A DNA stretch of 64,000 bases. It comes from an uncultured Gammaproteobacteria bacterium (GTDB lineage Bacteria; Patescibacteriota; Microgenomatia; Levybacterales; UBA12049). The translations under genes were made by a program, and so were the position numbers. The DNA lies in contig CAZDOJ010000001.1 in the NCBI GenBank assembly GCA_964507055.1, positions 13,210-77,209 on the forward strand. Reading direction: 5' to 3'. Below are positions 1-64,000 of this stretch, one piece after another. How positions within the stretch are numbered: position 1 is the first letter of the stretch; the number at the start of each line of letters is the position of its first letter. The notes beneath the pieces were generated by a model that did no database searches, was not told the origin of the DNA, and worked only from the letters and a program-made list of their open reading frames with translations.

Positions 1-530
1 TGTAGATTGGTAAAGCCATTATCATTGCGGATATCACCGCAGACAGATTGGATCCATGGGTGTAAATTATTAATTCCGAAATTAATATTGATGATGTTCC
101 CACTTGCTGGAGGTGTTGGAGTTACTGCTGAAACAATTCCAAAGTTAAAGCTATTTGATGTTGTATTTCCACTTCCTGTAACGGTCATACAGCGAGTAGG
201 TCCTTGTGTTGTTGTCATGGTATATCCACTTGGAACTGTCGGCATGGCAATACAAAATGTTCCACTGCCATTCATTTGTACATTGTAATTTCCTGAAGCA
301 TTTGTTGTCCCTGCTATTGTCGCTCCAGTGTTTTGATTATTCATTCGTACAGTAGCTCCTGCATATCCAGATTCTCCAGTATCTTTTGTGCCGTTGCTGT
401 TTGTATCTATAAAAACGGAACCAGTATAAATATTTATATTTGTGGCTTGTGCATTTGCCCAATGCACGACCGAAAATCCAACAGAGAAAAGAATAAGAAG
501 ACTTACTGAAAATGAAGCAAAGCGGACCAT
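1..530 (-). CDS. Secreted Cna-B/SdrD-B-like repeat surface protein. The CDS is partial; its C-terminal part lies upstream of the window start.
   Basis: A minus-strand ATG at 530-528 is followed by a signal-peptide-like N-terminus 'MVRFASFSVSLLILFSVGFSVVHWANA'. Next comes a Thr/Asn/Gly-rich segment 'IDTNSNGTKDTGESGYAGATV...TTNASGNYN', typical of SdrD-B/Cna-B-type folds. The reading frame is open to position 1, and the ORF track omits it because it is truncated. Confidence 0.5.
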   Translation of the reverse strand, partial: MVRFASFSVSLLILFSVGFSVVHWANAQATNINIYTGSVFIDTNSNGTKDTGESGYAGATVRMNNQNTGATIAGTTNASGNYNVQMNGSGTFCIAMPTVPSGYTMTTTQGPTRCMTVTGSGNTTSNSFNFGIVSAVTPTPPASGNIININFGINNLHPWIQSVCGDIRNDNGFTNL

Positions 531-581
531 AATGTATTCGTATTATCAGTATAGATTATGTGAAGAAACAATACAAAATAT

Positions 582-1328
582 TTATTGACAGCTTGCTCCT
601 CGTGCTCCGTTTGTGTCACATCCTGGTCCGACCGTAACTTGGAAAGAGGCAGGGGGACCATTCAATGGATACGTAATTGCGTATCCTGGGGGGAGGGAAG
701 TATATGAAATTGTCACTGTTCCAGCAGCAAGGTTGGAAATTGTAAATGTTCCATCGGTATTATTTGTTACAGTTCCTCGGGATGCAGTAATTGATGGTGT
801 TCCATTATAGTTTGCTTCACCATTATCCTTATATCCGTTTTTATTCGTATCACTATAAACTGATCCAGCAATTGTATAGACTACTTGTGATGGTGTAGGC
901 GTTGCTGTTGGTGCTGCTGGTGGAGGGAATCCTACATTCATAATAAGATTGCCACAGTTATTCGGGGTGTTACTACATCCTCCATTTGCTTGAAAACTTT
1001 TTGATTGCGACGTTGTTCTGCCATCAGGTAACCGGACCGTAGCTGTGCATGTCGTAAGAGGCATTTGTCCGAGATTAAAACTTCCTGTGGCATCAACTGT
1101 GGTTGTTCTATTTGCATATCCTGAACAGACAGCAGTTATTGTTGTTCCTATTGCTGGAGTATCTATACCACTGTCATAACTGATGATACTTCCTCCACGC
1201 TCATACCATATACGGCCATAGATTTCATTTGTTGCAGCAAAGGCATATTCAGATGAAAAAATTGCGATGGATAAGGGAAAGAACAATAAAAAGATGAAGG
1301 TGAGTTTCCTTAAATGAAACTTATGCAT
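582..1328 (-). CDS. Secreted SdrD-B/Cna-B-like repeat protein.
   Basis: The N-terminal hydrophobic signal is 'LTFIFLLFFPLSIAIFSSEYAFA'. The body is T/N/G-rich with a 'SDTNKNGYKDNGEANYNGT...TNNTDGTFTISNL' segment characteristic of SdrD B-like Ca-binding domains. Confidence 0.55.
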   Translation of the reverse strand: MHKFHLRKLTFIFLLFFPLSIAIFSSEYAFAATNEIYGRIWYERGGSIISYDSGIDTPAIGTTITAVCSGYANRTTTVDATGSFNLGQMPLTTCTATVRLPDGRTTSQSKSFQANGGCSNTPNNCGNLIMNVGFPPPAAPTATPTPSQVVYTIAGSVYSDTNKNGYKDNGEANYNGTPSITASRGTVTNNTDGTFTISNLAAGTVTISYTSLPPGYAITYPLNGPPASFQVTVGPGCDTNGARGASCQ

Positions 1329-1380
1329 ATAAATATACTAGCATACGTATTGGTATTTACATTTTGTTTCAAAAGGTTTT

Positions 1381-3600
1381 CTATTGTCCTGGTTGTGTGG
1401 ATATTTCTCGGATGAAAAGATTGTAATCAATTTGGTTAACATCATTATCATCGTTTAAGTCAGACTTTACACTCTTTTCCGCCAATGCACAGTTTGCAGC
1501 GGCGGTAAGATCACTGTAGCAATCAAGGATTGAATTGTAGTCAAGGATATCAAGTCTGTTGTCATTATTTACATCTCCTGCGACAAGCGGGATTGATGTG
1601 ATCTTATTCTTTTGTCCCGAATTAATTTTCTGAACACCATTCACTTGTCGTCTCAAATATGTGTCTGCCTTCACCTTCATTGTGTATTGACCACTTGGGA
1701 AACCACTTTGGATAGGGATATCTCCGAGGTAATTTCCAGTGCTTGGATTATAGGTAATTGTTCCTGTTCCACTTGCGATGAGTTGATTATTTAGTGTAAA
1801 CACCTGGACGTCAGCTCCGATTGTTGGATGCTTCGGATCTTTGTTACTCAAGGAGTAGTCATTTGGATTTGTGTTGTCTCCACGATTACCAATCCCATCA
1901 AGGAAGACCGTTACATCAATTGTCGTTGTGTTCTCAGGAAGGTTTGGATCGTATGTATTTGGATTTCTTGGATCACTATCGATATGGCAAACTGGATCTC
2001 CGCCGTCAATTAATCCATCACCATTATTATCTTTAGAATCACCGCATGTATTTCCACCGCCTCGTTCACCATCTTTCTTCGGATCATATGAATTAGGATT
2101 CTTTGGATTGCCATCCGTGTGACATGTTGAATCAGCCGCATCTTTGAATCCATTATTGTCATTATCAATCCCGTCTGAGCATCGTGCCTTATCTGTATTT
2201 CCGAAGTGCTTATCATTTGATTGACTTGCGTTGGTTACATTAATTGCATATCCTGAAGGATCTGTTGGCAATGTTTGTGTCCAACCTGATTTCATTTGTT
2301 GTGACAACTTGTATGAACCGTCACAAAGTCCTGTAAATGTGTAATTTCCATTTGTGTCAGTTGTTGCAGTTTTTGTTCCTGCACTTGAAGTTGCTTGAAT
2401 AGTCCAACCTGAAAGTTTCGGCTCATTTGTATCAAATGCACCATTCATATTTGCATCGCTGAAGACAAACCCACCAAGCAATCCTTTACCGATTAACTTA
2501 GAGATTTCCTGATACACACCATCCAATTCACTTGGAGCAGGGAAGTAGAATTTACCACCTGTGAGCTCTGCAACTTGTCTCATGTAATCAGCAGAGAAGA
2601 ATTTGCTATCACCTTGTGCTGCCTCATCACCCAAACCGATTGTAAAGAAAACTGTCTTATTTGCAGCAAAGCCACTCTTTACGGCAGCCAATGCCTTTGC
2701 TTCACCTTCAGCAGCGGGTACTTGTTGGTTATTACCAATAATGTAATTTGCTTGACCATCTGTAAGCATGACTACAACTTTTTTGACCCCTGGTCGGCCT
2801 TTGGATGTAATTTCTTTATTTGCTTCAGCGATACCACATTCCTGACATGTATTTCCGCTTGCTGTCAGTGCATCGACTTTCGTTTTAATAGAATTGTAAT
2901 CAGTGGTAAGTGTGCTACTTAATGTACTATTTGTTGAGAAAGAAACCATACCTATTCTGGTTGTTTCTTCTTGGCCCGCTACAACATCAATAAAATTCTT
3001 TGCAGCATTCTTTGCTTGAACTAATTTATTTGCTTGTCCCATCGAACCTGATCTATCAATAACGAGGATGACGTCTGTCGTGACATTACCACACGTTGCC
3101 GGAACATCTGTTGAAACCTGTGCTGGCTGAGCAAGAGCATTTTGGCATGTTCGTGCTTCATAGGTTGCGGTTCGTTGTTCTGTTTGTGTAGGAGCGTCGG
3201 TATAATCAACTGTAAATGTCACTGTTCCAGCTGCGACAGAAGTTTTTCCTGAGGGGATAGTACTAGTTTTCGTTTCTTCCGGAGCAATTGTCCCTAGTGA
3301 AACTGTTTTTCCAGTGACTTCATCTTTGGCAGTAACTTCGATAGAACGTGATTTGTCGACATTAGTGTATGAAACGCCAACTTCAACTTCACCAGCAGCT
3401 GTACACTGTGATTGGCTTGATTGGAGAACAACTTGTCCTGAAAGTTCTTGATTTGCTGAAGGTTGTACAACTTGTGCTCGTCCACGAAGTTCTTGTTGCT
3501 CACGGAGATTATTTACAATGAGTGGGAGAACAATCATCGCGTATGCGATTCCCACAACCGTCAATGAAATAACTTTCCTTCTGTCTTTGAATCTTCTCAT
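1381..3600 (-). CDS. Membrane-anchored vWA-domain surface protein with an SdrD-B-like domain, Cys-rich Asp/Asn Ca-binding-type repeats and a C-terminal dockerin-like module.
   Basis: There is an N-terminal TM helix 'ISLTVVGIAYAMIVLPLIV' and a vWA MIDAS motif 'DVILVIDRSGSMG'. 'GGFVFSDANMNGAFDTNEPKLSGWTI...TDTNGNYTF' matches SdrD-B. The repeats 'CSDGIDNDNNGFKDAADSTC' and 'CGDSKDNNGDGLIDGGDPVC' are thrombospondin-type-3-like. The C-terminal paired Ca-loop segments 'DVNNDNRLDILDYNSIL' and 'DLNDDNDVNQIDYNLFI' form a dockerin type I signature. Confidence 0.65.
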   Translation of the reverse strand: MRRFKDRRKVISLTVVGIAYAMIVLPLIVNNLREQQELRGRAQVVQPSANQELSGQVVLQSSQSQCTAAGEVEVGVSYTNVDKSRSIEVTAKDEVTGKTVSLGTIAPEETKTSTIPSGKTSVAAGTVTFTVDYTDAPTQTEQRTATYEARTCQNALAQPAQVSTDVPATCGNVTTDVILVIDRSGSMGQANKLVQAKNAAKNFIDVVAGQEETTRIGMVSFSTNSTLSSTLTTDYNSIKTKVDALTASGNTCQECGIAEANKEITSKGRPGVKKVVVMLTDGQANYIIGNNQQVPAAEGEAKALAAVKSGFAANKTVFFTIGLGDEAAQGDSKFFSADYMRQVAELTGGKFYFPAPSELDGVYQEISKLIGKGLLGGFVFSDANMNGAFDTNEPKLSGWTIQATSSAGTKTATTDTNGNYTFTGLCDGSYKLSQQMKSGWTQTLPTDPSGYAINVTNASQSNDKHFGNTDKARCSDGIDNDNNGFKDAADSTCHTDGNPKNPNSYDPKKDGERGGGNTCGDSKDNNGDGLIDGGDPVCHIDSDPRNPNTYDPNLPENTTTIDVTVFLDGIGNRGDNTNPNDYSLSNKDPKHPTIGADVQVFTLNNQLIASGTGTITYNPSTGNYLGDIPIQSGFPSGQYTMKVKADTYLRRQVNGVQKINSGQKNKITSIPLVAGDVNNDNRLDILDYNSILDCYSDLTAAANCALAEKSVKSDLNDDNDVNQIDYNLFIREISTQPGQ

Positions 3601-3603
3601 ATG

Positions 3604-4812
3604 CTAGTCACCGTTCTGAACGGAGAGTTCTCGTAAGAATAAATTGTAGTCAAAACTATTCACGACACCATTATCATCGATATCAACATTTTCAACTGGT
3701 GTATGTGCTTTACATTCTTCCGTATTAAATTTAGAATTTGCATCTGCGATAGGGAGGGGATTTAATTCTCCATATCCACAATCAAGCATTGCATTGTAAT
3801 CGATGACATTTAAGAAATTATCTCCATTAGAATCACCCGCGACGAGTTGTGTGTCTGGTAATGGATTCTCTTGATCTTTCTGAATCTGCTGAATGCCTGG
3901 AACAAGTCTTCGAAGGTATCGATCGGTTTTGACCTTAATATTGTAGTTGCCAGATTCGATATCTCCCAATCCCATCTTGCCGACAAATGTTCCGGATTCA
4001 CTATCATAGGTAACTGGAGCTGAAGCACTCGCGACAATTTGATTGTCTGTATTAAAAACTTCCACAAGAAGGTTTCTTTGTGGATGGACAGGATTCTTAT
4101 TACTCAAACTATTTCCTGTAGGATTTGGATTATCTCCAGCTGCTCCAACTCCATGCATAAAGAGTGTAAATGTCACAGATGTTCCTGTTATTGTTGGCTG
4201 TGGTACGAGTGTTGCACTTGGTGTGCCAGTTGCTTCACCATTAATGACAATTGTTGCAGGAGTTGTTGAAGAAAGAACATTTTGACTTGCTTGATCGTTT
4301 GCTCCAGAGGAAAGTGCTTGTGACATACTGCCGAACGTAACTGTTGTAGGAGTTCCATTGGTTGGACCAACGGCTGTGAAGTTCACTGTCGCAACTTTTG
4401 TCTTTGTTTGCACTGCTTTTGTAGGATCAGATCCTATACTTACGGATTGGGCAATAGCTTCTGCCGTTGTTACTGGACCTTCAACACTTGAAAAGACTGT
4501 TGAATTTAATGTAATTGGATTTGCAGTGTTGAGTTGGACTTTGGTTGGATCATAGGTGATTTGGTATTTAACGAAGGTAATGAGGTTTGTTCCCGGATCA
4601 ACAGTAATATCGAGGGCGATAGGATCTCCAACATTTTTCGTCAATGGAGCTGCTGTCGTTGATGAAGGCTCAAAAGAAAGCGTTGTAGAGCCTGCTGCTT
4701 TTTGTCGTATGTCTTGTCTTTGAGAAAGTATGGAGATCGTTAATGGGATAGTAAGAAGTACTGCAACAGCAGCGACAATTAGAAAAATTTTCTTCTTATT
4801 TGAAGTGTTCAT
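3604..4812 (-). CDS. Secreted or anchored cohesin-like plus dockerin-like protein.
   Basis: The N-terminal anchor is 'IFLIVAAVAVLLTIPLTISIL'. The central segment 'ALDITVDPGTNLITFVKYQITYDPTKVQL' is cohesin-like. The C-terminal duplicated Ca-binding segments 'DSNGDNFLNVIDYNAML' and 'DIDDNGVVNSFDYNLFL' give a dockerin signature. It is adjacent and same-strand with the previous gene. Confidence 0.5.
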   Translation of the reverse strand: MNTSNKKKIFLIVAAVAVLLTIPLTISILSQRQDIRQKAAGSTTLSFEPSSTTAAPLTKNVGDPIALDITVDPGTNLITFVKYQITYDPTKVQLNTANPITLNSTVFSSVEGPVTTAEAIAQSVSIGSDPTKAVQTKTKVATVNFTAVGPTNGTPTTVTFGSMSQALSSGANDQASQNVLSSTTPATIVINGEATGTPSATLVPQPTITGTSVTFTLFMHGVGAAGDNPNPTGNSLSNKNPVHPQRNLLVEVFNTDNQIVASASAPVTYDSESGTFVGKMGLGDIESGNYNIKVKTDRYLRRLVPGIQQIQKDQENPLPDTQLVAGDSNGDNFLNVIDYNAMLDCGYGELNPLPIADANSKFNTEECKAHTPVENVDIDDNGVVNSFDYNLFLRELSVQNGD

Positions 4813-4952
4813 ATATTACTTTATTTTACGACCGCTAGACACCATAATGCGGCGTAATTTAATCGTATAGAAGAACTAGGTTGGTGTCAAGAAGTTTTTG
4901 CTGTTGGTTTTGTCTCTTTTCAAAGTGCAAGTGACGTGTTACACTTTTCGTG

Positions 4953-5522
4953 ATGATTTTATCTGACGGAGATATCAAAAAAGCCCTCGCCAGCAAGCGA
5001 ATTGTTATCAAGCCAGCTCCCAATTTGGATGAGCAATTAGGTTCGTGTTCTATTGATTTACGCCTTGGAAAAGAATTCCGAGTCTTTGATCACAGCAAAC
5101 ATCCATTCATCGATCCTTCCAAAAAAGACTACAGTAATGAGATAACCAAAGTTGTAAAAGTAAATAAAGATGGAGACTTTATCATGCAGCCTGGCGAATT
5201 TGTTCTTGCTGTAACTTTGGAAAATGTGAAGATTCCATCGGATATGATGGGACGACTTGAGGGACGATCTTCACTTGGTCGTTTGGGATTGGTAGTTCAT
5301 TCAACAGCATCTACTTTTGATGCAGGTTGGGACGGAAAACCAGTACTCGAATTAGGTAATCTTGGGCGAATGGCAATTAAATTAACCCCTGGGATGAGAA
5401 TTTGTGCAATGGTTTTTGAAGAACTGACATCACCAGCTGAAACTCCATATACCAGTAAGAAATTTGCTAAGTACAAATTTCAGCAAGCACCGGAAGAGAG
5501 TAGAATCCACGAGGATAAATAA
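4953..5522 (+). CDS. dcd: dCTP deaminase.
   Basis: 'MILSDGDIKKAL...', 'CSIDLRLG' and 'LELGNLGRMAIKLTPGMRICAMVF' match the dCTP deaminase/dUTPase beta-barrel family. The ORF track begins at a GTG one codon upstream, so the ATG at 4953 was chosen. A 'TGTTACACT' -10 box lies 7 nt upstream. Confidence 0.8.
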   Translation: MILSDGDIKKALASKRIVIKPAPNLDEQLGSCSIDLRLGKEFRVFDHSKHPFIDPSKKDYSNEITKVVKVNKDGDFIMQPGEFVLAVTLENVKIPSDMMGRLEGRSSLGRLGLVVHSTASTFDAGWDGKPVLELGNLGRMAIKLTPGMRICAMVFEELTSPAETPYTSKKFAKYKFQQAPEESRIHEDK

Positions 5523-5600
5523 AGCTTTGTCATTCCGAGTTTATTTCGGAATCTTCGTAAAGTAGATCCTGAAGCAAGTTCAGGATGACATTTTTACTAT

Positions 5601-6281
5601 ATGTCATACAATATCTCACTTGATTTAGACTTCAAAAGAAATCCACATAAAGGGAGATATTTTGCCTTAGAAGGAATTGATGGAAGTGGCAAAACTTACC
5701 AGACAGATGCACTGACTCAGTATTTTCAGAAGAAAGGTAAAGAAGTAATCGTTGCCCGAGAGCCTCGAAAAGAACACGGCGTCCTGCATGAAGTTATTGC
5801 AAACGTGTTACTCGGAAAAATCAAAATGTCTCCATTGGCTTTGCAATACTTATTTACTGCAGATCGTATCCTCAACCAAGAAGAAACAATCATTCCCGCA
5901 CTTAAGGATGGAAAGATCGTCATTGCGGATAGATCATTTTGGTCAATTATCCCGTACGCTTTATCGGATTTGAAATTGGATTTTACGACAGACGCAACCA
6001 ATTTTATGTTGATGGGTCAGGGGATTTTATCGTCGTATCACCAGACAGTCATTCCGGATAAGATTTTATTTTTGGACATTTCAGTTGATACTGCAATGGA
6101 ACGATTGTCCGGCAAATCCGAAGCAAAGGAAATTTATGAGAAGCGAAGTAAAATCGAAAAACATCACAAAGGATATCATTGGCTTCTCGAACATTATGCT
6201 GATCAATTCTCAATAATCGATGGAGAATGTTCACAAAAAGAAGTAACTGAAAAGATTGTTAAGGAATTACGCAACCAATGA
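5601..6281 (+). CDS. tmk: Thymidylate (dTMP) kinase.
   Basis: It has the P-loop 'ALEGIDGSGKTYQ', the DRS/DRY-type motif 'IADRSFWSIIPYA', and a lid region. Confidence 0.75.
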   Translation: MSYNISLDLDFKRNPHKGRYFALEGIDGSGKTYQTDALTQYFQKKGKEVIVAREPRKEHGVLHEVIANVLLGKIKMSPLALQYLFTADRILNQEETIIPALKDGKIVIADRSFWSIIPYALSDLKLDFTTDATNFMLMGQGILSSYHQTVIPDKILFLDISVDTAMERLSGKSEAKEIYEKRSKIEKHHKGYHWLLEHYADQFSIIDGECSQKEVTEKIVKELRNQ

Positions 6282-6967
6282 AGGGAAAATTAATTGTCAT
6301 CGAAGGGATCGATAGTTCAGGAAAAACAACACAGCTCAAACTACTTCAGCAGCATCTCGAAATAAATAAGATTGCATTTCAAACCGTCGACTTCCCGCAA
6401 TACCAAACATCATTTTATGGCAAAATGATTGCGCGTTTTTTACGTGGAGAATTCGGTCCGTTGCATTATGTGAGTCCATACATTATTTCAGTGATCTATG
6501 CACAAGATCGGGGAAGGGCAAAAGAAGAAATGTATCGGTGGTTGGATGAGGGCCAATTCGTTTTATCAAATCGCTATGCTACATCGAGTATGGCTCACCA
6601 GACTGGACGTTTCCCGATTCGTCAACGGAACGCTTTCGTCAAATGGCTTGAGGAATTGGAATATAAAGAAGTAGGGATTCCTCGCGAAGATATTGTTTTG
6701 TTCCTTGATGTTCCAATTAAAACTGCACAAAAATTAATGCGTAATGATAATCGCATTCAAGAGTATAGAAAAGGTGCAAAAAAAGATATGGTAGAAAAGA
6801 ATAAAGAGTACTTACAGCATTCTGCAGATACATACGAGTGGCTCACCAAAAAATTTCCTCACTGGATCCGGATCAAATGTACAAATAAAAAAGGTGAGAT
6901 GAAAAGTCGCGAAGAGATCCATGAACTTATCAAAAAAACACTTGCAAAGAAGGGCATTATCAAGTAG
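6278..6967 (+). CDS. Second thymidylate-kinase-family (d)NMP kinase paralog.
   Basis: It has the P-loop 'VIEGIDSSGKTTQ' and 'LSNRYATSSMAHQ' (a DRY-like motif). It overlaps the upstream tmk by 4 nt, indicating translational coupling. Its substrate specificity is unknown. Confidence 0.6.
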   Translation: MKGKLIVIEGIDSSGKTTQLKLLQQHLEINKIAFQTVDFPQYQTSFYGKMIARFLRGEFGPLHYVSPYIISVIYAQDRGRAKEEMYRWLDEGQFVLSNRYATSSMAHQTGRFPIRQRNAFVKWLEELEYKEVGIPREDIVLFLDVPIKTAQKLMRNDNRIQEYRKGAKKDMVEKNKEYLQHSADTYEWLTKKFPHWIRIKCTNKKGEMKSREEIHELIKKTLAKKGIIK

Positions 6968-6984
6968 AGTAGAGAAATAAATTT

Positions 6985-7524
6985 ATGATCCTCAGTCCCA
7001 AAACATTACTCGAATTGGTTGAAAAAGAAAAGCTTGTTGAAAACCTTTCAGAGCGAGAATTAAGCAATCCTGAAGGAACAGGGTTTGATTTGCGTCTTGG
7101 TGAAGTCTTCAAGATTTCAGGAAGTGCATTTCTCGGCGAGACTCACAGAAAAACTCCAGATATCGAATCAGTCATGGTCTACGATGAAAAAAAACCACAG
7201 GCAATTAAGATTGCACCAGGCGATTTCTTTCTCGTCAAAACAATTGAAAAGATAAATCTTCCAATAGATCTCTCAGCAGTTATTTTGCCAAGAACAACGA
7301 CATTTCGATCAGGACTTTTCATCCGTACGGGTCCAATTCAACCAGGATATTCTGGTGAATTAACATTTGGTTTGAAAAACGAAGGACCTGTGACAGTTGA
7401 AATTGAGATGGGTGCACGTTTTGTCCACCTCATCTTCCACGAAATTAAAGGCGAAGGTAGCCAATACCGCGGCCAATGGCAAGGCGGACGTGTGTCTGCA
7501 ACAAAGGTTGAGAAACAGGTGTAA
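6985..7524 (+). CDS. Second dCTP deaminase/dUTPase-family paralog.
   Basis: The motifs 'GFDLRLGEVFKI' and 'GPIQPGYSGELTFGLKNEG' are diagnostic of the dCTP deaminase/dUTPase fold. It is roughly 30 percent identical to the first dcd. Confidence 0.65.
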   Translation: MILSPKTLLELVEKEKLVENLSERELSNPEGTGFDLRLGEVFKISGSAFLGETHRKTPDIESVMVYDEKKPQAIKIAPGDFFLVKTIEKINLPIDLSAVILPRTTTFRSGLFIRTGPIQPGYSGELTFGLKNEGPVTVEIEMGARFVHLIFHEIKGEGSQYRGQWQGGRVSATKVEKQV

Positions 7525-7577
7525 TTGATTCTTCTAATAAGCGATGCAGTAACTATCGTGCTAGCTTCAATGTTATA

Positions 7578-8303
7578 ATGTATGAGATGGCGGAGCGATT
7601 AACACAAGGTAATCGAATTCAAGATTGGGCAATTGCTTTTAAACATCTTGGATTTAAGGCTCAAGCTGAGAAATTGTCTACAGATAGATTGAAAGGGTTT
7701 CGAGAGTTAGAAAGACTTAATCTTCCTCGTTATCGTAGTACAACACTTCCCTTAACAACTTTCTTAGATGAACCGGAAATGCATTTTAATAAATTAGATG
7801 CTAATAAGTATTGGATAAACCTTCCTCCAATTAATCCATCTCTCCAACGTTTTCGTCAAATTGATCTTTCTCGAAAGGATGTAACAACTTTTATAGAAGA
7901 AAATATTCCTACTCACCAAATATCAAATTATAATTTACATCTTTCAGAATATGTTAAAAATTTATATGGTGGTAACATTGTCGTATCAAAAGATGGTCTA
8001 AATGTTTCTATTGAAATGGGAGATGGAGTGCAAAGTCCGATTGCTACTGGGGAAAAGACACCTACATATATTACTAATAGAGATCCTTTTACTGGCATTT
8101 TTAAATATTCCTTTGAAGATAATGATTTGAGGAGAGCTGTATGGAGAACAATTTCTGCTATTCCACATGATGGAGAAGCTCGAGACATGAAATTTCTGCC
8201 TGGATATTATGAATTTATTTTAGCTCACAGAGATTCTACAAAAGCACTTGAACCAATATTTCTTGATTATAGTTCGAGCTCAATCTATCAAATGTCTGAA
8301 TGA
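7578..8303 (+). CDS. Hypothetical protein embedded in the thymidylate cluster.
   Basis: It is a long ORF in a conserved operon position between the dcd-like gene and thyA. No motif was recognised. Confidence 0.4.
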   Translation: MYEMAERLTQGNRIQDWAIAFKHLGFKAQAEKLSTDRLKGFRELERLNLPRYRSTTLPLTTFLDEPEMHFNKLDANKYWINLPPINPSLQRFRQIDLSRKDVTTFIEENIPTHQISNYNLHLSEYVKNLYGGNIVVSKDGLNVSIEMGDGVQSPIATGEKTPTYITNRDPFTGIFKYSFEDNDLRRAVWRTISAIPHDGEARDMKFLPGYYEFILAHRDSTKALEPIFLDYSSSSIYQMSE

Positions 8304-8352
8304 ATATTTTCCCACTTGAAACATCGCTTCAAAAAAGGTTATAAATAACACT

Positions 8353-9312
8353 ATGAAAGCCCCTATAAAACACCCTGAATACCAATACCTCGATTTGCTC
8401 CAAGAAGTTCTTGATGATGGGATCAAAAATGTCGATCGTGGAACTGGTGCGGTTTCATATAGTGTTTTCGGACGACAGACTCGCTACGATTTGTCCAAAG
8501 GATTTCCACTTTTAACGACAAAGAAAGTGTATTGGAAAGGCGTTTTGCATGAACTGTATTGGTTCATGGCAGGTATGTCCAATATCAAATACCTCGTCGA
8601 TAACAATGTCCACATATGGGATGATTATCCATTCAAGATGTATAGCCAAAAGAATAAAAAACAATTAACCAAAGAAGAATTTGTCGCGAAGATTGCAGAA
8701 GATGATAAGTTCGCGACAAAATGGGGGAATCTTCCAAAGATTTATGGCGAATCGTGGAGACGCTGGCCGACTCGAACAAATAGGACTATTGATCAACTCG
8801 GTTGGGTTATTCAGGAATTAAAAGATGATCCTGATGCACGTAATTTAATTGTGAATTCTTGGAATCCAGAATACCTTTATACGATGGCAACAATCGAAGA
8901 TGCTTCACGATTCCCGATCTGTCACAATATGTATCAAGTCAGTCAAAAGGGTGGCAAATTATCGTTACAATTGTATCAACGAAGTGCAGACCTCTTTCTC
9001 GGAGTTCCATTTAATATCGCAAGTTATGCATTGCTCACAATTATTCTTGCAAAGATTACTGGTTATGAACCAGGCGAGTTCGTTCATACTTTTGGCGATG
9101 CTCATATCTATGAGAATCACATCCCACAAGTGAAAGAAGAATTGTCACGTAAACCAAAAGATTTCCCAACAATTACGATTGATCCGTCTGTGAAGAAACT
9201 TGATGATTTCCGTCCAGAACATGTGACACTCAATAATTATGATCCGCATCCGGTTCTTCGTGGAGAATTGACTGTCGCTGGCGGTTTGTTTGAAGGAAAG
9301 AAAAAGAAATAA
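8353..9312 (+). CDS. thyA: Thymidylate synthase (ThyA type).
   Basis: 'LLTTKKVYWKGVLHELYWFMAG', 'NLIVNSWNP', the catalytic Cys in 'PICHNMYQ' and 'DAHIYENH' are all canonical ThyA motifs. Confidence 0.9.
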   Translation: MKAPIKHPEYQYLDLLQEVLDDGIKNVDRGTGAVSYSVFGRQTRYDLSKGFPLLTTKKVYWKGVLHELYWFMAGMSNIKYLVDNNVHIWDDYPFKMYSQKNKKQLTKEEFVAKIAEDDKFATKWGNLPKIYGESWRRWPTRTNRTIDQLGWVIQELKDDPDARNLIVNSWNPEYLYTMATIEDASRFPICHNMYQVSQKGGKLSLQLYQRSADLFLGVPFNIASYALLTIILAKITGYEPGEFVHTFGDAHIYENHIPQVKEELSRKPKDFPTITIDPSVKKLDDFRPEHVTLNNYDPHPVLRGELTVAGGLFEGKKKK

Positions 9313-9674
9313 TGAAGATATTTATCAGTCATTCCACCAAAGGCAATTTTGAAGAAGAGTTATATATCCCGCTCCAAAATTCTGAACTCAATGATAAGCA
9401 CGAATTGATTTTTCCTCATGAGACAGGCAATGAAATAGAAATAAAAGATGTGATCCGTGATTGTGATTTGGTACTTGCTGAGGTAAGTGATCCGACTTTT
9501 GAGCAAGGTTTGGAACTCGGATGGGCGAGTGGAGCGTATGTTACAACGATTTGCTTTTATAAAAATGGTATAGAGCCATCTCCTTTGTTAGCAAAGGTTT
9601 CTGAAAATATCAATGCGTATGGAACGCTGGAAGATATGGTGAAGAAAGTTCAAGAAGCAGCTGACGCATTATGA
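9312..9674 (+). CDS. Nucleoside 2-deoxyribosyltransferase-like (Rcl/DNPH1-like) protein.
   Basis: 'DCDLVLAEVSDPTFEQGLELGWASGAYVTTICFY' matches the NDT-superfamily pattern (a hydrophobic strand, an acidic residue, a short loop, then the 'ELG.A...gkpvi' pattern). The start overlaps the thyA stop (ATGA). Its location in the dTMP cluster supports a deoxynucleotide function. Confidence 0.5.
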   Translation: MKIFISHSTKGNFEEELYIPLQNSELNDKHELIFPHETGNEIEIKDVIRDCDLVLAEVSDPTFEQGLELGWASGAYVTTICFYKNGIEPSPLLAKVSENINAYGTLEDMVKKVQEAADAL

Positions 9675-10165
9675 TTTCAATTATTGCCGCAATCGATGAT
9701 AAAAGAGGACTAGGGAAAAATGGAGATTTACTTTTCCGCATCAAAGATGATTTACAAAGACTTCGTGTAATCACCAAAGGACATCCTCTTGTCATGGGAC
9801 GAAAAACATTTGATTCATTTCCCGGATTACTTCCAAATCGAACACACATTGTCGTAACTCGGAATCCAAATGCTTATGATAATACTGATATAAAACCACA
9901 TGTTATTGTCTCTTCACTTGAAGAGGGAATTGCTGCAGCGAAGGAAGCTGAAGGATCTGATGAGATCTTTGTATTTGGTGGAGGACAAATCTTTACAGAG
10001 GCAGTCGAGAAAAGTTTAGTGGACCGTTTATATTTAACGATTGTCAAAGGAGATTTCGGAGCCGATACATTCTTCCCAGACTATTCTATGTACACAAAAG
10101 AAATCGAAAAAGAAGAGAAAGAAGGGGAAGGATTCAAGTATACATTTTTAACTTTGGAAAAGTAA
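9671..10165 (+). CDS. folA: Dihydrofolate reductase.
   Basis: 'MISIIAAIDDKRGLGKNGDL', 'LVMGRKTFDS' and 'VFGGGQIF' are DHFR signatures. It overlaps the upstream gene by 4 nt. Confidence 0.8.
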   Translation: MISIIAAIDDKRGLGKNGDLLFRIKDDLQRLRVITKGHPLVMGRKTFDSFPGLLPNRTHIVVTRNPNAYDNTDIKPHVIVSSLEEGIAAAKEAEGSDEIFVFGGGQIFTEAVEKSLVDRLYLTIVKGDFGADTFFPDYSMYTKEIEKEEKEGEGFKYTFLTLEK

Positions 10166-10205
10166 GATATTGTTTTTGTGACAGGCTTTCTGCTATATTT
10201 GTCAC

Positions 10206-11525
10206 ATGATTAACCTCAAGAAAACAGATCCCCAAATTTATGAACTCATAAAGGCTGAAGAAAGACGTCAGAAAGACGTTCTCGAAATGATCCCTTCGGA
10301 GAATTACACATCACAAGCAGTGATGGAAGCTCTTGGTACAGTTCTAACAAATAAATATTCAGAAGGTTATCCAAAGAAACGATACTATCAGGGAAATGCT
10401 GTTGTCGATGAAGTAGAAATCCTTGCACAAGAACGTGTAAAGAAATTGTTTGGTGTGCCGTATGCAAATGTCCAACCATATTCTGGATCTCCTGCAAATG
10501 CTGCAATTCACTTTGCATTGATGGAGCAAGGCGATACGTTAATGGGATTGAAGTTGGCTTTTGGTGGACATTTGACCCATGGAGCGGCAATGAGTTACTC
10601 AAGCCGATTCTTCAAATCTGTGCAATATGAGCTTGGTCCTGACGGCTCACTCGATTACGATGCGATTGAGAAGTTAGCGATGAAGGAAAAGCCAAAAGTT
10701 ATTGTTTGTGGTTTTACAGCATATCCAAGAGCAGTTGATTTTAAACGGTTTGCACAAATCGCAGATAAAGTTGGAGCTTATTTACATGCAGATATCTCTC
10801 ATATAACTGGTTTAATTGTCGCTGGTGTTCATCAAAGTCCAGTTGATTATGCACACGTCATCATGACTACAACCCATAAAAGTCTTCGCGGTCCACGAGG
10901 TGCAATTATTATGGTTACAGAGAAGGGATTAAAAAAGAATCCTGATCTGCCAAAGAAGATTGATAGTGCAATTATTCCCGGATTGCAAGGCGGACCGCAT
11001 GACAATCAGACGGCGGCAATTGCTGTTTCATTAAAAGAGGCAAGTACAGCATCATTCAAAAAATATGGAGCACAAATTGTAAAGAATAGTAAGGCGTTGG
11101 CTGAAGGTTTGAATACATTTGGTTTTGATTTAATAAGCGGCGGATCTGATAATCATCTCATTCTTATCGATTTACGCAATAAAAAAGTAAATGGTGCAGT
11201 AGTTGCTTTGGCACTTGATGTCGCGGGAATAGTTACCAATAAAAATGGTGTACCTTTTGATCCAATGCCTCCATTTTATCCTTCAGGATTACGCTTGGGA
11301 ACTCCAGCTTTAACCACTCGTGGAATGAAAGAAAAAGAAATGAAGCAGGTTGCAATATGGATAAACCAAGTTGTTGAAGAAGTTGGCGATTTGATATTAC
11401 CTGAGGATAAAGAGGAACGGAAGCTTGTTTGGAAAAAGTATAAAGCTGATATTGTAAAGAATAAAGCTCTATTAAAAATTGCAAAAGAGATTAAATCATT
11501 TTGTACAAAATTCCCCGTACCATAA
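10206..11525 (+). CDS. glyA: Serine hydroxymethyltransferase.
   Basis: 'EMIPSENYTS', 'YSEGYPKKRYYQG' and the PLP-lysine region 'VIMTTTHKSLRGPRG' are canonical SHMT motifs. Confidence 0.9.
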   Translation: MINLKKTDPQIYELIKAEERRQKDVLEMIPSENYTSQAVMEALGTVLTNKYSEGYPKKRYYQGNAVVDEVEILAQERVKKLFGVPYANVQPYSGSPANAAIHFALMEQGDTLMGLKLAFGGHLTHGAAMSYSSRFFKSVQYELGPDGSLDYDAIEKLAMKEKPKVIVCGFTAYPRAVDFKRFAQIADKVGAYLHADISHITGLIVAGVHQSPVDYAHVIMTTTHKSLRGPRGAIIMVTEKGLKKNPDLPKKIDSAIIPGLQGGPHDNQTAAIAVSLKEASTASFKKYGAQIVKNSKALAEGLNTFGFDLISGGSDNHLILIDLRNKKVNGAVVALALDVAGIVTNKNGVPFDPMPPFYPSGLRLGTPALTTRGMKEKEMKQVAIWINQVVEEVGDLILPEDKEERKLVWKKYKADIVKNKALLKIAKEIKSFCTKFPVP

Positions 11526-11593
11526 ATCTCAAAAATCATCGTACAGTTGGTAAATAAGAGTACTACCTTGCCGAGACAAGCAGCATAAAATTA

Positions 11594-12544
11594 TTATGAA
11601 GTGCAGATATTGGCTACGATATTTTCAAGAATCTTATCTAAATTGCCTCCGTTGATACTATTAAAGTAATGTGTCTCAGTTGGTGCTGAAGCAACTTCTT
11701 TCATTAATGTTTCAAGATATGGGAAAAGCACTGCATCACTTGGATAACTTGGACTGTAAATATTTACTGAATAGATCCCAACTCCCATTTGCTTGATATC
11801 ACTTGCTATATTTGTCGGAACTCTTGGATCCTGTTCTCTTGCAAAACATCGCTGCTGTGGTGCAGTATTCGGATCAGGTGTTTCAACATAACAGTTTCTT
11901 GGTGGAGGAACTTCTGGTACACCGTCTGTCATAAGAATTAAATTCCACTTATATCCAGGATAAGCTTTTTCATCAAGTTGTTCTGCAATTTTATCCTTGA
12001 CCATAGCCATACCATCTCTTGTTCTCGTGTAACCATCAGGTTTAAGGCCATTAATCGCTTTATCTAATTCAGGTTTTGCGTCTTTGTAATAATTGATTGG
12101 CACTTCTTCTTCCACATCTTTACTAAAAGTATACAAACCTACAACTGATTTCCCTCCAAGGTTTTCGAGAAAATATTTAACGGCTTTTTTCGTATTATCC
12201 ATTTTCCCAGCAAACTTCATTGAACCAGAGGTATCGACTAAAAAGATCATCGCGGAATTCTGTCCACAATTACTTACATTAAATGTTTTTAGCTGAAGAT
12301 TATTATCTGCTGAAGTCTGTGCGTCAGTTGGCATAACTATTCTTTGCTTTGGATAATCTTCTGGATTGAAGTGAGGTTCAAGTGTTGGTGGTCCACCTGG
12401 ACCGTTTGGGTCAACTGGCGTTCCGCCGCCTGAGGCTACAAAAGCTCCCGCGATGACCAGTCCCATGATAAAAAGAATGGAAATAGCATTTGTGCGTGCT
12501 TCTCTATATGGTAGGGGAGGTCTACTTCCTTTGATTTTGCTCAT
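11594..12544 (-). CDS. Membrane-anchored vWA-domain protein.
   Basis: There is an N-terminal TM helix 'ISILFIMGLVIAGAFVA' and a MIDAS motif 'AMIFLVDTSGSMKF'. It is probably co-transcribed with the upstream Hint-domain gene. Confidence 0.6.
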   Translation of the reverse strand: MSKIKGSRPPLPYREARTNAISILFIMGLVIAGAFVASGGGTPVDPNGPGGPPTLEPHFNPEDYPKQRIVMPTDAQTSADNNLQLKTFNVSNCGQNSAMIFLVDTSGSMKFAGKMDNTKKAVKYFLENLGGKSVVGLYTFSKDVEEEVPINYYKDAKPELDKAINGLKPDGYTRTRDGMAMVKDKIAEQLDEKAYPGYKWNLILMTDGVPEVPPPRNCYVETPDPNTAPQQRCFAREQDPRVPTNIASDIKQMGVGIYSVNIYSPSYPSDAVLFPYLETLMKEVASAPTETHYFNSINGGNLDKILENIVANICTS

Positions 12545-12555
12545 AAGAATAACAG

Positions 12556-13407
12556 CTAGAGCTGGCTTCCACCGCTGCTTCCACTTCCGCCGCCACCGCC
12601 GCCTTTATTGTGGGCGAGAACGCCATCTGCGTAGAAGTTATTATGTCCACTTACTTTCTTGAGATTATATGCCTGTACTGGACCAGGGAAATAATCCATC
12701 CTAGTAATCGCGACATATTTTCCTGAATCTTTCAATACTTTGTCTCCGACTTTAAGAGGTTTTACTTTCAATACAGCATTCTCTTGAGCTGTTTTCTCTG
12801 GAGAAATAGATTTCCAACCTTCTGATGTGTACAGTGGATGTTCATTCGTTACACCAAGAACAGTTCCATCAGCGAGTTTGACATTATAATGATGATCGCG
12901 AAGTGGGGCATCCATTTCTTGTACTTTTACTGCAACTTGCTTCTTGCCATCATACCCGATGACACTATCTCCAACTTTTACATCTTCGATATTCTTTTCA
13001 GAATAATCAGCCATTAAGATCTTTGTTCCAGCTACGAAGCATGTGCTTCCACCGCCGCCACCGCCGCCACCACCTGTTGCAGGAGGCTGAGGAGTCGGAG
13101 TTGGAGTTGGGGTTGGTGAAGGAGTCGGTGTTGGTGTAAGTGTGATGCCAGGAAAATCTTCAAGCTGGAGATTTGATTTTCCGTCAGTATCGTCACCACG
13201 TTGGATAATAACTGGTTGACTATCATCTGGGGAAGCAAACTTAGGAGCAGAATTGCCGAGCATCATAACGCCGCCGCCAATGACAATTCCTAGGAAAATG
13301 ATTGCATAGATGGTACCAGCACCTACAGCGCCACGAGATTTTTTAACCTTTAATAAAAGTGCGTTTTTAGGTTTTCGAGCAGTAGTAGTTTTCTTTTTAG
13401 CGGGCAT
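12556..13407 (-). CDS. Membrane-anchored protein with a PT-rich linker, poly-Gly tracts and a Hint (bacterial intein-like, type-B-like BIL) domain.
   Basis: The TM helix is 'GTIYAIIFLGIVIGGGVMMLG'. The linker is 'PTPTPSPTPTPTPTPQPP' followed by G9. Hint block A is 'CFVAGTKILMADY', block B is 'VTNEHPLYT' (a TxxH motif), and the terminal block is 'NNFYADGVLAHN', followed by Lys and then a G/S-rich 16-aa tail. Confidence 0.65.
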   Translation of the reverse strand: MPAKKKTTTARKPKNALLLKVKKSRGAVGAGTIYAIIFLGIVIGGGVMMLGNSAPKFASPDDSQPVIIQRGDDTDGKSNLQLEDFPGITLTPTPTPSPTPTPTPTPQPPATGGGGGGGGGSTCFVAGTKILMADYSEKNIEDVKVGDSVIGYDGKKQVAVKVQEMDAPLRDHHYNVKLADGTVLGVTNEHPLYTSEGWKSISPEKTAQENAVLKVKPLKVGDKVLKDSGKYVAITRMDYFPGPVQAYNLKKVSGHNNFYADGVLAHNKGGGGGGSGSSGGSQL

Positions 13408-13581
13408 AGAAAAGCTCCTACATCCAGATTACTCTGAAAATTATTGCTCTGTCAAGCGACATTTTTCATGATTAAGGGTTGCATCAAGCTCAACTCTCTA
13501 GTATAATGACAGTTATCTTACACATTCAGCAGATATATCCTGAACCCACATATAGCTGAATGGAAGTTGAAGGATATTATT

Positions 13582-14478
13582 ATGAAAGCAGTTAGTTTAG
13601 AAGAATTATTAGAAGCAGGTTGCCACTTTGGCCACCAAGTTTCCCGCCAGAACTCCAAAGCAAAAGAGTATATCTTTGAAGCACGCGATAAAATCCACAT
13701 TATTGATCTTGAAAAAACAAAGGAAGGCCTTGAAGATGCTGGTAAGTTTATTAAAGATGTTGCACGAAAGAACGGTACTATATTAGTACTTGGTACAAAG
13801 CGACAAGCACAGAGTGTTCTCGAAGAAGAAAAAAGTAGATTCTCTAATGACGATCTCGCAGGAATGTATTTCGTTAACAAGCGATGGATCGGTGGAACTT
13901 TGACTAACTACTCAGAAGTTGCAAAGAATTTCAAAAAGTTAAAAGATCTTACATCAAAGTTAAAGGATGCAAAAGAGCGAGCGAAATACACAAAAAAAGA
14001 ATTAAGTGATTGGGATAAAGAACGAGCAAAGCTTGAAGCATTCTATGGTGGAATTGCTGATATGCCGACTGTACCTACAGCATTATTCATTATAGATACA
14101 CATCTCGAACACGTCGCAGCAGGTGAATCACTTAGAGCTGGTATCCCAACTGTGGGTATCACTGATACAAATGCTGATCCAACAATCATTACGTATCCAA
14201 TCCCTGCAAATGACGACGCAGTTGGTTCGTTGAAGCTTATCATTGGCTATATCTTTGATGCATGGGCTGAAGGAAAGAAATTGATTGGTTCTGAAGAACC
14301 AAAGGAAGAAAAGAAAGCAAAAGAAGAAAAACCAGCTGAGAAAAAAGCTGAAGCTAAAGAAACAAAAACTGAAAAAGCAGAAGCAAAGAAACCAGCAGCT
14401 CCAAAAGCTGACAAAAGTGGCGAATCAAAAGCAGGTCCCGTAAAGAAGCCTGCAGCAAAGAAGTCAGAGAAGAAATAG
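13582..14478 (+). CDS. rpsB: 30S ribosomal protein S2 with a Lys/Glu/Ala-rich C-terminal extension.
   Basis: 'LLEAGCHFGHQ' is the S2 N-terminal signature and 'GIPTVGITDTNADP' is conserved in S2. The start was moved to the second in-frame Met to match the S2 N-terminus. The roughly 70-aa KE-rich tail is unusual. Confidence 0.85.
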   Translation: MKAVSLEELLEAGCHFGHQVSRQNSKAKEYIFEARDKIHIIDLEKTKEGLEDAGKFIKDVARKNGTILVLGTKRQAQSVLEEEKSRFSNDDLAGMYFVNKRWIGGTLTNYSEVAKNFKKLKDLTSKLKDAKERAKYTKKELSDWDKERAKLEAFYGGIADMPTVPTALFIIDTHLEHVAAGESLRAGIPTVGITDTNADPTIITYPIPANDDAVGSLKLIIGYIFDAWAEGKKLIGSEEPKEEKKAKEEKPAEKKAEAKETKTEKAEAKKPAAPKADKSGESKAGPVKKPAAKKSEKK

Positions 14479-14517
14479 TTCTTGATTCTTACTTCATAAT
14501 TCTTTATTCTATAACCT

Positions 14518-14973
14518 ATGGCACAACTAGATTTAAAAGCAATCAAAAAATTACGTGATGAAACATCTGCATCAATTGCAGATTGTCGTCGAGCTCTCGA
14601 AGAAGCAAACGGAGATGAGAAAAAAGCTCTTGAATGGCTAAAGAAGAGAGCCGGTGAAATTGCTGCTAAGAAAGCAGATCGCGAAACTTCACAAGGAATT
14701 ATCGAGGCATATATTCATGGTGGTGGTAAAGTTGGAGTTTTAGTTGACCTTGCATGTGAGACTGATTTCGTTGCAAAAACAGATGAATTCAAAGCTCTCG
14801 CAAAAGAAGTTGCTATGCAGGTTGCAGCTATGGATCCAAAAGATGTGGATGATCTTTTGAAGCAAGCATACATTCGTGATGGTTCACAAACAATCGAATC
14901 CCTCGTTAAAGATGCTATTGGTAAAATCGGAGAAAATATCGCAATTAAAAAATTCGTCCGGTTTGAGATCTAA
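14518..14973 (+). CDS. tsf: Elongation factor Ts, short form.
   Basis: 'IKKLRDETSASIADCRRALEEANGD...KALEWLKK' is the EF-Ts UBA-like N-terminal signature. The protein has about 150 aa, as in minimal genomes. Confidence 0.75.
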   Translation: MAQLDLKAIKKLRDETSASIADCRRALEEANGDEKKALEWLKKRAGEIAAKKADRETSQGIIEAYIHGGGKVGVLVDLACETDFVAKTDEFKALAKEVAMQVAAMDPKDVDDLLKQAYIRDGSQTIESLVKDAIGKIGENIAIKKFVRFEI

Positions 14974-14982
14974 ACCTATTTT

Positions 14983-15534
14983 ATGGATCCAGTCTTAACT
15001 ACAACAAAGCAAAAACTCCAAAAGGTTCTCGATGTGCTTCGAGATGATATCGCAACAATTCGTACTGGTCGTGCAGTCCCTTCATTGGTTGAAAACATTA
15101 CTGTTATGGCATATGGTGGTTCAGCCAAACTCAAAGTTATGGAGCTTGCAACAATCGGAACTCCTGACAATCAAACTATTGTTATCACACCATTTGACGC
15201 ATCAACGATTCACGAAATTCAAAAGGGGATTGAGCAGGCAAATGTGGGCTACAACCCAATCATTGATGGCATGTTACTTCGTATTTCTATCCCACCACTT
15301 TCTTTGGAACGTCGACAAGAACTCATTAAAGCAATGAAAGGAAAACTCGAAAACGGTAAAATTATGGTTCGACAAGTTCGTCACGAAATGATTGAAGATA
15401 TGAAGAAGGATTATGAAGGCCGCGAGGACGATATCAAACGATTAGAAAAAGAAGTACAAAAAGCTGTTGATGAAACTATCGAAACTATTGAAGATTGGGG
15501 CAAACAAAAAGAACAAGAACTTCTCCAAATTTAA
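14983..15534 (+). CDS. frr: Ribosome recycling factor.
   Basis: 'TIRTGRAVPSLVENITV', 'ISIPPLSLERRQEL' and 'VRQVRHE' are RRF signatures. It follows tsf directly, with no pyrH between them. Confidence 0.85.
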   Translation: MDPVLTTTKQKLQKVLDVLRDDIATIRTGRAVPSLVENITVMAYGGSAKLKVMELATIGTPDNQTIVITPFDASTIHEIQKGIEQANVGYNPIIDGMLLRISIPPLSLERRQELIKAMKGKLENGKIMVRQVRHEMIEDMKKDYEGREDDIKRLEKEVQKAVDETIETIEDWGKQKEQELLQI

Positions 15535-16838
15535 TCTTCTGTAGGTTCTTTTGCAAACATATCTAAATAAGCAATTGCAGGATCCATGCCTTCTGTTACT
15601 GGTAAAGCTTCAGGTTTCGTTACCCCGAATAGGTTGTTTAGTATATCTTCTATTTTTCCAATAGTAGCTAAGTCTTTAGGTCTTTCCCTCGAAGCATCTA
15701 TACTAACATTGAGCAGCTGACTCAAAGCAAATTGTGCTTTCAGAGCTTCTTCATCAGAACGGCTACTACTTTCTTTAAATTGCTCAAGGTCCTTCATCGC
15801 ATCTTGTACAGTAGCTATTTCCTCACGCCAGGTCTCAAAATAACGTGCTTCCATTAAATGAGTTCCAAAATAGTTTGCTTCATTCTTATTACCTGGAGTG
15901 TCATCTAAACTAAACGTATAATATTTGGTGCCACCTTTTTGAGGCAACTTCTCCCAACTTGCTGATGCACCTCTTGCGTCATTATAACTTGCATAGATGA
16001 ACTCATTTTTAATCTGAATCATTGCGTCATCGTATGAAGTGCCATCTGCCATTACTTCTTCTATCCTTGTACGGAACTTTATATTTGCAGCTCCAACTGC
16101 TTCTTTCTTTTCTTTCCATCCTGGATTGGCATCTGCATATGCGTGCTCTTGTGTTCGCACATCTTCTCCAAAGCGTTCAAATATTTTGGGTAGGTCTTCA
16201 ATGGTTACTTCCTCAGATGTAAATCCATCAAGAATCTTATCAATATTTGGAGCATAGGTATATTCAGGATATGTTTCAAGTGCCTCAAGTTGATCTTCAG
16301 CTTCAGTCTTTTTTACATCTTTAAGAGTTTCATCTCCATCCAACTCTTGTGCCGCTTTCGTTGCTGCTTCAGGATTAAGGAGAGTATCTTTTAAAACAAG
16401 TAATGCTGCTTTATTTGTCTCAGCTATTGCACGTGCCTCTTCATCCTTGGTCTGCATTTGTTGATCAAATCTCGCGATTCGTTGATCCAAGTATGTTTCT
16501 ATTTTGTCTTTGTGAGGTGGGGAAATTTCATGGCCAGCATAGGCATCTAACAAGATTTCTCGTATATCTACCAATCTGCTTTCTTGACGAAGAAACTCCT
16601 TTCTACCAATGACAACATCTTTCTTTTGCTCATCAAGATCTCCAATTTCCGCTTTCACAAGATCGAAAGCATCAATTGCAGTTACTTTATAGCTATCAGT
16701 GAGCTTGGCACTAAAAAGGCCCGCTTGATTATCAAACTTATCCGATCGGAATGATAATCCAGAGTGGTCATATTCCGGGCTTGGTTTTACTTTAGCTTCT
16801 TTTTCGAGAACAATGCGTTCTCCACCAGCTTCACTCAT
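15531..16838 (-). CDS. Hypothetical acidic soluble protein.
   Basis: It is a long 435-aa ORF convergent with frr. It has no TM helix and no recognisable motif. Confidence 0.4.
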   Translation of the reverse strand: MSEAGGERIVLEKEAKVKPSPEYDHSGLSFRSDKFDNQAGLFSAKLTDSYKVTAIDAFDLVKAEIGDLDEQKKDVVIGRKEFLRQESRLVDIREILLDAYAGHEISPPHKDKIETYLDQRIARFDQQMQTKDEEARAIAETNKAALLVLKDTLLNPEAATKAAQELDGDETLKDVKKTEAEDQLEALETYPEYTYAPNIDKILDGFTSEEVTIEDLPKIFERFGEDVRTQEHAYADANPGWKEKKEAVGAANIKFRTRIEEVMADGTSYDDAMIQIKNEFIYASYNDARGASASWEKLPQKGGTKYYTFSLDDTPGNKNEANYFGTHLMEARYFETWREEIATVQDAMKDLEQFKESSSRSDEEALKAQFALSQLLNVSIDASRERPKDLATIGKIEDILNNLFGVTKPEALPVTEGMDPAIAYLDMFAKEPTED

Positions 16839-16937
16839 ACAGTCTTATCGTATCGTACTTCAACCATATGAAGCAAGTGAAGAAAGCTAAATAAACCTAT
16901 TGTGTGCAGAGTTTAAAAACCTGCTATAATTATTTCT

Positions 16938-18122
16938 ATGATCATCACTGCTTTGGTTTTCCTCCTCATTCTCTCTGTTCTCGTACTTATTCATGAAGCC
17001 GGTCATTACTTTGTTGCTAAAAAATTAGGGATCAAAGTTGAAGAGTTTGGTTTTGGTTTTCCACTTACTCCAGCTATTTGGCAGAAAAAAATAGGCGAGA
17101 CAGTCTATTCATTTTACCCTGTTTTAATTGGAGGATTCGTCAAGCTTTACGGAGAAGATGATGCTGGAGGTGGACGAATTGCCGCACCAAAGGATGCAAA
17201 AAAAGGAAAAGATCCTGATGCAAAACGTGCGTTTTTCTCCCGTCCATTGTGGCAGAGAACTGCTGTAGTTGTTGCTGGTGTCTTCATGAATGCCGTGCTT
17301 GCAGCGGTTATTTATTATGTCTTTCTTGGTATGTCAGGTTTTAAGACAGAGCTTCCGCTTATTGGTCAGCATACATTCTTCGGAGCAAATCAAACTGTCC
17401 AGACACAAGTTGTTGTCAGTGAAATTTCTAAGGGTTCACCTGCAGAACAAGCTGGTATAAAACCATTCTCACGAGTTGAAAGCATCAACGGCGTACCGAT
17501 GAAAGATTTAAAGACATTTTCATCAACTATAAAAGAGAATACCGGAAAACCACTACAAATTACGTGGATCGAAGACCAAACAGGGAAGTCGTCAACTGCA
17601 ACTGTTACTCCACGTGTAAATCCTCCAAAGGGTGAAGGTGCATTGGGTGTAGCATTTTTCCCAGTTCAGACTGTGACACTTGCATATGAAACACCAACGC
17701 AAAAAGCATTCTCAGGTATTGTCCATCCAGCAAATCTGATGGCATACAACTTCAATGTCCTTGGTCAATTGATTGGAGTTTCTGTTCGCGAGAAGACTGC
17801 TGAGCCAATTAGCCAAGGTGTCTCTGGTCCTGTTGGTATTTATAATGTTGTAGGAACAATTGTGGATTTGCCTGATGCAAAAGAACGATTTTTACAACTA
17901 CTTAATTTAGCAGGTTTGCTCTCGATTTCATTGGCATTCTTTAATGTGCTCCCAATTCCGGGGCTTGATGGAGGAAGATTATTCTTTATCATTCTTGAAG
18001 GTATCATCGGGAAGAAAGTAAATCCAAAAGTCGAAGGATATTTCCATGCTGTCGGTATGGTTCTTTTGATCGGATTGTTGCTTCTGGTTACGATTAAAGA
18101 TATTACGCAATTGTTTAAATAA
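16938..18122 (+). CDS. rseP: RseP-type site-2 (M50) intramembrane zinc metalloprotease with a PDZ domain.
   Basis: The HExxH motif appears in 'LIHEAGHYFVAKK'. The PDZ-like segment is 'VVVSEISKGSPAEQAGIKPFSRVESINGVP'. The second zinc-ligand region is 'NVLPIPGLDGG'. There are several TM helices. A 'TGCTATAAT' box lies 7 nt before the ATG. Confidence 0.8.
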   Translation: MIITALVFLLILSVLVLIHEAGHYFVAKKLGIKVEEFGFGFPLTPAIWQKKIGETVYSFYPVLIGGFVKLYGEDDAGGGRIAAPKDAKKGKDPDAKRAFFSRPLWQRTAVVVAGVFMNAVLAAVIYYVFLGMSGFKTELPLIGQHTFFGANQTVQTQVVVSEISKGSPAEQAGIKPFSRVESINGVPMKDLKTFSSTIKENTGKPLQITWIEDQTGKSSTATVTPRVNPPKGEGALGVAFFPVQTVTLAYETPTQKAFSGIVHPANLMAYNFNVLGQLIGVSVREKTAEPISQGVSGPVGIYNVVGTIVDLPDAKERFLQLLNLAGLLSISLAFFNVLPIPGLDGGRLFFIILEGIIGKKVNPKVEGYFHAVGMVLLIGLLLLVTIKDITQLFK

Positions 18123-18190
18123 ATCTCCTGGGATCCCCATCAATATTGACTTTGTTTTTCCTATCTGTAAGACTAGATATGAGGGAATTT

Positions 18191-18919
18191 ATGGTTAATG
18201 AAGAGTTAGTTGCTAATATACGCAATCGATTTCAACAAGGTGAGAGACGAAATGAAATTCGCATGTCTTTGATGGAAGAGGGATGGGAAGAAGCTGATGT
18301 AGATAATGCAATTTCTTTTATTCAAAATGAGGCTTTAAAGCAGCTGCCAGGGATTTCTCATATATATAAATTTATTGATCATCTCGATAGTAAAACTTCA
18401 CATTCGTCACCGAAAGTTATAGCTGCAGTTTTAGCAGGATGTTTCGGAGTTTTGCTCATCATCTTTGGAGGACTTTATTATTTCTTGGATCCTCTAGGTT
18501 TTGGTGGTGTTGAACGAGATAAACAAAGGGAAGCAGATATTGTGAAGATCCGTTCTGCGATTGATAAGTATCAAGTGGATAAGAGTGTTTATCCATCTAC
18601 GCTGCAAGAATTACTGCCAAAATATTTACAAGCAATTCCACAGGATCCAGAGACAGGCGGACAATATAGTTACCAAACAATGGACAATAATTATAACTAT
18701 GAACTTTGTGTGAATTTCGAATCAAAAGCACCTCAATGCGTTTCATCATCGATTGATACCTCAGATATTCCTATGGTGATTGCGACGCCAACTCCAGCAG
18801 CGACAGATACCGTAACTTTGCCCGTAGAACCAGATGCATCTGCACCTGCTGAATTAGAAGAAGCACCAATTGTCACAATTGTCCCTGAAGTAACTGGAGA
18901 GGGAAGTTTGGCATTATGA
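18191..18919 (+). CDS. Membrane protein with a type II secretion/type IV pilus pseudopilin-like (GspG-like) domain.
   Basis: The TM helix is 'VIAAVLAGCFGVLLIIFGGLYYF'. It is followed by 'ADIVKIRSAIDKYQVDKSVYPSTLQELLPKYLQAIPQDPETGGQYSY', which matches the GspG/PulG core pattern. The start was moved from the ORF-track TTG to the ATG preceded by 'GAGGGA'. Confidence 0.45.
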   Translation: MVNEELVANIRNRFQQGERRNEIRMSLMEEGWEEADVDNAISFIQNEALKQLPGISHIYKFIDHLDSKTSHSSPKVIAAVLAGCFGVLLIIFGGLYYFLDPLGFGGVERDKQREADIVKIRSAIDKYQVDKSVYPSTLQELLPKYLQAIPQDPETGGQYSYQTMDNNYNYELCVNFESKAPQCVSSSIDTSDIPMVIATPTPAATDTVTLPVEPDASAPAELEEAPIVTIVPEVTGEGSLAL

Positions 18920-19677
18920 TTTCGGCCTCGAATATAGCAAAAAAGCATACCCATTTTCATCACATCAATCAGGGAATTACGGTCGCTCAAGTTACAGATA
19001 ACGTCCAAGGAATTGAACTTGCGAAGAAAATTCTTTACGACATAACGGATGCAAAAACAACAGTATATCTTTCTGGTGGGAAAACACCGAAAGCACTATA
19101 TGAACAGCTCGCTCAAGAAGAACAAATAAAACCGGGTGCGGTTGGAATTGTCGATGAACGGTTTGGAAAAAAGTTTCATGGTCACAGCAATGAGAAAATG
19201 ATCAGAGAAACAGGCTTGATGCGTTATTTGGAAATACTAGATATTCCTTTCTATCCCATTCTCCAAAATGAAACCAGTCGCGAAGAAACAGCAAACCTAT
19301 ACGACGAAAAAGTTCGTCATCTGAACGCAACATTTCATCAAAGTATTGCAATTTTAGGAATAGGTGTAGATGGTCATACATCAAGTCTTGCACCAAATAG
19401 AAAAGATTTTAAGAATCCTATGTTTGATCCGATGCAAAGTCATTTACTTGTTTCAGAGTTTAATGATCCAAAAAGTTTTTATGGTGAGCGAGTTGGAATG
19501 ACATTTCTCGGATTGTCGATGATTGATCTCAATCTTGTTTTAGTCTTTGGTGAAGACAAAAAGGAAGCACTTGATGCGTTGTTTGATGAAGGTCCGGAAG
19601 AAGAAATCCCATCGCGTTTTTTTAAACGTCCCGATATAGCAAATAAAACTCTTTTCATTACCGATCAAAAAGTTTAG
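18916..19677 (+). CDS. pgl: 6-phosphogluconolactonase.
   Basis: 'VYLSGGKTP' and 'AILGIGVDGHTSSLAP' are DevB/Pgl family signatures. It lies immediately upstream of zwf. Confidence 0.7.
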   Translation: MISASNIAKKHTHFHHINQGITVAQVTDNVQGIELAKKILYDITDAKTTVYLSGGKTPKALYEQLAQEEQIKPGAVGIVDERFGKKFHGHSNEKMIRETGLMRYLEILDIPFYPILQNETSREETANLYDEKVRHLNATFHQSIAILGIGVDGHTSSLAPNRKDFKNPMFDPMQSHLLVSEFNDPKSFYGERVGMTFLGLSMIDLNLVLVFGEDKKEALDALFDEGPEEEIPSRFFKRPDIANKTLFITDQKV

Positions 19678-19685
19678 AATAGATA

Positions 19686-21122
19686 ATGATGTCTCCCTTT
19701 GTTTTTGTTATTTTTGGTGCAACAGGCGACCTGGCACAACATAAATTATTACCAGCATTATTCTCTTTATATAAACATGGTCAATTAGGAGAGAAATTTT
19801 ACATCGTTGGTTTTGCACGTCGAGAATTTACTGATGAAGCATATGCACACATGCTTGGTGATGAATTGGAATTTCACAAAGACGAACAGTGGAAAGACTT
19901 TGCAAAGAATATTTATTACCAACAAGGATATTTCGATCAGCCAGAAGGTTATGAGCAATTAATTGAAAAGCTCAATGCGTTTGACACAGAAATTGGTGCC
20001 TGCATTACTCGTGTCTTCTATCTTGCAACGCCACCCGACAATTACGAAAACATCTTATATCATCTTGAATCTACAAAACTTTCAGAAGGTTGTGGTCAAG
20101 GATCTGAAAAATGGACTCGCTTGGCTATAGAGAAACCCTTTGGCAAAGATCTTGATACGGCACGTGCTTTGGATAAGAAGCTTTCAAATATTTTTGAAGA
20201 AAAACAAATTTATCGTGTTGATCATTATCTTGGTAAAGAAACAGTACAAAATATGTTGGCCTTTCGTTTCGCCAACAGTATCTTTGAGCCAGTTTGGAAT
20301 AAACAACATATAGATAATGTGCAAATAACATTTGCTGAAAAGAAAGGAATTGGAACGCGGGGGAAATTCTTTGATGGGGTAGGGATGCTTCGTGACGTTG
20401 CTCAAAATCATTTGCTGCAATTACTTGCGACAGTTGGGATGGAACAGCCAAAAAGTTTCACCAAAGAAAGTGTTCGTGATGAACGTGCAAAAGCTATCAA
20501 GGCAATCCGTCCACTATCAAAAGATGATGTAAAGCAAAATGTCGTTCGTGGACAGTATGAAGGATATAAAAAAGAGAAGGATGTCTCGCCAGCATCACGA
20601 ACAGAAACTTTTGCAGCAATGAAATTGTTCGTTGATACAGAGCGTTTTGCAGACGTTCCATTTTATCTTCGTGCAGGGAAAGAGATTGAACAAAACCTTG
20701 TCGAGATAAAAGTCGTTTTCAAACAAACATGTCATATCTTATTTAAAGAATATGGTTGTCCTGAAACCGGTAATGTCCTCACGATTCGGATCCAACCAGA
20801 TGAAGGAATTAATCTTCAGGTGATGGCAAAAAATCCTGGAACTGAGTTATCGTTGAGTACTGTTGATATGCATTTTTCTTATCATCAAACTTTTGGCCAT
20901 CATGGTGCAGATGCATACGAAAAGATTATGCTCGATATTTTGAAGGGAGACCAAATACTCTTTAATCGATCCGATGAGCTGGATTATTCGTGGTCACTTA
21001 TTTCTCAAATATTAAAAGGTTGGGAAAGTGATGATGATGAGATCTCTCAATACGAAAAAGGGAAATGGGGGCCTCAAGAAGTTTTTGATCTCATTGAAAA
21101 AGACGGGCGAAAATGGTTGTAA
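19686..21122 (+). CDS. zwf: Glucose-6-phosphate 1-dehydrogenase.
   Basis: 'VIFGATGDLAQHKLLPALF', 'RVDHYLGKE' and 'EKPFGKDL' are canonical G6PD motifs. Confidence 0.9.
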   Translation: MMSPFVFVIFGATGDLAQHKLLPALFSLYKHGQLGEKFYIVGFARREFTDEAYAHMLGDELEFHKDEQWKDFAKNIYYQQGYFDQPEGYEQLIEKLNAFDTEIGACITRVFYLATPPDNYENILYHLESTKLSEGCGQGSEKWTRLAIEKPFGKDLDTARALDKKLSNIFEEKQIYRVDHYLGKETVQNMLAFRFANSIFEPVWNKQHIDNVQITFAEKKGIGTRGKFFDGVGMLRDVAQNHLLQLLATVGMEQPKSFTKESVRDERAKAIKAIRPLSKDDVKQNVVRGQYEGYKKEKDVSPASRTETFAAMKLFVDTERFADVPFYLRAGKEIEQNLVEIKVVFKQTCHILFKEYGCPETGNVLTIRIQPDEGINLQVMAKNPGTELSLSTVDMHFSYHQTFGHHGADAYEKIMLDILKGDQILFNRSDELDYSWSLISQILKGWESDDDEISQYEKGKWGPQEVFDLIEKDGRKWL

Positions 21123-21167
21123 GCAATTGGTATTTATTCTCAAGTGTGGTATAACTAATAAGTAATT

Positions 21168-22151
21168 ATGCAAGTAGCGATTTTAGGATTAGGGAAAATG
21201 GGTCGTAATATTACGGAAAAACTCATGAAAGATGGACATCATGTTGTAGTCTGGAATCGTTCAAGAGCTGTTCTTGATGAGATGCGTCAGTCAGAAACAG
21301 ACTACGTAGTGAGTGGCCAATTGATGCTTGCACATACTCTCGAAGAACTTCGTGATATGCTGCAAAAACCCCGAATTATATGGAGTATGCTTCCTGCAGG
21401 TGAACCTACTGAAAGTGTTATGGCACAACTTCTTGAAAGTGTCGTGGAACAAGGTGATGTTGTCATTGATGGGGGAAATGCTTTCTACAAAGATACTGAA
21501 AGAAGAGCACAGCAGTTTCAGCAGAAATCAGTCAAGTATCTTGGCATTGGTGTTTCAGGTGGCGTTATCGGTTTGAATAATGGGTATCCACTTATGGTTG
21601 GCGGTGATCAAACAGGATATGAATATATAACTCCAGTACTCGACAGTCTCGCAAAACCAAATGGTGGACATACCTACTTTGGTCCAGGTGGTGCAGGACA
21701 TTTCGTGAAGATGGTTCACAATGGTATTGAGTACGGCATGATGCAAGCGATCGCTGAAGGATTTGGAGTTCTTGCCAAAAGTGAGTACAAGCCCGACTTG
21801 GTAAAAGTTGGAAATACTTGGCAAAAGGGAAGTATCGTTTCTAGTTTTCTTGTCTGGATGGCTGAAAATGCAATTAGTAAAGATCCAAATCTTAGCCAAT
21901 TCGATGGCTATATTGAAGCAACAGGCGAAGGGAAATGGACAAGCGAGATTGCTAAAGAAATGAAAGTCCCAACACCAGTTCTGGATGCGGCAATTGATTT
22001 TCGTAATCGTTCACAGTTTGACAAAGGCGTGCAAGAGACATATGTTGCAAAACTCGTTGCTGCACTTCGACATGAATTTGGTGGACATGATGTCCACAAA
22101 GATGATCCCCTCGCAGATGGATCAGGAACACCTCCTACACAAACTTCATAA
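21168..22151 (+). CDS. gnd: 6-phosphogluconate dehydrogenase (decarboxylating), short GndA-like form.
   Basis: The NAD(P) Rossmann motif is 'VAILGLGKMGRNI'. 'GGNAFYKDT' and 'GAGHFVKMVHNGIEYG' are 6PGDH signatures. Confidence 0.8.
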   Translation: MQVAILGLGKMGRNITEKLMKDGHHVVVWNRSRAVLDEMRQSETDYVVSGQLMLAHTLEELRDMLQKPRIIWSMLPAGEPTESVMAQLLESVVEQGDVVIDGGNAFYKDTERRAQQFQQKSVKYLGIGVSGGVIGLNNGYPLMVGGDQTGYEYITPVLDSLAKPNGGHTYFGPGGAGHFVKMVHNGIEYGMMQAIAEGFGVLAKSEYKPDLVKVGNTWQKGSIVSSFLVWMAENAISKDPNLSQFDGYIEATGEGKWTSEIAKEMKVPTPVLDAAIDFRNRSQFDKGVQETYVAKLVAALRHEFGGHDVHKDDPLADGSGTPPTQTS

Positions 22152-22391
22152 ATTAGCCTCAAAAATTGACTTACCCAGCTATTTTAGCTACAATAATGAC
22201 ATAAAGCGTCGGAGTTTGGCTTCCTACCAAACAAATTTCATTTTTTGAAACGCTGACTGTGGGTTTACAAGAACGAAGCAGTACGGAAAGCTTGACCGTA
22301 AAAATAAAGAAACTGTAATCGTTTTCAAAGAGAAAACAGAGCCAGTTAGTAAGATTTCTTTAGCAATAAGGAAATAAACCAAGGTGGTACC

Positions 22392-22437
22392 ACGAGATTA
22401 CCTCGTCCTTGAGCAGTAACAAGGAGGGGGTTTTTTT
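22392..22437 (+). terminator. Tandem hairpins plus a T7 run immediately upstream of the GTG-initiated ORF. This is a candidate intrinsic terminator or attenuator that overlaps a Shine-Dalgarno sequence.
   Basis: ACGAG-attac-CTCGT occupies 22392-22406 and CCTTG-agcagtaa-CAAGG occupies 22407-22424, followed by 'AGGGGG' and 'TTTTTTT' at 22431-22437. The motif 'AAGGAGG' sits inside the second stem-to-tail region. Confidence 0.3.
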
Positions 22438-22809
22438 GTGTCTGAAAAATATAGAGGAATAACAATTGAAATTAAATTAACTGGTCCAAATGCTGAAGCA
22501 TTCCTAGCAAAGAATGGAAAGTTCGGAAAAACATTTAGGGATGAAAACGGGCACTATCTTGTCGGAAAATTTTCTGGAAGAAAAAGAAGATCCGTTCTTG
22601 GAACCACTGATATAGTATTTGGTTTGGTTAAAGAAACAGAAAATCGTGAAGTTATTCTTATCGGTGGAATCTTGGGAAATAAAGGTAAGGGGAGGCGGGT
22701 TTCTGTCTCCAATGAAGAGGGAATTGGCACACAGCAATTGAGAAAAGGTATTGATTTAATAGTCCAAACCGATGCACCGGTTGCATTATTTGAAAATAAT
22801 ATACGCTAA
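22438..22809 (+). CDS. Hypothetical small protein (GTG start).
   Basis: It is a 123-aa ORF with a strong SD-like 'AAGGAGGGGG' 8-10 nt upstream, unlike most neighbours. No motif was recognised. Confidence 0.35.
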   Translation: MSEKYRGITIEIKLTGPNAEAFLAKNGKFGKTFRDENGHYLVGKFSGRKRRSVLGTTDIVFGLVKETENREVILIGGILGNKGKGRRVSVSNEEGIGTQQLRKGIDLIVQTDAPVALFENNIR

Positions 22810-22830
22810 TGATTATGCTATACTAACTAC

Positions 22831-24063
22831 ATGAAATATTCGAAATTATATATTAAAACCAGTAAAAATGTTCCTGCAGATGAGACAGCAAAAAATGCAC
22901 AGCTCCTTATTCAAGCTGGATTTGTCTACAAAATAATGGCAGGGGTTTATGCATATTCACCGCTTGGACTACGAGTTCTTGAGAATATCAAAAAGATTGT
23001 TCGCGAAGAGATGAATGCTGTTGATGGTCAAGAGTTGATCATGTCGAGTCTCCAAAATCCGGAGACATGGAAAATTACCACTCGATGGGAAGATGATGTC
23101 GTCGATGTTTGGTTCAAATCCAAACTCAAGGATGACAGCGAAATTGGTCTTGCTTGGTCTCATGAAGAAGCAATTATGGAGATGATGCAGCACTCTATAA
23201 CTAGTTATCGTGATTTGCCAACGAGCGTGTACCAATTTCAGACCAAACTACGAAACGAATTGCGAGCAAAGAGTGGCATCATGCGTGGGCGAGAATTTGT
23301 CATGAAAGATATGTATTCATTGCATGCTTCGGCTAAAGATTTGGATATCTATTATAACAATGTTATTGAGGCTTACAAAAAAGTCTATGATCGATTAGGT
23401 TTTGGTGATGATACCTATGTGACCTTTGCAAGTGGAGGTGCTTTTACTAAATTCAGTCATGAATTCCAAACCATTTGCGATGCTGGTGAAGACATCTTAT
23501 ATATTCATCGAGGCAAAAATATCGCGGTTAATGAAGAAGTGCTTGATGAGGCTGTCAAAGAATTAGGAATTGATAAAAAAGATCTTGAAAAAGTTAAGAG
23601 TGCTGAGGTCGGAAATATTTTCAACTTCGGAACAGAAAAAGCAGAGCAAATGGGAATTACTTTTACTGACAAAGAAGGAAAACAGCAACCAATTTATCTT
23701 GCATCATATGGCATTGGCATCACTCGGGTTATGGGAGTTATTGTCGAGAAGTTTGCTGATGAACGAGGTATCGTGTGGCCAGAGAATGTTGCCCCATATA
23801 AAGTCGATTTAATTTCTATCAAAGCAAACGAAAAAGCTGATGCATTATATAAAAAGCTACAAGATGCTGGAGTAGAAGTGCTTTACGATGATCGAGAAGA
23901 TATCGGTCCAGGAGCAAAGTTTGCCGATGCTGATTTGATTGGTATTCCAGTCCGATTGGTTGTCTCATCAAAAACTGAAGACAAAGTCGAATGGAAGAAG
24001 CGAACTGAAAAAGAGTCTGAATTAATAACTGTTGAAGAAGTCCTCAAACGTCTGAAGAAATAA
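22831..24063 (+). CDS. proS: Prolyl-tRNA synthetase, bacterial-like catalytic core plus anticodon-binding domain, lacking the INS editing domain.
   Basis: The N-terminus 'MKYSKLYIKTSKNVPADETAKNAQLLIQAGFV' matches bacterial ProRS. Class II motifs are present, including motif 2 around 'RNELRAKSGIMRGREFVMKDMYSLH'. The 410-aa length is about 160 aa shorter than editing-proficient ProRS. Confidence 0.85.
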   Translation: MKYSKLYIKTSKNVPADETAKNAQLLIQAGFVYKIMAGVYAYSPLGLRVLENIKKIVREEMNAVDGQELIMSSLQNPETWKITTRWEDDVVDVWFKSKLKDDSEIGLAWSHEEAIMEMMQHSITSYRDLPTSVYQFQTKLRNELRAKSGIMRGREFVMKDMYSLHASAKDLDIYYNNVIEAYKKVYDRLGFGDDTYVTFASGGAFTKFSHEFQTICDAGEDILYIHRGKNIAVNEEVLDEAVKELGIDKKDLEKVKSAEVGNIFNFGTEKAEQMGITFTDKEGKQQPIYLASYGIGITRVMGVIVEKFADERGIVWPENVAPYKVDLISIKANEKADALYKKLQDAGVEVLYDDREDIGPGAKFADADLIGIPVRLVVSSKTEDKVEWKKRTEKESELITVEEVLKRLKK

Positions 24064-24090
24064 CCCTTCGCCTCCGTTCAGGAAATACTC

Positions 24091-24912
24091 CTAAAATAGG
24101 AACGGCAAATTAAATACCTTAATCCAAAAGACTGTATAGATCGCAAAGAAAACGACAGCTCCCACAATATAAAGAACCCGCAGCAATGCTGAGGTCTCAT
24201 GTGGAGCGTTAGCCTGCGAAACTTCTGCTGGCGAAGGTAATGGCTGCGTAAAAACCTGTGCTTGGGGATCTCCGGGGGAAGGATTATAAGGAGTGACTGG
24301 AGCCATTGGGTCTGTATCTGGTGGATTTGCTTGGCTTGAATCAAGTGACGAAAATGCTTGTGGAGATGCTAAATCCGGTTGCGATTCTGTTGGTGCGGGA
24401 GCTGGATTATTGAAGAAAGCTGAAGGAGATCCTGAAGCAGATCCAAAGCTTGAAGATGAAGTAGGTTCAGATACCGGAGCAGGAGCATCTGACGCGAAAA
24501 GTGTTGCCGAAGGATCAGCTGGTTCAGGTGTTGTCGCAGGTGAAGCTGAGACTTGATCAAATGTATCCATAATTGGCGGAGCTGCTGGTTCAGGTGCAGG
24601 CATAGTATTTGAAAGTGTTGGATCTGTAATTGGACTCGCATTTGGTGATGTAGACAAAACGCTATTTGGATCAGAAGCGTTTACAAGTGGATCTGATGCA
24701 GGAGAAGAAAGATCTGTTGTAGGTGGCACGTCTCCAACTGCTGGATTCGGTGGCATCACAGAATCTGCAGGAGTTGGTGTATTTACTGGTGTATCACCAG
24801 GTGTTGTACCTGCAACATCATGTGCCGTTCCCATAATACGGTCATACGTCTCTCGTGCTTTTGGGTCGAGGTGGTTAAGGGCTTTTGGATCCATAAGGTC
24901 TCTTTTAATCAT
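24091..24912 (-). CDS. Pro/Ser/Ala-rich low-complexity protein with a C-terminal TM anchor.
   Basis: It has a compositionally biased P/S/A/T-rich body and a C-terminal hydrophobic helix 'LLRVLYIVGAVVFFAIYTVFWIKVF'. It sits at the boundary between the core region and the island. Confidence 0.45.
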   Translation of the reverse strand: MIKRDLMDPKALNHLDPKARETYDRIMGTAHDVAGTTPGDTPVNTPTPADSVMPPNPAVGDVPPTTDLSSPASDPLVNASDPNSVLSTSPNASPITDPTLSNTMPAPEPAAPPIMDTFDQVSASPATTPEPADPSATLFASDAPAPVSEPTSSSSFGSASGSPSAFFNNPAPAPTESQPDLASPQAFSSLDSSQANPPDTDPMAPVTPYNPSPGDPQAQVFTQPLPSPAEVSQANAPHETSALLRVLYIVGAVVFFAIYTVFWIKVFNLPFLF

Positions 24913-24953
24913 CCCATTTTTCGAACTTTGGTGTCAAGTGTTTCGCTCTATAT

Positions 24954-24982
24954 TTGACGCTTCACAAAACTTCTTCTATAAT
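24954..24982 (+). promoter_or_regulatory. Sigma-70-type promoter for the first island gene: -35 'TTGACG', a 17-nt spacer, then -10 'TATAAT'.
   Basis: TTGACG lies at 24954-24959 and TATAAT at 24977-24982. The ATG at 24992 lies 9 nt downstream, giving a near-leaderless transcript. Confidence 0.55.
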
Positions 24983-24991
24983 CGCAAGATT

Positions 24992-27016
24992 ATGGAAAAG
25001 GATAGATTGTTTTCAAACAGAGATAAGGCTTCTCGAGAAATGTACAAGCAAACACGTAAAGCGATAGGTGGACCTACGCGTATTGATAGTTTATTCGTTG
25101 CGACTACTTTGACTGGAGAGCCCGTCAATTATAGAGAAGATTTTACTCAACCATTGCTTGAAAGTGAGTATCGTAAGGCAGGATTAATCATGCATACGGT
25201 GGAGCATGCAAGAAGTAATCCTCTTACATTGGTCCCTGAGTTAGTGAAGACGAAAGCGTTTGCCATTGATGCAGTAATAATTAATGGTGAAATGCATAAA
25301 GATAATGGCACACATATGGTTGCTGTTGTTCCAACGGATACTGAAGAAGATGGTACAAAGCTTACTGAATATCATGTTATTGATTCTCTCACCGAGGGTG
25401 GTGTTACTTCATATAAGTCAGAAATAGAAGCCTATGAACATATCCAATCACTCTTTGTACCGGAATCTGTCCTCATATCTCTTCACCCGAGTGAAAAAGA
25501 AGTTGAACGAAGAACACATCATGGAGATGAAATTATTACGGAAATGCTTCAGGTTGGGGATAATGCCTTCATAGAGGTTCAGGTTGCAAATGATGATCCT
25601 AGATTTTTTGGAAAGAAAGAATCGGAAGTAACTACTGCTGAAACGCTCGAGCAAGACAAAAAAGCATTGCAAGAAGTGATGCATGCACTTATTGACGATT
25701 TCCATAGCGAAGATCCAAGTCGTAAGCAGTATCTGTATACAGAATTCGCAACCATAGCAGCTCGACACGATATGCGTTACCCTTTGCTCTCTGAAATAGC
25801 GATGGATCATCTCGAGCCAGGTGCTACTCCTAGTTCCGAAGATCTTCAAAATGTACATAAGACTATCGAAACACAGCCAACAGATAATAGTATCGTGGAT
25901 ACACAAATTCCAGCATCAGTACTTCGTTCTGCCAAGCGATTGGTCGCTCATTATGCACAAGAACAAGCAAGTGACCCCTCGTTACGCGTTGTAGATATTG
26001 ATGCTCAAGTATCCTTTATTGATGAACAGGTTGCTCTTTATAACAAATCGCTTTACGATTTAGGTGATCTTTCAGAATATAACCCACGAGAATTTACTGG
26101 AGATGAATTACTAAAAGGAACCAGAGCTGCGTATGAAGAGGCACGAAGAAAGGGCTTGGATGTAATGACACCTGATTCTGAGAATGTCCGAAGTGATGGT
26201 AAGGTCGCGGTAACCTATGGATTCACTACATTTGAAAAAACAGGGAAATGGCGTAAAAAGCAGCAAACCTCGTGGAGATCTGCAATGGTGTTGGTTCTGG
26301 ATACAGAACAAAGAAAGCCTATTATATATGGTGCTCAGGATGGATCTTCTCATGAAATTATGATTGATGGTGTAGGTACGTCTGTTGAAAATTTGACTGT
26401 TGATAGAGCGGTTGCAGTTCATACCAATAATTTAAATATAAAAGAGGTTGAGGTCGAGGGTGGTGCTTCTTTACATTTTGATAGTGGACATCTAGCATAT
26501 GCGACTGTTCGTCCAGAAGCGACAGTTACTTTTGAAAACTCAGTTGTGAATATGGTAAGTTCAGACAAGAATACTCGAACGTATGCACATTATAGTCAGA
26601 TCGGAAGAGTGCAGGTAATAAATGGACTTTTTGATGTAGGTGGTACAGATATTGGCCATTTATATGCGAGCGATGCTAGAGTAAGCGTGTATGGTGACAT
26701 AGTAAAGCTTACTGCTGATAATAAAAATACAGCATTTACACAACAACAAGGAGTGTGCGGAGAATATTATGGACTGAATCAAGCACACATAGTGCACTTT
26801 GCTTCATATCCAGAGAAAGTGACTGCATCTCCTAATACAAGATATTTCGTTGATGACGAAACTGTCCAAATAGATCGTGATGGAAATAGATGTGTATATT
26901 CTAAGGCTTATGATCAATTTCAATATGACAGGGAACACACCATTGATGCGATGCATACGCTAGTAGACTGGTCAGGGCAAAATGATGATGTTGAAGGTCC
27001 CCGAAGATCACTGTGA
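24992..27016 (+). CDS. Tag-bearing island protein 1. It is a hypothetical protein with a beta-helix-like repetitive C-terminal half.
   Basis: It ends 'VDWSGQNDDVEGPRRSL'. The start was moved to the ATG downstream of the promoter, because the ORF track's GTG start would include the promoter itself. Repetitive segments such as 'VEVEGGASLHFDSGHLAYATV' suggest a parallel beta-helix. Confidence 0.6.
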   Translation: MEKDRLFSNRDKASREMYKQTRKAIGGPTRIDSLFVATTLTGEPVNYREDFTQPLLESEYRKAGLIMHTVEHARSNPLTLVPELVKTKAFAIDAVIINGEMHKDNGTHMVAVVPTDTEEDGTKLTEYHVIDSLTEGGVTSYKSEIEAYEHIQSLFVPESVLISLHPSEKEVERRTHHGDEIITEMLQVGDNAFIEVQVANDDPRFFGKKESEVTTAETLEQDKKALQEVMHALIDDFHSEDPSRKQYLYTEFATIAARHDMRYPLLSEIAMDHLEPGATPSSEDLQNVHKTIETQPTDNSIVDTQIPASVLRSAKRLVAHYAQEQASDPSLRVVDIDAQVSFIDEQVALYNKSLYDLGDLSEYNPREFTGDELLKGTRAAYEEARRKGLDVMTPDSENVRSDGKVAVTYGFTTFEKTGKWRKKQQTSWRSAMVLVLDTEQRKPIIYGAQDGSSHEIMIDGVGTSVENLTVDRAVAVHTNNLNIKEVEVEGGASLHFDSGHLAYATVRPEATVTFENSVVNMVSSDKNTRTYAHYSQIGRVQVINGLFDVGGTDIGHLYASDARVSVYGDIVKLTADNKNTAFTQQQGVCGEYYGLNQAHIVHFASYPEKVTASPNTRYFVDDETVQIDRDGNRCVYSKAYDQFQYDREHTIDAMHTLVDWSGQNDDVEGPRRSL

Positions 27017-27052
27017 TCTTTTATTCTTGATAAGTGCTATAATACTACTTTT

Positions 27053-28978
27053 ATGACAGAGCAAAAACGAAATATTGGTCCAGCTGCCGCATTATTAAAG
27101 ACCAATCCTGAACTAATAGCACAATCACCAGAGATTGCAAGACAGCTTATAGCGGATAAAGGATTTGCAGGTGAGGCTATAGCACGTCTTGGAGGAAGGA
27201 GGATGCGTCTTCTTCTTGAAGGTAGTGCAGCCGTTCATAGAAGGGCAATGATGCCTATCTCAGGACTGAGTCGTGTCGATACAGTTGTTCCTCAATATAC
27301 CGGAACGCACGAGGAAAACACGCGTATTGATGAGGGTATAAAGACGGGACGGAAAGCCGTCATTAATGGCGGAAAAGATAGAGAGAAAGCTGAGGTTGGA
27401 GCGATTGATACGTTGCGTCTTCCTGAGTTTAAAGTCCCCGCACAAATAGCAGATACTCCCATTATTATTATTGGTGGCGGTGCAGCAGGTATTATCAGTG
27501 GGCGAAGTCTTCATGAAATGGGATTCACAAATGTGAAAATCTTTGAAAAAGGTAAACCAAACGGTATTTGGAATGCAGATAATGCTGACATTACTGATGG
27601 GTCACGAAATAATCCCTCAAAGATTGTATTTCATCATCGTCACCGAACGAGCTCCTCTATCCCTCCCGTTCCAGGTTCAGGGAGAGAAATTACGAGTTTT
27701 CTTGATGACATGACCAAGGGGCCTTTATTGTCCCAAGAATTGAATATACGCACTGCAGAAGTAACACATATCCAACCTGGAGATCTGCATCATATTGTTC
27801 ATTATCAAACGCCAGAAGGTGAAGCTCGTGCTGCAAGTGCTCCAATTGTGATTAATGCTACTGGAGTGGGAGAGCCTCTCCCTGCAAACCTACCCGGGAC
27901 AATGGAAACTTCAACAAAAGATGCTGGAGTTCGTTGGCAAGAAAAGATTACCCCTCAAATGGCTGAAGAGTATCGAAATAAGTCTATGGTATTAATTGGT
28001 TTGGGAAATAGCACTGCCGAAATGCTCATGCAAATTCAAGCTTATAACGCCCAAGGTTATAATATTGGCTACAAAATACTTACGCATTATCCGCAGGAAG
28101 CTGTGGTCGATCCTACTTCAACCTATAATTTGGAAGGTAGGCACTTTAAAGTTTTTCGTGACTCAAGAAATCTTGGTAGATACGACGGAGATTTGCAGGA
28201 GCCGAGAGACGCATACGTGCAAGCAGTTCAAGGAGGTAAGGTTATGGCTGATGTAACTCGATGGGATAGAATCGGTGATAACGTAATGGTCGAGATGCGG
28301 GACGGATCTTCACAAATAATTCCATGTGATCGCCTCTACACATTGATAGGTTATGGTCAGCCAGTCGAAGTTCTTGAAAAAATGGGTATGACTGTTACAG
28401 ATGCGGATAAAAGGACTGTCGCTGTGGATTATGATGGAGAAGTGCAAAGAGTGCCTGGAGTAGCAGGCCGTGATCGAGTATTTCCTGGTTATTTTGCAAG
28501 TGGATCCGTATTAAAATCATCAACAATGCCAAATGCATCGGTTATTCCTGGAATTTTTTTCCGTACGCCTGACTTACTCCTCGCTGTTACCACCAGAGCA
28601 ATGGAATATCAGATTGCTATTGAAAAATATAAAAAAACAGAGATAGCGGCGAAATTATATGGTCAACAGCCTAAGCCTGAAAATCGAGCAGGTGCACATC
28701 GAGCAACTGATTCAGAAACTATGTTGGACGGCGTTGTTGCTCAATGGATTACTAGTGAACAGTCTATTCAGGAATCTTTACACGATTCTGAGCCTGAACC
28801 AGTGGTCCCAGAAGAAGAGATTTCAGAGCAATCGAAAGAAGAGATCGTTTTTACGAGTGGCATACAAATTAGTGATGGGAAACTCGTATTTGGGCCTCTT
28901 CCAGGATTGGATGATAGAGTAAGTTGGGATATTGAAGCCGGTCCCGAAGATCAAGATCCGCCAAAAAAAACTCTCTAG
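27053..28978 (+). CDS. Tag-bearing island protein 2. It is an FAD/NAD(P)-binding oxidoreductase with two Rossmann folds (flavin monooxygenase or pyridine-nucleotide-disulfide-oxidoreductase-like).
   Basis: The first dinucleotide motif is 'IIIIGGGAAGIISGRS' and the second is 'MVLIGLGNSTAEM'. The divergent tag is '...SWDIEAGPEDQDPPKKTL'. A 'TGCTATAAT' box lies 9 nt before the ATG. Confidence 0.6.
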   Translation: MTEQKRNIGPAAALLKTNPELIAQSPEIARQLIADKGFAGEAIARLGGRRMRLLLEGSAAVHRRAMMPISGLSRVDTVVPQYTGTHEENTRIDEGIKTGRKAVINGGKDREKAEVGAIDTLRLPEFKVPAQIADTPIIIIGGGAAGIISGRSLHEMGFTNVKIFEKGKPNGIWNADNADITDGSRNNPSKIVFHHRHRTSSSIPPVPGSGREITSFLDDMTKGPLLSQELNIRTAEVTHIQPGDLHHIVHYQTPEGEARAASAPIVINATGVGEPLPANLPGTMETSTKDAGVRWQEKITPQMAEEYRNKSMVLIGLGNSTAEMLMQIQAYNAQGYNIGYKILTHYPQEAVVDPTSTYNLEGRHFKVFRDSRNLGRYDGDLQEPRDAYVQAVQGGKVMADVTRWDRIGDNVMVEMRDGSSQIIPCDRLYTLIGYGQPVEVLEKMGMTVTDADKRTVAVDYDGEVQRVPGVAGRDRVFPGYFASGSVLKSSTMPNASVIPGIFFRTPDLLLAVTTRAMEYQIAIEKYKKTEIAAKLYGQQPKPENRAGAHRATDSETMLDGVVAQWITSEQSIQESLHDSEPEPVVPEEEISEQSKEEIVFTSGIQISDGKLVFGPLPGLDDRVSWDIEAGPEDQDPPKKTL

Positions 28979-29135
28979 AATGTCAGGTAGTATCTCTCTT
29001 TTTCATGTTATAATTCCGCCATGCCAAATATCGTGGGAAGAGATTGGAGGGGCATATGAGATGAGGGACCGAGTGGTAATCATAGGACTTTGTAGAACTT
29101 GCAAAAACCATAAAAATATCCTATAATATTAAGCT

Positions 29136-32129
29136 ATGAATAGAAAAGAGGCGCGGGCTTATTTCCGAGATCTTGGAAAAGAGACTCGTATCGATGATGC
29201 AAATGCACGCAGTACCCGGCGTGAATATCTAGCTGGTGAACGTGAGAGTGAAGCTTTTCTAGAAGCACAATCTGTAGTTCGTAAACATGCTACTCGTATT
29301 GGATCAGCTAGAAAATACTTTAGAGATCTAGGTCGAGAATTGCGTGGAATCGATGGCACTTTTCGTAAAGAATATTTAGCTGAAGAAAAAACTACAGAAG
29401 CATATCGAGATGCTCGTAGTATACTTCGCACAGATGCTCAGGAAAAGCATGCTTCCAGATCTGAAGGTGAAGGTCGACCAATCCCTGAAAGAATAGTTAG
29501 AGCTGCAGAACAAACTCCACAAGCTACAGTTACCTCAGATGAAATTGCCGTTCCTATGGATCATAGAGAAGCAATTGATCAGAATCCATCAACAGAAACA
29601 GCCAATCAAGAAACTATTCGGTGGGCATACTCCGTTATTGACGGTTATCGGGCAGCAATTCCTGAAAAAGGTACGAGAAAAGTTAAAACTGAAGCTGCAA
29701 ATGCGTATGTTCGAGAGCAACTGGTTGAGGTTATCCACGATCCTAATAAATTAGAAACAGCATTTGGTATCTGGAAAGCAAACTCAGATGAATCATCATT
29801 CTATCGAAGTGCCAAAGAAAAACTTCCAAGTGTTGTTGGGCGACATTGGGATGAGATCTCACCAAAGATTCTTGGTGAAACCGTAACGAAATATGCCCGT
29901 AACGGATATGTTGCCCAAGAATTTGAAGAATACCTCAAAGGATATTTTGAAGGGCCAAAAACAACGGAAGACAGGGTTGAAGCGTATTATCGATACTGCG
30001 ATGCAGCTCTTGATCTAGCGAATGATCCAGAATCTGTGCGAAAAGCTGTTGAAATTGGAAATTTTGAAACAGATATCATGTCCAGAAGGGGAGAAATGTT
30101 TCAAGATGTCATGTTGATTAATTTTATGGGTGTATATGATCCTCCACTTCGTCAAAAAGCAAGTACAGCTGTAAAATTAGTTATGACGAGTCTAACTCGA
30201 CTTGTAGGATTTGATCGCGATGAAGTGATGCGAAAACATCTAACAGCAATTGAAGCTATGCAGGGTGATCCAAAGTTTAACCATAAAAGACGACATATAC
30301 AAAGACTTTCAGTAAAGGGAAATATGGTAGGTTTTAAAGAGCTTTATGGAGAAGAGATCCCGACGATGGGTAAAGTATTTGGTAATTCAACTGGTTTACC
30401 AACAGATATTTATAGACAAATTATGCATGGCAATACAGATCTTGAAGCAGTCGAAGACCTTGCAGGTGGGCAAGAAGAATGGCTACGAGATCCGCTGGGG
30501 AAAAAGGTTTATGATAAGGTCCTGGGAAGATCTTCTATGGCTGCACATAAGATATATATTGCTGGTGAAATAAACGCAAGTGGTGAAGATGTCGTCTTCT
30601 TAACAAGACAAGTGGACGGAGTCATGTTGGAAGTGGGAATTCCAGCGTCACTCGCAGGTAGTCGAGATGCTATTTTAGAAGCATGCTCAGCTAGTACAGA
30701 AAATATTGCGATGGTAAAAGATGAAGGACTTCCTTTTGTTCCTGTAGAAGGTTTTCATTATGATAATAAACTTATCTATGCTACATATCGAAAAATAGAT
30801 GAAGCAGAAAATACCAACAGACATCCATTGGAAATGCTCAATAATATTGGCTTTCCAGATGTCGCATCTGAAGATTTGGAAGCTGATAATGCTGCACTTG
30901 CGACGCAAATTGTAAATGAACAACGACGATTCTTGAATACAAGAGGATTTAGTATACCTCTTACCCATCCGGCTTTAGCAGATAGAGGATACCAGAATTT
31001 TACTTTCAAGAAAAATCCTGATGACAATCGTGTGACTGATCTTACGATTAAGGTAAGAAATACTGAGATTAAAGTTCGTCTTGATCAGGATTTCCGTTTT
31101 GATTTAGAAGGGATGGAATGCGATGTTCCACAAAGAGAATCGATCCATAATATTATCTTAACAGTCCTTTATCCTGCTCTTTGTGGATTAAGTGCCAAAG
31201 ATCATGATGGCAACGAAACTGATCTTTCGAGAATTTTCCAAACTCGAGTTGGGTATATTGGTTATCTTGGTTCAGGACGAAACTTCACTGATAAAAAGGC
31301 AGAAGAGTTTTTCTCTGTAGAAGGTCGAGACTTATCCACGGTATCAGAACAAAGAAAAAGTATTGATCCGACGGGACAATCGAGAAACTCTAGTTATTGG
31401 GCACCAGTTGAATCTGATGATCCAAATCTTCCACCGGTGCGTTTAAATATTGGCTTGCCTGCAGATAAATTTAAAACCATTGCTCCTGAGGCTGAACAGG
31501 CTGCTTTGGAAGCTGCTACGACAGCGGCATTAGCAAATATTGTTTTTGAGGGGGAAGTTAATGAAAGTACTCCGAGAAGAGAATATGTAAGTCCTTTTGG
31601 TGCAAATGTTATTCCTGATGTGGAAAGACGAGAAATAGAAACAACATTTAAAAGTAATGTGGAAGTTTCTATTAGGAGAGGTGCACGATTAGAAGCAAAC
31701 TTGCATCAGCTAGAATTACAGCAAGCAGAAGATGTAAGTATGATTGACAACTATCCAGAGTTCCATAAAAAGAGAGGTGAACTTGAGAAGGCAATAGAAA
31801 AAAGACATACAAAGATTTTAGAAATGACTACTTCATTAAAAGAGAATAGGGATCTACTAGAGGGTGTGGCAGAGTTATGGACAGACTATCCAGAATTAGC
31901 ATATCTAGAAGGACGCGAGGAAATAAGTGTCACTGAGAAAGCCTTGCTAGTTGCAGCTGCAGATGAATCCAGAACTGCAGCAAATTGGCAGCAAGAAACT
32001 ACTGTTTTTGATGGTACAACTGCTCCAACTTTAGAATCTGATACAACAGAAACTTTTGAAGAAACGAATGGACATATTGATTGGACAGGTGAAGGTGACG
32101 ATCATTCTGGTCCAAATCAAACTCTATAA
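29136..32129 (+). CDS. Tag-bearing island protein 3. It is a large (997 aa) hypothetical protein with an N-terminal tandem 45-aa repeat.
   Basis: It ends 'GHIDWTGEGDDHSGPNQTL'. The N-terminal duplicated unit reads 'ARAYFRDLGKETRIDD...REYLAGERESEAF' and then 'ARKYFRDLGRELRGIDGTFRKEYLAEEKTTEAY'. A TATAAT box lies 8 nt before the ATG. Confidence 0.6.
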   Translation: MNRKEARAYFRDLGKETRIDDANARSTRREYLAGERESEAFLEAQSVVRKHATRIGSARKYFRDLGRELRGIDGTFRKEYLAEEKTTEAYRDARSILRTDAQEKHASRSEGEGRPIPERIVRAAEQTPQATVTSDEIAVPMDHREAIDQNPSTETANQETIRWAYSVIDGYRAAIPEKGTRKVKTEAANAYVREQLVEVIHDPNKLETAFGIWKANSDESSFYRSAKEKLPSVVGRHWDEISPKILGETVTKYARNGYVAQEFEEYLKGYFEGPKTTEDRVEAYYRYCDAALDLANDPESVRKAVEIGNFETDIMSRRGEMFQDVMLINFMGVYDPPLRQKASTAVKLVMTSLTRLVGFDRDEVMRKHLTAIEAMQGDPKFNHKRRHIQRLSVKGNMVGFKELYGEEIPTMGKVFGNSTGLPTDIYRQIMHGNTDLEAVEDLAGGQEEWLRDPLGKKVYDKVLGRSSMAAHKIYIAGEINASGEDVVFLTRQVDGVMLEVGIPASLAGSRDAILEACSASTENIAMVKDEGLPFVPVEGFHYDNKLIYATYRKIDEAENTNRHPLEMLNNIGFPDVASEDLEADNAALATQIVNEQRRFLNTRGFSIPLTHPALADRGYQNFTFKKNPDDNRVTDLTIKVRNTEIKVRLDQDFRFDLEGMECDVPQRESIHNIILTVLYPALCGLSAKDHDGNETDLSRIFQTRVGYIGYLGSGRNFTDKKAEEFFSVEGRDLSTVSEQRKSIDPTGQSRNSSYWAPVESDDPNLPPVRLNIGLPADKFKTIAPEAEQAALEAATTAALANIVFEGEVNESTPRREYVSPFGANVIPDVERREIETTFKSNVEVSIRRGARLEANLHQLELQQAEDVSMIDNYPEFHKKRGELEKAIEKRHTKILEMTTSLKENRDLLEGVAELWTDYPELAYLEGREEISVTEKALLVAAADESRTAANWQQETTVFDGTTAPTLESDTTETFEETNGHIDWTGEGDDHSGPNQTL

Positions 32130-32170
32130 AACTTATAGCAAGGAAAGCATGAGTTTGATATACTTTCACT

Positions 32171-33298
32171 ATGTCAAATCCTGAAAATAGACGGTCAGTA
32201 GAAGTAACAGAACGAACAGCACTTCATTCAGCATTTGCCGCAGCTGCACGAATTCATACCATGGGAGAATCTACTATAGAGAACGCCGGCTTATATCCTT
32301 CTTCGCGGATAGGAAAAAATCGACTTCGCCTCAGACCTGCTCTCGAAATAAGTGCTTCTGAAAAACCAGGAGATCCTCTTTCTCAAACAATTCTCATAAC
32401 ACGTAACGCACGAAAAGGTGAACAAACCATAGGTATTTCTATGAGTCCAGATGGAATAAGAAAATCATTTTTCAAATTGTATGATGAACCCGATTTTGAT
32501 GCGTACAAAGCACGTGCAGACCTCGATAGAGAAGACGCACTTTTTCAAAGAAGTGCAGGTTTGGACCTAATGAGTGATGCAGAAGTCCTTGCAAACATTC
32601 GTGAATTGCGAGGCATTATGGGAAGGGAATGGCCTGCCGATGTGGAGCTTCCAGACAATGAAGGTTCAAAATCTCTTCCAACCCCGGAAACTATTTCGCT
32701 CTTTCAGACTGTCACTTCTGAATTAGCATCACAGCGTCAGACGACACAAACCACTTGGTATGACGGAGGCAAACAATATTTGCTTACAACAATCGAAGAG
32801 AAGGGGAAGGGACCTGTTGAAGTTGTGCTTACACAGCTTGAAAGAGATCTTGATTCGACTTCAGATGAAAAAGTTGTACATACCTGGGAATTTCTCGGAA
32901 AGAAGAATAGATTTTCCTCTATATCTGGGGAATGGGAAGACGATTTAGCTTCGACTAGTAGCATAGAAGGTGATGAATATCATATTCAAGAAGAGATGAG
33001 AGAAAAACAGGGACTTTTTCGTGGTGTTTTTGGAGTAGACAAATTTAAAGCAAGTGAAGCTGAGGTTCAACTTGGATTAACGATATTAGAGCGAAGAGCT
33101 CAAGAGGCTGATCAAGCATTGCAGCAAGCCTTTGATGCGATGAGTGAACCGATACCAGAAAGAGAAGAAGGAGATCCAAATCCAGGCGGAACTCCAACGA
33201 TCGTTTTTGAAGCATCAGATGAAACATTAGAGGGCAAAAATGGAGATATCGATTGGAATGGTGAAGATGACCCTGAGGGTCCGCAAAAGTCGTTGTAG
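32171..33298 (+). CDS. Tag-bearing island protein 4 (family B-related).
   Basis: It ends 'GDIDWNGEDDPEGPQKSL'. It shares the 'G.EWP...LPD' motif ('RGIMGREWPADVELPDNEG') with proteins 6 and 8. Confidence 0.6.
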   Translation: MSNPENRRSVEVTERTALHSAFAAAARIHTMGESTIENAGLYPSSRIGKNRLRLRPALEISASEKPGDPLSQTILITRNARKGEQTIGISMSPDGIRKSFFKLYDEPDFDAYKARADLDREDALFQRSAGLDLMSDAEVLANIRELRGIMGREWPADVELPDNEGSKSLPTPETISLFQTVTSELASQRQTTQTTWYDGGKQYLLTTIEEKGKGPVEVVLTQLERDLDSTSDEKVVHTWEFLGKKNRFSSISGEWEDDLASTSSIEGDEYHIQEEMREKQGLFRGVFGVDKFKASEAEVQLGLTILERRAQEADQALQQAFDAMSEPIPEREEGDPNPGGTPTIVFEASDETLEGKNGDIDWNGEDDPEGPQKSL

Positions 33299-33346
33299 AT
33301 GATTTAGCCCATTGCGATAATCCAATCATGTCTTTATAATGCCCCT

Positions 33347-33679
33347 ATGGTTGAGTCAAGAAGAAGGAGTGAACCGCCTCAAAGAAGAGGTCCATGGCAA
33401 GAGCGTGCTGGCAATATATTGCGATCGGCACGAAATAAATTTTCTGGGGATGTTGGACGCCTAGAGCAGTGCCTCGTTCCTATAAATGATCCCATAACGC
33501 CTGAACCAAAGAATGTCTCCGGTCCAAGTGGATGTCTCATCGATAATTCAGGTAAAACTTCCGAAAGAACTCCACCTCCAGATCTGGGGATATCGATTTG
33601 GGAACAACCACTATCACAGGTTTTTAATATCTTTGATGGTAGCAATGATGGCCAGAGCGGTCCCAGAAGATCTTTATAA
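33347..33679 (+). CDS. Tag-bearing island protein 5 (a small 110-aa protein with a degenerate tag).
   Basis: It ends 'NIFDGSNDGQSGPRRSL' (Trp is missing). It starts 'MVES' from the conserved 'TATAAT-N7-ATGGTTGAG' arrangement. Confidence 0.5.
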   Translation: MVESRRRSEPPQRRGPWQERAGNILRSARNKFSGDVGRLEQCLVPINDPITPEPKNVSGPSGCLIDNSGKTSERTPPPDLGISIWEQPLSQVFNIFDGSNDGQSGPRRSL

Positions 33680-33754
33680 TAGGACATACAGTTTGGTATT
33701 TATAAGTATTTGAGGCAATAGCATATTTTATATTGACATGATATACTCCCAGCT

Positions 33755-35056
33755 ATGTTTAAAGAGAGAGAAAATCGCTTAACCTCAACAAACAAAAAAA
33801 CTCCAATCCGAGATCGAATCGCTTCTCGCGTAGAACAAGCAGTTGATCAAGTAAGGGCAAAAAGAGATTCTCTTGTAGATAGTGCAGTCGTATTTGCTCA
33901 CACATCTCTTGTCGTGGGGGCAGTTACAAAGAATATGCTTCTTCATTCGGATGTTCCTGGTCAAGAGCCTGAACATCGTGAAAAAAAGGAAGTTTCTGAT
34001 ATCGAAAAAGCAATGCAGTTTGCTGAGATAATTCAGGGTCATGAAGTAACTACACGCTATGCAACTGGAACATATCCATTTATCTCTGCTCGTAAAGGAG
34101 CACCGCGTACAGAAATACAATTTGAGGAAAATTCATATGAGAATCATCCGCCGACATTTAGAATAGGGATTCAATTTGAAAAACATAATGGTCATATGCA
34201 GGCAATAGGTGGCATGCGTATCAGAGAAGATGAAGGTGGACAAGTACGAGAGAGTGGAGATTTATCATTACTCTTTGGCAGAGAAGAGGATCCTTCAAAT
34301 CCACCGCCATATATATACCAAGGTTCTGGACTTGAGCGAGAATTAGAATGGATAGCAGCAGATGAATTTAGAACAAGTGCAGGGCATGATATTATGGGGG
34401 AATTCGAAGTTGTAGCAGCACTTAAAAAAACTCAGGAAGGAATGGGAGATGCCTGGCCTCAAGAATTTGTATTACCTGAAGAATCAGAAGAGTTAGGTTC
34501 AACGTCTACTAGCACATTAGATACATTTAAAGCACTTACAAGGACTTTGTCAGCTAAGAATATTGTGATTCATACTTCCTGGGACGAGGACAACATATCT
34601 TACTCACTCAGTACTCATACTTCAACAGAGAACCCCTCAAAAGTTGTAATCAGAAAAACTATTAAAACATTAACTGATGATGGAGTTATCCTCAATGAAA
34701 GTGAAGGTTTAGAAATGGAAGATGGGAATGCTCCAATACTGTCTCAACATAAAAATTATGATACAATCTCCCTTCTTCGCGTGAGAGATCAAGAAGTCAG
34801 GGCTCGCTTGGAAGCAGAGAATGAACTCTACTACGAAGACATAAAGTCACTTATTGATAATGGAGGCTCGGTTGCAGATGCGTCAGCTGTTGCTCGTTTC
34901 CTTGCTCTTCTTGAAACGAAAGTACGCGATATCCAGACAGAGCGGCAAGCGATGCGTATTCTATTTCAACCTGGTTCTTTGGAAGCTGAGAATGAAGGCA
35001 TTGATTGGAATGGAGATACTGATCCCGACCAAGACGGTCCACCTAGGACCCTGTAA
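33755..35056 (+). CDS. Tag-bearing island protein 6 (family B).
   Basis: It ends 'EGIDWNGDTDPDQDGPPRTL'. Its N-terminus 'PIRDRIASRVEQAVDQVRAKRDSLVDSAVVFAHTSLVVGAVTKNMLLHSD' is paralogous to protein 8. It also has 'GMGDAWPQEFVLPEESEE'. Confidence 0.65.
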   Translation: MFKERENRLTSTNKKTPIRDRIASRVEQAVDQVRAKRDSLVDSAVVFAHTSLVVGAVTKNMLLHSDVPGQEPEHREKKEVSDIEKAMQFAEIIQGHEVTTRYATGTYPFISARKGAPRTEIQFEENSYENHPPTFRIGIQFEKHNGHMQAIGGMRIREDEGGQVRESGDLSLLFGREEDPSNPPPYIYQGSGLERELEWIAADEFRTSAGHDIMGEFEVVAALKKTQEGMGDAWPQEFVLPEESEELGSTSTSTLDTFKALTRTLSAKNIVIHTSWDEDNISYSLSTHTSTENPSKVVIRKTIKTLTDDGVILNESEGLEMEDGNAPILSQHKNYDTISLLRVRDQEVRARLEAENELYYEDIKSLIDNGGSVADASAVARFLALLETKVRDIQTERQAMRILFQPGSLEAENEGIDWNGDTDPDQDGPPRTL

Positions 35057-35115
35057 CTTCTAAATATTTCTCCTCACCTTGAAGCTGCGTACGCATAGTG
35101 TTATACTTGTCGTTT

Positions 35116-36297
35116 ATGCGACAAGAGAGAGAACCCTATAACCAACAAGACCCAAAAGCTCGAGCTGGAGGCATCCTTGAAGGTCTACCGCGAAGACGTG
35201 ATGGGCAATCTATTGGCGATTATGTCGTGAATCGTTTGCAAAGGATAGATGATGATGGCACAAGATCTAAGACAATTACTGCACTACATCGTATGGCTGC
35301 AGGTGCTCCAATAAGTTCTCCAAATCAACAAGTCGTAGTTGAAAATGTACTTGGTGTTACGATGGCAATTACTGACTATGGCGTAGATCCTGAGGTTGAT
35401 AAACAGTTACCCAAAGTGATTCAAGTAATGGGGAAAAAGCATGTAGAGATTGTCTCTCGTGAAGAAATCACTGAAAAGACTCATCGCTTACAAGAGGCTG
35501 GTCATGATATTGACCAGATGTATGGACAATGGCTTGGAATTTCGGTGTTGGAACAAGCTCCAAATCCAGATGTCGTGAGTCATACAGGTTTTACATTGCA
35601 TGATATTCATGAAGGACTTGATGCTGAACGTAGGGCTGAGAGTTATATTAAAGATGAAACAAGCCGACGCTTAGATGCTGACGCAATTCCAGGTCAAACA
35701 TATCTTATATTTTCTCTTGATGCAAGTAATAATTTTGGTGAATCACGCAAGAAAGATATAGAAAGTGAAGTGAGTGAAGAACTCGAACCAGGGCGTGCTA
35801 TTAGGCTTATTGCTCTTTATGACAATATATCCCAACTTGTTTCACAGCATCCAACAGTTATTGCAAGAGCACTTATGGAGCAGGTACTTACAGATGAGCA
35901 ACGCAAAATCGTTCTTGAAAAAAGAGCAGCAATTCTTAAAGCAAAAGAAATAACAGATGACATGCATTTACATGATCAGACAATTGAAGATTTTGCACAA
36001 GAGTATACCTTGGATGAGGTTGCAAGTATAAGTGCAGCTGGAGGTTATCGTTTGGAGCTTGTTAAAGCACTTTGCGATACCAGTGGTATAACAAACACAA
36101 GGAACGATTCCTTCGATTTATTACGTGATGCAATGAATAAAGCAGCTTTGGTGATAACTTTTGATGGGAAAAGTATTGGGATTGTTGATCCAGAAGAAAG
36201 ACCATCTCTTGATACGGATCAATCGCTGGGTGAGATTGATCCATTCATTGATTGGGATTCTGATGATGGAATGGATGGCCCACGAAGATCTCTCTAA
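35116..36297 (+). CDS. Tag-bearing island protein 7.
   Basis: It ends 'DPFIDWDSDDGMDGPRRSL'. The start was moved from the ORF-track GTG, which lies inside the 'TGTTATACT' box, to the ATG 7 nt downstream of that box. Confidence 0.6.
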   Translation: MRQEREPYNQQDPKARAGGILEGLPRRRDGQSIGDYVVNRLQRIDDDGTRSKTITALHRMAAGAPISSPNQQVVVENVLGVTMAITDYGVDPEVDKQLPKVIQVMGKKHVEIVSREEITEKTHRLQEAGHDIDQMYGQWLGISVLEQAPNPDVVSHTGFTLHDIHEGLDAERRAESYIKDETSRRLDADAIPGQTYLIFSLDASNNFGESRKKDIESEVSEELEPGRAIRLIALYDNISQLVSQHPTVIARALMEQVLTDEQRKIVLEKRAAILKAKEITDDMHLHDQTIEDFAQEYTLDEVASISAAGGYRLELVKALCDTSGITNTRNDSFDLLRDAMNKAALVITFDGKSIGIVDPEERPSLDTDQSLGEIDPFIDWDSDDGMDGPRRSL

Positions 36298-36347
36298 ACT
36301 ATCCCGTAGTAGCCAATTGAATTCAGATTTGTTACAATACACCGATT

Positions 36348-37661
36348 ATGTCAAGACCCGAGCAAGAATCACAAGGTTTAGAACGGAAAAGACCAATAAG
36401 AGACCGTCTTAAAAATACGGTTTCAGGAATTGCGGAAAAAGGAAGAGGTTTGAAAGATTATGCTGTCGTATTTTCGCGTACAGCTCTTACTGTAGGTTTG
36501 CTTACACGCCACACATTACTTCATAGTTCTGATCGTCCTGATGGCGGATCAGAAAAGCGACCAGAAGCTTTATCCTACGCAGACCAAGCCAGACTATTAG
36601 CCGAACAAATTCACGCAAATGATCCTGTAATGACAGAATCGAATTTGGCATTCTATCCAGCAGCAGCTGTTACTGACGGTGATTATCAAATTGGTGTATC
36701 ATTCTATTCTGAGCCTTCTGCAGAAGAGGATTCAGGATCAATTTCTGTGACAATTGCTTTGGGAGCAGATCGTCCTTTGCCAGAGCGTGAATTACGATTT
36801 GATCCAGATGGAAGGTTAGAATTAGTTAATCATGGGGAATTACGAGATGCTTTAAATCGAAGAGATGAATCTGCAGAATTACAAACAGATTCTCTAACCG
36901 GAGAAGTGACACTTGAAGTTCCAGATGATGTCGATGATGCAGCTTTTCGTGAATACGCAGCAGCGTCTTCAGATAGGATACTCACCAATAATGAAGCACT
37001 CGTATATTTAGGATTTATAAAAGAACAAGTAGGCGATCGGTGGCCAGAAGATTTGGTATTACCTGATGTAACCGAGGATGGAGATTTTCCTGAAGCAATT
37101 GATGATACAAAAAGGCTGTTTACTCGAATTGCTGCTCGATTAGCGGCTCCACGTCCCGAATCAGCTGATGATCCACTATCGCCTAAGTTTGAACGAGTAA
37201 GAACAACCGAATGGATTATCTCTGAAGGCCATCGAGCAGTTCTTGATACACATACGAATGGGAATGGTGAGGTCGACGAAGTTCACCTAAAAACATATGA
37301 GAATGTTCCTACAGAATTTGGTTTTAGCTACGATGAAAGAAAGAAAGTGACTCTTCGGCCAGGAGACACAGAATATGAAGAATCAGTATATGTACATCCT
37401 GCTGACGTCTTTCATCTTACTGAAGCAAATCGAGAAGTGGCAATGGAATTAATGCAGTCATCAAGAAGAATTAGAAATCGAGAAGAACATGATCCTGCTA
37501 CAACGACTCAAATCGGGGAAGTATTTACAGTATTACAGTCCAAAGTTACGAGTTTGCGTGAACAACCTCGTCTTGATGACAATATTGATATAGAAGAACA
37601 AAATGGACATATTGATTGGGATGGACCAGATGATGATAGTGGTCCAAGAAGATCTTTGTAA
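36348..37661 (+). CDS. Tag-bearing island protein 8 (family B).
   Basis: It ends 'GHIDWDGPDDDSGPRRSL'. Its N-terminus 'PIRDRLKNTVSGIAEKGRGLKDYAVVFSRTALTVGLLTRHTLLHSS' is paralogous to protein 6. It also has 'QVGDRWPEDLVLPDVTEDG'. A 'TGTTACAAT' box lies 9 nt before the ATG. Confidence 0.65.
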   Translation: MSRPEQESQGLERKRPIRDRLKNTVSGIAEKGRGLKDYAVVFSRTALTVGLLTRHTLLHSSDRPDGGSEKRPEALSYADQARLLAEQIHANDPVMTESNLAFYPAAAVTDGDYQIGVSFYSEPSAEEDSGSISVTIALGADRPLPERELRFDPDGRLELVNHGELRDALNRRDESAELQTDSLTGEVTLEVPDDVDDAAFREYAAASSDRILTNNEALVYLGFIKEQVGDRWPEDLVLPDVTEDGDFPEAIDDTKRLFTRIAARLAAPRPESADDPLSPKFERVRTTEWIISEGHRAVLDTHTNGNGEVDEVHLKTYENVPTEFGFSYDERKKVTLRPGDTEYEESVYVHPADVFHLTEANREVAMELMQSSRRIRNREEHDPATTTQIGEVFTVLQSKVTSLREQPRLDDNIDIEEQNGHIDWDGPDDDSGPRRSL

Positions 37662-37666
37662 TATAA

Positions 37667-38845
37667 ATGAATACTCCAGAAAATCCACGATATAAAGGAC
37701 CTGATAGATCAGGGAAAGTTGAGAGAGCTCCCCATGTTGAAACACCATTTCAAGAAGCAGTGCGTTTGGCTACAGCACTACATCGTGCAGATCCGAATCG
37801 TATCTATCAAGGATTTGGGAGGTATGACGTATTTTCAGACACGCCTGGTGTTTCAGGTGTACATGAGGTGCATGTGGATCCTTTGGATGTAGATCAGAAA
37901 GGGACGCATGGGTTCGTCTTTCCTTTCGATGAAGAAGTTGAAGGAGAACAAGTTGTCGGATCTGTACGATTTTTTATCAAAGATGGGTTGATGCATGCTG
38001 ATCCTACAAAGATTTGGGAAGCAAATGCTATGCGTGCATTAGACGAGGAGTTCGGACCCGATCATGTGGATGAGTTGGGTTTTCCTGAGCAATCTGGTGC
38101 TTCAGAGAGGTTTGTTGCGGAATCTCAAGTCCTTGCATCTGTTCAAGCGGAATGGGAGAACCATTTTCAAACAGCCGCGAGTGCACTTGCCCTTGGCTCA
38201 GTTCGAGAAGTATTAAATCAGATAAAAGCCACGTATAGTGAATTGCTTCCAAAAGAATTAGGTTTTGATGATATAGATGTATCCGCTCTCGATTATGATA
38301 GCGTCATAGCTCATGTAGGTCTAGCAGCTGAACACCTTGTGATATCAACGATACATTATAGCGAATGGCACGATGGACAAAATACCTATAATCTTACAAC
38401 GGAAAAAGATAAAACTGGAGCAGTGACAGATATTAGCTTCAAACACGCACACCGAATGGCGGATGATATGGCGGTCACGCATACTATTCGTGATTGGACA
38501 TTTACTGCTGATGGAGAATATTGTGCTGGATCGTATCAACAATTAGCTCCTTTTGCGGAGTATCTTGAAGATCCTGCTCAACTCCAAATGGTTTCGGCTC
38601 ACAACAAAACGCAGATGGACGAGCGAATCCGAGAAGCAGATCTTGGTGAAGATATTGCTGACACGCTACAAATACAAGCAGGAATTGATTTGCTGAAAGA
38701 TCCAAAACATTTTAAAATTCTCCAACCAGTACTTAATAAAGGAGATGTACTTTTTCCCGAAGAAGAATCCTTAGATCAGCGGCATGAACAGATTGATTGG
38801 AGTGGAGAGGATGATCAAGATATTGGTCCACATAGATCGTTATAA
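37667..38845 (+). CDS. Tag-bearing island protein 9.
   Basis: It ends 'EQIDWSGEDDQDIGPHRSL'. The ATG lies only 5 nt after the upstream stop. Confidence 0.6.
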   Translation: MNTPENPRYKGPDRSGKVERAPHVETPFQEAVRLATALHRADPNRIYQGFGRYDVFSDTPGVSGVHEVHVDPLDVDQKGTHGFVFPFDEEVEGEQVVGSVRFFIKDGLMHADPTKIWEANAMRALDEEFGPDHVDELGFPEQSGASERFVAESQVLASVQAEWENHFQTAASALALGSVREVLNQIKATYSELLPKELGFDDIDVSALDYDSVIAHVGLAAEHLVISTIHYSEWHDGQNTYNLTTEKDKTGAVTDISFKHAHRMADDMAVTHTIRDWTFTADGEYCAGSYQQLAPFAEYLEDPAQLQMVSAHNKTQMDERIREADLGEDIADTLQIQAGIDLLKDPKHFKILQPVLNKGDVLFPEEESLDQRHEQIDWSGEDDQDIGPHRSL

Positions 38846-38846
38846 T

Positions 38847-39899
38847 ATGGTAGAAGCATACAGAAATAATAAGGAGCGTAATAAAAAACCTTTCACTATG
38901 GTACTTCTTGATCACGGTGCTGCTCGTCCTTCCGAAATAGCAGTTTGGAAAAATCATATTGTGACCCTTCTCAATAGAGATCCTTCTCATCATGGGAAAA
39001 TAGTAGTCTTCACAGAAAATGCTGCCGGCACAATCAGCAACGCTAATCGTGTGCAAAATAAAATTCGTAACGGGAAACTACCTACAAAAGCTTCCATTGA
39101 AGCAGGCCTTGAAGAGATTGCCGCAGCTGGAAGAATATTAAATGTTCCTGAAGCAGAAGCACACGCTATCGCACAAGAGGGACTTGAAGAAGGATTTGAT
39201 GGTGCAATTTTTCCCATACTTGATGATCTTCACCGGGAGCATGGAGAAAGAGTCGTTTGGATAGATGAAGCACATCCTTTATCAACGCATGAGAAAGGTA
39301 TAGCCTTCTTGGATACTGGATTTTTTATAGATCCTCCTTACGGGACGACTTCTCAATCCGAAATTGCTGATTGGTATCGTGAGAATTTTCGAAAAAACTC
39401 AGAATTTGATAGAGAGCGAGAAAATAATATAAGCCAAGCTTTGGCTGAACAGCTCGATGATCCCAATATTATTGGTGGCGTCGGGGTGATGGGATATTTC
39501 CATACCCGCGTTGTTCATAATTTGGCACGAAATGGCTATGCGGCTCGCAATGTTTTTCCAGAAAGAGAAGGAAGAAACTTTCACTTTAGTCCTAATACCT
39601 ATCTGCATAGAATGATTCATTTCTTTCCAGATCGTCAAATTACCGATGCAGATGTCCAAGATGCTTTAAGTGTAGGTCAATATACTGGGACTTTACTAAG
39701 AAGTGAAGGACGTGATCCTGCGACATTGAGTATTCAAGAAAGAAACAAAGTAGGCAATGAAATTTTGCATATCAGAGGGAAAGCACGTCAACGAGAGCTT
39801 CAGATATTTGATTCATCAGAAGCACTTGGAGATCATAATGATGAAATTGATTGGGCTGGGAATGATGAGCCTGATGAGGGACCTAAAAGGTCTCTTTAA
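38847..39899 (+). CDS. Tag-bearing island protein 10 (family A, 'VVFTENA'/'GWVGAxHTG' family).
   Basis: It ends 'DEIDWAGNDEPDEGPKRSL'. The start was set at the 'ATGGTAGAA' (MVEA...) conserved among family starts, 1 nt after the upstream stop (TAAtATG). The family motifs 'KKPFTMVLLDHG', 'GKIVVFTENAAG' and 'GGVGVMGYFHTRVVHNLARNGY' are present. Confidence 0.6.
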   Translation: MVEAYRNNKERNKKPFTMVLLDHGAARPSEIAVWKNHIVTLLNRDPSHHGKIVVFTENAAGTISNANRVQNKIRNGKLPTKASIEAGLEEIAAAGRILNVPEAEAHAIAQEGLEEGFDGAIFPILDDLHREHGERVVWIDEAHPLSTHEKGIAFLDTGFFIDPPYGTTSQSEIADWYRENFRKNSEFDRERENNISQALAEQLDDPNIIGGVGVMGYFHTRVVHNLARNGYAARNVFPEREGRNFHFSPNTYLHRMIHFFPDRQITDADVQDALSVGQYTGTLLRSEGRDPATLSIQERNKVGNEILHIRGKARQRELQIFDSSEALGDHNDEIDWAGNDEPDEGPKRSL

Positions 39900-39960
39900 T
39901 GGCCTATAATAGTTTTATTTTTAATCATTTCATGGTATAATCCCAAAAGACAAGCCATCC

Positions 39961-41019
39961 TTGTCCCATTTTTTTATGAATAATATTGAAGGTGCTCCCA
40001 AGAAAAGAGTAGAACATCGTGAGGTGGATCCACGAAAAAAACCTATTGATCTTTTCTTTTTACCTCATCATGAGGATATGTATCACGTGCTTGATCCATG
40101 GGAAGAAAAAATACGTAATACACTCGCAGAAAAACCTACCGGCAAACTTGTTGTTTTTACAGAACTAGCAACTGGACGAAGAGATATGAGCGATCGTGTA
40201 CGTGGGCTTGTATCCAATGGTGTTTCTCCCAGTGACGCATATGCACAAGCAATAATATCACGGTTGCGTGAAGCTGGAGATGACGGTACAGATAGTGAAC
40301 TTGAAAATATTGCGTTACGAAGTCTCTCTGGATTTGTAGGAGAATCATCCATGAGACTTGACGGAATTGTCCGTGATTTTCCTGGAAGGATAGACTGGAT
40401 AATTGAAGGTCGTCGCGATGATCAAGAATTACCTGAAGATGACGAAGATGTAAAGGCTGCGTACACATTTCTGACGACAAGAGTTGATGGAGTTCCTAGT
40501 GACGACCATATTGATATTTATCGAGAATCACTTGCAACAATTTCCCATAGCGATCGTGTGCGGGATCGGTATATCGCGGAGCAAATTGCAGAGACACTTG
40601 AAAATCCTGATACTATTGGTGTTGCTGGGTGGGTGGGCACCAAACACACAGCAATCAGTCATAAATTAAAAGCAGACGGCTATACAATTAATCGAACATT
40701 TCCACAGTTAGAGGATGGAGTATTGGTATTTGCACCGATAACAACTCTTATACGAGAAGCCGAGTATCATCCAAGGAGAGAAATTCCCAAAGAAGATATT
40801 ATCGTGACAACCGCTCTTGCCAACCCAGTTTTTGATTTCGATCCGAATGCATCCGATCAGCAATTTTTTAAGAATGCACATACATGGATGACAGAGAAAA
40901 AAGCAGAACTCACGTTACAAGAAGAGCTTGGCAGTGATCAACCATTATCAGAAATTGATCCGTCCGTTAACTGGGATGGGACAGAGGATCCTGATTCCGG
41001 TCCACGTCAGAGCCTTTAA
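39961..41019 (+). CDS. Tag-bearing island protein 11 (family A).
   Basis: It ends 'PSVNWDGTEDPDSGPRQSL'. It has 'RKKPIDLFFLPHH', 'GKLVVFTELA' and 'GVAGWVGTKHTAISHKLKADGY'. Confidence 0.65.
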   Translation: MSHFFMNNIEGAPKKRVEHREVDPRKKPIDLFFLPHHEDMYHVLDPWEEKIRNTLAEKPTGKLVVFTELATGRRDMSDRVRGLVSNGVSPSDAYAQAIISRLREAGDDGTDSELENIALRSLSGFVGESSMRLDGIVRDFPGRIDWIIEGRRDDQELPEDDEDVKAAYTFLTTRVDGVPSDDHIDIYRESLATISHSDRVRDRYIAEQIAETLENPDTIGVAGWVGTKHTAISHKLKADGYTINRTFPQLEDGVLVFAPITTLIREAEYHPRREIPKEDIIVTTALANPVFDFDPNASDQQFFKNAHTWMTEKKAELTLQEELGSDQPLSEIDPSVNWDGTEDPDSGPRQSL

Positions 41020-41054
41020 TTGCTTTTTGTGCCCAATTTGTTACAATACCGCCT

Positions 41055-42089
41055 ATGTCACACTTTGAAAGAGAACCTATAAAAAGAACAGAACGACTTG
41101 ATCCAAGGCAGAAGCCGACGACACTTTTTTTTATCAACCATAATGAGGCTGATCATACGCCACTTGTACCTTGGAAAAATCACCTTGAAAACCGTTTGCA
41201 GGACTTACCGAAAGGGAAAAAGATTGCGGTATTCACTGAAAGTGTTATCACAAGTACTGAAGTCGCTCAAGCCACGCAGGAACGAGTTGCCGATGGTATG
41301 AGTCCAACTGAAGCATATGTACATTCTGTATATGATCAATTGCTTCCAGGTATGCCACGCACTGACAAAACTCTGGAGCTTGTACATGATCATGTCCGAG
41401 CTCAGAATTCTTTTATAGCAGCATCTCGGGATATACTTGATGAATTAGCCCAACGCTATCCCGGAATCCATTGGATTGAAGAATCACATGATGCAACAGA
41501 GCGTGACCGTATCGTAGAGAGTGCAAAAGATTTTTTTACCATGCTTGATGTTCGAACTGATCCTCAAAGCCAAACATTGGATGAAAAAAAAGAGGTGATA
41601 GAGAATTTTGGAGCAAGGCAGCAGATGCGTGATCAAAGCATTGCAGGACTTATTACTGGAGCACTTGAAGAAGATGATGTTGTAGAAAGTATTGGTTGGG
41701 TTGGAGCGGATCATACAGGTATTTCTCATGCTTTAGTGCGAGATGGATATACAGCAAATAGAGTCTTCCCACATAGGCAAGGAGGGACCTTCTATTTTGA
41801 ACCATTAACTACATTGTGGAAAACGGCAAACATTCGAGAACTTACCGATGAAGAAGTAGAAGTATCACTTCAAGCAGACCGAAACCTCGCAGTTCCATTG
41901 AGTGTTGGAAGACAAGCTGATATTCAAGCCGCACATCGGATGATTAAAGTAGCAACCCAGCTGAGACAGCGAAGTAATCAAAGGCAAGAACCACCATCAA
42001 TAGATTCAAGTGAAACTTCTTTGCCTCAAACTGCTATTGACTGGGCTAGTGAAGAAGAAGGTCCCACAGAACCACGAAGAACTTTATAG
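41055..42089 (+). CDS. Tag-bearing island protein 12 (family A).
   Basis: It ends 'TAIDWASEEEGPTEPRRTL'. It has 'RQKPTTLFFINHN', 'KKIAVFTESV' and 'SIGWVGADHTGISHALVRDGY'. A 'TGTTACAAT' box lies 7 nt before the ATG. Confidence 0.65.
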   Translation: MSHFEREPIKRTERLDPRQKPTTLFFINHNEADHTPLVPWKNHLENRLQDLPKGKKIAVFTESVITSTEVAQATQERVADGMSPTEAYVHSVYDQLLPGMPRTDKTLELVHDHVRAQNSFIAASRDILDELAQRYPGIHWIEESHDATERDRIVESAKDFFTMLDVRTDPQSQTLDEKKEVIENFGARQQMRDQSIAGLITGALEEDDVVESIGWVGADHTGISHALVRDGYTANRVFPHRQGGTFYFEPLTTLWKTANIRELTDEEVEVSLQADRNLAVPLSVGRQADIQAAHRMIKVATQLRQRSNQRQEPPSIDSSETSLPQTAIDWASEEEGPTEPRRTL

Positions 42090-42116
42090 TCAAAATGAAT
42101 TTGGTATAATCCCCAC

Positions 42117-43289
42117 ATGGTAGAACATGTTGATTCCTCTCGAACCGGAAAAAAACCACGCAAACCTTTTACACAATTTCTTGTCTCTCATAGTGACGAT
42201 AAACTTGATCAGCTCTCTGGATGGGCTAATGCACTTCAGCGATCGCTTGAAGAAAATCCAGATAAGAAAGTTGTAGTTTTTACAGAAAATGCTAAGGGAG
42301 TTAAAGCAGATTCAGAAAAACTAACAGAAAAGGTTCTGGAAGGTATGCTGCCATCTGATGCATATGCTGCTGTAGCAACAGAAAATATGAGTTCATACTT
42401 TGCAAAGAATAGTACTCGTGTAGGTGTTACAAGACAACGTCGGATTATTAAAAAAGAGGCAGAAAAAGCTAGAGATCAGATTGGAGGAGGATTTTTTGGT
42501 AGATCATTTCAACTTCTTGATGCTATTGCAGCTGAATATCCGGGCAGAATAGTATTCATAAGTGAATGGGAACCAGAGCTCGCAAATCAATTAGATACAC
42601 AACAGAAAACTCGAGAATTAGGTATCGGTTTTCGAAGAGAATTGGGATTGCAGACTCGGGCTGAAAAAGCTGCTTCTGCACGAGAGTTCTTTCTATTCCA
42701 GGCAGATAATGCAAATGCCAGAGAAGAGTCTGCTGCACAAGTTCTGACGGATGCCTTAGACCGCGATGACGTTGCTGCAGGAGTTGGCTGGATGGGAGCC
42801 GCACATACTGGACTTGTACATCGATTGCAGGCAAATCATGATGTACGCATGATTATGCCAGGAAAGGTTGGAAGAGATTTTGTATATACGCCTGAGAATG
42901 CACTTATTCGTGAACGACTATTTCATCCGGATCGTGATATTGATTTGGATGAAGCATACGAGGCTGTACAGATAGAAAGAAGAGTAAGAAGACAGTATCC
43001 AATTTTCCATTTGGGGATTGTTTTAGAAAGTAAATGGGGTATAAATCCATTTCATAATAAGCAGAGAAAAGCTGAAATTGATCAAGAAATTAGTAGAAGA
43101 GCTCAGGTTGAATTCCAAGCTTTTCGAGCAGGCCGAAATGAGTATGCCCAAGATCAAAACACAATAGTAGCTCTTCCCAATGCATCAGCGATTGTACAAG
43201 ACAATGAAGTGTCACTAAGAGATATGAACTCTGGTCTTGATTGGGATGGTTCAGACGGTCCAGATCAAGATTATCGAAAAACATTGTAA
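42117..43289 (+). CDS. Tag-bearing island protein 13 (family A).
   Basis: It ends 'SGLDWDGSDGPDQDYRKTL'. It has 'KKPRKPFTQFLVSHSD', 'KKVVVFTENA' and 'GVGWMGAAHTGLVHRLQANHD'. A 'TGGTATAAT' box lies 6 nt before 'ATGGTAGAA'. Confidence 0.65.
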   Translation: MVEHVDSSRTGKKPRKPFTQFLVSHSDDKLDQLSGWANALQRSLEENPDKKVVVFTENAKGVKADSEKLTEKVLEGMLPSDAYAAVATENMSSYFAKNSTRVGVTRQRRIIKKEAEKARDQIGGGFFGRSFQLLDAIAAEYPGRIVFISEWEPELANQLDTQQKTRELGIGFRRELGLQTRAEKAASAREFFLFQADNANAREESAAQVLTDALDRDDVAAGVGWMGAAHTGLVHRLQANHDVRMIMPGKVGRDFVYTPENALIRERLFHPDRDIDLDEAYEAVQIERRVRRQYPIFHLGIVLESKWGINPFHNKQRKAEIDQEISRRAQVEFQAFRAGRNEYAQDQNTIVALPNASAIVQDNEVSLRDMNSGLDWDGSDGPDQDYRKTL

Positions 43290-43319
43290 TTATTATTTAA
43301 AAAGAATATAATCCCGTCA

Positions 43320-44513
43320 ATGACTGAACGATCTGCAAAATCACCTGCTCAGGTGGAAGGGGCCGTGGCTCCAGATGGCAAGAAAAAACCTGTTTCCCTT
43401 TTCTTTGTTTCGCATCATCCTGCACAAGGATACCAGCTCGACGGATGGAGAAGAAAGATAGAAGATATCCTTGATTCTACTCCAAAAGGAAAAGTTGTAG
43501 TTTTTACAGAGAATGCTGGGCAAAGCCATAGGCATTCCAATCTTACTCGACAAAATGTTGCTAATGGTGATCTACCATCAGATGCCGTTGAAAAAAGTTT
43601 CCGAGAACTAAATGATCATTATCGAAGTCATGGGGTTGAATGGGCCTTGAGTGATGAGAGAGTAGCAGAACTTCTTGAGAAAGGAACAAAAACATTTACT
43701 GGCATATCGACAGCTATACTTGATGATATTGCTGCTCGTTATCCTGGAAGAATAGATCTCGTTGAGGAATGGGAAAGTCGCAAAGGACATCAACTTGAAC
43801 ATGATCTCTACAAAAAGGATACTCCTCAGCGAAATACAACCCTAAGTGCTGTTATGTCTTTATTTCCTCAAGGACGTAGAATTTTGGCTGCTGAGGGTCG
43901 AGAAAAATTGGCATCCGAAGCTGCAATATACCGTGAACGTGAGGAAACATCTGCACGAATTATTAGTGATGCATTAGAACAACCCGATACTATTGCGGCG
44001 GTTGGCTGGATGGGTGCAATACATACTGGACTGAGCCATGAGCTCACTCGAGAGGGTCATCCAGTAATGCGTGTATTTCCAGAGCGAGTAGATGGAGAGC
44101 CATATCTTTTTCCGCCAGGACATACGCTCCTTCGTGCCAAGCGTTTTGATCCGGATAAAGAATTAACTGATGATGAGATCGTAACGGCTGAGCAGGCTGA
44201 TCTGAAGGGAATGCATAAACAATTTGGTGATCCACGGATCAATCCAATTGGTTTTTTTATGCGGTATAAGTCTCAAAAAGAAGAAGTACGCTCAGGAAAA
44301 GCACAGGCTTCTATTCGATATGCTCAAGAATGGTATAGACGAAAAATGGGCAAACAGGCATCAAATGAAGAGCAAGTAAGTACAAATAGACAACTTCAAG
44401 AATCAGTTACGGTTGCCCCAGATATAGCAGAGCCCCCACTTGGCGATCTGAATTCCGATATAGATTGGGGAGAGTCTGGACCCGATGCAAATGGACCAAA
44501 ACGGTCACTCTAA
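43320..44513 (+). CDS. Tag-bearing island protein 14 (family A).
   Basis: It ends 'SDIDWGESGPDANGPKRSL'. It has 'KKKPVSLFFVSHH', 'GKVVVFTENA' and 'AVGWMGAIHTGLSHELTREGH'. Confidence 0.65.
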   Translation: MTERSAKSPAQVEGAVAPDGKKKPVSLFFVSHHPAQGYQLDGWRRKIEDILDSTPKGKVVVFTENAGQSHRHSNLTRQNVANGDLPSDAVEKSFRELNDHYRSHGVEWALSDERVAELLEKGTKTFTGISTAILDDIAARYPGRIDLVEEWESRKGHQLEHDLYKKDTPQRNTTLSAVMSLFPQGRRILAAEGREKLASEAAIYREREETSARIISDALEQPDTIAAVGWMGAIHTGLSHELTREGHPVMRVFPERVDGEPYLFPPGHTLLRAKRFDPDKELTDDEIVTAEQADLKGMHKQFGDPRINPIGFFMRYKSQKEEVRSGKAQASIRYAQEWYRRKMGKQASNEEQVSTNRQLQESVTVAPDIAEPPLGDLNSDIDWGESGPDANGPKRSL

Positions 44514-44556
44514 GCCTGTAATAGTTAAATAGTATATTTTTTGTTATAATCCTTCG

Positions 44557-46401
44557 ATGGTAGAACAATCAAGAAGAATTGCACCACAGGGAAGTCGTAC
44601 TTTTCGTGGTACAGATGTGTCCGCAATGCATGCAGAAATGCAAGGTATCCTTACGGCTTCGAGAGATAATGATCCGCATGCCTCCACAATAGACTCATAT
44701 AGAAAGATTGCTGATGCACTTCCTCTACGGGTTCCAGCTGCTACATACCAAGCCGTTAGTGAATCTATCAATAATCCTGATCCCGTGATTTCAAAAGCTG
44801 GGAAGGAAGTTTTTACTTGGCTAAATATAAAGACTGTAATTTCAGTTGCAGAAAGATATTCGGGAGAAGGTTTGGGAGATGTTGAAGATTTCGCTCAGGA
44901 AGGGGTTACTATCCTTTATGAAAATGTAGACACAATTCATCAGAGGGCAGATAGTTCTATGTATACTTATCGTTTGGCTGAAGAGGCTCTGACTAATAGT
45001 ATTGCTCGTGAGCATGGATTTAGTGTTACTATGAGCGAAAATAGAGTTGCATTACCTATTGGTCAGACCGTGACTGAATTATTTGATAATGCTCCCTTAG
45101 GGGTTGATGAAGTAGGGCTTGAAAGGCAAGCAGTAGTATTAGCACAGAAATTTGGAATTACTGAAGATGCTGCATTTAAATATCTCTCAAGGAGGAGTGC
45201 ATTGCAGCCAATTCACGAAAGTAAGATGCAGCCAGAACGTGAGGATACAGAGGTAATAGAAGATATTATGGTTTTAGATGAGCTTCTGAGGATGCTTCCT
45301 GAAAGGAATGAACAAATGCTGCGGATGAGATTTGGGAATGGTTTTACACTAGATGAAATTGCCCAACGCTACAACCTGGTTCCTGAACGTGCTCGTCAAA
45401 TAATTGCTAAAACAATTAAATCATTACAGCATGAGCAAGTTATCGATTTTGTTACAGGGGGAGTTAAACCCGCATCTCGAAGTCAGCGAATAATGACATC
45501 AGATGGAGAAGAGGGGCAGGATATTGAAGATGTCATCCGCGAAAAGCGTTTGGCTGGATATGGTGAATCTGGATCAGGTTCGTGGGCTGAATCTAGAAAG
45601 GAATTGGCTAATATTGCACATGCATTCTTAGCTGAGCCGCAAATTGGGTATCCGGAAATTGCAAATAGGCTTGGAATTACAGTAGATAAAGTAATTTATA
45701 GTGTACAAACTCTTCGTTCAAAATATTTGTTACCAGATGCTAATGCAGGTAAGCATGCAAAAATAACTCCCGATGATGGCAACAGAACATTGCAGGAAAG
45801 ACTACATTCACGATATGAAAGACAAGAATCCGAGATTGTAGTTCCGCCAATTCAGGGGGAAAGAGAAACAAGTACTATCCCAGCAATTGAGGACACTTCT
45901 TCTAAATCGAAACCACCATCAGAAAGAACACTTCGTGCTTTAATTTTGCAAAAACAAGCGTGGAAGTTACAGCAAGAAGACGGAAAAACGTACGATGAGA
46001 TTTCTGAAATACTCAATGTTAGTCTAGGATCCATACGAAGATATCTTCAAAACGAACGGCGAGACCTTGGTCTTGCAAATCAGACGAATGTCGGACGTCC
46101 TAAAGATCCTGAGGTGCAAGCTAGAAGAGCCGTTTTGGCTGAGAGAATTAAAGCTGGTGAGCCTCTTAGAGTTCATGGATTTGCTAAAGAGTTTGGTACT
46201 ACTGTAGGTACTATAAATTTTGATATACGTGAAATTTTGAGTGGATATCATACTTCTTCATCAGAGACAACAATATTTTCTCAAGAAGAACATGCTTCGC
46301 AACAGCCTAAACTTGAGGAGCCAGAGGTTACGATCGCTGATGTAGCTGTCGATTGGGATGGTACCGATGATCCTGAAGCAGGTCCTCAACGAACTTTATA
46401 A
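44557..46401 (+). CDS. Tag-bearing island protein 15. It is a sigma-70-family-like protein (regions 2 and 4) with a roughly 330-aa C-terminal extension that contains an extra HTH.
   Basis: The region-2-like segment is 'ISVAERYSGEGLGDVEDFAQEGVTILYENVDTIH...SMYTYRLAEEALTNSIAR'. The region-4-like segment is 'LDELLRMLPERNEQMLRMRFGNGFTLDEIAQRYNLVPERARQIIAKTIKSL'. The extra HTH is 'KTYDEISEILNVSLGSIRRYL'. It ends 'VAVDWDGTDDPEAGPQRTL'. A 'TGTTATAAT' box lies 6 nt before 'ATGGTAGAA'. Confidence 0.65.
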   Translation: MVEQSRRIAPQGSRTFRGTDVSAMHAEMQGILTASRDNDPHASTIDSYRKIADALPLRVPAATYQAVSESINNPDPVISKAGKEVFTWLNIKTVISVAERYSGEGLGDVEDFAQEGVTILYENVDTIHQRADSSMYTYRLAEEALTNSIAREHGFSVTMSENRVALPIGQTVTELFDNAPLGVDEVGLERQAVVLAQKFGITEDAAFKYLSRRSALQPIHESKMQPEREDTEVIEDIMVLDELLRMLPERNEQMLRMRFGNGFTLDEIAQRYNLVPERARQIIAKTIKSLQHEQVIDFVTGGVKPASRSQRIMTSDGEEGQDIEDVIREKRLAGYGESGSGSWAESRKELANIAHAFLAEPQIGYPEIANRLGITVDKVIYSVQTLRSKYLLPDANAGKHAKITPDDGNRTLQERLHSRYERQESEIVVPPIQGERETSTIPAIEDTSSKSKPPSERTLRALILQKQAWKLQQEDGKTYDEISEILNVSLGSIRRYLQNERRDLGLANQTNVGRPKDPEVQARRAVLAERIKAGEPLRVHGFAKEFGTTVGTINFDIREILSGYHTSSSETTIFSQEEHASQQPKLEEPEVTIADVAVDWDGTDDPEAGPQRTL

Positions 46402-46442
46402 TTTATCTTTCCGCCTCATCCTATGGTATAATCTTGCCCAAT

Positions 46443-48695
46443 ATGATTGAACGGAGACCTCAAATGAAATCGGCAGTCTTTACCGGAGATGTTGATGGCA
46501 TTGATCCTTATGGTACATTGGCAGAATATGTAAAAGTTATTGATACTGTGGCTGCGATTCGCACTCCAGAAGATCGTATTCAGGCAAGACATGTATTACG
46601 TCGGATGATTATTGGATTTCCTCCTCACATTTCTCCCGCAGCTTTCATTAAAAATGAACATGCAGAGCTTGCTCTTACAGATGAAGAGCGAAGGATACAA
46701 GAACAAGATACAATTGATAGAAAAGCCAAACAAGAAGCAATTGATGCAGATATTGCTTCAGGTACATATCCTTGGCAAGCACATGCACGGCATAATGAAG
46801 AAAGCAGAGTCAATACACATCTCATTGGGTTTTACGGAGATGAAGCTTTACAACCACTCTATGGACCTCCTTATTTTGAATCAACTCACGGACAAAAAGA
46901 AGTCCATTTAATACATTTGGATATCAAGCCAGTTGAGGGAGAAGTGCGAAAGAGTGCACATTGGGATGCGTTACCAGAAGATCTTCGAGAACAGTTTGAG
47001 GGAGGATCAATCCCAATCACCGGAACGACTGACCTTTATGCATTAACAGATGAGGAATTAGACAACCTTGCAGTGTCCGAAGATCCATTCAAAATGCAAA
47101 AGCATATAAAAAAGAAACTTGCTCAAGCGGATGATGGATATTATGTTTTGTATTATAGTGATTTCCGCAATCCAGGAGGGAGAACTGGTGTCCTCATGCA
47201 ATCAAGGGATGGAGATATGCAACCTGTGACCACGAAAATTGGTGATGATGAATTTCTCATTGAAGCCAAATCGATAGGGACAAAATATGGTGGATTTGGA
47301 GGAAAGCATCGTCGTCAAAGTGGAAATGATGTCATTACGGGTGGGGGGACTGCTAGAGAATCCGTACGTGAAATTGAGCGCTTGGAAGAGACTGAATTTC
47401 ATGATGGTCCTCAACCAGTTGGTGCTATAACATTTCGCAACGAGGAAGGTGAAGATCAAGGTGTACTGCTTCGACTTACACCGTCAACTGTTCGTGCTGC
47501 TTTTACTATGCCAGATGCATATCCGAAAATTGATTCCCCTGATATTGCAAAGCGGGTTTTCGATATGTATACACAATTATTGGCTGATCAAACGCTTGGA
47601 GAAAATCCTTATATTATAGGTGCTCAATCTTCACATACGGAAAATATCCTCATTTGGAAAGATACGTATGGCTATACAGACTCAGCAGATAAAGCAGCTT
47701 TTCATGATGGTTCAGTGGTGAGTTATGAGAAGGACTTCAAGTTGCGTACGCCTAAAGAGTTTCTCATAGAATACATTGGGCTCGTAGGATATATTCCTGG
47801 AAGGAGCAAGGTAGAAAAACAATACTTTATTGATGGGCTTACTCGAGCTTTTGCCTCTCATGGCAAAAATATTGACCTCCATCCTGAAGATTATGATTTT
47901 GAGATTGCCGAAAAGCTTTGGGCAGAAGGGGGAATTGCATATTCTGTATTTAAGGCTAGAAGAGAACGAGGATTTGTGGCAGATGGAGTACTTAAAGATT
48001 TTACTGATTATGCTGCAAAGGTGAGAGATATATTTGGCGAAAAAGCAATGGGTTCTGAAGAATCATTTAAGCAGAGGATGGAAGATATGGTTGCAACTGT
48101 GAAGAAACAGCTTCTTGAGAAAAGAAATAAAACCAGTGACATTGACGCCCAAAGAGAAATCAATAGTATATTAGCAGAACTCGGAGGAAATAATTTTTTG
48201 AATGGAAGTAATGGATATGATCTCATTTCGAATACGTTTTCACAAAATCATGGAGAAACACAGGAAGATAATGAGCTTATTCAAAACGCTGAAGATATTA
48301 AGACGATACAACAGCTATTTTTCATACATGAATTATATTTCGATCATGAAAGTGATGTAGTATCTGGTGCGTTGAAAAGTTGCCCTGAAGAAGAACGTGA
48401 AAATGTTGAAGATGCAAAAGCGGAGGTTGGTCGAAAACTAGATGAAGCATTTATACTTCGCACGCCAGAAGGACTTTATCGAGCTCTAACAGATGCGGAA
48501 TATGTGCGAGAGTTGATAACAATGGAGGTATATTCACAAGGCTCAGAATTATCTACAGATATTGAAGCTCATCCCGAACAAGTGATCTTCGATCCACGAC
48601 AATATGGATCATCGACTGAGTTTTTTTTAGCTGATGCCCAGATAGACTGGGCTGGAATAGAAGATCCTGATCCTGGATCACAACGAACGCTTTAG
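46443..48695 (+). CDS. Tag-bearing island protein 16 (753-aa hypothetical).
   Basis: It ends 'AQIDWAGIEDPDPGSQRTL'. The ORF track starts at an upstream TTG, so the ATG at 46443 was chosen, 10 nt after 'TGGTATAAT'. Confidence 0.6.
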   Translation: MIERRPQMKSAVFTGDVDGIDPYGTLAEYVKVIDTVAAIRTPEDRIQARHVLRRMIIGFPPHISPAAFIKNEHAELALTDEERRIQEQDTIDRKAKQEAIDADIASGTYPWQAHARHNEESRVNTHLIGFYGDEALQPLYGPPYFESTHGQKEVHLIHLDIKPVEGEVRKSAHWDALPEDLREQFEGGSIPITGTTDLYALTDEELDNLAVSEDPFKMQKHIKKKLAQADDGYYVLYYSDFRNPGGRTGVLMQSRDGDMQPVTTKIGDDEFLIEAKSIGTKYGGFGGKHRRQSGNDVITGGGTARESVREIERLEETEFHDGPQPVGAITFRNEEGEDQGVLLRLTPSTVRAAFTMPDAYPKIDSPDIAKRVFDMYTQLLADQTLGENPYIIGAQSSHTENILIWKDTYGYTDSADKAAFHDGSVVSYEKDFKLRTPKEFLIEYIGLVGYIPGRSKVEKQYFIDGLTRAFASHGKNIDLHPEDYDFEIAEKLWAEGGIAYSVFKARRERGFVADGVLKDFTDYAAKVRDIFGEKAMGSEESFKQRMEDMVATVKKQLLEKRNKTSDIDAQREINSILAELGGNNFLNGSNGYDLISNTFSQNHGETQEDNELIQNAEDIKTIQQLFFIHELYFDHESDVVSGALKSCPEEERENVEDAKAEVGRKLDEAFILRTPEGLYRALTDAEYVRELITMEVYSQGSELSTDIEAHPEQVIFDPRQYGSSTEFFLADAQIDWAGIEDPDPGSQRTL

Positions 48696-48707
48696 AAATG
48701 TCAGGTT
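48691..48707 (+). repeat. Conserved intergenic element 'TTTAGAAATGTCAGGTT' that overlaps the stop codon.
   Basis: It recurs nearly identically at 50764-50780, and a related 'CTAGAATGTCAGGTAG' lies at about 28974-28989. It always sits directly after a tag-encoding 3' end and about 30 nt before the next -10 box. Confidence 0.5.
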
Positions 48708-48722
48708 TGTTGAGCTAAATTT

Positions 48723-48731
48723 TGCTATAAT
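48723..48731 (+). promoter_or_regulatory. Extended -10 'TGCTATAAT', 6 nt upstream of the ATG at 48738 (leaderless arrangement).
   Basis: It is representative of the island's promoters. The same arrangement occurs at 42102-42110, 44542-44550, 50796-50804 and 53562-53570 (TGnTATAAT-N6-ATG). Coordinates are approximate to +/-1 nt. Confidence 0.5.
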
Positions 48732-48737
48732 CCCCGA

Positions 48738-50768
48738 ATGAAAGAACTACTCAGAGCGAGAAAATCATTTTTGAGAGGAGAACCCCTCCGTCATAATCCT
48801 GGTGATGATGATCGGACCCAGGATAAATTTGCTAACGTACCACATGGTGGTCCCCAAAAAGAAGGAAGATTACCAGGAGAAAGAATTAGTGATCAACAGC
48901 GTGATGAGGTGCTATCCGGAGTTCTCAATAGTGAAGTAAAGATGCTCGTTTTGGCGGGAATGGTTCTGGACCCTGAAGTATACACTGCTGGAGATCTCGA
49001 TAGTATGATACGGGATATGCAACGTGGACAAAAAGGTTGGAATTTAAGTAGCAACATAGCATTCGGGTACTGTCTCAATTCTTTCGATGGGATTGGACTA
49101 GTCGCAAAAAGTGAACCTGTAAACGATCGGACGACCTTGGGATTTAAAGCAACACAAAGAGGCAAAGACACGTTACCAGTTATTGGACATCTCTTGGATT
49201 TCTCACTGAAACATCCAGATATAGCTTTGCGGCGTGTCTTTTCAACAACTGCTTCTCCTTCAAAGGCCACGGCTGAAGGCGAACAAGCTGGAGACTATAA
49301 AGTCCGTGCTCCCAAAAGACGATTTCGTATTCTTAAAGCACTCGTCGAGAACGAGGGGCCACTACGTGAGTCAGATATGCGAAAGCTTGTAAATAATTCA
49401 TCTGTTGAGTTGCATCTGGAAAGCCTTCATAACATTGGGCTTATAACTTATGAGAACACAAGAGTTGGTGCAGATCATATCACCTATACAGTTATTCCAG
49501 ATGCTATCTCTGATGTTCATGCTCTGCCTTCTATTCCAACGTCAACCGATAACCAGCTGCAATTACGTGCAGCATATATTACCTCAAAACTTTCGGGTGA
49601 AATTTCTCCAAAAGATGTATATGAACGATTAGTCGCTTTATTCCCACAATATAAAGAACGGGATCCTCGTGGTACAGAAAAGGTAATAAATAGAAAGCTC
49701 CATCACATGTCAATGCATGGATTTATAGAAAAAGGGAAACGCACAATAGACCGAAAAACAGATATCTCAGTAACTGAAGAACAGCGAGAAACTATAGCTG
49801 AGATCGTGGGAATTATTGATGCATTTCAGGCAGGAGATCCGACATTCTTAGCAGAAGGAGAACAGAAAGCTCGACGAATTATCCAAAATCCTGAGGCAGC
49901 AGCTACTCTTATGCGTAAGGCTCAGGAAAGTTCGCATACAGCTCTTGCTCTTGGTCAAGCAGAATTGAAGAGAAGATTAGTGACTTTTGCTGAACAAAGC
50001 GAAGGTCCGATAACAAGTGTGCTTGCTGCTGAATATCTGGAGCATCGTGTGGGTAAAAGTTATGCTGGTGCGATATTACGAGAACTTGCAAGAGAAGGAA
50101 AGATACAGGTTGAATCACGGGGTCAAGTTATAAGATATGGTCCTGTCGCTCCGCAGGAACAAGAGATCCCTTTGCCTGAAGATAAGCGAGGTTTAGAACA
50201 AGTTGCAGTTACGGTAAATGCGGAGATTAAGCCATTTGCTGATGGTATCAAGTTGCTTCTTGCTGCATATGCTTCACATACCGATCCTCAGTCAGAATCA
50301 GCTCTTGAAGTAATGGATCAAATTCGTTCTGTACGAGCACTGCCTGAATATGCACATCTCATTTCGAAACGTGATCAGATAGAACAACGGCTTGCTGTTA
50401 TTGCATCAGAAGAGGCTGGTATCGAGTTAGCGAATGAAGAACCCGTTGTAGAAACAGAAGTTGAGATGCAAGAAAATACGGAGGTTGTTCTGAAACCCCA
50501 AAATAGTCCAAAATCGAAGACAGTTGAGCTTCGTGAGCGAATTCAAGCCTTTAAGGATTTAGGAGTATCTGATTCTAGCGAAATTGCACAATGGATGGGT
50601 GTAAGTAGATCTACCATCACAAGACATATTCGGCAGATGCAAGCACAAGAAACACAAGAAGAACCCATACTTCCTGCAGTTGAAGATCAGCCATTAAGTG
50701 CATTAGATGCTGGGATTGATTGGAGTGGAGATGATGATCCTGATCCCGGTTTACAAAGAACACTTTAG
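48738..50768 (+). CDS. Tag-bearing island protein 17 (family C). It is a DNA-binding-like protein with a winged-helix-like segment and a C-terminal HTH.
   Basis: It ends 'AGIDWSGDDDPDPGLQRTL'. The N-terminal roughly 130 aa are paralogous to protein 18 ('...VLNSEVKMLVLAGMVLDPEVYTAGDL...GYCLNSFDGIGLVAKSE'). It has 'RRFRILKALVENEGPLRESDMRKLV' and the HTH 'SEIAQWMGVSRSTITRHIRQM'. Confidence 0.65.
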   Translation: MKELLRARKSFLRGEPLRHNPGDDDRTQDKFANVPHGGPQKEGRLPGERISDQQRDEVLSGVLNSEVKMLVLAGMVLDPEVYTAGDLDSMIRDMQRGQKGWNLSSNIAFGYCLNSFDGIGLVAKSEPVNDRTTLGFKATQRGKDTLPVIGHLLDFSLKHPDIALRRVFSTTASPSKATAEGEQAGDYKVRAPKRRFRILKALVENEGPLRESDMRKLVNNSSVELHLESLHNIGLITYENTRVGADHITYTVIPDAISDVHALPSIPTSTDNQLQLRAAYITSKLSGEISPKDVYERLVALFPQYKERDPRGTEKVINRKLHHMSMHGFIEKGKRTIDRKTDISVTEEQRETIAEIVGIIDAFQAGDPTFLAEGEQKARRIIQNPEAAATLMRKAQESSHTALALGQAELKRRLVTFAEQSEGPITSVLAAEYLEHRVGKSYAGAILRELAREGKIQVESRGQVIRYGPVAPQEQEIPLPEDKRGLEQVAVTVNAEIKPFADGIKLLLAAYASHTDPQSESALEVMDQIRSVRALPEYAHLISKRDQIEQRLAVIASEEAGIELANEEPVVETEVEMQENTEVVLKPQNSPKSKTVELRERIQAFKDLGVSDSSEIAQWMGVSRSTITRHIRQMQAQETQEEPILPAVEDQPLSALDAGIDWSGDDDPDPGLQRTL

Positions 50769-50810
50769 AAATGTCAGGTTCACTACAATGAAGTTTGTTA
50801 TAATCCCCAA

Positions 50811-53528
50811 ATGAAAGAACGATTTCGAGAAAGACGTATACAAAGGGAGGTTTTACGACATCATCCTGATCCGGGCGAACAGGATAAATTTTCGCAAGGT
50901 GGAGCACATCCTGAAGTTCCTGGTGAACGGAGAGAAAGAGTATCGACACAGAAGATTGATGAACTCCTGGCAGGAGTGTTTAATAATGAATCCAAGATGA
51001 TTGTCCTTGGTGGGATGATCCTCAATCCTCACTGGTATTCAGATCAGCAGCTTCATGATATGACAATGCGGATGCAACGAGGAGAGCGAGGATGGGGCAT
51101 TGGAAATCACATTCCCTTTGGTTACTGTCAGGATTCTTTTGATGATATCGGACTTGTTGCAAAAAATGAAATCGATGGGGCTCGCGATAGTTTAAAATAT
51201 CATGTGACCCAAGATGGTATTAGTGCACTTCCTGCTATTGGTCATCTACTTTCGTTTGTTGAAGAATCAGGCATCTCTTTGCATAGAACTTTCTCAACAA
51301 CGAGTACTCCTTCTTCAGCAGCGAGTATTGATTCTGAGGAAGAACATAATGATGATCGTGACATACGAAAACGTGCACCAAAGACAAGGTATAGAATTTT
51401 TAAACAATTACTTGCTCATGAAGGACCAATACAAAAAGTTGATTTACAAGAAAATCTCAACGTGAATGGGAGTTCTCTCGGGCACCATTTAAGAAACCTC
51501 AGTATTGAAGGTATGCTTGACTATCAAAGCTATTATGATGGTGAACCACTCGCTGTTACATATCGCATCAATGCAGATGCTTTTCAAAAGATAAACTATG
51601 ATGATCTTCCACGAGATGCAAGATCAACGATTACAACGATTACGAGACGAGTTGCTTTTATTGCTGCTCATATGGAAGGGACTGTTACTCCTGCTAAAGT
51701 GCATGAAAAATTGCTTGCTCTGTATCCTCAATATGCAGAGAGAACTGAGGGTCATGTTCGAAGCAGCGTGAATCGTGCCTTAACGCATCTTGCAAAACAT
51801 GAGTATCTACAGCGAGGAGAGATCTCTGCAGATCGTCCTTCATTAATCTCTTTAACTGATGAGCAGCGAGAAAGAATGCAACAACTTGTAACGATCATCG
51901 ATACATTCCAATCAGGTGATCCCGAATTCTTAGCACAAGGTGAGCAAAAAGCCCGCGAAATTTTAAATGATCCTCAAAGAGTAGCACGATTAATGAGACA
52001 CGCACAAGAAAATTCTAGAATAGCATTAGCTTTGGGGCCTGCGGAGTTAAAACAGATGATCATCGAAATCATTAAAGATAGTGACACACCATTATCCGGA
52101 GCGAGAATTGTGCCGTTGATGGACCATCGGATTGGACAGCCGTATGCAACAGCTTTATTAAAGCAATTATATGATGGTGGTGAAATAGCCTTGGTAAGTG
52201 AAGGAAGATCAAAATGGTATGGAAAACTTCAAGAAACAGGAGGTGTTGACGCATTACCCGAAGATAGAGATGGGTTAAGATCATCACTGCAACAAGTTAC
52301 TGCTGAATTTCAGCCATACGAAAATGGCCTGGGGCTTTTATTTGCTGCTTTAGACACGCATGATCCAGCGTCAGCAGATGCCCGAGAGGTTTTAAATCAG
52401 ATTGAATATGTCCGCATGGATCCTGAATATCGAAGACTTAAAGGTAGAATCGACACTATACAAGATAGGCTGGAGAGTTTCGCTGATGAAATTGAAGATG
52501 AAGCAGTTGCGGACGAAACTCAGGTTAGAAAAAGAACACCACGCCAAAGTTCGGTCGTCATTCGCCAACGGATAGATGCTTTTAGGGATTTAGGGATTAC
52601 CAATCAAAGCGAAATTGCACGTTGGATGGGCTTCTCTCCTGATAGTTTGAAATATCATTTCCAGTCGATGGACGATACGCTTAATAGAGCAATATCTCCT
52701 GAGCGAATGGCAAAAATTGATATATCCAGAGCATTGCGTGATCAGGATCAATTAACTCCCGCACAAATTGCAGAACGGATGGGTACCACTGAGAGTACAG
52801 CTCGTGCATATCTCGAACTTGCAGATGATGCTGAAAGGCTTGCAAATCAACGCGAAGTAACTTCTCCTTATCAAGATCGCCTTGTTAGAGTCCGCGAAAT
52901 GGAAGAAGAGTGGGGTGACATGATGCAAGTTACACCGATGGTTCATCAAATGGCTGCGGAGTTAGGCCTATCTGTTGCATCGATCCATAATTATCGAAGA
53001 GAACTTTTTGCGACACGTGCTCGAGCAGCAAGAGTACGGGAAGGCCAAATAGAACAGGTCCGAGCGATGACTGAAGAGTTACAGCAGCTTCCTAACCAAG
53101 AACGTGTATTAGTGATTGCTGAAAGACTAGGATTAAATCGATCAACTGTATATCGCTTTCAAGATAAAGCATTTGGAGTTGCAGAGCAAAGAAAAGTAGG
53201 AATTGCTGAGCGACGTGCACGGGTTGCCCAGCGTTCAGAAGAGCTTCGTGCAATGGGAATCCCTATAAAAGAAGCTGCAAAAGTTATTGCTGAAGAAGAA
53301 GGTGTCTCTCCTGGGACGATAATGTTGGACAGAAGAGCTTTATTACAATCACAGCGAGAAGCCACACAAGCAGAAAATCTATCATCTTCTGTAGAAGAAA
53401 CCATTGTTTATGAGGCAGATCATAGCTTGCCTGATCTTTCGTCAGAGCAATCATTAAATACCTTCAATGAAACAATTGACTGGTCTGGTGAAGATGATCC
53501 GGATATTGGACAACACAGGACACTTTAG
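50811..53528 (+). CDS. Tag-bearing island protein 18 (family C). It is a 905-aa protein with five tandem HTH-like repeats.
   Basis: It ends 'ETIDWSGEDDPDIGQHRTL'. The repeated HTHs are 'SEIARWMGFSPDSLKYHFQSM', 'QIAERMGTTESTARAYLELA', 'QMAAELGLSVASIHNYRREL', 'VIAERLGLNRSTVYRFQDKA' and 'KVIAEEEGVSPGTIMLDRRAL'. Confidence 0.65.
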   Translation: MKERFRERRIQREVLRHHPDPGEQDKFSQGGAHPEVPGERRERVSTQKIDELLAGVFNNESKMIVLGGMILNPHWYSDQQLHDMTMRMQRGERGWGIGNHIPFGYCQDSFDDIGLVAKNEIDGARDSLKYHVTQDGISALPAIGHLLSFVEESGISLHRTFSTTSTPSSAASIDSEEEHNDDRDIRKRAPKTRYRIFKQLLAHEGPIQKVDLQENLNVNGSSLGHHLRNLSIEGMLDYQSYYDGEPLAVTYRINADAFQKINYDDLPRDARSTITTITRRVAFIAAHMEGTVTPAKVHEKLLALYPQYAERTEGHVRSSVNRALTHLAKHEYLQRGEISADRPSLISLTDEQRERMQQLVTIIDTFQSGDPEFLAQGEQKAREILNDPQRVARLMRHAQENSRIALALGPAELKQMIIEIIKDSDTPLSGARIVPLMDHRIGQPYATALLKQLYDGGEIALVSEGRSKWYGKLQETGGVDALPEDRDGLRSSLQQVTAEFQPYENGLGLLFAALDTHDPASADAREVLNQIEYVRMDPEYRRLKGRIDTIQDRLESFADEIEDEAVADETQVRKRTPRQSSVVIRQRIDAFRDLGITNQSEIARWMGFSPDSLKYHFQSMDDTLNRAISPERMAKIDISRALRDQDQLTPAQIAERMGTTESTARAYLELADDAERLANQREVTSPYQDRLVRVREMEEEWGDMMQVTPMVHQMAAELGLSVASIHNYRRELFATRARAARVREGQIEQVRAMTEELQQLPNQERVLVIAERLGLNRSTVYRFQDKAFGVAEQRKVGIAERRARVAQRSEELRAMGIPIKEAAKVIAEEEGVSPGTIMLDRRALLQSQREATQAENLSSSVEETIVYEADHSLPDLSSEQSLNTFNETIDWSGEDDPDIGQHRTL

Positions 53529-53576
53529 TAGCAGCCTGTAGTAGAATTTTGAGCCTAAATTTGGTATAATCCGCAA

Positions 53577-56027
53577 ATGGTAGAACAAAGAGGACCAACT
53601 TCAGAAAAAGTTGTGACTGCAAACGGCCGTCAAGAACGTCGTAAGGGCCCGAAAAAGCGTGTAACGATGATCCACCTCATCCATACTGATGCTGCTGCTG
53701 AGGAGCATCTCACCCCATTTGAACAAGGTATTCGTGATGCCGTCCAAAGAAATCCTGAGCTTACTAAAAAAATTGGTGTATTCATGGAAGATACATCTAT
53801 GACAGCTGCTCAAACAGCTTTTATAAATGCTAAGATTTCAGCAGGCTCCCTTCCTTCAGAAGCAATGCTTGACTGGCATGTTAAGGAGTATCAGGAGCGT
53901 GAAAATGGGGCAGAACCATATGCGGAGGATGTTAAGAGACTTGGAGAAGTTCTTTCAACAGGATTTTATGGTAGAGCCAGAGAAATCGCAGATAGAACTT
54001 TTGCTGAATACCCAGGAAAACTTTTTCTTATTTCAGAAGGTCATGCTGAGCACACGCATGTTCATATTGATAAAGGACCACAACCGCAAACGAAACGAAG
54101 GGGGTTTTTCCCGAAACGCAAGGCTGAGGGACCCGCTCCTAAGAGCGAAGAAGAAATGTTGGAGGCAATGAAAGAGAGGATTGTGTCTTTATCATCCAGC
54201 CTTCGAGCTCGTGATACTAAGATAGTCCAAAATATCGACGAGGCACTGGCAAGAGATGACGTTGCTGAAGTGGTTGGATGGGTTGGGGCAGTACATACTC
54301 CCGTAGGGCATGAGTTAAGTAGGAAATATACAGTGAAGCGTATCTTTCCCGATAAGCAAGATGGTGTTTTTTTCTATTCTCCGGGACAACAGCTTACAAG
54401 GAAGGCAACAATGGATCCGGAATATATTCCTACTCATGCAGAAATTACTCAAACCCGTTTGTCTCACCAAGCCGCTCTTTCTGAGCTGAAAGCTGAAGGA
54501 GCAATCCCAGCAACCTATGACCGGCAGGGGCATGATGGTGCTATATCTCAACAAATAATTAGACGTGAATACGATTGGATGAAGAGGCAAAATACCCCTG
54601 AAGCTACTCCCAGGTTGGCAACTGTTGATATAGTGGCTCAAACTCTACGAGATCGGGAACAAGATTATGCGAGGATTAAGGCAGAAGAAGCCCGAGCTGC
54701 ACATCCGGACTATCCGTTTACACTGCGTATACAACCCGATCAACCAGAATGGGCGATTTTGAAAGCTGCAGGGATGTCTGCTGAAAAGATTAATTCAGGT
54801 ACATTTACTCGACAGGAATTACTCGATGCCGGCTTCTTATTCAAAAACACACTGAATTCAGGAGAAAAAGGAATTATAAGTGGAAAGATACCAGATCCAG
54901 AAGATCCAGAAAAAGAAATTGATTTTACAGGACGGAAGTTGTTAACGAGAGCGGAGGTAGAAATGGTATATGCGTATCAGCAACAACATCCTGAAGTTTA
55001 TGGACTACAAGGTCATGATATCGATGAAGTACGAAATGATATGTTGAGTTTCATGCGTGAAGCTGTGCGTACCGATCCCTTTGAATATAATAATGATTTT
55101 CTTCGTAAAGCACTTCCTTATGATCGAGCTCAAATGGGTTGGGAAATGGACTGGGAACAAGATGAGGCAGATCTGATAGAAAAATTCTGGAGAGCTGAAG
55201 AAAAGAAATATGTGCGAAGTGATCAAGATCCAGAAAAAACGAGAGATTCGAAATGGAGAGCCGCTTGGATACGTGTGAGAGAGAATTTTGCTCGAACACA
55301 ACTTGCTGATCTCTATACTTTGAAAGATGAAGGTACTAAAACTGCTTATTTTAACCGTAAAGAGGTGCGTGGTATCACAACAGAAACGAAAAATATGGTA
55401 CGTGGAGGAAGTGTTTTAAACGAGCCTTCGCCTTTTCTTGATAGTGGATTTTTCTTTGGTCGTAATATTGATATAGATCTTTGGATGAAAGAACAGACTG
55501 GTGATACTGAGGGCGTACACAGAAGGCTCAACGTAGTAAATGTCCATCTTATCGGTGCTCATCCAGAATTCCCGGGTTTTAGTGAAATGGGCACTCAAGG
55601 TTGGGATCAGCGATATATGACTCCAGGAGAATATGTACGAGAGCTCTATCCAGAAGATGAGGCAGTTCGTACCGCAGTACAGACTCAAGAAGCCACACTG
55701 GCTGCACAAGTCTTACATATAGATAAAATCATTAAAGAATCACATGTGCGATTACTAGCAGCTGTTAAAAAATGGGATGCGGAACGAGGAATATTAGGTC
55801 TAAAAGAAATTTTCAAGCGACCTGCATCAGAGTATGCTCCTCAGGCTAAAAATATTGTTGAAGGTGAAGACTATGGAGAAGCGTTACGGGTAGATTCCAC
55901 GGAAACAACAGTTGCGTCAGGAATGCCACAATTGAGCTCTGATAACACACCGCTTGCTGAGATTGATTTACAGATTGATTGGGGAGGAGAAGGAGATCCA
56001 GATCTTGGTGCACATAAGTCTCTATAA
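53577..56027 (+). CDS. Tag-bearing island protein 19 (family A with a roughly 450-aa C-terminal extension).
   Basis: It ends 'LQIDWGGEGDPDLGAHKSL'. It has 'KKIGVFMEDT', 'SLPSEAMLDW' and 'VVGWVGAVHTPVGHELSRKY'. A 'TGGTATAAT' box lies 6 nt before 'ATGGTAGAA'. Confidence 0.65.
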   Translation: MVEQRGPTSEKVVTANGRQERRKGPKKRVTMIHLIHTDAAAEEHLTPFEQGIRDAVQRNPELTKKIGVFMEDTSMTAAQTAFINAKISAGSLPSEAMLDWHVKEYQERENGAEPYAEDVKRLGEVLSTGFYGRAREIADRTFAEYPGKLFLISEGHAEHTHVHIDKGPQPQTKRRGFFPKRKAEGPAPKSEEEMLEAMKERIVSLSSSLRARDTKIVQNIDEALARDDVAEVVGWVGAVHTPVGHELSRKYTVKRIFPDKQDGVFFYSPGQQLTRKATMDPEYIPTHAEITQTRLSHQAALSELKAEGAIPATYDRQGHDGAISQQIIRREYDWMKRQNTPEATPRLATVDIVAQTLRDREQDYARIKAEEARAAHPDYPFTLRIQPDQPEWAILKAAGMSAEKINSGTFTRQELLDAGFLFKNTLNSGEKGIISGKIPDPEDPEKEIDFTGRKLLTRAEVEMVYAYQQQHPEVYGLQGHDIDEVRNDMLSFMREAVRTDPFEYNNDFLRKALPYDRAQMGWEMDWEQDEADLIEKFWRAEEKKYVRSDQDPEKTRDSKWRAAWIRVRENFARTQLADLYTLKDEGTKTAYFNRKEVRGITTETKNMVRGGSVLNEPSPFLDSGFFFGRNIDIDLWMKEQTGDTEGVHRRLNVVNVHLIGAHPEFPGFSEMGTQGWDQRYMTPGEYVRELYPEDEAVRTAVQTQEATLAAQVLHIDKIIKESHVRLLAAVKKWDAERGILGLKEIFKRPASEYAPQAKNIVEGEDYGEALRVDSTETTVASGMPQLSSDNTPLAEIDLQIDWGGEGDPDLGAHKSL

Positions 56028-56078
56028 CTTGAATATAAGGCTAAATTCAACTATAATACCCCGATACATTAGATAACT

Positions 56079-57275
56079 ATGACTGAGACACGAAAACCAA
56101 GAGAACCCTTCAAATTGAGTAAGCCAGTGAACCCAGCATACAGAGCAGCTTCAAAAAGATGGTCAGACCATCCAACGGCTGTAGACTTCACCAATTATGC
56201 TGACTACCACTGGGTTGAGAAATTTAATGAACATTCCAGAGCTGGAAATAAAATTGCAGCATTAGGATGGTTGCTGGCAGGACAAACCCGAAAGTCATTT
56301 ATGACCCGATATGATATCGTAGGTCGAAATGAAGTTGCTCCTCGGATGAGTGATGCTCAAAAGCAGACAATCAGTCGTTTTGAAACAGTCCAAAAAGTAA
56401 CAAATATCATAAAACGTGCACTTGAAGATAGTGAGACAAAAAAGCGTAGACCAAAGGAGCCACTTAGACATAGAATTGCTCGGTATAAGGATGTTTTTGA
56501 TTCAGCGAGAGCAAAAAGAAGAGAGAGAATCGATAATGGAGGAGGACTTTTTAATACGGCATTTTCTACATTTGTTCCAGATAAAGGAATTGAAAATGCA
56601 TATAAGAGTAAAGTAGCACGGCAATATGGACCATCTGATGAGGAGTCTGCTCAACAAGGGGTGGCTGAAAAAGAACCTAAAAACACTTTTGATATAGGTC
56701 ACGGATTGACCGTAGACTTTGATCAAGCTCGAGATGCTGGACTTGATGCCGTAGAAGGTAGATTGGGGCCGATAACTGGAAATGAGACTAACCAGGAACT
56801 AAATGCTCGAAAAGCAATCGCTGCAGAAGCAAGAAAAAAGGATATTCAAGGCCAATTAGATAAACAGCGTGCAGATTTTGATGCTGGACGTGAAAGTCAG
56901 GGGCTTGATCCAGTAGATCATGCAGGAGAACCAGATGCTGATGCTGCAATAGCAAAATACCTCGAAGCAAAAAAGACAACGTCGGAGACTCCGCAAGCTT
57001 CTGTACCGGATATGAAGGGTGTAAAAATAACAATGCCAGGATTTCTCAAAAGAGATCCTGATCGAAATAAAACCTTTGAGGAACGTACACTTGCAGAAGT
57101 TGCTAAACGTGTTGCAGAAGCCGAAGCTGCGAAACAGGCTTCAGTTTCCCAAAATCGAAATGGTATGCCTGAGTTATCAGATGATCAAAATGTGCCGCTA
57201 TCGACTCTGGATGAAAGTGTACAATGGGATGGCTCTGACAGTCCACGTGGGGTCGATGGGCCAAAGATGCGATAA
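56079..57275 (+). CDS. Island protein 20 with a degenerate tag. It is a basic, Lys/Arg-rich hypothetical protein.
   Basis: It ends 'ESVQWDGSDSPRGVDGPKMR'. It is the last plus-strand gene of the array and is convergent with the minus-strand operon, with a 4-nt gap. Confidence 0.55.
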   Translation: MTETRKPREPFKLSKPVNPAYRAASKRWSDHPTAVDFTNYADYHWVEKFNEHSRAGNKIAALGWLLAGQTRKSFMTRYDIVGRNEVAPRMSDAQKQTISRFETVQKVTNIIKRALEDSETKKRRPKEPLRHRIARYKDVFDSARAKRRERIDNGGGLFNTAFSTFVPDKGIENAYKSKVARQYGPSDEESAQQGVAEKEPKNTFDIGHGLTVDFDQARDAGLDAVEGRLGPITGNETNQELNARKAIAAEARKKDIQGQLDKQRADFDAGRESQGLDPVDHAGEPDADAAIAKYLEAKKTTSETPQASVPDMKGVKITMPGFLKRDPDRNKTFEERTLAEVAKRVAEAEAAKQASVSQNRNGMPELSDDQNVPLSTLDESVQWDGSDSPRGVDGPKMR

Positions 57276-57279
57276 CTTC

Positions 57280-58797
57280 TTAAAGTGTTTTCGGTAGATC
57301 TTGATCAGGTTCATCTTCTCCAGCAAAATCAACTGCATCGGTAGGTATTCCATGCTCTGACGCAAAGAATATAGGCATAGCAGCTTTCGTTATCTGAATT
57401 TGTTCTGGTTTTTCTGTAACCTTTGGTTTTGGAGTAATTTCGTCTATCATACCTAATTTTTCTGCTTCATCGCGAAGAGATGGTGCACCTAATGCTTGTG
57501 TGATCGCTGATGAAGACGTATCAATTACTTCTTCAGGCTCTCCAGAAGCTCGAATTTGCTCAACAGGAATACCTCCAATTTCAGTAATTTCATGTGCATA
57601 GCGTAATGTCCCATCAAGATTTTCAATAATTGCAGGTTGTGTCTCTACTTGAGTTTCGGGCTTTAGGCGGATTCTTTTATATTCGTATTGTTTTATCTTT
57701 TTAGGCCTTAGTCGTCCTTTGAGATATCGCTTGATGCGTCCTTCTTCGCCTGCTTCTTGATCTTCAGCTCTGGCTATCTCAGCAACTTCTTTTGTTCCAT
57801 CGTTCAGTGGTCGCCCTGCTATAATTCCTTGTGTCGAAGGTGGTGTAAATCCATTTTCTGTATAGAGCTGCTTCATTCTCGCCGCGTATGTTTTGTCTAC
57901 TTCTTCAGCCTGGCCGTAATCTCCTTGCAAATCAAAACCGAGCATTCTACGAAACTCATCACGTCTCCGTTCAACAATATTTGAAAGATTATCATCTAAT
58001 TCGATGGATGGATTTCCGCCTTTTATCGTTTCGCCTAGTTCAGGGATTTGGGCCATCCATGCATCATGAGCTCTTGCTGCTTCAGGGTGAAAGAGACGAT
58101 TATATCCATTCCATGGAGCAGCTTCGATAGCTGCAACCCATTTTTGGATTATTGCACGACGCTCCATGTATTCAGTGCGAAGTCGGTCACGATCTGCGAT
58201 CTCTTCAGCACTTGAACCAAGCGGATCCCATGGAATAAATGCGACAGTACCTGTAGCTCTGGATTTTCCATTTTTTCTTGGACCAAATAACACACCTCGC
58301 TGATGATCGGGATTTGCAACCGGACATCGACAGGAATAGGTACATACTTTTACTTCACTCTTGGGAATTATTTTATCAGGGGAGATATATACTTTTGCTT
58401 CATCAGTTAGTTCATCAAGGAGCTCTGTTGCAATACTGAGGGAGTCTGTTATCCCGGCTGCCATATCTTGCTCAGTTAATAAGTCCTTGGCTTCAAGTAC
58501 TGCCTGTTTGCCGAGGCGAAGTTCATGCCTTGTCGGTTCTGTTGAAGTTTCAGTGGCCGTTTTTTCTATATCCGTAGGGGAAATACCATGCAGCATTGCA
58601 GCAGTTACAAGTCCATCAGTTGCGAGTCTTCTTGCATCTGGATCATCAATCTGTTGAGCACTAACTAACGCAAAAGAAATAGGAAGCACATATCTATCTG
58701 CAAGTTCTCTCTCAGATTGAGCTGTCCGCTCTCGTGAAGCAGCTGGAATTCCATCCGGATGTGGATGTCTTGGTCGGAATCTATCAGGAGTGTTCAT
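57280..58797 (-). CDS. Tag-bearing protein 21 (minus strand), translationally coupled to the upstream VirD4-like ATPase.
   Basis: It ends 'DAVDFAGEDEPDQDLPKTL'. Its ATG lies 1 nt after the TAG stop of the ATPase gene. It has a Cys cluster 'CTYSCRCPVANPDHQRG'. Confidence 0.6.
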   Translation of the reverse strand: MNTPDRFRPRHPHPDGIPAASRERTAQSERELADRYVLPISFALVSAQQIDDPDARRLATDGLVTAAMLHGISPTDIEKTATETSTEPTRHELRLGKQAVLEAKDLLTEQDMAAGITDSLSIATELLDELTDEAKVYISPDKIIPKSEVKVCTYSCRCPVANPDHQRGVLFGPRKNGKSRATGTVAFIPWDPLGSSAEEIADRDRLRTEYMERRAIIQKWVAAIEAAPWNGYNRLFHPEAARAHDAWMAQIPELGETIKGGNPSIELDDNLSNIVERRRDEFRRMLGFDLQGDYGQAEEVDKTYAARMKQLYTENGFTPPSTQGIIAGRPLNDGTKEVAEIARAEDQEAGEEGRIKRYLKGRLRPKKIKQYEYKRIRLKPETQVETQPAIIENLDGTLRYAHEITEIGGIPVEQIRASGEPEEVIDTSSSAITQALGAPSLRDEAEKLGMIDEITPKPKVTEKPEQIQITKAAMPIFFASEHGIPTDAVDFAGEDEPDQDLPKTL

Positions 58798-58798
58798 A

Positions 58799-61700
58799 CT
58801 ACTTACCTAACTTTGGTGGCCCATCGTCTTTGCCTTTTTCATTTTTCTTTTCCATTTCATTGTAAAGTTCAACTTCTTGCTCCATAGTAAGTGGTGCATC
58901 TAATTCAGGACGAGGTTTTGGTTCAATTGCTGTTGTTTGTCCTCCAAGTACTTGTTTATCCGTTGGTGTGATATTTTGCGTTGGCTTAACTGTCTCTCCT
59001 TCAATAACAAATGAATCAGGTCTTCTTGCTAGTTCTCCACGTGGTTTTGGTCCAAGTCTTGGCCGTAGTGCTTCTATCTGTTTTGCAGTGACCAACTCAA
59101 CAAAGATTGGTCTACCATTTTTAAGTGCTACAATTCCTGTAAAGTCAGGCAATCTTGTAATATCTTCAGGTCTGACGATTGGTTCCCGTACGTCCTCATC
59201 AGTTTTTGTTGTTACAGTGATTTCTGGAATTCTTTGGCTTGGGTTCGTCGTCCTACTTATCTCTCCGCCTTTTCCTCGAGTAGTCGTTGTGCTGCGAGGC
59301 GTTCTATGTGCTGGAGTTGTTGCTTTACTTTCTTTTGTTACGGTACGAGTATGTTGTCCGAAATATGCACTAAATTCGTCAACAGTGGCTTTGTCATCAA
59401 GATTTGGGAGGAGTAATCTACCACCATGACTGTTACTTCTTACTGTAACATATCCATCTTGGGTCCAAATTCTTCGAGCCTGTCCACCATCTTGTATTGC
59501 CCCGAGATATTGCTGCCATCTCTTTCGAGAAAGTGCTAAGAATTGATCGTAGTTACGAATTGGTGCAATATGAGGCAATTCGTCCAGAGCTCCAAGCATT
59601 CGTGGTCCCATAGGTAATCCTTCGACACCGCGTCTTTCTGAATTTTCACCATGTGCTCTAAAATGTGTCATAAGATGTGCAAGGAAGAGCCCTCGGTATC
59701 GTTCTTGATCTGATTCGTGAGCCATCATATAAAGTGATGGACGATTTTCAAAGGTATCATCACTATACATAGTATTGGGATCAATTTCATGTACTTTCGT
59801 TGCATCTTGCACTTTTGGATCTGTCCAAGGTTCAAGTGCTTGGCGTGCCATTGTAATAGCTGATCGTGCGTTTTCTGCACCCGTTCGTAAACCTTCTTTT
59901 AAGTCGAGAAGTGCATTCCATGCCTGGACTGAATCTGATCGGAGTGCCAGACCTTCTCTAATTTTTTCTTGGTCACCGTAAGCTGCACCCTCAGCAATTA
60001 TTCTTCGTGCTTCACCTTCCTGCCATACACAGAATCCAGCAAGTTTTGGTAGGGGACTAAGTTGTCCTTTGATTGTAAAGCGTTGAGCGGCTTCAAGAAC
60101 GTGACCCATATGTCGGGGAGATTCCATATTATATCGTCCGTTGATATACAGTAATGGAGTCATCAACATACGTGCTTGACTATGCCAATAGTCCATATTG
60201 GAGTCGCTATCATTACCTTTGCTTATTCCACTGATAAGTTCGTTTGCAATTTTCATTGACTCAGACCATGTCCGTGTATGTTCAAGTGGATTCCATCGAT
60301 GGGTGCCTTCTCCTGAAGTATCAAGCGGATCCCATCTGTATACATCTCCATGAGAACGAGCCCAACCTTCAGTTTTTTTCCAGATTTCACTTCCAACAGC
60401 TGTTGATATCACCAGACCTCGTCTTGCGAGAATATTTGGAACAATGATTGATTCTGATTTACCTTGTCCTGTTGGTCCAACAACAAGTCCATGTCCACCT
60501 TCTCCTCCAGCAATGAGTCTTCCGCTACTTCGTCCCCAGATGATCCTGTCTCCGAGTTTATCTATGTTTCTGCTTGCGAAATAATCTTGTCTAGACATTT
60601 CTCTTCGTGTAGGCCAACCATATTCTGGATCTCCACGTCGACTTCTGCGACGCATTGCACGTGTATCATCGATCATCTGTTGGACGACAAAATCAACCCC
60701 ATCTCTCATTGCTCTCATAATTTCTGACTGGCTTCTGAATTCTGTTTGTTCAGTTATTCTTGTAGGACCATCGATATCTGGCATTCGTTCAGGGCGGGGA
60801 ATAACTCGTGTTCTTAGATGTTGAGGTTCTCTTCTTGTTGGGTTTGTTGAGGCTTCAGTAACCACTGGCTTTGCGTTGTCAGGGTGAGCTGGTTCTTTAC
60901 CCGTAGCGGGGACCACCAATACACCATTAACAAATTTCAGTTTTTCTGTTTGCTCCTCAACGGGAATATTTGGTGTACCGTCGAGTGGGATCGTACCTCG
61001 AATTTTGTCGGGAGTTAATGTGCTGAGGTCTTCTCCTGCAGGTACAATAATAAGATTCCCTTCATGAACAACAAGTCGTGCATTTGGGATTGAGCGTCGT
61101 TCTGTCCAGTGTACTTCGACTGTCTCAGCTTTTTCTCCACCGGACCAAAGGCGAATAGTTGTGTGCTCATTAACTTTTGTTTCAAAATACGTACCTTCCT
61201 CAGTTGACCTCTTTATTGCATTCTCACTGATTTCTCTCCATTTTTCATTGTAATCCTTCACAACTTGAGTAGCTGGTGCTTCCATCCGTGATCCTACTTT
61301 TTGCAATTCTTTTTGTACATCAGCAGCGAAAAGATCTAGATCTGGAAGTTCCTCTATATTTGGTAAACTAGGATCTTGATTTACTTTTGTTACTGTGCCT
61401 TGTAAGTCTTTCGTGGTGGAATTTTGTGTAAGCCTAATACCAAACTCAAGCGTTTCCCATTCTTTTTGTGTGAGGGGTCCTGATTTTTCTTTTAATCGTT
61501 CGGTTAAACCTGTGAGATCTGTTTCTATATGAGCAAGTATCGTAAATGCTGCATTTTGTCTTTGCACCTGGGTTCTGATTTCCTCTGGAATCGCTTCTAC
61601 CGGAAGATCTGATAATCGTTCAATAAGTTGATAATCAATATATTTAATGAGGACATTTCCCAATACTTTCTTTTCTGTTTCGGTTAGAGATTTTAGATCT

Positions 61701-62551
61701 CGTTGCATTTCATCTTCTGGAAGTGCAATTTCATCAGCAGTAGTTTCTTCAGCACCAGAAGGGTATGAAGGTGGTATCTTTCTATCTTCGACGGGAGCAC
61801 CTTCGGCTGAAACAGTTTGTTTCTGTGTTCCAGTTGTTTGTTCTTCTGAGCCGACTTTTTCAGTAACAGGAGCTTCTGTTGTCGAAATATCTTCTGTGCG
61901 GATTGTAGTTTGCAGGCCTGTATCTATCGTTGCTTGCTGATCTGTATCATCCGTAGATTCTCTACTACTGGAACCTGTTTGATGATCACTTCCTGTAGTA
62001 TCCTGCTCTGTGTCTGAACGATCATTCCCATGTGCATCGTCCTGACTAGATGTATCTTGTCTATCTGTCTGTTGGCTGTCTTCATTCGCTGTTTCTTGTT
62101 GTTCGGTTCTGACCTGATTTCTTTCAGTTTCTATTTGTGGTTGCTGAGGAACTTCATCACGAATAAAGGCTTGTTGTGTAAGAATACCTGCTCGTATATT
62201 AGATATTGGGTCTCGATCTCGTCCTAAGTAATTCTCATTTAAATTGGTCTGTAATTCTCCCGGGTTAGTTTGTGCAATGTCATACAGAGCAGATCCAATT
62301 TGATCAACTGTTTCTATTTCTGGGTTTCCAGTTAGTGTCCGAGCAATGTCTACATATGCAGCTTTAAGTGGAGCTTCTGCTCGTATAATTTGTTCTGCTG
62401 AGGGCCTATCTTTTCCGATAGATTTTGTGGCTTGTCTGCGAATATCTCCCAATACGAAAGAATTAATCCGTGCAATCCCAGCAGTTCTTGGATCAACTGC
62501 TTGATCTTTATGTTCATCTCCTGGTCTGCCAATTGGCCTTTCTGCTGCCAT
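58799..62551 (-). CDS. VirD4/TraG-like type IV coupling protein (T4CP)-family P-loop ATPase. It is atypical: it has no TM helices and carries a 650-aa acidic low-complexity N-terminal extension.
   Basis: The Walker A region is 'GLVVGPTGQGKSESIIVPNIL', compared with the VirD4 pattern 'GPTRSGKGVG.VIPNLL'. The downstream segment is 'GDVYRWDPLD....RWNPLE', compared with the VirD4 pattern 'v.fDP......fNPL'. The Walker-B-like segment is 'MLGALDELPHIAPI', compared with 'LLDEF..LG'. 'RKRWQQYLGAIQ' and the C-terminal 'EDITRLPDFTGIVALKNGRPIFV' are also present. A 'TGTTATAAT' box lies about 30 nt upstream on the minus strand. Confidence 0.7.
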   Translation of the reverse strand: MAAERPIGRPGDEHKDQAVDPRTAGIARINSFVLGDIRRQATKSIGKDRPSAEQIIRAEAPLKAAYVDIARTLTGNPEIETVDQIGSALYDIAQTNPGELQTNLNENYLGRDRDPISNIRAGILTQQAFIRDEVPQQPQIETERNQVRTEQQETANEDSQQTDRQDTSSQDDAHGNDRSDTEQDTTGSDHQTGSSSRESTDDTDQQATIDTGLQTTIRTEDISTTEAPVTEKVGSEEQTTGTQKQTVSAEGAPVEDRKIPPSYPSGAEETTADEIALPEDEMQRDLKSLTETEKKVLGNVLIKYIDYQLIERLSDLPVEAIPEEIRTQVQRQNAAFTILAHIETDLTGLTERLKEKSGPLTQKEWETLEFGIRLTQNSTTKDLQGTVTKVNQDPSLPNIEELPDLDLFAADVQKELQKVGSRMEAPATQVVKDYNEKWREISENAIKRSTEEGTYFETKVNEHTTIRLWSGGEKAETVEVHWTERRSIPNARLVVHEGNLIIVPAGEDLSTLTPDKIRGTIPLDGTPNIPVEEQTEKLKFVNGVLVVPATGKEPAHPDNAKPVVTEASTNPTRREPQHLRTRVIPRPERMPDIDGPTRITEQTEFRSQSEIMRAMRDGVDFVVQQMIDDTRAMRRRSRRGDPEYGWPTRREMSRQDYFASRNIDKLGDRIIWGRSSGRLIAGGEGGHGLVVGPTGQGKSESIIVPNILARRGLVISTAVGSEIWKKTEGWARSHGDVYRWDPLDTSGEGTHRWNPLEHTRTWSESMKIANELISGISKGNDSDSNMDYWHSQARMLMTPLLYINGRYNMESPRHMGHVLEAAQRFTIKGQLSPLPKLAGFCVWQEGEARRIIAEGAAYGDQEKIREGLALRSDSVQAWNALLDLKEGLRTGAENARSAITMARQALEPWTDPKVQDATKVHEIDPNTMYSDDTFENRPSLYMMAHESDQERYRGLFLAHLMTHFRAHGENSERRGVEGLPMGPRMLGALDELPHIAPIRNYDQFLALSRKRWQQYLGAIQDGGQARRIWTQDGYVTVRSNSHGGRLLLPNLDDKATVDEFSAYFGQHTRTVTKESKATTPAHRTPRSTTTTRGKGGEISRTTNPSQRIPEITVTTKTDEDVREPIVRPEDITRLPDFTGIVALKNGRPIFVELVTAKQIEALRPRLGPKPRGELARRPDSFVIEGETVKPTQNITPTDKQVLGGQTTAIEPKPRPELDAPLTMEQEVELYNEMEKKNEKGKDDGPPKLGK

Positions 62552-62697
62552 ATTTTTGGTATATGTGTAAGAAATGATGATTATAACATAGGATATGATT
62601 AATGAAAAGCTTGGTAGATTAATGTGATCAAAAAATCATACAGAAATCATACATCCTGTAGTAGTATTTTTACCAGTTTTTTGATAAAATATCCACC

Positions 62698-64000
62698 ATG
62701 GAGCCTAGAGAACCGAGAGGTTTCCGCAGAATTGCGGACAGATTATTATCTCCTGAACTACAGCGAGGAGATCCAAGAGGAAAAGCATTTACCATGGTAA
62801 ATGGTGGCCACGATGTTGAGGACATACCGCAGCTTAACCATTGGCGTGCACATGTTCGCACAGCATTGTCTATTACACCTACTGGGAAAAAAGTGATGCT
62901 TTATTTAGAGTCTGGAGCACTTACCACATTGCAATCTGAACGAATACAGCAATTAACCGATCAAGGTATGACATTGACTGATGCCGAAGCACAATTACGC
63001 TACGAAACTATAAATACTGGGGGACGTAAGTCTCGAAAAGATGCTGATAAGTGGAGGCCTGCATTGCGTCAACAGATACGAAGAGAACGTGAAGAAAACA
63101 GACAAACTTACCTTCTTGAAGTTCGAGATCAGGTAGATGCTCTGATCAGAGAATATCCAAATCGATTTGTTGTCACTTTAGAAGGACAAAGTGATGAAGT
63201 TCTTGATGCAAATAGTACATTTCAAGATGAAATTGAAGCACCTATTCCTACAAATGTGCGGTCTGGGCGTTTGATATCAGATCGGCGGGCACAGTTGGAA
63301 GACTGGGCAGCGAATCAAAAAGTTCGTGAAACTAAAATTGTTAAAGATATTACATCAGCAATGTCCAGAAAAGACGTACATGTTGGAGTAGGCTTACAAG
63401 GTGCATGGCATCACGGTGGCGTTGATGTTCAAGTTCGAGAAAATCTTCGTTTGCCTGATGATGTTTCGGGAAGAATTGTGACAAGTTCTTTTGCAGAATC
63501 TCACATGCCAGTTCAAGAGCGTGGACAGATTCTCTATCCGTTAAATCCTCAACTTGACCTCATGAGAAGAATTATTAATGGTGAAGCGATAAGTGATAAC
63601 GAGATTAGATTTGCGATAGAGGCAGAAACAATTGATTTTAATCAGATGACTCCTGAAGACGCTATCTTGAGAGGCACACGTCCGGAGGCCGATTCCTATC
63701 TCTCTGACTTTACAGCCGACACAATGGTGATCGGAGGAGTATATCCAACTGGAAAAAGTCCTGAATATTATAGAGATCAACAGCGATATGTTCGATTAAA
63801 AATGGCTTTGAATCAAGAAACCACGCAATTAAGGGCAGTATCTCCAAAGCAACAAGAAACGCAAGGAGATGATACTTCTTCATTGCATATACATGATTCC
63901 TCTGTGCGTGCACGGACCTATAGCGGATCTCCTGAGGACTATTCTTTATTATCTTTGTCGACACGCCAAACCATGGTTGCTATGGCAGGAGGAAGCGAAG
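62698..64000 (+). CDS. Family A paralog, divergent from the ATPase gene. The CDS is partial and continues past the window end.
   Basis: 'KAFTMVNGGHDVEDIPQLNHWRAHVRTALSITPTGKKVMLYLESGALTTLQSERIQQLTDQGMTLTDAEAQLRYE' aligns to the family A N-terminus. 'GVGLQGAWHHGGVDVQVREN' aligns to 'GWVGAxHTG'. The C-terminal tag region is not in the window. A 'TGATAAAAT' box lies 8 nt before the ATG. Confidence 0.55.
   Translation, partial: MEPREPRGFRRIADRLLSPELQRGDPRGKAFTMVNGGHDVEDIPQLNHWRAHVRTALSITPTGKKVMLYLESGALTTLQSERIQQLTDQGMTLTDAEAQLRYETINTGGRKSRKDADKWRPALRQQIRREREENRQTYLLEVRDQVDALIREYPNRFVVTLEGQSDEVLDANSTFQDEIEAPIPTNVRSGRLISDRRAQLEDWAANQKVRETKIVKDITSAMSRKDVHVGVGLQGAWHHGGVDVQVRENLRLPDDVSGRIVTSSFAESHMPVQERGQILYPLNPQLDLMRRIINGEAISDNEIRFAIEAETIDFNQMTPEDAILRGTRPEADSYLSDFTADTMVIGGVYPTGKSPEYYRDQQRYVRLKMALNQETTQLRAVSPKQQETQGDDTSSLHIHDSSVRARTYSGSPEDYSLLSLSTRQTMVAMAGGSE

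Follow-up and report, generated by a model that had tools for sequence, protein, structure and literature searches.

A divergent sigma-70-family protein with additional HTH modules and a C-terminal tag, encoded in a tagged gene array linked to a coupling ATPase

Organization of the tagged island

The window, that is, the whole stretch of 64,000 nt that was analysed, comprises a housekeeping part and an island of genes whose products end in a common C-terminal tag (Table 1). Within this island, an ATG-started ORF encodes a soluble and acidic tagged sigma-like protein of 614 aa (P0001), an identical copy of which is present on eight public contigs, the longest being 1.32 Mb; samples SRR14271332 and SRR14271340 contain the organism. 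The co-oriented array to which the gene belongs contains paralogue families, and most of its genes are preceded by a promoter of their own with the layout TGnTATAAT-N6-9-ATG; the transcript of the sigma-like gene is predicted to be leaderless. No island-specific promoter motif for a dedicated sigma factor was seen at the island genes, and the ordinary TGnTATAAT housekeeping-type promoters therefore indicate that a sigma factor of its own is apparently not needed by the island.

The only untagged gene with a recognizable function within the island encodes a coupling ATPase, which is followed directly, across a 1-nt gap, by a tagged gene on the same strand. The tagged gene that starts at the right end of the window is succeeded by four more beyond it (locus L018). 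No match to rRNA, tRNA or Rfam models was obtained in the window, PADLOC gave no match for the neighbours of the sigma-like gene, and a profile search of the neighbouring proteins found none that is anti-sigma-like. Sequence searches of two further cargo families, C and A, against the PDB returned nothing significant. The structural model of family A gave a weak match to a ChaN/erythromycin-esterase-like fold (E 0.15, probability 0.80), which is a hint only.

Table 1. Features of the sigma-like gene and its surroundings (positions in the window)
Feature	Position	Strand	Remarks
Co-oriented array of 20 tagged genes	24938..57275	+	includes a small ORF (33347..33679) and a gene with a degenerate tag (56079..57275)
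Extended -10 promoter	44542..44550	+	TGTTATAAT; 6 nt 5' of the ATG of the sigma-like gene; intergenic region 44514..44556
Tagged sigma-like protein	44557..46401	+	ORF, 614 aa
N-terminal helices, aa 20-80	44614..44796	+	region-1.2-like segment (IDSYRKIADALPLRVP...); pLDDT >90
Sigma region 2, aa 83-153	44803..45015	+	Pfam Sigma70_r2 and TIGR02937; regions 2.1/2.2 retained (NIKTVISVAERY, QEG)
Three-helix sigma-3-like domain, aa 160-216	45034..45204	+	aligned to RpoD region 3
Sigma region 4, aa 240-295	45274..45441	+	LPERNEQMLRMRFG...VPERARQIIAKTIKSLQ; Pfam Sigma70_r4
HTH-like module 2, aa 343-390	45583..45726	+	low to moderate confidence; weak Pfam HTH matches at aa 360-389
HTH module 3, sigma-4-like, aa 456-509	45922..46083	+	Sigma70_r4_2 best at aa 467-503; HTH_24, HTH_23
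HTH module 4, aa 518-565	46108..46251	+	pLDDT >93
Disordered tail with tag, aa 590-614	46324..46398	+	tag core VDWDGTDDPEAGPQRTL at 46348..46398
Tagged gene, 505 aa	57280..58797	-	variant tag VDFAGEDEPDQDLPKTL; directly 3' of the coupling ATPase gene
VirD4/TraG-type coupling ATPase (T4CP), 1250 aa	58799..62551	-	untagged; unique N-terminal region of ~650 aa
Further tagged gene, 527 aa	62698..64000	+	ends GIDWAGENDPDTGPRRTL; only the start lies in the window

A divergent sigma-70 module with a C-terminal extension

The N-terminal part of the protein (aa ~20-295) appears, from profile, alignment and model evidence taken together, to be a sigma-70-family module that is highly divergent and yet has all of its parts, namely, a region-1.2-like segment, sigma-2, sigma-3 and sigma-4. 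The sequence-only reading of this DNA had recognized regions 2 and 4, and the strings that it quoted lie at aa 111-151 and aa 249-290, where HMM matches are indeed found. Significant HMM matches, on which that assignment had been said to depend, were obtained with the NCBIfam sigma-70 superfamily model TIGR02937 (85.5 bits against a cut-off of 42.9, aa 92-292) and with Sigma70_r4 (PF04545; 59.2 bits against a threshold of 24.1, aa 244-292), and the Sigma70_r2 match (PF04542, aa 92-152) reached 21.2 bits (E 2.5e-4), which is below the gathering score of 24.0. In a phmmer search against the PDB, aa 37-293 aligned with RpoD regions 1.2-4.2 (E 3e-12), and region 4 also matched individual PDB sigma-4 chains. 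The AlphaFold model has pLDDT >90 across most of aa 21-220 and 250-290, its predicted fold resembles that of SigA/RpoD, the sigma-2 domain of SigA being matched too, and its best Foldseek matches in the PDB are all sigma factors within RNA polymerase (RNAP) holoenzymes. Pfam gave no r1_2 match and no significant r3 match at the sigma-3 position; the region-1.2-like segment, from within which the PDB alignment begins (aa 37), is nevertheless common to the divergent sigma-like family in the family alignment, and the three sigma-3-like helices (aa 165-178, 185-199 and 203-215) are modelled with pLDDT >90.

The residues that read and melt promoters are unevenly retained. Four of the five -35-contacting residues of region 4 are present according to the established sigma70 numbering. 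When regions 2.3 and 2.4 are mapped onto E. coli sigma70, the aromatic and -10-reading residues are absent, the changes being Y425S, F427M, deletion of W433, W434L, R436E, Q437E and R441N (E. coli numbering); among the residues involved in -10 recognition and melting in E. coli (Y425, Y430, W433, W434, Q437 and T440), only Y430 and T440 are kept. The sigma-derived fold may have been co-opted for another role, given that the group-1 promoter-melting residues are missing. Their loss, however, is common to the whole divergent sigma-like family, including the W433/W434-type residues, and for this reason it provides little information either way.

Beyond the sigma module, the protein is built of three HTH modules, a disordered tail and the C-terminal tag. 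The single additional HTH announced by the sequence-only reading for the remaining ~330 aa is thus present, but was an undercount. Module 2 (helices at aa 343-359, 365-372 and 376-390) is modelled with pLDDT of 50-70. Module 4 is common to the tagged paralogues encoded at 48738..50768 and 50811..53528, and aa 482-614 align with aa 769-905 of the latter product (BLASTP, E 1.5e-8). From aa 565 to 614, pLDDT is mostly <55.

The best named matches of the protein are RpoD and SigA, as would be the case for the housekeeping rpoD of the genome, yet this identity is very unlikely and can practically be set aside. Identity to RpoD is 23-29 % across ~38 % of the protein length, no Pfam r1 model is matched, and ~320 extra residues carry the three HTH modules and a cargo tag. 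In addition, the gene lies in a tagged island, unlike the stand-alone members of its family, which have housekeeping neighbourhoods, and the -10-reading and melting residues are absent while the promoters of the genome are canonical TGnTATAAT. A relationship to the MZA defence sigma factor MzaA was likewise rejected, as the match is confined to the segment of region 4 (56.9 bits against a cut-off of 800; 38.5 bits in PADLOC).

A peptide tag common to unrelated proteins

The tag follows the consensus [IV]-D-W-x-G-x2-[DE]-x3-G-P-x-[RK]-[ST]-L-COOH and is carried by the products of at least 26 genes, 21 of them in the window and 5 beyond it. The conserved C-terminal tag noticed in the sequence-only reading has therefore proved to be real and far in excess of chance: it ends 21 ORFs of the window and none of the 24 housekeeping ORFs, and a degenerate DNA pattern derived for it has 9 matches in the window against 0.00 expected. 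Since the conserved residues are encoded by many synonymous codons, with five different Leu codons at the last position, selection appears to act on the tag peptide rather than on a DNA repeat. The tagged proteins range from 110 to 997 aa, a signal peptide or transmembrane (TM) segment was found in none of them, and among otherwise unrelated carriers, one of which is an FAD oxidoreductase, the tag is the sole similarity. It had been proposed that the tag could be an anti-sigma or degron handle regulating the sigma factor; this is not favoured, because the same tag is present on ~25 unrelated proteins.

In DNA-probe form, the tag was not found outside the source organism. The degenerate probe gave 15 single matches in the GTDB species genomes (a set that does not include the source genome), all of them spurious, being either an internal HMGL-like motif ending in TGG (Trp) or out of frame, and one match in the JGI metagenomes, which is also spurious and lies within a parA gene. 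A 45-aa tag alignment compared with 5.8 billion protein sequences returned 12 word-sharing candidates, none at E<=10, a result that is uninformative because the tag is too short for significance among so many sequences.

Several known types of C-terminal or W-x-G-containing signals were considered and discarded. The reading of the C-terminal R-[ST]-L as a PTS1 or PDZ ligand was dropped, the register being wrong for both consensus motifs. In type VII substrates, the WXG motif is located in a helical hairpin of an ~100-aa protein, and the exporter is an FtsK/SpoIIIE-type ATPase (EssC/EccC). The tagged proteins instead have their W-x-G within a tail that is disordered, and for the linked ATPase the profile search reported matches to T4CP models and none to FtsK_SpoIIIE; this possibility was thus rejected. 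An encapsulin-type cargo peptide was rejected as well, as a shell gene was not recognized.

The linked coupling ATPase

The ATPase encoded amid the tagged genes contains all of the nucleotide-binding, all-alpha and TraG-D_C domains, with a Walker A motif (GPTGQGKS) at aa 692 and matches to PF02534 (101.8 bits), TraG-D_C (PF12696, 39 bits) and TrwB_AAD_bind (PF10412, 35 bits). A word-indexed search with this protein yielded identical proteins alone at E<=1e-10. As the tag is common to ~25 neighbours around the gene for this ATPase, the sigma-like protein is probably one of its clients. The idea that a sigma factor in an effector array could be a delivered, transcription-reprogramming protein has gained ground to the extent that a VirD4/TraG-type ATPase lies in mid-array and that Sec signals are missing from the tagged proteins, while delivery itself is what we infer from this arrangement.

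Two features of the locus differ from canonical secretion loci. The ATPase has no TM anchor, since Kyte-Doolittle values over 19 aa stay below 1.6 and peak, with 1.34, at the Walker A strand, and VirB4, VirB6 and VirB8 channel genes were found neither in the window nor in ~10 kb past its right end. Since canonical T4CPs possess an N-terminal membrane anchor, an exapted, non-secretory role is possible. Accordingly, an exapted, soluble T4CP-like ATPase could form the centre of an assembly that does not serve secretion, such as a complex for remodelling or sorting within the cell or a system that fills vesicles or another compartment. The tag would then direct docking or loading, and the sigma-like protein would be one client among others, acting in cis. 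Short C-terminal cargo-loading peptides do occur elsewhere, as in encapsulins. The large unique N-terminal region of the ATPase, the absence of nearby channel genes and the report that Patescibacteria T4CPs are possibly exapted, with the one tested not being essential (PMC12102498), fit such an assembly too. It is considered unlikely, however: shell, protease or chaperone genes were recognized neither in this island nor in the related one described below, the ATPase is also matched in TraG-D_C and in the all-alpha domain, which are specific to T4CPs and serve substrate recognition in secretion systems, and the client set is effector-like, with many DNA-binding proteins, paralogue expansions and rapid divergence. 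Patescibacteria T4CP genes are mostly unlinked to virB4, and the T4SS of these bacteria is essential for epibiotic growth, with its substrates, as well as the secretion signal and the role of many orphan coupling ATPases, being unknown (PMC12102498, PMC12857230).

Conjugation is the ancestral function of T4CPs, and among plasmid proteins the ATPase is matched best by IncP-type TraG (24 % identity). Protein co-transfer during conjugation is also known. The island could thus be (part of) a conjugative or mobilizable element whose tagged proteins are transferred together with the DNA and aid its establishment, with the element-encoded sigma factor taking over transcription. This explanation is highly improbable, given that no relaxase, integrase or replication gene was recognized in the ~47 kb of the island, the G+C content of which (0.39-0.43) is at most marginally higher than the 0.38-0.41 of the housekeeping part beside it, the sign of the GC skew being similar over most of the island. 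Relatives were likewise lacking in the viral collection, the search among plasmids covered the coupling ATPase, and relaxases are rare in Patescibacteria (PMC12102498).

Tagged arrays in other lineages

A word-indexed homologue search with the sigma-like protein gave identical proteins and weak RpoD matches alone, and its true relatives surfaced only in an exhaustive HMMER search, which delimited a small, divergent family of 33 clusters at E<1e-10; its members are stand-alone, helicase-fused or tagged. The viral contig collection contains no relative, and the PHROG matches are to generic sigma families. P0028, which comes from another metagenome, is the closest relative (105 bits, 27 % identity); it has the same sigma plus multi-HTH build and is encoded in an array (locus L021) that adjoins a gene for a 1879-aa coupling ATPase, the visible 279-aa N-terminus of which is hydrophilic by eye. 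Each of the 14 genes in this array terminates in another bipartite tag, [FY]-x-[RK]-Y-G ... E-[IV]-[DE]-E-COOH (..F.RYG..EIEE). For a further relative of the sigma plus HTH type (P0035), the surrounding genes have yet another terminal tag, F-x-Y-D ... [DE]-x-[DE]-COOH. Two lineages besides that of the window thus encode this type of protein within a tagged array; one of the arrays adjoins a coupling ATPase gene, and each has a tag of its own, which lends further weight to the suggestion of a delivered factor without reaching delivery itself.

These arrays have two implications. Being found in differently tagged arrays, sigma-like multi-HTH proteins appear to be recurrent clients, and because each array has its own tag, the tag is best understood as a lineage-specific address label. 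In addition, four cargo families are common to the island of the window and L021, namely, the sigma-like family, families C and A, and the 505-aa minus-strand gene, whose homologue in L021 is at 18734-20170. The island type is therefore believed to be ancestral, with the tags having changed as a set, and such a set-wise change would be expected for a label co-evolving with one receptor.

Other members of the sigma-like family stand alone in housekeeping neighbourhoods (recR, rpsB-tsf-frr and zwf-gnd) and look like ordinary endogenous sigma factors, so that the tagged protein, too, could act in its own cell. It would then be an endogenous sigma or transcription factor of the producer's RNAP, the level of which is set by tag-dependent export or sequestration. 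The intact regions 2.1/2.2 and region 4, the presumably ordinary stand-alone relatives and the export-type tag on the protein are all compatible with this. The probability of such an endogenous function is nonetheless low, since the island promoters, including that of the sigma-like gene, are canonical, a tag so widely distributed is not specific to the sigma-like protein, none of the neighbours proved to be anti-sigma-like, and the status of tagged cargo has been kept in two further lineages alongside other multi-HTH cargo.

Possible role of the sigma-like protein and its significance

The explanation that is preferred, tentatively and somewhat short of being probable, is that the ATPase recognizes the tag and exports the sigma-like protein, which then acts on the RNAP or DNA of a recipient. 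The coupling ATPase would select its clients by the tag, used as an address label in the manner of the C-terminal signals of type IV secretion substrates, and would hand them on to an export channel encoded elsewhere and leading to a partner or host cell. In the recipient, RNAP and/or promoters could be occupied or redirected by means of regions 2.1/2.2 and region 4, which provide conserved surfaces for core binding, and of the four HTH units, and the protein would in this way possibly interfere with transcription in the partner. A more specific version is doubtful as a whole: a CPR-like bacterium with a small genome and a probably epibiotic or parasitic way of life would employ a dedicated VirD4-type ATPase and its lineage-specific tag to inject ~26 proteins into its bacterial host, and a conserved sigma-like, multi-HTH member of this set would capture or block the host RNAP.

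The source bacterium was placed among the Patescibacteria solely by means of relatives and gene order. The locus provides testable candidates for the T4SS of Patescibacteria, as it combines a sharply defined C-terminal tag, a list of clients and a linked ATPase in a pattern also seen, with other tags, in further lineages. If the more specific version is true, candidate substrates and a secretion signal would be available for the first time for a Patescibacteria-type T4SS, and the process would amount to a take-over of transcription at the protein level between bacteria. Delivery of the sigma-like protein would represent the first case of a bacterium injecting a sigma-type protein into another bacterium and hence a new mode of host transcription control, and the tags would offer a simple sequence rule for locating the effector repertoires of uncultivated bacteria.

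Parallels with known systems

Compared with the sigma-70 factors of groups 1-3 (RpoD/SigA, RpoS and SigB/F), the protein appears, by alignment and model, to have region 1.2, sigma-2, sigma-3 and sigma-4 arranged and folded in the same way, and it has the same core-binding motif in regions 2.1/2.2 (N-[IL]-[KR]-x-V-I-S-[IV]-A-x-[KR]-Y ... Q-E-G) and the same regions 4.1/4.2 (L-R-M-R-F-G ... E-R-x-R-Q-I). It differs from them in regions 2.3/2.4 and in being extended at the C-terminus by 320 aa, which include a cargo tag as well as three HTH modules, and from RpoD proper in belonging to a separate small family.

C-terminal signals of T4SS substrates include the Arg-rich tails of Agrobacterium VirE2 and VirF, the E-block of Legionella Dot/Icm substrates, the XVIPCD of Xanthomonas X-Tfe proteins and the BID plus tail of Bartonella effectors. 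Like these, the tag is C-terminal and unstructured, occurs on proteins that lack Sec signals and are not otherwise related, combines an acidic stretch with basic and hydrophobic end residues and is encoded in genes clustered with that for a VirD4-type ATPase. It nevertheless resembles no described T4SS signal: its consensus is much sharper, short and lineage-specific, and the tags consist of two parts, an aromatic motif (DWxG, F.RYG or F.YD) and, 10-35 residues further on, a fixed C-terminus. Unlike the established substrate systems, the ATPase lacks a membrane anchor, channel genes are absent nearby, the context is monoderm/CPR-like, and the system is known from sequence alone.

FlgM and ExsE, which are anti-sigma or anti-activator proteins exported via type III systems, regulate transcription and are themselves marked for export by the machine on whose activity they report. 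The tagged protein would resemble them in this; in contrast to them, it is the sigma-like factor itself that is tagged, as one of ~26 proteins. Phages take over their hosts with sigma factors or appropriators such as T4 gp55/AsiA and SPO1 gp28, which are expressed from injected DNA. The proposed action is similar, in that a foreign sigma-type protein would engage the host core RNAP and redirect or shut down transcription, but the protein itself would be delivered, and it has no relatives in viral contigs. A precedent for an inter-bacterial T4SS effector aimed at the sigma/RNAP machinery of the recipient is LtaE of Lysobacter enzymogenes, which is injected into Pseudomonas and blocks the assembly of PvdS and LuxR1 with RNAP (PMC11253431). 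Unlike LtaE, which is not a sigma homologue, the putative effector described here is itself sigma-like and DNA-binding.

Sigma module of the tagged protein

The sequence-only reading had placed a sigma-70-like protein at 44557..46401 on the plus strand, and the ORF stands as described, with an ATG start and 614 aa. The claimed region 4 was recovered by Pfam Sigma70_r4 at aa 244-292 (59.2 bits, gathering score 24.1). Region 2 falls within the span of TIGR02937, an NCBIfam superfamily model that covers aa 92-292 end to end (85.5 bits vs a cut-off of 42.9), the Pfam Sigma70_r2 match at aa 92-152 lying just under its threshold of 24.0 (21.2 bits, E 2.5e-4). With Sigma70_r4 and TIGR02937 above their cut-offs, the earlier concern that the protein might have no HMM match falls away. 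A phmmer search of PDB sequences paired aa 37-293 with regions 1.2 through 4.2 of RpoD (E 3e-12). An AlphaFold2 model, for which the relatives of the protein served as input alignment, reached pLDDT >90 across most of aa 21-220, 250-290 and 520-560, with the linkers and the last ~50 residues, including the tag, disordered. The best 40 Foldseek matches of this model in the PDB, aligned over 240-350 columns, were without exception sigma factors, almost always as part of an RNAP complex. The C-terminal half had been credited with one further HTH; such a fold is present, but as three HTH-like modules (see table), and a second region-4-like HTH (Pfam Sigma70_r4_2) fits best at aa 467-503.

Coordinates of features in the window and in the sigma-like protein
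Feature	Position	Strand	Details
Extended -10 of sigma-like gene, TGTTATAAT	44542..44550		followed by CCTTCG, then ATG
HTH-like modules, C-terminal half of sigma-like protein	aa 343-390; 456-509; 518-565
Small ORF with slightly degenerate tag (..IFDGSNDGQSGPRRSL)	33347..33679	+	110 aa; own TATAAT 6 nt upstream; not in ORF listing
Gene with degenerate tag	56079..57275		tag at C-terminus
Tagged gene, tag W replaced by F	57280..58797	-	tag at C-terminus
VirD4/TraG-type coupling protein (T4CP)	58799..62551	-	1250 aa; PF02534 101.8 bits, TraG-D_C 39 bits, TrwB all-alpha domain 35 bits

Residues were mapped onto E. coli sigma-70 from the phmmer/PDB alignment, using the established residue numbering. 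Conservation is good in region 2.1/2.2, which forms the main surface for core binding (NIKTVISVAERY vs NLRLVISIAKKY), with Q406-E407-G408 identical, and in region 4.1/4.2 (LRMRFG; E585, R586, R588 and Q589 identical, P in place of R584). It is lost in region 2.3/2.4 (Y425S, F427M, W433 deleted, W434L, R436E, Q437E, R441N). Since the former regions are kept and the latter is not, the protein plausibly binds core RNAP and -35-like DNA without a canonical -10 melting apparatus. The missing residues are not taken as proof of a dead sigma factor, because the family alignment shows that the whole divergent family lacks them, including members in housekeeping contexts.

This family is small. Word-indexed searches (NCBI and Logan) returned the identical protein on 8 contigs (the longest 1.32 Mb) and otherwise weak matches to RpoD, at 25-29% identity across 33-38% of the length. 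An exhaustive HMMER search of 1.84 billion representatives recovered a very divergent family of 33 clusters at E<1e-10, with matches running from residue ~15-20 to 293 of the query, N-terminal helices included; mean identity is 27% inside the family and 23% between the query and the family members. The majority of members stand alone at 310-470 aa; in some, a helicase domain of ~480 aa precedes the sigma module. In P0030, P0032, P0034, P0037, P0045, P0051 and P0052, the sigma module follows an N-terminal SNF2/DEAD-like helicase domain and begins, depending on the protein, at about residue 310-700, an architecture of which we know no description.

Housekeeping genes surround two of the stand-alone members, one adjoining recR, cysS, gnd and zwf in the MAG GCA_030647365.1, and the other after glyA-rpsB-tsf-rseP-frr-recR in a Candidatus Levybacteria contig, whose order resembles glyA-rpsB-tsf-frr-rseP in the window (10206..18122). 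This gene order and the family member after recR hint at an endogenous origin of the cargo sigma and at a CPR affiliation. Taken with the 1.32-Mb contig and the VWA, SdrD-B and Hint surface proteins of the window, the gene order points tentatively to a CPR/Patescibacteria-like organism. The protein could also be an endogenous alternative sigma factor whose level is tied to export, as it is for FlgM.

Promoters and gene starts

Almost every island gene (24938..64000) is preceded by TGnTATAAT and a C-rich spacer of 6-9 nt leading directly to ATG, and no Shine-Dalgarno sequence was seen before the genes with this layout. By this layout, an extended -10 promoter of its own and a leaderless mRNA are predicted for each island gene. 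The layout recurs at several housekeeping genes of the window (10206, 16938, 22831) and in L021 and L022, the contigs carrying relatives of the sigma-like protein. Because island and housekeeping genes share it, a dedicated sigma factor seems unnecessary for the island, and canonical -10 elements must be read by some sigma factor of the organism. It is very unlikely that the tagged protein is itself the housekeeping RpoD.

A semi-conserved motif, CCTGTAGTAG / ATGTCAGGT, lies directly 3' of stop codons (44514, 53529, 36298, 48696, 50769, and upstream of 9854 in L018, a public contig overlapping the window end), with the next -10 element following ~20-30 nt further on; reserve stop codons, a stand-in for a terminator and a regulatory site are possible roles. 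The mechanical starts of ORFs 46434, 38784, 39961, 24938 and 35098 are probably too far upstream. ATG 46443 is favoured for the first by promoter position and a public gene call, and the others agree better with the island pattern when started at an internal M-x-E (MVEAYRNN, MNNIEG, MEKDR, MRQERE).

The tag and its carriers

The conserved C-terminal tag was borne out by comparing the C-termini of all ORFs in the window, which gave the consensus [IV]-D-W-x-G-x2-[DE]-x3-G-P-x-[RK]-[ST]-L-COOH. A variant ends 19 plus-strand genes from 24938 to 56027, including a 110-aa ORF that is probably a real small gene; with the genes at 56079 and 57280 there are 21 tagged ORFs, and none among the 24 housekeeping ORFs left of the island. 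A degenerate DNA pattern of the commonest tag register matched 9 times in the window (0.00 expected). Conserved tag residues use varied synonymous codons (five for the terminal Leu), identical residues sharing a codon in only 46% of cases; judged by this codon usage, selection on the tag is at the peptide level. The 157-bp gap 28979..29135 holds a tag remnant with an in-frame stop, DWRGI*DEGPSGNHRTL* (29042..29095, plus strand), apparently the decayed end of an earlier tagged gene.

All-against-all BLASTP grouped the tagged proteins into paralogue families A (38784, 39961, 41055, 42117, 43320 and the N-terminus of 53577), B (32171, 33755, 36348, 37667) and C (48738, 50811), similarity between families being limited to the last 20-45 residues. 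All but one are acidic, and a scan for signal peptides and hydrophobic segments found only a weak 20-aa stretch in 33755. Pfam matches occur in only four: the FAD/NAD oxidoreductase 27053, the sigma-like protein and the HTH-rich paralogues 48738 and 50811. The sequence-only reading had also considered the tag as an anti-sigma or degron handle, a view disfavoured by the tag's presence on about 25 unrelated proteins; no anti-sigma domain was found in the surroundings of the sigma-like gene.

The six family A paralogues (38784..44513 and 53577..54560) share invariant H32, E64 (VFTE), H235-T236 and H240 (GWMGxxHTxxSH). A family A AlphaFold model (pTM 0.64) matched ChaN best in the PDB, weakly (E 0.15), with erythromycin esterase further down, so that a Tiki/ChaN/EreA-like hydrolase is possible. 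The large family C paralogues (48738..53528), 40% identical, share a ~600-aa region dense in ArsR-, MarR-, IclR- and TetR-like HTH/wHTH modules.

Island proteins, including the untagged coupling ATPase, begin with M-x-E and an R/K/P-rich stretch (MVEQSRR, MVEQRGP, MVEHVDSSR, MTERSAK, MKERFRERR, MAAERPIGRPG), for example at 44557, 53577, 42117, 33347, 43320, 27053, 56079, 48738, 50811 and 62551 (the ATPase), and also in L021 and L022. Genes 44557 and 53577 are identical over their first 12 nt (ATGGTAGAACAA). This start, absent from the housekeeping proteins of the window and present in some stand-alone sigma-like relatives (P0042, P0044), could be a feature of leaderless translation or a second signal.

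Coupling ATPase and related islands

The coupling ATPase has its Walker A motif at aa 692, behind an N-terminal region of ~650 aa without recognisable homology. In L018 the array continues beyond its gene with five more tagged genes (527, 372, 883, 213 and 889 aa), the first starting at window position 62698. The ATPase gene is thus flanked by tagged genes on both sides, in an island that counts at least 26 of them; no other untagged gene there has a recognisable function. The island could be part of a mobile element, although no mobility gene was seen: domain searches of the window found no relaxase, integrase, channel component or anti-sigma domain, and channel genes were likewise absent from ~10 kb past its right end. 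Hydropathy revealed no transmembrane segment or membrane anchor in the 1250 aa, so that an exapted, non-secretory role of the ATPase is possible. Elsewhere in the window, surface-type proteins with VWA, SdrD-B-like and Hint domains (582..4812 and 11594..13407, minus strand), two of them ending in dockerin-like tails DxNxDGxVNxxDYNLF (1381..3600, 3604..4812), may be adhesion proteins of an epibiont.

The best relative in the exhaustive search, P0028 (670 aa; 27% identity, 105 bits), is likewise composed of a sigma module and, after it, several HTH modules. It is encoded on contig L021, from a different metagenome, which carries a coupling ATPase of 1879 aa (1..838, minus strand) and then a co-oriented array in which 14/14 complete genes end in a different, bipartite tag ([DS]-[IV]-[FY]-x-[RK]-Y-G-[IVL], 15-25 residues, E-[IV]-[DE]-E-COOH; in P0028 ...TDVFVRYGVEPVHQPEQDMQKSADVPEIEE). 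Besides P0028, the array holds four genes with weak or faint sigma-70 region matches and two multi-HTH proteins. On the short contig L022, five of seven genes, including P0035 (553 aa, sigma plus HTH), end in a third tag ([DE]-F-x-Y-D, 25-35 residues, [DE]-x-[DE]-COOH).

BLASTP linked L021 and the window island through four cargo families (sigma-like, family C, family A and the minus-strand 505-aa gene at 57280..58797), which argues that the island type is old and partly syntenic, with the sigma-like multi-HTH protein as a conserved client. The family C orthologue directly follows the sigma-like gene in L021 (12016..13602), so DNA-binding clients are a conserved theme. Both ATPases are giant, their visible N-terminal regions being unrelated in sequence and the visible 279 aa of the L021 ATPase hydrophilic by eye. 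Each lineage has exchanged its tags as a set, which is what an address label co-evolving with a single receptor would be expected to show. For that receptor, the coupling ATPase is the only conserved untagged candidate.

Comparison with known systems

In type IV secretion, VirD4-type proteins read C-terminal, unstructured signals. The reading we rate highest, at slightly less than an even chance, takes the tag as the recognition signal of the coupling ATPase and the tagged proteins as its export clients, and this fits that general logic. The proposal of a delivered factor in an effector array is considerably strengthened by the coupling ATPase and by the L021 and L022 arrays; the delivery itself we infer. 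Epibiotic growth of Patescibacteria depends on a T4SS for which no substrates are known, and their many coupling-protein genes mostly lie at a distance from virB4, a substrate gap into which export clients would fit (PMC12102498, PMC12857230). The searchable literature yielded no description of the tag, the arrays or a translocated sigma-like protein. As an effector, the sigma-like protein would act on the RNA polymerase and/or DNA of a recipient cell, a mode of action with a functional precedent in the T4SS effector LtaE, which keeps sigma factor and RNAP of a competing bacterium from assembling (PMC11253431). The system would be of a known kind, that of type IV coupling-protein clients with C-terminal signals, and its novelty would lie in an unusually sharp, lineage-specific tag and in a sigma-like, multi-HTH client.

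Follow-up and report, generated by a model that had tools for sequence, protein, structure and literature searches.

A sigma-70 family protein carrying a species-specific C-terminal tag in an accessory island of a Patescibacteria genome, with candidate export through a type IV system

The window, which is the whole 64,000-nucleotide stretch of DNA analysed here, takes in part of a 56-kb accessory island that holds about 35 of the genes whose proteins end in a common tag, together with the gene of a coupling ATPase (Table 1). One of the tagged genes encodes the sigma-like protein P0001, whose ORF was confirmed, with no rival long ORF at the same place. It is flanked by two ORFs that are tagged too: 43320-44513, from the H/E/GxxH cargo family (nine members, hydrolase-like), and 46434-48695, an orphan. 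The mRNA of P0001 is probably leaderless, because the hexamer of the upstream -10 element ends so close to the start codon. The order TGnTATAAT-then-ATG recurs before island genes, and a crude scan found it for 16 of 38 island ORFs vs 219 of 861 elsewhere; this leaderless arrangement is probably a genome-wide habit which is only modestly enriched in the island.

Table 1. Features of the tagged array, of P0001 and of the coupling ATPase in the window
Feature	Position	Strand	Remark or evidence
Co-directional tagged array, part inside the window	24938..57275	+	~20 ORFs with their own promoter-like elements
Extended -10 promoter-like element TGTTATAAT	44542..44550	+	Hexamer ends 6 nt before the ATG of P0001
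P0001, tagged sigma-like protein	44557..46401	+	614 aa including tag; stop codon 46399-46401
N-terminal extension, family-specific, including region-1.2-like segment (residues ~20-90)	44614..44826	+	Conserved in 30-member alignment A3; aligns with RpoD region 1.2; pLDDT ~90
Sigma region 2 (residues ~90-155)	44824..45021	+	Pfam, NCBIfam, alignments to RpoD
Sigma region 3 and acidic disordered 3.2-type linker (residues ~157-232)	45025..45252	+	Alignment to own RpoD, SigA-structure profile, pLDDT
Sigma region 4 (residues ~233-295)	45253..45441	+	Pfam PF04545, 59.2 bits; RpoD alignments
Extra HTH modules (residues ~355-562), strongest of region-4_2 type at 467-503	45619..46242	+	Pfam
Acidic linker and C-terminal tag (residues 563-614; tag core 594-614), ending ..VDWDGTDDPEAGPQRTL	46243..46398	+	
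Tagged ORF of 505 aa immediately downstream of P0185 and on its strand, ending ..VDFAGEDEPDQDLPKTL	57280..58797	-	No Pfam family
P0185, VirD4/TraG-type coupling ATPase, 1250 aa	58799..62551	-	PF02534 (101.8 bits), PF12696, PF10412
Further array member of the nine-member H/E/GxxH family, start only	62698..64000	+	Tag lies past the window end

The first-pass annotation of this DNA had placed sigma regions 2 and 4 in the N-terminal part of P0001, and Pfam, NCBIfam and the alignment to RpoD all agree with it. Sigma70_r4 (PF04545) matches residues 244-292 above its cut-off of 24.1 bits, and the sigma-70 family model TIGR02937 covers residues 92-292 with 85.5 bits (cut-off 42.9). When the two regions were checked by separate HMMs, only region 4 cleared the threshold, while Sigma70_r2 (PF04542) reached 21.2 bits on residues 92-152, slightly below its cut-off of 24. 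Region 2 is nevertheless spanned by TIGR02937, by the SigA profile match, by the fold model and by the Foldseek matches. By BLASTP, residues 90-292 align to the RpoD encoded in the same genome (its residues 140-357, E 1e-9), and the profile of the 30-member family matches solved SigA chains from region 2.1 to region 4.2 (E 6e-39). AlphaFold modelled residues 1-300 with a pLDDT of 86.5, which drops below 50 in the linker (residues 220-230), and the 50 best PDB matches of this model in Foldseek are exclusively sigma factors. Regions 1.2 and 3, whose presence had been left to be checked, are represented by a region-1.2-like segment ('YRKIADALPL' opposite RpoD 'YLKEIGRIPLL' in the multiple alignment) and by a region 3. 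The further HTH annotated behind the sigma part was recovered as a second region-4-type HTH, Sigma70_r4_2 (PF08281; residues 467-503, 58.5 bits), accompanied in Pfam by HTH_24 (29 bits) and by weaker HTH matches at 360-390, and the conserved tag said to be shared with the array is there as the last 17 residues, VDWDGTDDPEAGPQRTL. It is confirmed in this way that P0001 belongs to the sigma-70 family, with a region-1.2-like segment, regions 2 and 3, a 3.2 linker and region 4, followed by HTH modules, an acidic linker and the tag. MzaA, the sigma of the MZA anti-phage system (NF041931), was tried as well and rejected, with 56.9 bits against a cut-off of 800 and the region 4 part alone aligned.

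Three more sigma-family genes are present in the genome: one for RpoD, one for an ECF sigma and one for another sigma-like protein with the tag, 933 aa long. RpoD (369 aa, L001:1108-2217) contains regions 1.1, 1.2, 2, 3 and 4, and Pfam found no match to region 1.1 in P0001. With this separate full RpoD present, P0001 is not the housekeeping (group 1) RpoD; it is not an ECF (group 4) sigma either, as it has region 3 and no Pfam-recognised anti-sigma gene adjoins it. The first-pass annotation would have given up its proposal for a protein with unmatched regions 2 and 4, or for the only sigma-70 of the genome; here both regions match and three further sigma-family genes exist. Its idea of a sigma factor regulated through the tag may still hold, but Pfam recognised no anti-sigma family in the two flanking ORFs.

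Generally, P0001 resembles the primary-type sigma factors (SigA/RpoD, groups 1-3) in the order of its region-1.2-like segment, region 2, region 3, 3.2 linker and region 4, and it keeps the Q, E and G of region 2.2 ('DFAQEG') as well as the E, R, R and Q of the region 4.2 recognition helix ('PERARQIIAK' vs RpoD 'RERIRQIEAK'). It differs from them in having no region 1.1, in the loss of the region 2.3 tryptophan pair and of the -12 contacts, in a 320-residue extension with HTH modules and tag, and in the location of its gene in an accessory island. Judging from the region 2.2 motif, the 3.2 linker and the hydrophobic core of region 4, P0001 is a candidate for binding core RNA polymerase.

The region 2.3 tryptophan pair consists of aromatic residues that serve the melting of the -10 promoter. 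In P0001 it is deleted, leaving a two-residue gap ('TYRL--AEEA' vs RpoD 'TYATWWIRQS'), so the earlier suggestion of a sigma fold co-opted for another role is right in part. The pair is missing throughout the 30-member sigma-like family, untagged chromosomal relatives included, and its loss is therefore no adaptation to delivery. Among 36,145 genera searched, this family occurs in Patescibacteriota only. A word-based homologue search returned no close relative of P0001, only RpoDs with 28% identity. The untagged relatives are ordinary chromosomal genes of other Patescibacteria, such as OGH12475.1 (Candidatus Levybacteria) and MBI2338577.1 (Candidatus Daviesbacteria), and they are homologous to residues ~15-295 of P0001, N-terminal extension included. 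They lack the tag, are often fused to SF2 helicases and have a more canonical region 4, whereas P0001 falls into a separate clade of island-borne tagged members, in which three tagged sigma-like proteins with three different tags are united (SH-aLRT 99).

The tag reads roughly [IV]DWxGxxDPDxGPx[RK][ST]L, takes up about 20 residues at the very end of the protein and gives the tail a net charge of -4.6. We searched 6,639 ORFs with an HMM of the tag, and it turned out that 35 ORFs matched at E<=0.01, all of them ending within 3 residues of the C-terminus, with 0 internal matches and 0 matches in reversed ORFs. At looser thresholds about 42 ORFs are tagged, falling into at least 25 families without BLAST relationship; none has a signal peptide, and one has a borderline membrane segment. 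Outside searches returned only the organism's own proteins, and the tag and this ATPase were not found in 60 and 30 relatives or in 401 genomes of the class; by these comparisons the tag is species-specific. Its constant terminal position on 35-42 ORFs is what is looked for in the shared recognition element of type IV secretion substrates, and it may serve as a secretion signal.

The same distribution bears on the simplest account, in which P0001 is an ordinary alternative sigma and the C-terminal likeness to its neighbours has no function. P0001 does pass the TIGR02937 family model, but a common tag that stands at the end of 35-42 proteins and nowhere else, an extension of a length unusual among sigma factors, and orthologues in other islands that bear those islands' own tags make this account highly improbable. 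Sorting signals of the sortase or exosortase type were rejected, as the tag has no hydrophobic segment. A type VII (WXG100-like) reading, prompted by the W-x-G of the tag, was put aside as less probable: the sole FtsK/SpoIIIE-family protein encountered, met while VirB4 was being looked for, is a normal FtsK, and the tagged proteins are large and unrelated rather than 100-residue hairpins. The tag might also be a cargo peptide of the encapsulin type; no gene for a shell could be recognised, but the majority of the proteins on the island fall into no Pfam or PHROG family.

P0185 has the ATPase domain of a VirD4/TraG-type protein at residues ~650-1150 (Walker A 'GPTGQGKS', Walker B 'ALDE'), and its three Pfam models include the TraG/TrwB all-alpha and C-terminal regions. 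It shares 25% identity with IncP TraG over 87% of the domain, and its nearest plasmid relatives are TraG coupling proteins. The role of the VirD4/TraG family is to hand substrates to secretion channels. In front of the domain lies a hydrophilic extension of 650 aa, and no membrane anchor was found, as none of the 19-residue windows in the 1250 aa has a hydropathy above 1.6; the same holds for an 1879-aa homologue. The secretion core of the genome (C1:1.156-1.165 Mb) comprises VirB4, PrgI, three T4SS pilins and an M15 wall hydrolase, is of monoderm type and is 84-93% conserved in congeners. A second coupling-type ATPase of the genome is encoded at C1:1.115 Mb. A coupling protein (PF02534, in the island) and a VirB4-based channel, as type IV substrates need, are thus encoded in one genome. 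The link between them is assumed, because P0185 is anchorless and lies 1.1 Mb from virB4. When P0185 (residues 290-1170) was modelled in complex with the C-terminal 50 residues of P0001, the score was 0.15 (mark 0.34), which speaks neither for nor against binding. A word-based homologue search with P0185 returned nothing. The type IV system is widespread in Patescibacteria, and its core genes are needed for epibiotic growth in the one cultivated model; a review-type study reports that the coupling-protein homologue of a cultivated Saccharibacterium is dispensable for such growth (PMC12102498).

The island has been inserted between proS and a gene of DHH type (DHH-like); in two congeners it is missing, and these two genes lie ~0.9 kb apart. 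In a third congener the same site is occupied by a different island, whose tag is N-terminal, whose ATPase is of HerA type and which also encodes a sigma-like protein, so that the site is found empty, with island type A or with island type B. Besides, at least 20 ORFs of one metagenomic contig end in '[FY]x[RK]YG..PE[IV][DE]E', and this contig also encodes a homologous coupling ATPase without an anchor; a second contig has a related array with a third tag; both carry orthologous sigma-like proteins that bear the tags of their own islands. Four islands are known in all, three of them from unplaced or single genomes. They have cargo families in common under different tags, sigma-like cargo recurs in all four, and among the genes of one related island are at least six for sigma-like proteins and several for HTH proteins. 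Neither the ATPase nor the alignment of tagged sigmas gave a match when contig collections from genomes, metagenomes and viruses were scanned for patterns. Coupling-protein matches, weak or strong, in two relatives were rejected as arrays: that of G003 is an isolated gene, and that of G266 has a serine recombinase as its neighbour, in surroundings that resemble a mobile element.

Such an insertion might be, or have been, a mobile element whose coupling ATPase transfers DNA along with tagged proteins acting as pilots, the sigma-like protein then activating element genes in a new conspecific recipient. The hypervariable site among congeners, the GC content (0.41-0.43 in the island vs 0.38 for the contig) and the conjugative-plasmid relatives of the coupling protein are in line with this. 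We nevertheless think it improbable. A search of the whole genome for relaxases of the two main families came up empty, and the island has no recognisable integrase, tRNA or replication gene. The viral collection yielded no related locus, and the housekeeping-type promoters of the island genes leave a special sigma unneeded.

Recognition of the tag by the island ATPase is, in our estimate, somewhat probable. On a related contig the coupling ATPase itself ends in a tag-like sequence, and the receptor of the tag may therefore be another component. Recognition by the ATPase need not lead to export, for the tag could bring proteins to it for unfolding, turnover, sequestration or assembly of a cytoplasmic complex. 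This is unlikely in our view. Three Pfam models place P0185 in the VirD4/TraG type, and TraG coupling proteins are its nearest plasmid relatives. Moreover, about 35 fast-diverging orphans in an accessory island are typical of an interaction payload and not of housekeeping turnover, and none of the island genes could be recognised as coding for a protease. On the other side stand the want of a membrane segment in P0185 and its distance from the secretion genes, the tag-like end of the related ATPase, and the HerA-type ATPase with N-terminal tag of the congener, the last of which shows only that an ATPase of the FtsK/HerA superfamily is required.

We favour, tentatively and at a little less than an even chance, the explanation that P0001 is one of about 42 tag-marked cargo proteins which are exported by means of the tag and the coupling ATPase, and that it engages the RNA polymerase of a target cell. 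Each island gene would have an extended -10 promoter of housekeeping type to itself and give a leaderless mRNA. The soluble products, which have no Sec signal, would be recognised through the tag by the anchorless VirD4/TraG-type ATPase of the island, and this ATPase would pass them to the type IV apparatus, which is of monoderm type, conserved in the genus and encoded at a distance of 1.1 Mb. From there they would be exported, probably into the cell on which the bacterium lives. There the sigma-like module could take the RNA polymerase core, as suggested by its region 2.2 core-binding motif, its 3.2 linker and its near-canonical region 4. Because the tryptophan pair for -10 melting is absent, the outcome would be that host sigma use is blocked or the polymerase redirected, with the C-terminal HTH modules contacting DNA. 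Given export, action on a foreign RNA polymerase seems to us as probable as its opposite. The first-pass annotation had listed a delivered transcription-reprogramming factor among its readings, and the context speaks for it, because the island has a coupling ATPase, the tagged proteins have no signal peptides, tag and ATPase change together between islands, and sigma-like cargo is found in four islands. The anatomy of the domains, the family, the tag counts, the layout of the island and the pattern across islands are observed; tag recognition, export and polymerase binding are the parts that we infer. It may be noted that a bacterial sigma would find no target if the host were an archaeon.

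The sigma module of P0001 would best suit the RNA polymerase of the producer itself, and its region 4 is close enough to that of its own RpoD to make competition for the same promoters possible. P0001 might then be a competitor or alternative sigma inside the producer, which is removed by tag-dependent export once secretion is active. Its logic is that of FlgM, which leaves through the flagellar apparatus and frees sigma-28. The housekeeping-type -10 elements of the island genes and the untagged relatives, ordinary chromosomal genes in other Patescibacteria, agree with such self-regulation. It is decidedly unlikely all the same, given that the at least six sigma-like and several HTH proteins of one related island are many for a switch, that the forty tagged proteins besides it, which come from unrelated families such as the nine-member hydrolase-like one, resemble payload and not regulators, and that congeners do without the whole island. 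P0001 is like FlgM and other secreted regulators of secretion in being a protein of a transcription-factor class with a (putative) export signal, but the exported FlgM is an anti-sigma, whereas P0001 is sigma-like and one of about 42 tagged proteins.

For delivery to another cell, the closest known cases are VirD4-recognised type IV substrates with C-terminal signals, such as the X-Tfe of Xanthomonas (XVIPCD), VirE2/VirF of Agrobacterium and the Dot/Icm effectors of Legionella. As in these systems, many unrelated soluble proteins of the island share one C-terminal element, a VirD4/TraG-family ATPase is encoded alongside, and the VirB4-based channel is separate. In contrast to their signals, the island tag is ~20 residues long, strictly terminal and acidic, with a WxG core and a basic-[ST]-L end, and it is confined to one species, sister islands replacing it, once by an N-terminal tag; P0185 also departs from the usual VirD4 in its missing anchor and its 650-residue N-terminal extension. 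The channel, too, differs from known type IV systems, being of the monoderm type of Patescibacteria with unknown substrates (PMC12102498), and translocation here is putative.

A foreign sigma-like protein that takes over the RNA polymerase of a cell would resemble the sigma factors and sigma appropriation of phages. T4 gp55, AsiA/MotA and SPO1 gp28 are examples, and the PHROG sigma family phrog_351 matches P0001 with 54.6 bits. A phage has its factor synthesised inside the victim, from DNA that it has injected, whereas P0001 would arrive as a protein, and no phage context was found. To our knowledge, direct action on the transcription machinery of another cell was previously known for phages only. 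If the favoured explanation is true, P0001 would be the first sigma mimic delivered as a protein, and its tag the first defined substrate code of a Patescibacteria secretion system, and the sigma-like cargo suggests that parasites among the Patescibacteria may act directly on the transcription machinery of their partners. The wider statement, that a CPR bacterium injects sigma-like, DNA-binding and hydrolase-like proteins into its partner via type IV secretion, with a short terminal tag that co-evolves with a dedicated accessory ATPase and is exchanged as a whole from one species to the next, is doubtful at present. The locus offers a testable list of about 42 candidate substrates with a simple recognition code, and natural tag swaps are at hand in four islands with four different tags and common cargo families. 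Even if export proves wrong, an ATPase-linked, species-specific terminal tag on ~3% of the proteins of a minimal genome would be a new organising principle. The ORF of P0001 occurs on four contigs, all of DNA and none of RNA, from one bioreactor-metagenome study, which may be the source sample.

The sigma-like protein P0001 is very probably a tagged member of a cargo set linked to an ATPase, and not a conventional sigma factor. In the Pfam search, Sigma70_r4 was matched at residues 244-292 (59.2 bits) and a second HTH of region-4 type at residues 467-503 (58.5 bits), while Sigma70_r2 at residues 92-152 scored 21.2 bits, slightly under the cut-off of 24. The NCBIfam model TIGR02937 spans residues 92-292 with 85.5 bits (cut-off 42.9). 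BLASTP aligned residues 90-292 of P0001 to the RpoD of this genome (its residues 140-357), a range that takes in region 3. A profile of 30 family sequences matched solved SigA chains from region 2.1 to the C-terminal tail (E 6e-39). The AlphaFold model of residues 1-300 has a pLDDT of 86.5, with the acidic stretch 220-230 disordered at the position of the 3.2 linker, and sigma factors make up all 50 of its best PDB matches.

In the multiple alignment, P0001 has a region-1.2-like segment ('YRKIADALPL' where RpoD has 'YLKEIGRIPLL'), the region 2.2 motif 'DFAQEG' and a region 4.2 helix 'PERARQIIAK' (RpoD 'RERIRQIEAK'), while the site of the RpoD tryptophan pair carries a two-residue deletion ('TYRL--AEEA' against 'TYATWWIRQS'). 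More HTH modules lie within residues 300-562, followed by an acidic segment (563-593) and the tag as the final 21 residues. Judged from these alignments, P0001 appears to keep the sigma parts for RNA polymerase binding and -35 contact and to add HTH modules, with the melting residues gone.

The genome (1.56 Mb in 7 contigs, 97% complete) contains four sigma-family genes, two of which encode tagged proteins. The second tagged protein has RR in place of the tryptophan pair and adjoins another tagged ORF, both distant from the main island. No anti-sigma gene was found flanking P0001. Self-regulation coupled to export is a less probable rival explanation for P0001 and its tag.

An exhaustive phmmer search recovered a family aligning over P0001 residues ~15-295, in which many members carry an N-terminal SF2 helicase and others are stand-alone forms of ~330 aa; the named ones belong to Candidatus Levybacteria and Candidatus Daviesbacteria. 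When the family-specific N-terminal half was surveyed across 36145 genera, 18 carriers emerged, all Patescibacteriota and mostly Microgenomatia, and in species-representative genomes the family consists of untagged chromosomal genes. P0001 and its relatives P0025 and P0032 from metagenomic contigs, the three members with terminal tags, form one clade (SH-aLRT 99) in a tree built by a quick maximum-likelihood method only. The fusions of an SF2 (DEAD/ResIII) helicase to this melting-deficient sigma-like module are encoded in Microgenomatia (P0027, P0031, P0034 and others), and their helicase part may supply DNA opening.

At E<=0.01 the tag HMM matched 35 ORFs, and every match stopped no more than 3 residues short of the C-terminus; neither the interior of any ORF nor the reversed ORFs gave a match. 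Looser thresholds raise the count to about 42. By BLAST, the proteins bearing the tag form at least 25 unrelated groups. Their N-termini never resemble a signal peptide, and only one of them has a membrane segment, itself borderline. Their last 25 residues have a mean charge of -4.6 and terminate in [RKQ][RK][ST]L. The biggest group (9 members) has invariant H, E, E, R and GxxH, and its model resembles the ChaN, erythromycin-esterase, HopBA1 and RRSP-like fold (Z 9.1, 8.3, 7.4 and 6.7), which suggests a hydrolase-type payload. In large part, the cargo looks DNA-binding; two adjacent tagged paralogues with many winged-helix/HTH modules have a third member at C1:91346-93043. Another tagged protein contains a pyridine-nucleotide-disulphide oxidoreductase domain (PF13738, 40 bits) and the degenerate tag variant 'VSWDIEAGPEDQDPPKKTL', and a giant ORF outside the island also ends with the tag.

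The coupling ATPase of the island is of VirD4/TraG type (PF02534, 101.8 bits), is encoded on the opposite strand and has Walker A and B motifs; no membrane segment was found in it. Its closest plasmid relatives are IncP TraG proteins (25% identity), and it ends with 'DDGPPKLGK', a partial echo of the tag 'DPDxGPxR..'. Searches of the genome gave no relaxase of the two main families, and no integrase or tRNA was found in the island. That the tagged proteins act as pilot proteins of a mobile element is a less probable rival reading. In nearly every island gene (window 27040-56078), TGnTATAAT stands 6-10 nt 5' of the start codon, which by sequence would imply individual promoters and leaderless mRNAs; the listed ORF starts 35098, 38784, 39961 and 46434 were probably set too far upstream. 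In a crude scan, this arrangement was also common elsewhere in the genome.

A secretion core with three T4SS pilins, PrgI, VirB4 and an M15 wall hydrolase lies 1.1 Mb from the island and is 84-93% identical across four congeners; the genome encodes a further coupling-type ATPase. The secretion locus is of the type described for Patescibacteria (PMC12102498). Together with the taxonomic spread of the sigma-like family, genome sizes of 0.6-2.2 Mb among relatives and ProS look-alikes in Saccharimonadota, this makes the organism probably a member of the Patescibacteria, likely of the class Microgenomatia; its DNA is present in runs of one bioreactor metagenome study. The papers found on the Patescibacteria system cover it and its many orphan coupling proteins but describe no substrates or signals. 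With a VirD4/TraG-type ATPase in the island and a type IV channel in the same genome, the most economical reading is export by way of this channel; one rival is a tag serving as an intracellular handle.

Searches for the tag in 60 relatives (12 congeners among them) and for the island ATPase in 30 relatives and in 401 genomes of the class gave no match. The island is bracketed by proS and a DHH-like gene, which are separated by ~0.9 kb in two congeners. A third congener (G012, ProS 94% identical) has 29.6 kb at this site, with a HerA-type ATPase (1290 aa, minus strand) and at least 13 ORFs whose bipartite tag is N-terminal, not C-terminal ('[RG][ST]F' near residue 22 and 'R[RK][IV]VS' near residue 40), a sigma-like protein of 457 aa among them. 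The 44.5-kb contig of P0025, the closest relative of P0001, is nearly all array: at least 20 ORFs end with '[FY]x[RK]YG..PE[IV][DE]E', at least 6 ORFs are sigma-like, and an anchorless homologue of the coupling ATPase has a C-terminus ('VLEKYD...PTIDE') resembling its own island's tag. Docking by way of the tag may be a property of the two ATPases as well. The contig around P0032 has a third C-terminal tag. Cargo families are common to several islands (H/E/GxxH family match, E 3e-11).

The recurring unit is an FtsK/HerA-superfamily ATPase with an array of soluble proteins that have nothing in common but one terminal tag. Between islands, tag and ATPase change together and cargo families, including sigma-like proteins, persist, which is how a recognition signal would be expected to vary with its receptor. 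Sigma-like cargo may compete for or redirect a bacterial polymerase, which fits the sigma parts retained and lost and the added HTH modules. The full chain of tagged cargo, export and action on polymerase is a tentative proposal that falls a little short of probable.

Locations of the features in the genome and its relatives
Feature	Location	Strand	Length (aa)	Remark
RpoD			369	regions 1.1, 1.2, 2, 3, 4
ECF sigma			177	
P0001	window 44557-46401	+	614	sigma-like, tagged
Second tagged sigma-like protein	L010:3751-6552	-	933	within C1:780460-784590
Adjoining tagged ORF	L010:2461-3690	-		
Main island	C1:37766-93043 (window 24557 onward)			~35 tagged genes
H/E/GxxH paralogues	window 38850-44513, 53577-56027, 62698-64000; L011:7732-10047			9 members
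Winged-helix/HTH paralogues	window 48738-53528		676, 905	adjacent
Third such paralogue	C1:91346-93043			
Oxidoreductase-domain protein	window 27053-28978			tagged
Giant tagged ORF	C1:294821-300469	-	1882	
Island coupling ATPase	window 58799-62551	-	1250	
Further coupling-type ATPase	C1:1.115 Mb			
G012 island	G012:C1:38915-68439 (L052, L053)			congener
ATPase of P0025 contig	L037:4225-9864	-	1879	
Helicase-sigma fusion loci	G292:C16:25191-27662; G285:C1:26220-28772			
Hint/intein-like protein	window 12556-13407	-		

Elsewhere in the genome, contigs C5, C6 and C7 (3-7 kb each, GC 0.55-0.63 against 0.38-0.42 for the remainder) may be assembly contaminants. One membrane-anchored protein, whose Hint/intein-like domain ('CFVAGT...HN') lies between poly-glycine runs, adjoins a VWA-domain protein and bears no relation to the tagged array.

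Follow-up and report, generated by a model that had tools for sequence, protein, structure and literature searches.

A tagged sigma-70-like protein in a candidate type IV secretion cargo island of a Patescibacteria genome

Introduction

What is a protein built like a bacterial sigma factor doing in an array of genes whose otherwise unrelated products share one C-terminal peptide? The question arises from a 64,000-nucleotide stretch of metagenome-assembled DNA, here called the window, in which a first-pass annotation, made from the letters alone, had noted a sigma-70-like ORF (P0001, Table 1) carrying the peptide. The call of the ORF was exact in boundaries, strand and length (614 aa), and the four strings quoted from the protein all occur in its translation. 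A single bioreactor study, over several of its runs, yielded 8 contigs that encode a protein identical to P0001; the gene itself is present in four DNA runs of one bioreactor study, which may be its source.

The genome (a MAG of 1.56 Mb, 97% complete) was read as belonging to the Saccharibacteria (Saccharimonadales, Patescibacteria/CPR) from the name of a congener's RpoD; the GTDB lineage in the source record is Levybacterales. Those Saccharibacteria that have been cultivated live as epibionts on Actinobacteria; their type IV secretion system (T4SS) is essential, and neither its substrates nor its function are known in the literature (PMC12857230; 10.1101/2025.01.22.634366). Such systems are widespread among Patescibacteria and essential for epibiotic growth in one genetically tractable species. 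In a published Tn-seq study the Southlakia homologue of the type IV coupling protein (T4CP) was not essential and other T4SS genes were, and a published survey found that CPR systems are without key conjugation components.

A divergent sigma-70-family module

The sigma regions 2 and 4 claimed for P0001 are both covered by significant profile matches. Pfam Sigma70_r4 matches aa 244-292 at 2.7e-16 (59.2 bits, GA 24.1), Sigma70_r4_2 matches at 5e-16 and picks out aa 467-503 as a second stretch, and the NCBIfam sigma-70 family model TIGR02937 runs from region 2 to region 4 (aa 92-292; 85.5 bits against a cut-off of 42.9). Sigma70_r2 by itself is marginal, at 21.2 bits against a GA of 24 in hmmscan and at 24.9 bits, over the cut-off, in the genome scan. 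For region 3, whose presence the annotation had left to be checked, the Pfam model stays below threshold (16.9 bits, GA 25.3), yet the region is seen in a collinear alignment with the genome's own RpoD and in an AF2 model, where helices at aa 165-216 lie between sigma2 and sigma4 and pLDDT exceeds 90 for aa 20-300; region 1.1 is absent. A phmmer search of the PDB aligns aa 37-293 with residues 370-640 of RpoD (7ye1_F, 1.3e-13), and the top 50 Foldseek matches of the model are all sigma factors (best E 6.9e-6; 270-340 columns aligned), their low TM-scores being explained by a different domain arrangement.

Aligned to RpoD, P0001 keeps the motifs of regions 2.1 and 2.2 (NIKTVISVAERY and DFAQEG), the acidic tip of region 3.2 (ED..IED) and the recognition-helix motif ER.RQI of region 4.2. 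The YATWWIRQ of region 2.3/2.4 is replaced by TY--RLAEE, the 3.2/4.1 segment falls short of that in the genome's own RpoD by about 17 aa, and P0001 no longer has the family motif where regions 2.4 and 3.0 meet. In characterised sigma factors the region 2.1/2.2 motifs serve binding to core RNA polymerase, and the residues of region 2.3/2.4 melt and read the -10 element. Retention of DxxQEG in region 2.2 bears indirectly on whether P0001 might bind core RNA polymerase and initiate at specific promoters, and the divergence of region 2.3/2.4, together with the shortened 3.2 linker, casts doubt on whether the module works as a sigma factor. Judged by profiles, alignments and the model, aa ~20-300 read as a complete but divergent sigma-70-family module of the order sigma2-sigma3-sigma4.

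Being the only sigma-70 protein of the genome would have made P0001 the housekeeping factor, but it is not the only one. An RpoD of 369 aa is encoded on the same contig (C1:1195154-1196263; RpoD_Cterm 380 bits, cut-off 354), as is, elsewhere, an ECF-type sigma of 177 aa. Against RpoD_Cterm P0001 reaches 47.3 bits, and it falls under every NCBIfam cut-off for the RpoD, SigB/F/G, RpoH and ECF subfamilies, the SigBFG and RpoH models being missed by far. Group 4 (ECF) sigma factors consist of sigma2 and sigma4 only, measure ~170-250 aa and usually adjoin a cognate anti-sigma factor; P0001 departs from this two-domain layout in having a sigma3-like domain between the two. For group 3 (sigma2, sigma3 and sigma4, as in SigB/F/G, FliA and RpoH) the picture is mixed, sigma3 being seen in the alignment and the model while the Pfam region 3 score and the SigBFG and RpoH scores fall short. 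The phylogeny that the annotation had proposed joins P0001 with its closest homologue, P0056 (SH-aLRT 98), inside a CPR-specific clade of helicase-sigma proteins (97), apart from RpoD (99) and from the genome's own ECF sigma. Passing the sigma-70 superfamily model is what would speak for a housekeeping or standard alternative sigma whose C-terminal similarity is incidental. This reading has next to no probability and was rejected, given the RpoD and ECF factors elsewhere, the failed subfamily cut-offs, the absence of P0001 from congeners and the unambiguous tag. P0001 is not the housekeeping sigma, nor is it one of the cell's standard sigma factors.

Gene and domain layout

The nearest relatives of P0001 are CPR sigma-like modules (E 1e-25 to 1e-10) that match aa ~15-295, the extension before region 2 included. 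They form an unnamed family, annotated 'sigma-70 family RNA polymerase sigma factor', and are often fused to the C-terminus of SF2 helicases (ResIII/DEAD + Helicase_C). The extension at aa 20-89 is conserved in this clade, exhaustive phmmer matches begin at aa ~15-20, and the segment aligns with the part of RpoD that precedes region 2.1. Unlike P0001, the CPR helicase-sigma modules are ordinary chromosomal genes without a terminal tag or an HTH-repeat extension.

Behind the sigma-like module the annotation had seen some 330 aa with another HTH. The extension and its HTH are there, but it holds three small HTH-type domains followed by a disordered tail (Table 1). A protein atlas search with aa 300-614 gave no usable match, phmmer found no relative of the C-terminal half in the genome or in the other island of tagged ORFs, and Pfam had no family for aa 565-614 at E up to 1; this last stretch has a net charge of -10. 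Within the window, Rfam returned no family and the tRNA search found none.

The spacing of the promoter-like element TGTTATAAT to the ATG, as read from the letters, is typical of leaderless transcripts. A scan for the -35/-10 consensus did not flag it because it is an extended -10 element without a good -35. The same arrangement precedes 51% of tagged ORFs; the share is 25% among other ORFs and 2.8% at random positions.

Table 1. Features of P0001 and of the part of the island that lies in the window
Feature	Position in window	Strand	Length or residues	Basis or remark
Array of 21 consecutive same-strand ORFs	24938..57275	+		All end in the tag or a variant; part of the island inside the window
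Extended -10 promoter-like element TGTTATAAT	44542..44550	+		Read from sequence; ends 6 nt 5' of the ATG
P0001 ORF	44557..46401	+	614 aa	Intact, without internal stops; sigma-like module, three HTH domains, tagged disordered tail
N-terminal helical extension	44614..44823	+	aa 20-89	Just before region 2.1; pLDDT >90
Sigma2 domain (regions 2.1-2.4)	44827..45015	+	aa 91-153	Profiles, alignments
Sigma3-like helical domain	45049..45204	+	aa 165-216	RpoD alignment, AF2 model, Foldseek
Short region 3.2 linker	After sigma3-like domain		aa 217-225	Low model confidence
Sigma4 domain (regions 4.1, 4.2)	45232..45453	+	aa 226-299	Pfam Sigma70_r4 59.2 bits, alignments
First extra HTH-type three-helix domain	45583..45726	+	aa 343-390	pLDDT 85-90; weak Pfam HTH matches at 360-390
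Second extra HTH, sigma4_2-like	45922..46065	+	aa 456-503	Pfam Sigma70_r4_2, best stretch 467-503; HTH_24 7.8e-7; model
Third extra HTH-type domain	46108..46245	+	aa 518-563	pLDDT 93-96; aligns with matching part of P0056
Disordered acidic linker before tag	46249..46347	+	aa 565-597	pLDDT <50
C-terminal tag VDWDGTDDPEAGPQRTL	46348..46398	+	aa 598-614	Tag HMM E 2.7e-11 for the P0001 tail
Tagged ORF, tail VDFAGEDEPDQDLPKTL	57280..58797	-	505 aa	Immediately downstream of the ATPase gene
P0025, VirD4/TraG-type coupling-protein-like ATPase	58799..62551	-	1250 aa	640-aa N-terminal extension
Further tagged ORF, start only	62698..63999	+	527 aa	Leaves the window; island goes on to contig position 93043

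The C-terminal tag

Signals of T4SS substrates are usually C-terminal. The tag on P0001 belongs to a family with the C-terminal consensus [IV]DW.G.DDPD.GP.[RK][ST]L, of which the conserved element comprises 17-20 aa with an invariant W (in 28 of 41 ORFs it stands 13-15 aa before the C-terminus), a GP pair and a fixed last residue. A tag HMM of 28 columns, built from 20 tails, has 36 matches in the genome, where a regular expression finds 41 ORFs, and none in 12 congeners or in 60 other genera of the family; with 36 matches against 0 in these 72 related genomes, the conserved tag that the annotation had claimed holds up, and on sequence statistics its recurrence is unambiguously far beyond chance. 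It is carried by at least 41 soluble, otherwise unrelated ORFs (4% of the genome), a FAD oxidoreductase and a hydrolase-like family among them. Synonymous codons vary freely within it (Leu 6, Gly 4, Pro 4), a pattern that indicates conservation and selection of the peptide rather than of the DNA. A repeat at DNA-level junctions, such as a recombination or processing site, was rejected because the conserved residues use all synonymous codons. Tagged tails are acidic, with a mean net charge of -4.7 over the last 25 aa against +0.7 in other ORFs, and that of P0001 is disordered in the AF2 model. A terminal motif in disordered acidic tails, shared by at least 41 soluble proteins, is what a set of T4SS substrates would show if the motif acts as their signal.

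The tail of P0094 (..LDW..DDYDPDSG..) and the RYGEY-type tails of P0071, P0091 and P0096 were considered as further tags and set aside, their contexts being those of ordinary chromosomal helicase-sigma genes.

The annotation had also entertained a tag-regulated sigma factor, in which the tag would serve as a handle for an anti-sigma factor or for degradation. This idea is disfavoured, since a tag on at least 41 unrelated proteins is not sigma-specific, and the search for a cognate anti-sigma factor gave no candidate near P0001, whose neighbours have no transmembrane segment and no anti-sigma domain.

The island and its ATPase

The tagged ORFs cluster around a VirD4-type ATPase, P0025, and the genome encodes a T4SS channel elsewhere, which supports the putative effector array of the annotation. 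About 33 of them lie in an island of 55 kb (contig C1:38147-93043) whose only untagged gene is that of P0025. No signal peptide was found among the array ORFs, and only one borderline hydrophobic window. The largest paralogue family has a ChaN/EreC/HopBA1/RRSP-like fold (Z 9.5 to 7.0). P0025 matches Pfam T4SS-DNA_transf (5.4e-29), TraG-D_C and TrwB_AAD_bind, and its best NCBIfam match is the VirD4-like CD1115 family (71.9 bits, under the cut-off). Hydropathy predicts no transmembrane helix in it. Among 300 genomes of the class no match to it reaches E<=1e-10, a word-indexed search of 5.8 billion proteins gave none, and a search for related loci in a collection of genome contigs with its ATPase domain was equally negative. 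A complex prediction of P0025 (aa 290-1250) with a 36-aa tail alignment, run without controls, scored 0.03 and is neutral on binding.

The channel locus, with VirB4, VirB2-like pilins and VirB6/8-like genes, lies beside dnaA/dnaN, and the genome has a second, membrane-anchored T4CP, so that the coupling protein and channel that T4SS substrates would need are both encoded. Across seven genomes of the genus, the window's own included, five have no such island at the locus, which is empty in four and occupied by two unrelated genes in the fifth (G007). The island is an accessory feature at an insertion hot spot; its GC content is 40.7%, that of the whole genome 38%. Pfam scans of 40 island ORFs showed no relaxase, integrase, recombinase or replication gene. 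PADLOC and PHROGs found no defence-system or phage structural genes; their only matches were generic ones to sigma4 or sigma factors, the sigma4 region of MzaA and phrog_351.

Related islands with other tags

P0056 is collinear with P0001 (aa 20-557 against 29-576, E 1e-28) and has the same architecture. Its tail bears an ...F.RYG...E[IV][DE]E tag common to all 15 or more ORFs of its own island, which encodes a VirD4-like ATPase of 1879 aa. Besides this orthologue, further cargo families recur in that second island. A third island, at the same locus in the sister species G012, has an N-terminal tag and a HerA/DUF87-type P-loop ATPase in which no similarity could be detected to either P0025 or the L035 ATPase; the three ATPases are therefore linked only at the clan level. 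A 997-aa cargo protein of the P0001 island has a 34%-identical orthologue in G012 that carries the N-terminal tag instead. Sigma-like cargo occurs in all three islands and comes from several sigma lineages. Untagged chromosomal homologues of cargo families are found in other CPR genomes, where the locus of a multi-wHTH family is conserved and helicase-sigma fusions are surrounded by ordinary genes, so the tagged copies could be native regulators. The complete turnover of the island between sister species, and its absence elsewhere, fits interaction loci better than core regulation.

What the tagged sigma-like protein may do

The best explanation, to which we would give about an even chance of being right, is that the tag is a modular export signal for the island ATPase and that P0001 travels through the T4SS to the RNA polymerase or DNA of the host. 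The tag would be read by the island's own ATPase as a modular targeting signal, P0025 would pass cargo to the channel encoded beside dnaA (a link to a distant locus that is assumed here), and P0001 would be exported into the bacterium that carries the epibiont. There the sigma module would engage host core RNA polymerase while sigma4 and the HTH domains bind DNA, and transcription would be redirected, or the host sigma blocked by a competitor unable to melt promoters. For an epibiont of other bacteria a delivered sigma factor would have a target, and sigma-like cargo makes mechanistic sense only with another bacterium as the recipient. The delivered transcription-reprogramming factor of the first-pass annotation is a candidate that the array, the T4SS locus, the tag swap and the sigma cargo in three islands favour. 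A fuller scheme is tentative and would sooner prove wrong than right: sigma mimics and multi-HTH proteins would be injected into the host, at least three sigma lineages having been recruited independently, each set of island-specific terminal tags being read by its own soluble ATPase of VirD4 or HerA type, and ATPase and tags being exchanged together as a cassette between strains.

Some observations count against export. P0025 is soluble and without a close homologue; the G012 island combines an N-terminal tag with a HerA/DUF87-type ATPase unlike P0025; the Southlakia T4CP homologue was not essential in Tn-seq; and other CPR genomes carry chromosomal homologues of the cargo families that lack a tag.

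Two of these points are equally at home in a different account, an unlikely one in our judgement, in which the tag is an intracellular handle (a degron, a scaffold docking peptide, or a chaperone or unfoldase site) and the tagged proteins act inside the producer, perhaps as alternative sigmas or as regulators, with the island ATPase as the means of setting their amount or their place in the cell. Derivation of the cargo from native CPR families with untagged chromosomal homologues would suit it, as would the lack of a transmembrane helix in P0025 and the housekeeping-type TATAAT promoters of individual genes. It fits less well with the place of P0025 in the VirD4/TraG family, known for coupling substrates to T4SS, with a motif more elaborate than known degrons, with so many unrelated carriers in a reduced genome, with an island that is wholly replaced between sister species and lacking in other congeners, and with a largest paralogue family that resembles secreted effectors. 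Export could also be real and the P0001 module no more a sigma factor than its fold, co-opted as a DNA-binding protein or RNA polymerase decoy without promoter-specific initiation. The annotation had raised such co-option, and it seems improbable to us. In its favour, the W-dyad and the residues that read the -10 element are replaced, the 2.4/3.0 motif is lost and the 3.2/4.1 segment shortened, Pfam regions 2 and 3 are at or below threshold, and with sigma4 and the three extra domains there are four HTH-type units, which points to DNA binding as the chief activity. Set against this are the retained motifs of regions 2.1/2.2 and 4.2 and the acidic 3.2 tip, as well as the confident modelling of the whole as sigma2-sigma3-sigma4; moreover, alternative sigma factors are in general not known to have the group 1 W-dyad.

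A mobile or conjugative element, whose tagged proteins would be transferred along with DNA (a 'conjutome') to establish the element rather than to act on a host, has a slim chance. Its attractions are an ATPase family that is that of conjugative coupling proteins, with the CD1115 conjugal family as best NCBIfam match, the accessory position at a hot spot with deviating GC content, and the precedent of F-type systems, which are reported to translocate many plasmid-encoded proteins (PMC11288057). The scanned island ORFs include no relaxase, integrase or replication gene and no flanking tRNA was seen; the lack of a relaxase or integrase weakens the reading as an ICE, and the published survey found key conjugation components missing from CPR T4SS.

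Comparison with known systems

With sigma-70 factors of groups 1-3 (RpoD/SigA, RpoS, RpoH) P0001 shares domain order, fold and the motifs of regions 2.1/2.2 and 4.2; it differs in its 315-aa extension with three HTH domains and tag, and in being accessory and species-specific. Among secretion systems a parallel is offered by the X-Tfe effectors of the bacteria-killing T4SS of Xanthomonas and Stenotrophomonas, which share a C-terminal, VirD4-interacting XVIPCD. There, as here, many unrelated proteins carry one C-terminal module, its recognition by a VirD4-type ATPase being putative in the present case. The XVIPCD folds into a domain of ~120 aa and belongs to diderm bacteria, and X-Tfe cargo consists of cell-wall toxins; P0001 has no such C-terminal domain, and the island, which belongs to a monoderm CPR organism, has a peptide of 17-20 aa within a disordered tail, with regulators and sigma-like proteins as cargo. 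Legionella Dot/Icm, a type IVB system with eukaryotic targets, uses loose acidic (E-block) C-terminal signals and the DotL coupling complex. It resembles the island in its disordered acidic C-terminal signal, large repertoire and coupling ATPase as receptor (a putative one here), whereas the tag is a near-invariant motif.

Phages supply sigma factors and appropriators (T4 gp55, AsiA/MotA, SPO1 gp28) that are expressed from injected DNA, and P0001 matches phrog_351, 'RNA polymerase sigma factor', at 1.5e-14. As with these, a foreign sigma-family protein would take over host core RNA polymerase; unlike them, the protein itself would be delivered, and the island has no phage genes. In T7SSb the P-loop ATPase EssC co-varies with adjacent strain-specific substrates bearing a terminal signal, similar to the large P-loop ATPase variant and matched adjacent cargo array described here, but P0025 is of VirD4 rather than FtsK/EssC type, and no WXG100, LXG or T7SS membrane components were seen.

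Implications

The locus presents a testable candidate set of T4SS substrates, at least 41 proteins with one peptide address and a dedicated coupling-type ATPase, for which the islands of P0056 and of G012 provide two natural 'tag-swap' comparisons. If the export reading is true, the T4SS of Patescibacteria would for the first time have a set of substrates and a signal code, and CPR genetics would gain a portable secretion tag. Even as an intracellular handle, the tag would represent an unusual proteome-wide addressing system in a 1.5-Mb genome. As an export signal, it would point to a takeover of host transcription at the protein level, comparable to what phage sigma factors achieve, and reveal the means by which an ultra-small epibiont reprograms its host, a delivered sigma factor being a new mode of control between bacteria.

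The sigma module of P0001

P0001, the tagged sigma-like protein under study, consists of a complete but divergent sigma-family module, beyond which lie additional HTH domains and a tail that is disordered and carries the tag. All of the strings that the first-pass annotation had quoted are found in its translation. The claim that sigma-70 regions 2 and 4 can be recognised was clearly upheld for region 4 (Pfam Sigma70_r4, 59.2 bits; GA 24.1) and marginally for region 2 (Pfam Sigma70_r2, 21.2-24.9 bits; GA 24), and residues 92-292 match NCBIfam TIGR02937 (85.5 bits; cut-off 42.9). When phmmer was run against solved structures, RpoD was matched at 1.3e-13 over residues 37-293. In an AF2 model built with 43 relatives as input, residues 20-300 have pLDDT values above 90, and every one of the 50 best PDB matches of the model by Foldseek is a sigma factor, the alignments spanning 270-340 columns. 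P0001 and the RpoD of the same genome align collinearly across regions 2.1, 2.2, 3.0/3.1, 4.1 and 4.2 and the acidic tip of region 3.2; region 3, which the earlier reading had left to be looked for, is present in this alignment. P0001 retains NIKTVISVAERY in region 2.1, DFAQEG in region 2.2 and ER.RQI in region 4.2; region 2.3/2.4 reads TY--RLAEE in place of the group 1 motif YATWWIRQ, the 3.2/4.1 segment is about 17 residues shorter than in RpoD, and region 1.1 is absent. The protein is a sigma-70 family member at the superfamily level, falls in neither group 1 nor group 4, and may belong to group 3. Beyond the sigma part, where one further HTH had been described, there are three small HTH-type domains.

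The genome, recovered from a bioreactor metagenome, comprises 1.56 Mb in 7 contigs with 38% GC and an estimated completeness of 97%; three short contigs (C5-C7, 3-7 kb), at 55-63% GC, are probably bin contamination. It encodes a separate RpoD of 369 residues that passes the RpoD_Cterm model, as well as a 177-residue ECF-type sigma, so that P0001 is not its only sigma-70, and a housekeeping role for P0001 was rejected.

Among the congeners, P0001 matched only their RpoD proteins (about 28% identity) and one helicase-sigma fusion in G002. Searched exhaustively with phmmer, a set of 1.84 billion representatives gave 33 matches below 1e-10, all confined to residues 15-295 or thereabouts and none bearing the tag. 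Many of these are fusions of an SF2 helicase with a sigma-like part, and those with a named source are from CPR organisms. They represent a widespread CPR gene family, found in ordinary chromosomal contexts, in which an SF2 helicase (ResIII/DEAD plus Helicase_C) carries a C-terminal sigma-like module. The phylogeny called for in the first-pass annotation, a quick maximum-likelihood tree, pairs P0001 with P0056, its closest homologue (SH-aLRT 98), within a CPR clade (97) apart from RpoD (99); further tagged sigma-like proteins take other positions on long branches. The P0001 sigma module thus has its origin in the CPR helicase-sigma clade.

The tag and its island

The tag, with the C-terminal consensus [IV]DW.G.DDPD.GP.[RK][ST]L, is an island-specific, peptide-level address on dozens of unrelated soluble proteins. 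Tagged tails number 36 by a 28-column HMM and 41 by regular expression, and about 33 of the tagged ORFs sit in a single 55-kb block (C1:38147-93043); the tagged ORFs, at least 41, together take up 63.8 kb (4.1%) of the genome. The HMM found no match in 12 congeners and 60 other genera of the family. All six codons are used for the terminal Leu and four each for Gly and Pro, and the tag is conserved at the level of the peptide. Its W lies 13-15 residues from the C-terminus in 28 of 41 ORFs, and the tails are acidic (mean net charge -4.7, versus +0.7 in other ORFs). Signal peptides are absent from the tagged proteins, only one of which has a borderline hydrophobic window. Neither defence-system nor phage structural genes were found at the island. 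Taking the longest starts, the tagged ORFs at 37667-38845 and 38784-39899 overlap by 62 nt, and the true start of the latter is probably further downstream.

Features of the tagged islands and associated loci (window positions unless prefixed)
Feature	Position	Strand	Remarks
P0001 ORF, 614 aa	44557-46401	+	uninterrupted; by translation
P0001 HTH-type domains	aa 343-390, 456-503, 518-563
P0001 disordered tail	aa 565-614		net charge -10; ends in VDWDGTDDPEAGPQRTL
21 consecutive tagged ORFs	24938-57275	+	every one tagged, consensus or variant
Tagged ORF	57280-58797	-
Tagged ORF	62698-63999	+	starts at 62698; continues past window end
Tagged copies outside island	C1:115979, 204898, 210053-213410, 294821, 780460-784551, 945412		copy at 294821: 1875 aa
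Second tagged sigma-like ORF, 933 aa	C1:781750-784551
P0025, VirD4/TraG-type ATPase, 1250 aa	58799-62551	-	Pfam T4SS-DNA_transf, 5.4e-29
Largest paralogue family	38784-44513, 53577-56027, 62698-; C1:84731-87046
FAD/NAD(P)-dependent pyridine-nucleotide-disulphide oxidoreductase, tagged	27053-28978		variant tail VSWD...PPKKTL
Multi-wHTH family, tagged	48738-53528; C1:91355-93043		676, 905, 562 aa
T4SS channel locus L042	C1:1156649-1170401		adjoins dnaN and dnaA
Helicase-sigma fusions (examples)	L013:64-2499 (G002); L037:10001-12472; P0058; P0062; others
P0056 island (L034/L035)	Logan contig SRR30654424_1210551		metagenomic contig of 44.5 kb
G012 island (L045-L047)	G012:C1:39809-68439		28.6 kb, at the chromosomal site of the P0001 island

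Many tagged ORFs also begin alike, with M-x(0-3)-E-[RQK] (MTER, MVEQ, MKER and so on): 19 of 41, versus 29 of 747 other ORFs (Fisher p ~2e-14), examples being those at 44557, 43320, 50811 and 53577. The same start is seen in ORFs of the P0056 island and in both VirD4-like ATPases; it might serve as a second signal or reflect a constraint that leaderless translation imposes. In the array spacers TGnTATAAT lies 4-9 nt upstream of the ATG (e.g. 44542-44556), a leaderless-type layout; it occurs at 51% of tagged ORFs, compared with 25% of the others and 2.8% of positions picked at random. Only about 11% of ORFs have a Shine-Dalgarno-like motif in front of them, and the genome seems to make frequent use of leaderless expression.

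The ATPase P0025 is the sole untagged gene within the 55-kb block. In NCBIfam it comes closest to the VirD4-like CD1115 family. Its N-terminal extension is 640 residues long and partly of low complexity, no transmembrane helix is predicted, and neither 300 genomes of the class nor a large protein database yielded a close homologue. The C-terminus of P0025 (..DDGPPKLGK) faintly resembles the tag. The canonical T4SS channel locus, which includes VirB6/8-like genes, encodes a VirB4-like ATPase together with three VirB2-like pilins, a 921-residue protein and four VirB8-like single-pass proteins, with a second, membrane-anchored T4CP 40 kb away; its location beside dnaN and dnaA agrees with the published observation for CPR.

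Other cargo families

The largest family of tagged paralogues has ten or more members of 350-400 residues. Its confidently predicted fold (pTM 0.73) is closest to ChaN (Z 9.5) and the erythromycin esterase EreC (9.0), followed by two EreA-like proteins (8.6, 8.3), the type III effector HopBA1 (8.2) and the MARTX RRSP domain (7.0); these VIA-align Z values are moderate, and the top matches are coherent. Residues H, E, E, R, G and H are invariant in it, and the modelled family may be a TIKI/EreA-superfamily hydrolase. Of the cargo proteins, only the oxidoreductase can be placed clearly in an enzyme family. Untagged homologues of the multi-wHTH family, 435-470 residues long, occur in other CPR chromosomes (e.g. 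L043:10001-11410) in a conserved neighbourhood of PRPP synthetase, YbaB, DnaX, YbeY, RecR, CysRS and ProRS genes, which matches the flanks of the P0001 island.

Related islands with other tags

P0056 (670 residues) is the best relative of P0001, aligning at E 1e-28 over residues 20-557, and therefore shares the same sigma-plus-HTH architecture. It adjoins a VirD4-like ATPase of 1879 residues that shares 23% identity with P0025 across the first part of the NTPase domain (E 5e-7), and 15 or more neighbouring ORFs share a different tail, [VI][FY].[RK]YG[IVL]...E[IV][DE]E; the ATPase itself has a tag-like end (..EKYD...TIDE). Several cargo families, compared without tails, are common to both islands. 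At least five tagged ORFs of the P0056 island are sigma-like, and at least four sigma-like ORFs other than P0056 score 26-32 bits for region 2 and 22-32 bits for region 4.

A third island occupies the site of the P0001 island in the sister species G012, whose ProRS is 94% identical to that of the present genome. Bordering the site are ProRS and membrane-protein genes at one end, and a 302-residue gene plus HIT at the other; the site is empty in four congeners (G010, G005, G009 and G003) and holds two unrelated genes in G007. The roughly 17 ORFs of the G012 island share no C-terminal motif and have in common an N-terminal motif of about 45 residues, ..RE.F.G...RSF...PP..RR[IV]VSP, and their ATPase is a HerA/DUF87-type protein of 1290 residues unrelated to P0025. 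Only one cargo body is common to both sister islands: the C-terminally tagged 997-residue protein at 29136-32129 is 34% identical (E 9e-141) to a 988-residue G012 protein that extends about 50 residues further at the N-terminus, where its tag is located. The sigma-like cargo of G012 comprises a 285-residue protein with region 2 (3e-13) and region 4, and a 462-residue protein with regions 3 and 4 and an HTH. Every island has a tag of its own and, paired with it, a large P-loop ATPase of its own, and sigma-like cargo of several lineages recurs across them.

Interpretation

The producer is read here as a Saccharibacterium, and a congener's RpoD is on deposit under the name 'Candidatus Saccharimonadales bacterium'. 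The Saccharibacteria in cultivation live as obligate epibionts on Actinobacteria; for them the T4SS is essential, and no substrates of it are known (PMC12857230; 10.1101/2025.01.22.634366); the literature searched describes no T4SS substrates or signals for Patescibacteria. It may be proposed that the ATPase of the island reads the tag and passes the cargo to the T4SS, that the recipient would be the host bacterium, and that P0001 would there engage DNA and the core RNA polymerase of the host and serve as a sigma that redirects transcription, or else as a competitor unable to melt promoters. For this scheme as a whole the chances seem about even. That the tag is a handle used inside the producing cell is unlikely. 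Also improbable, and overlapping with the export scheme, is the suggestion that P0001 is exported with a sigma fold that no longer works as a sigma, a point on which the altered region 2.3/2.4 and the retained motifs of regions 2.1, 2.2 and 4.2 both bear. A conjugative 'conjutome' would accommodate a VirD4-type ATPase and is very unlikely; no relaxase or integrase was found among the island ORFs scanned, and no tRNA in the window.

XVIPCD-tagged Xanthomonas effectors are anti-bacterial, and Dot/Icm effectors are acidic-tailed. As a putative T4SS substrate P0001 would most resemble these two groups by analogy; it has no sequence in common with them, its putative signal is a short peptide, and its system is that of a monoderm CPR bacterium. 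The strongest reading of the islands, and a plausible one, is that they would encode sigma mimics for delivery, with swappable tags as their addresses.
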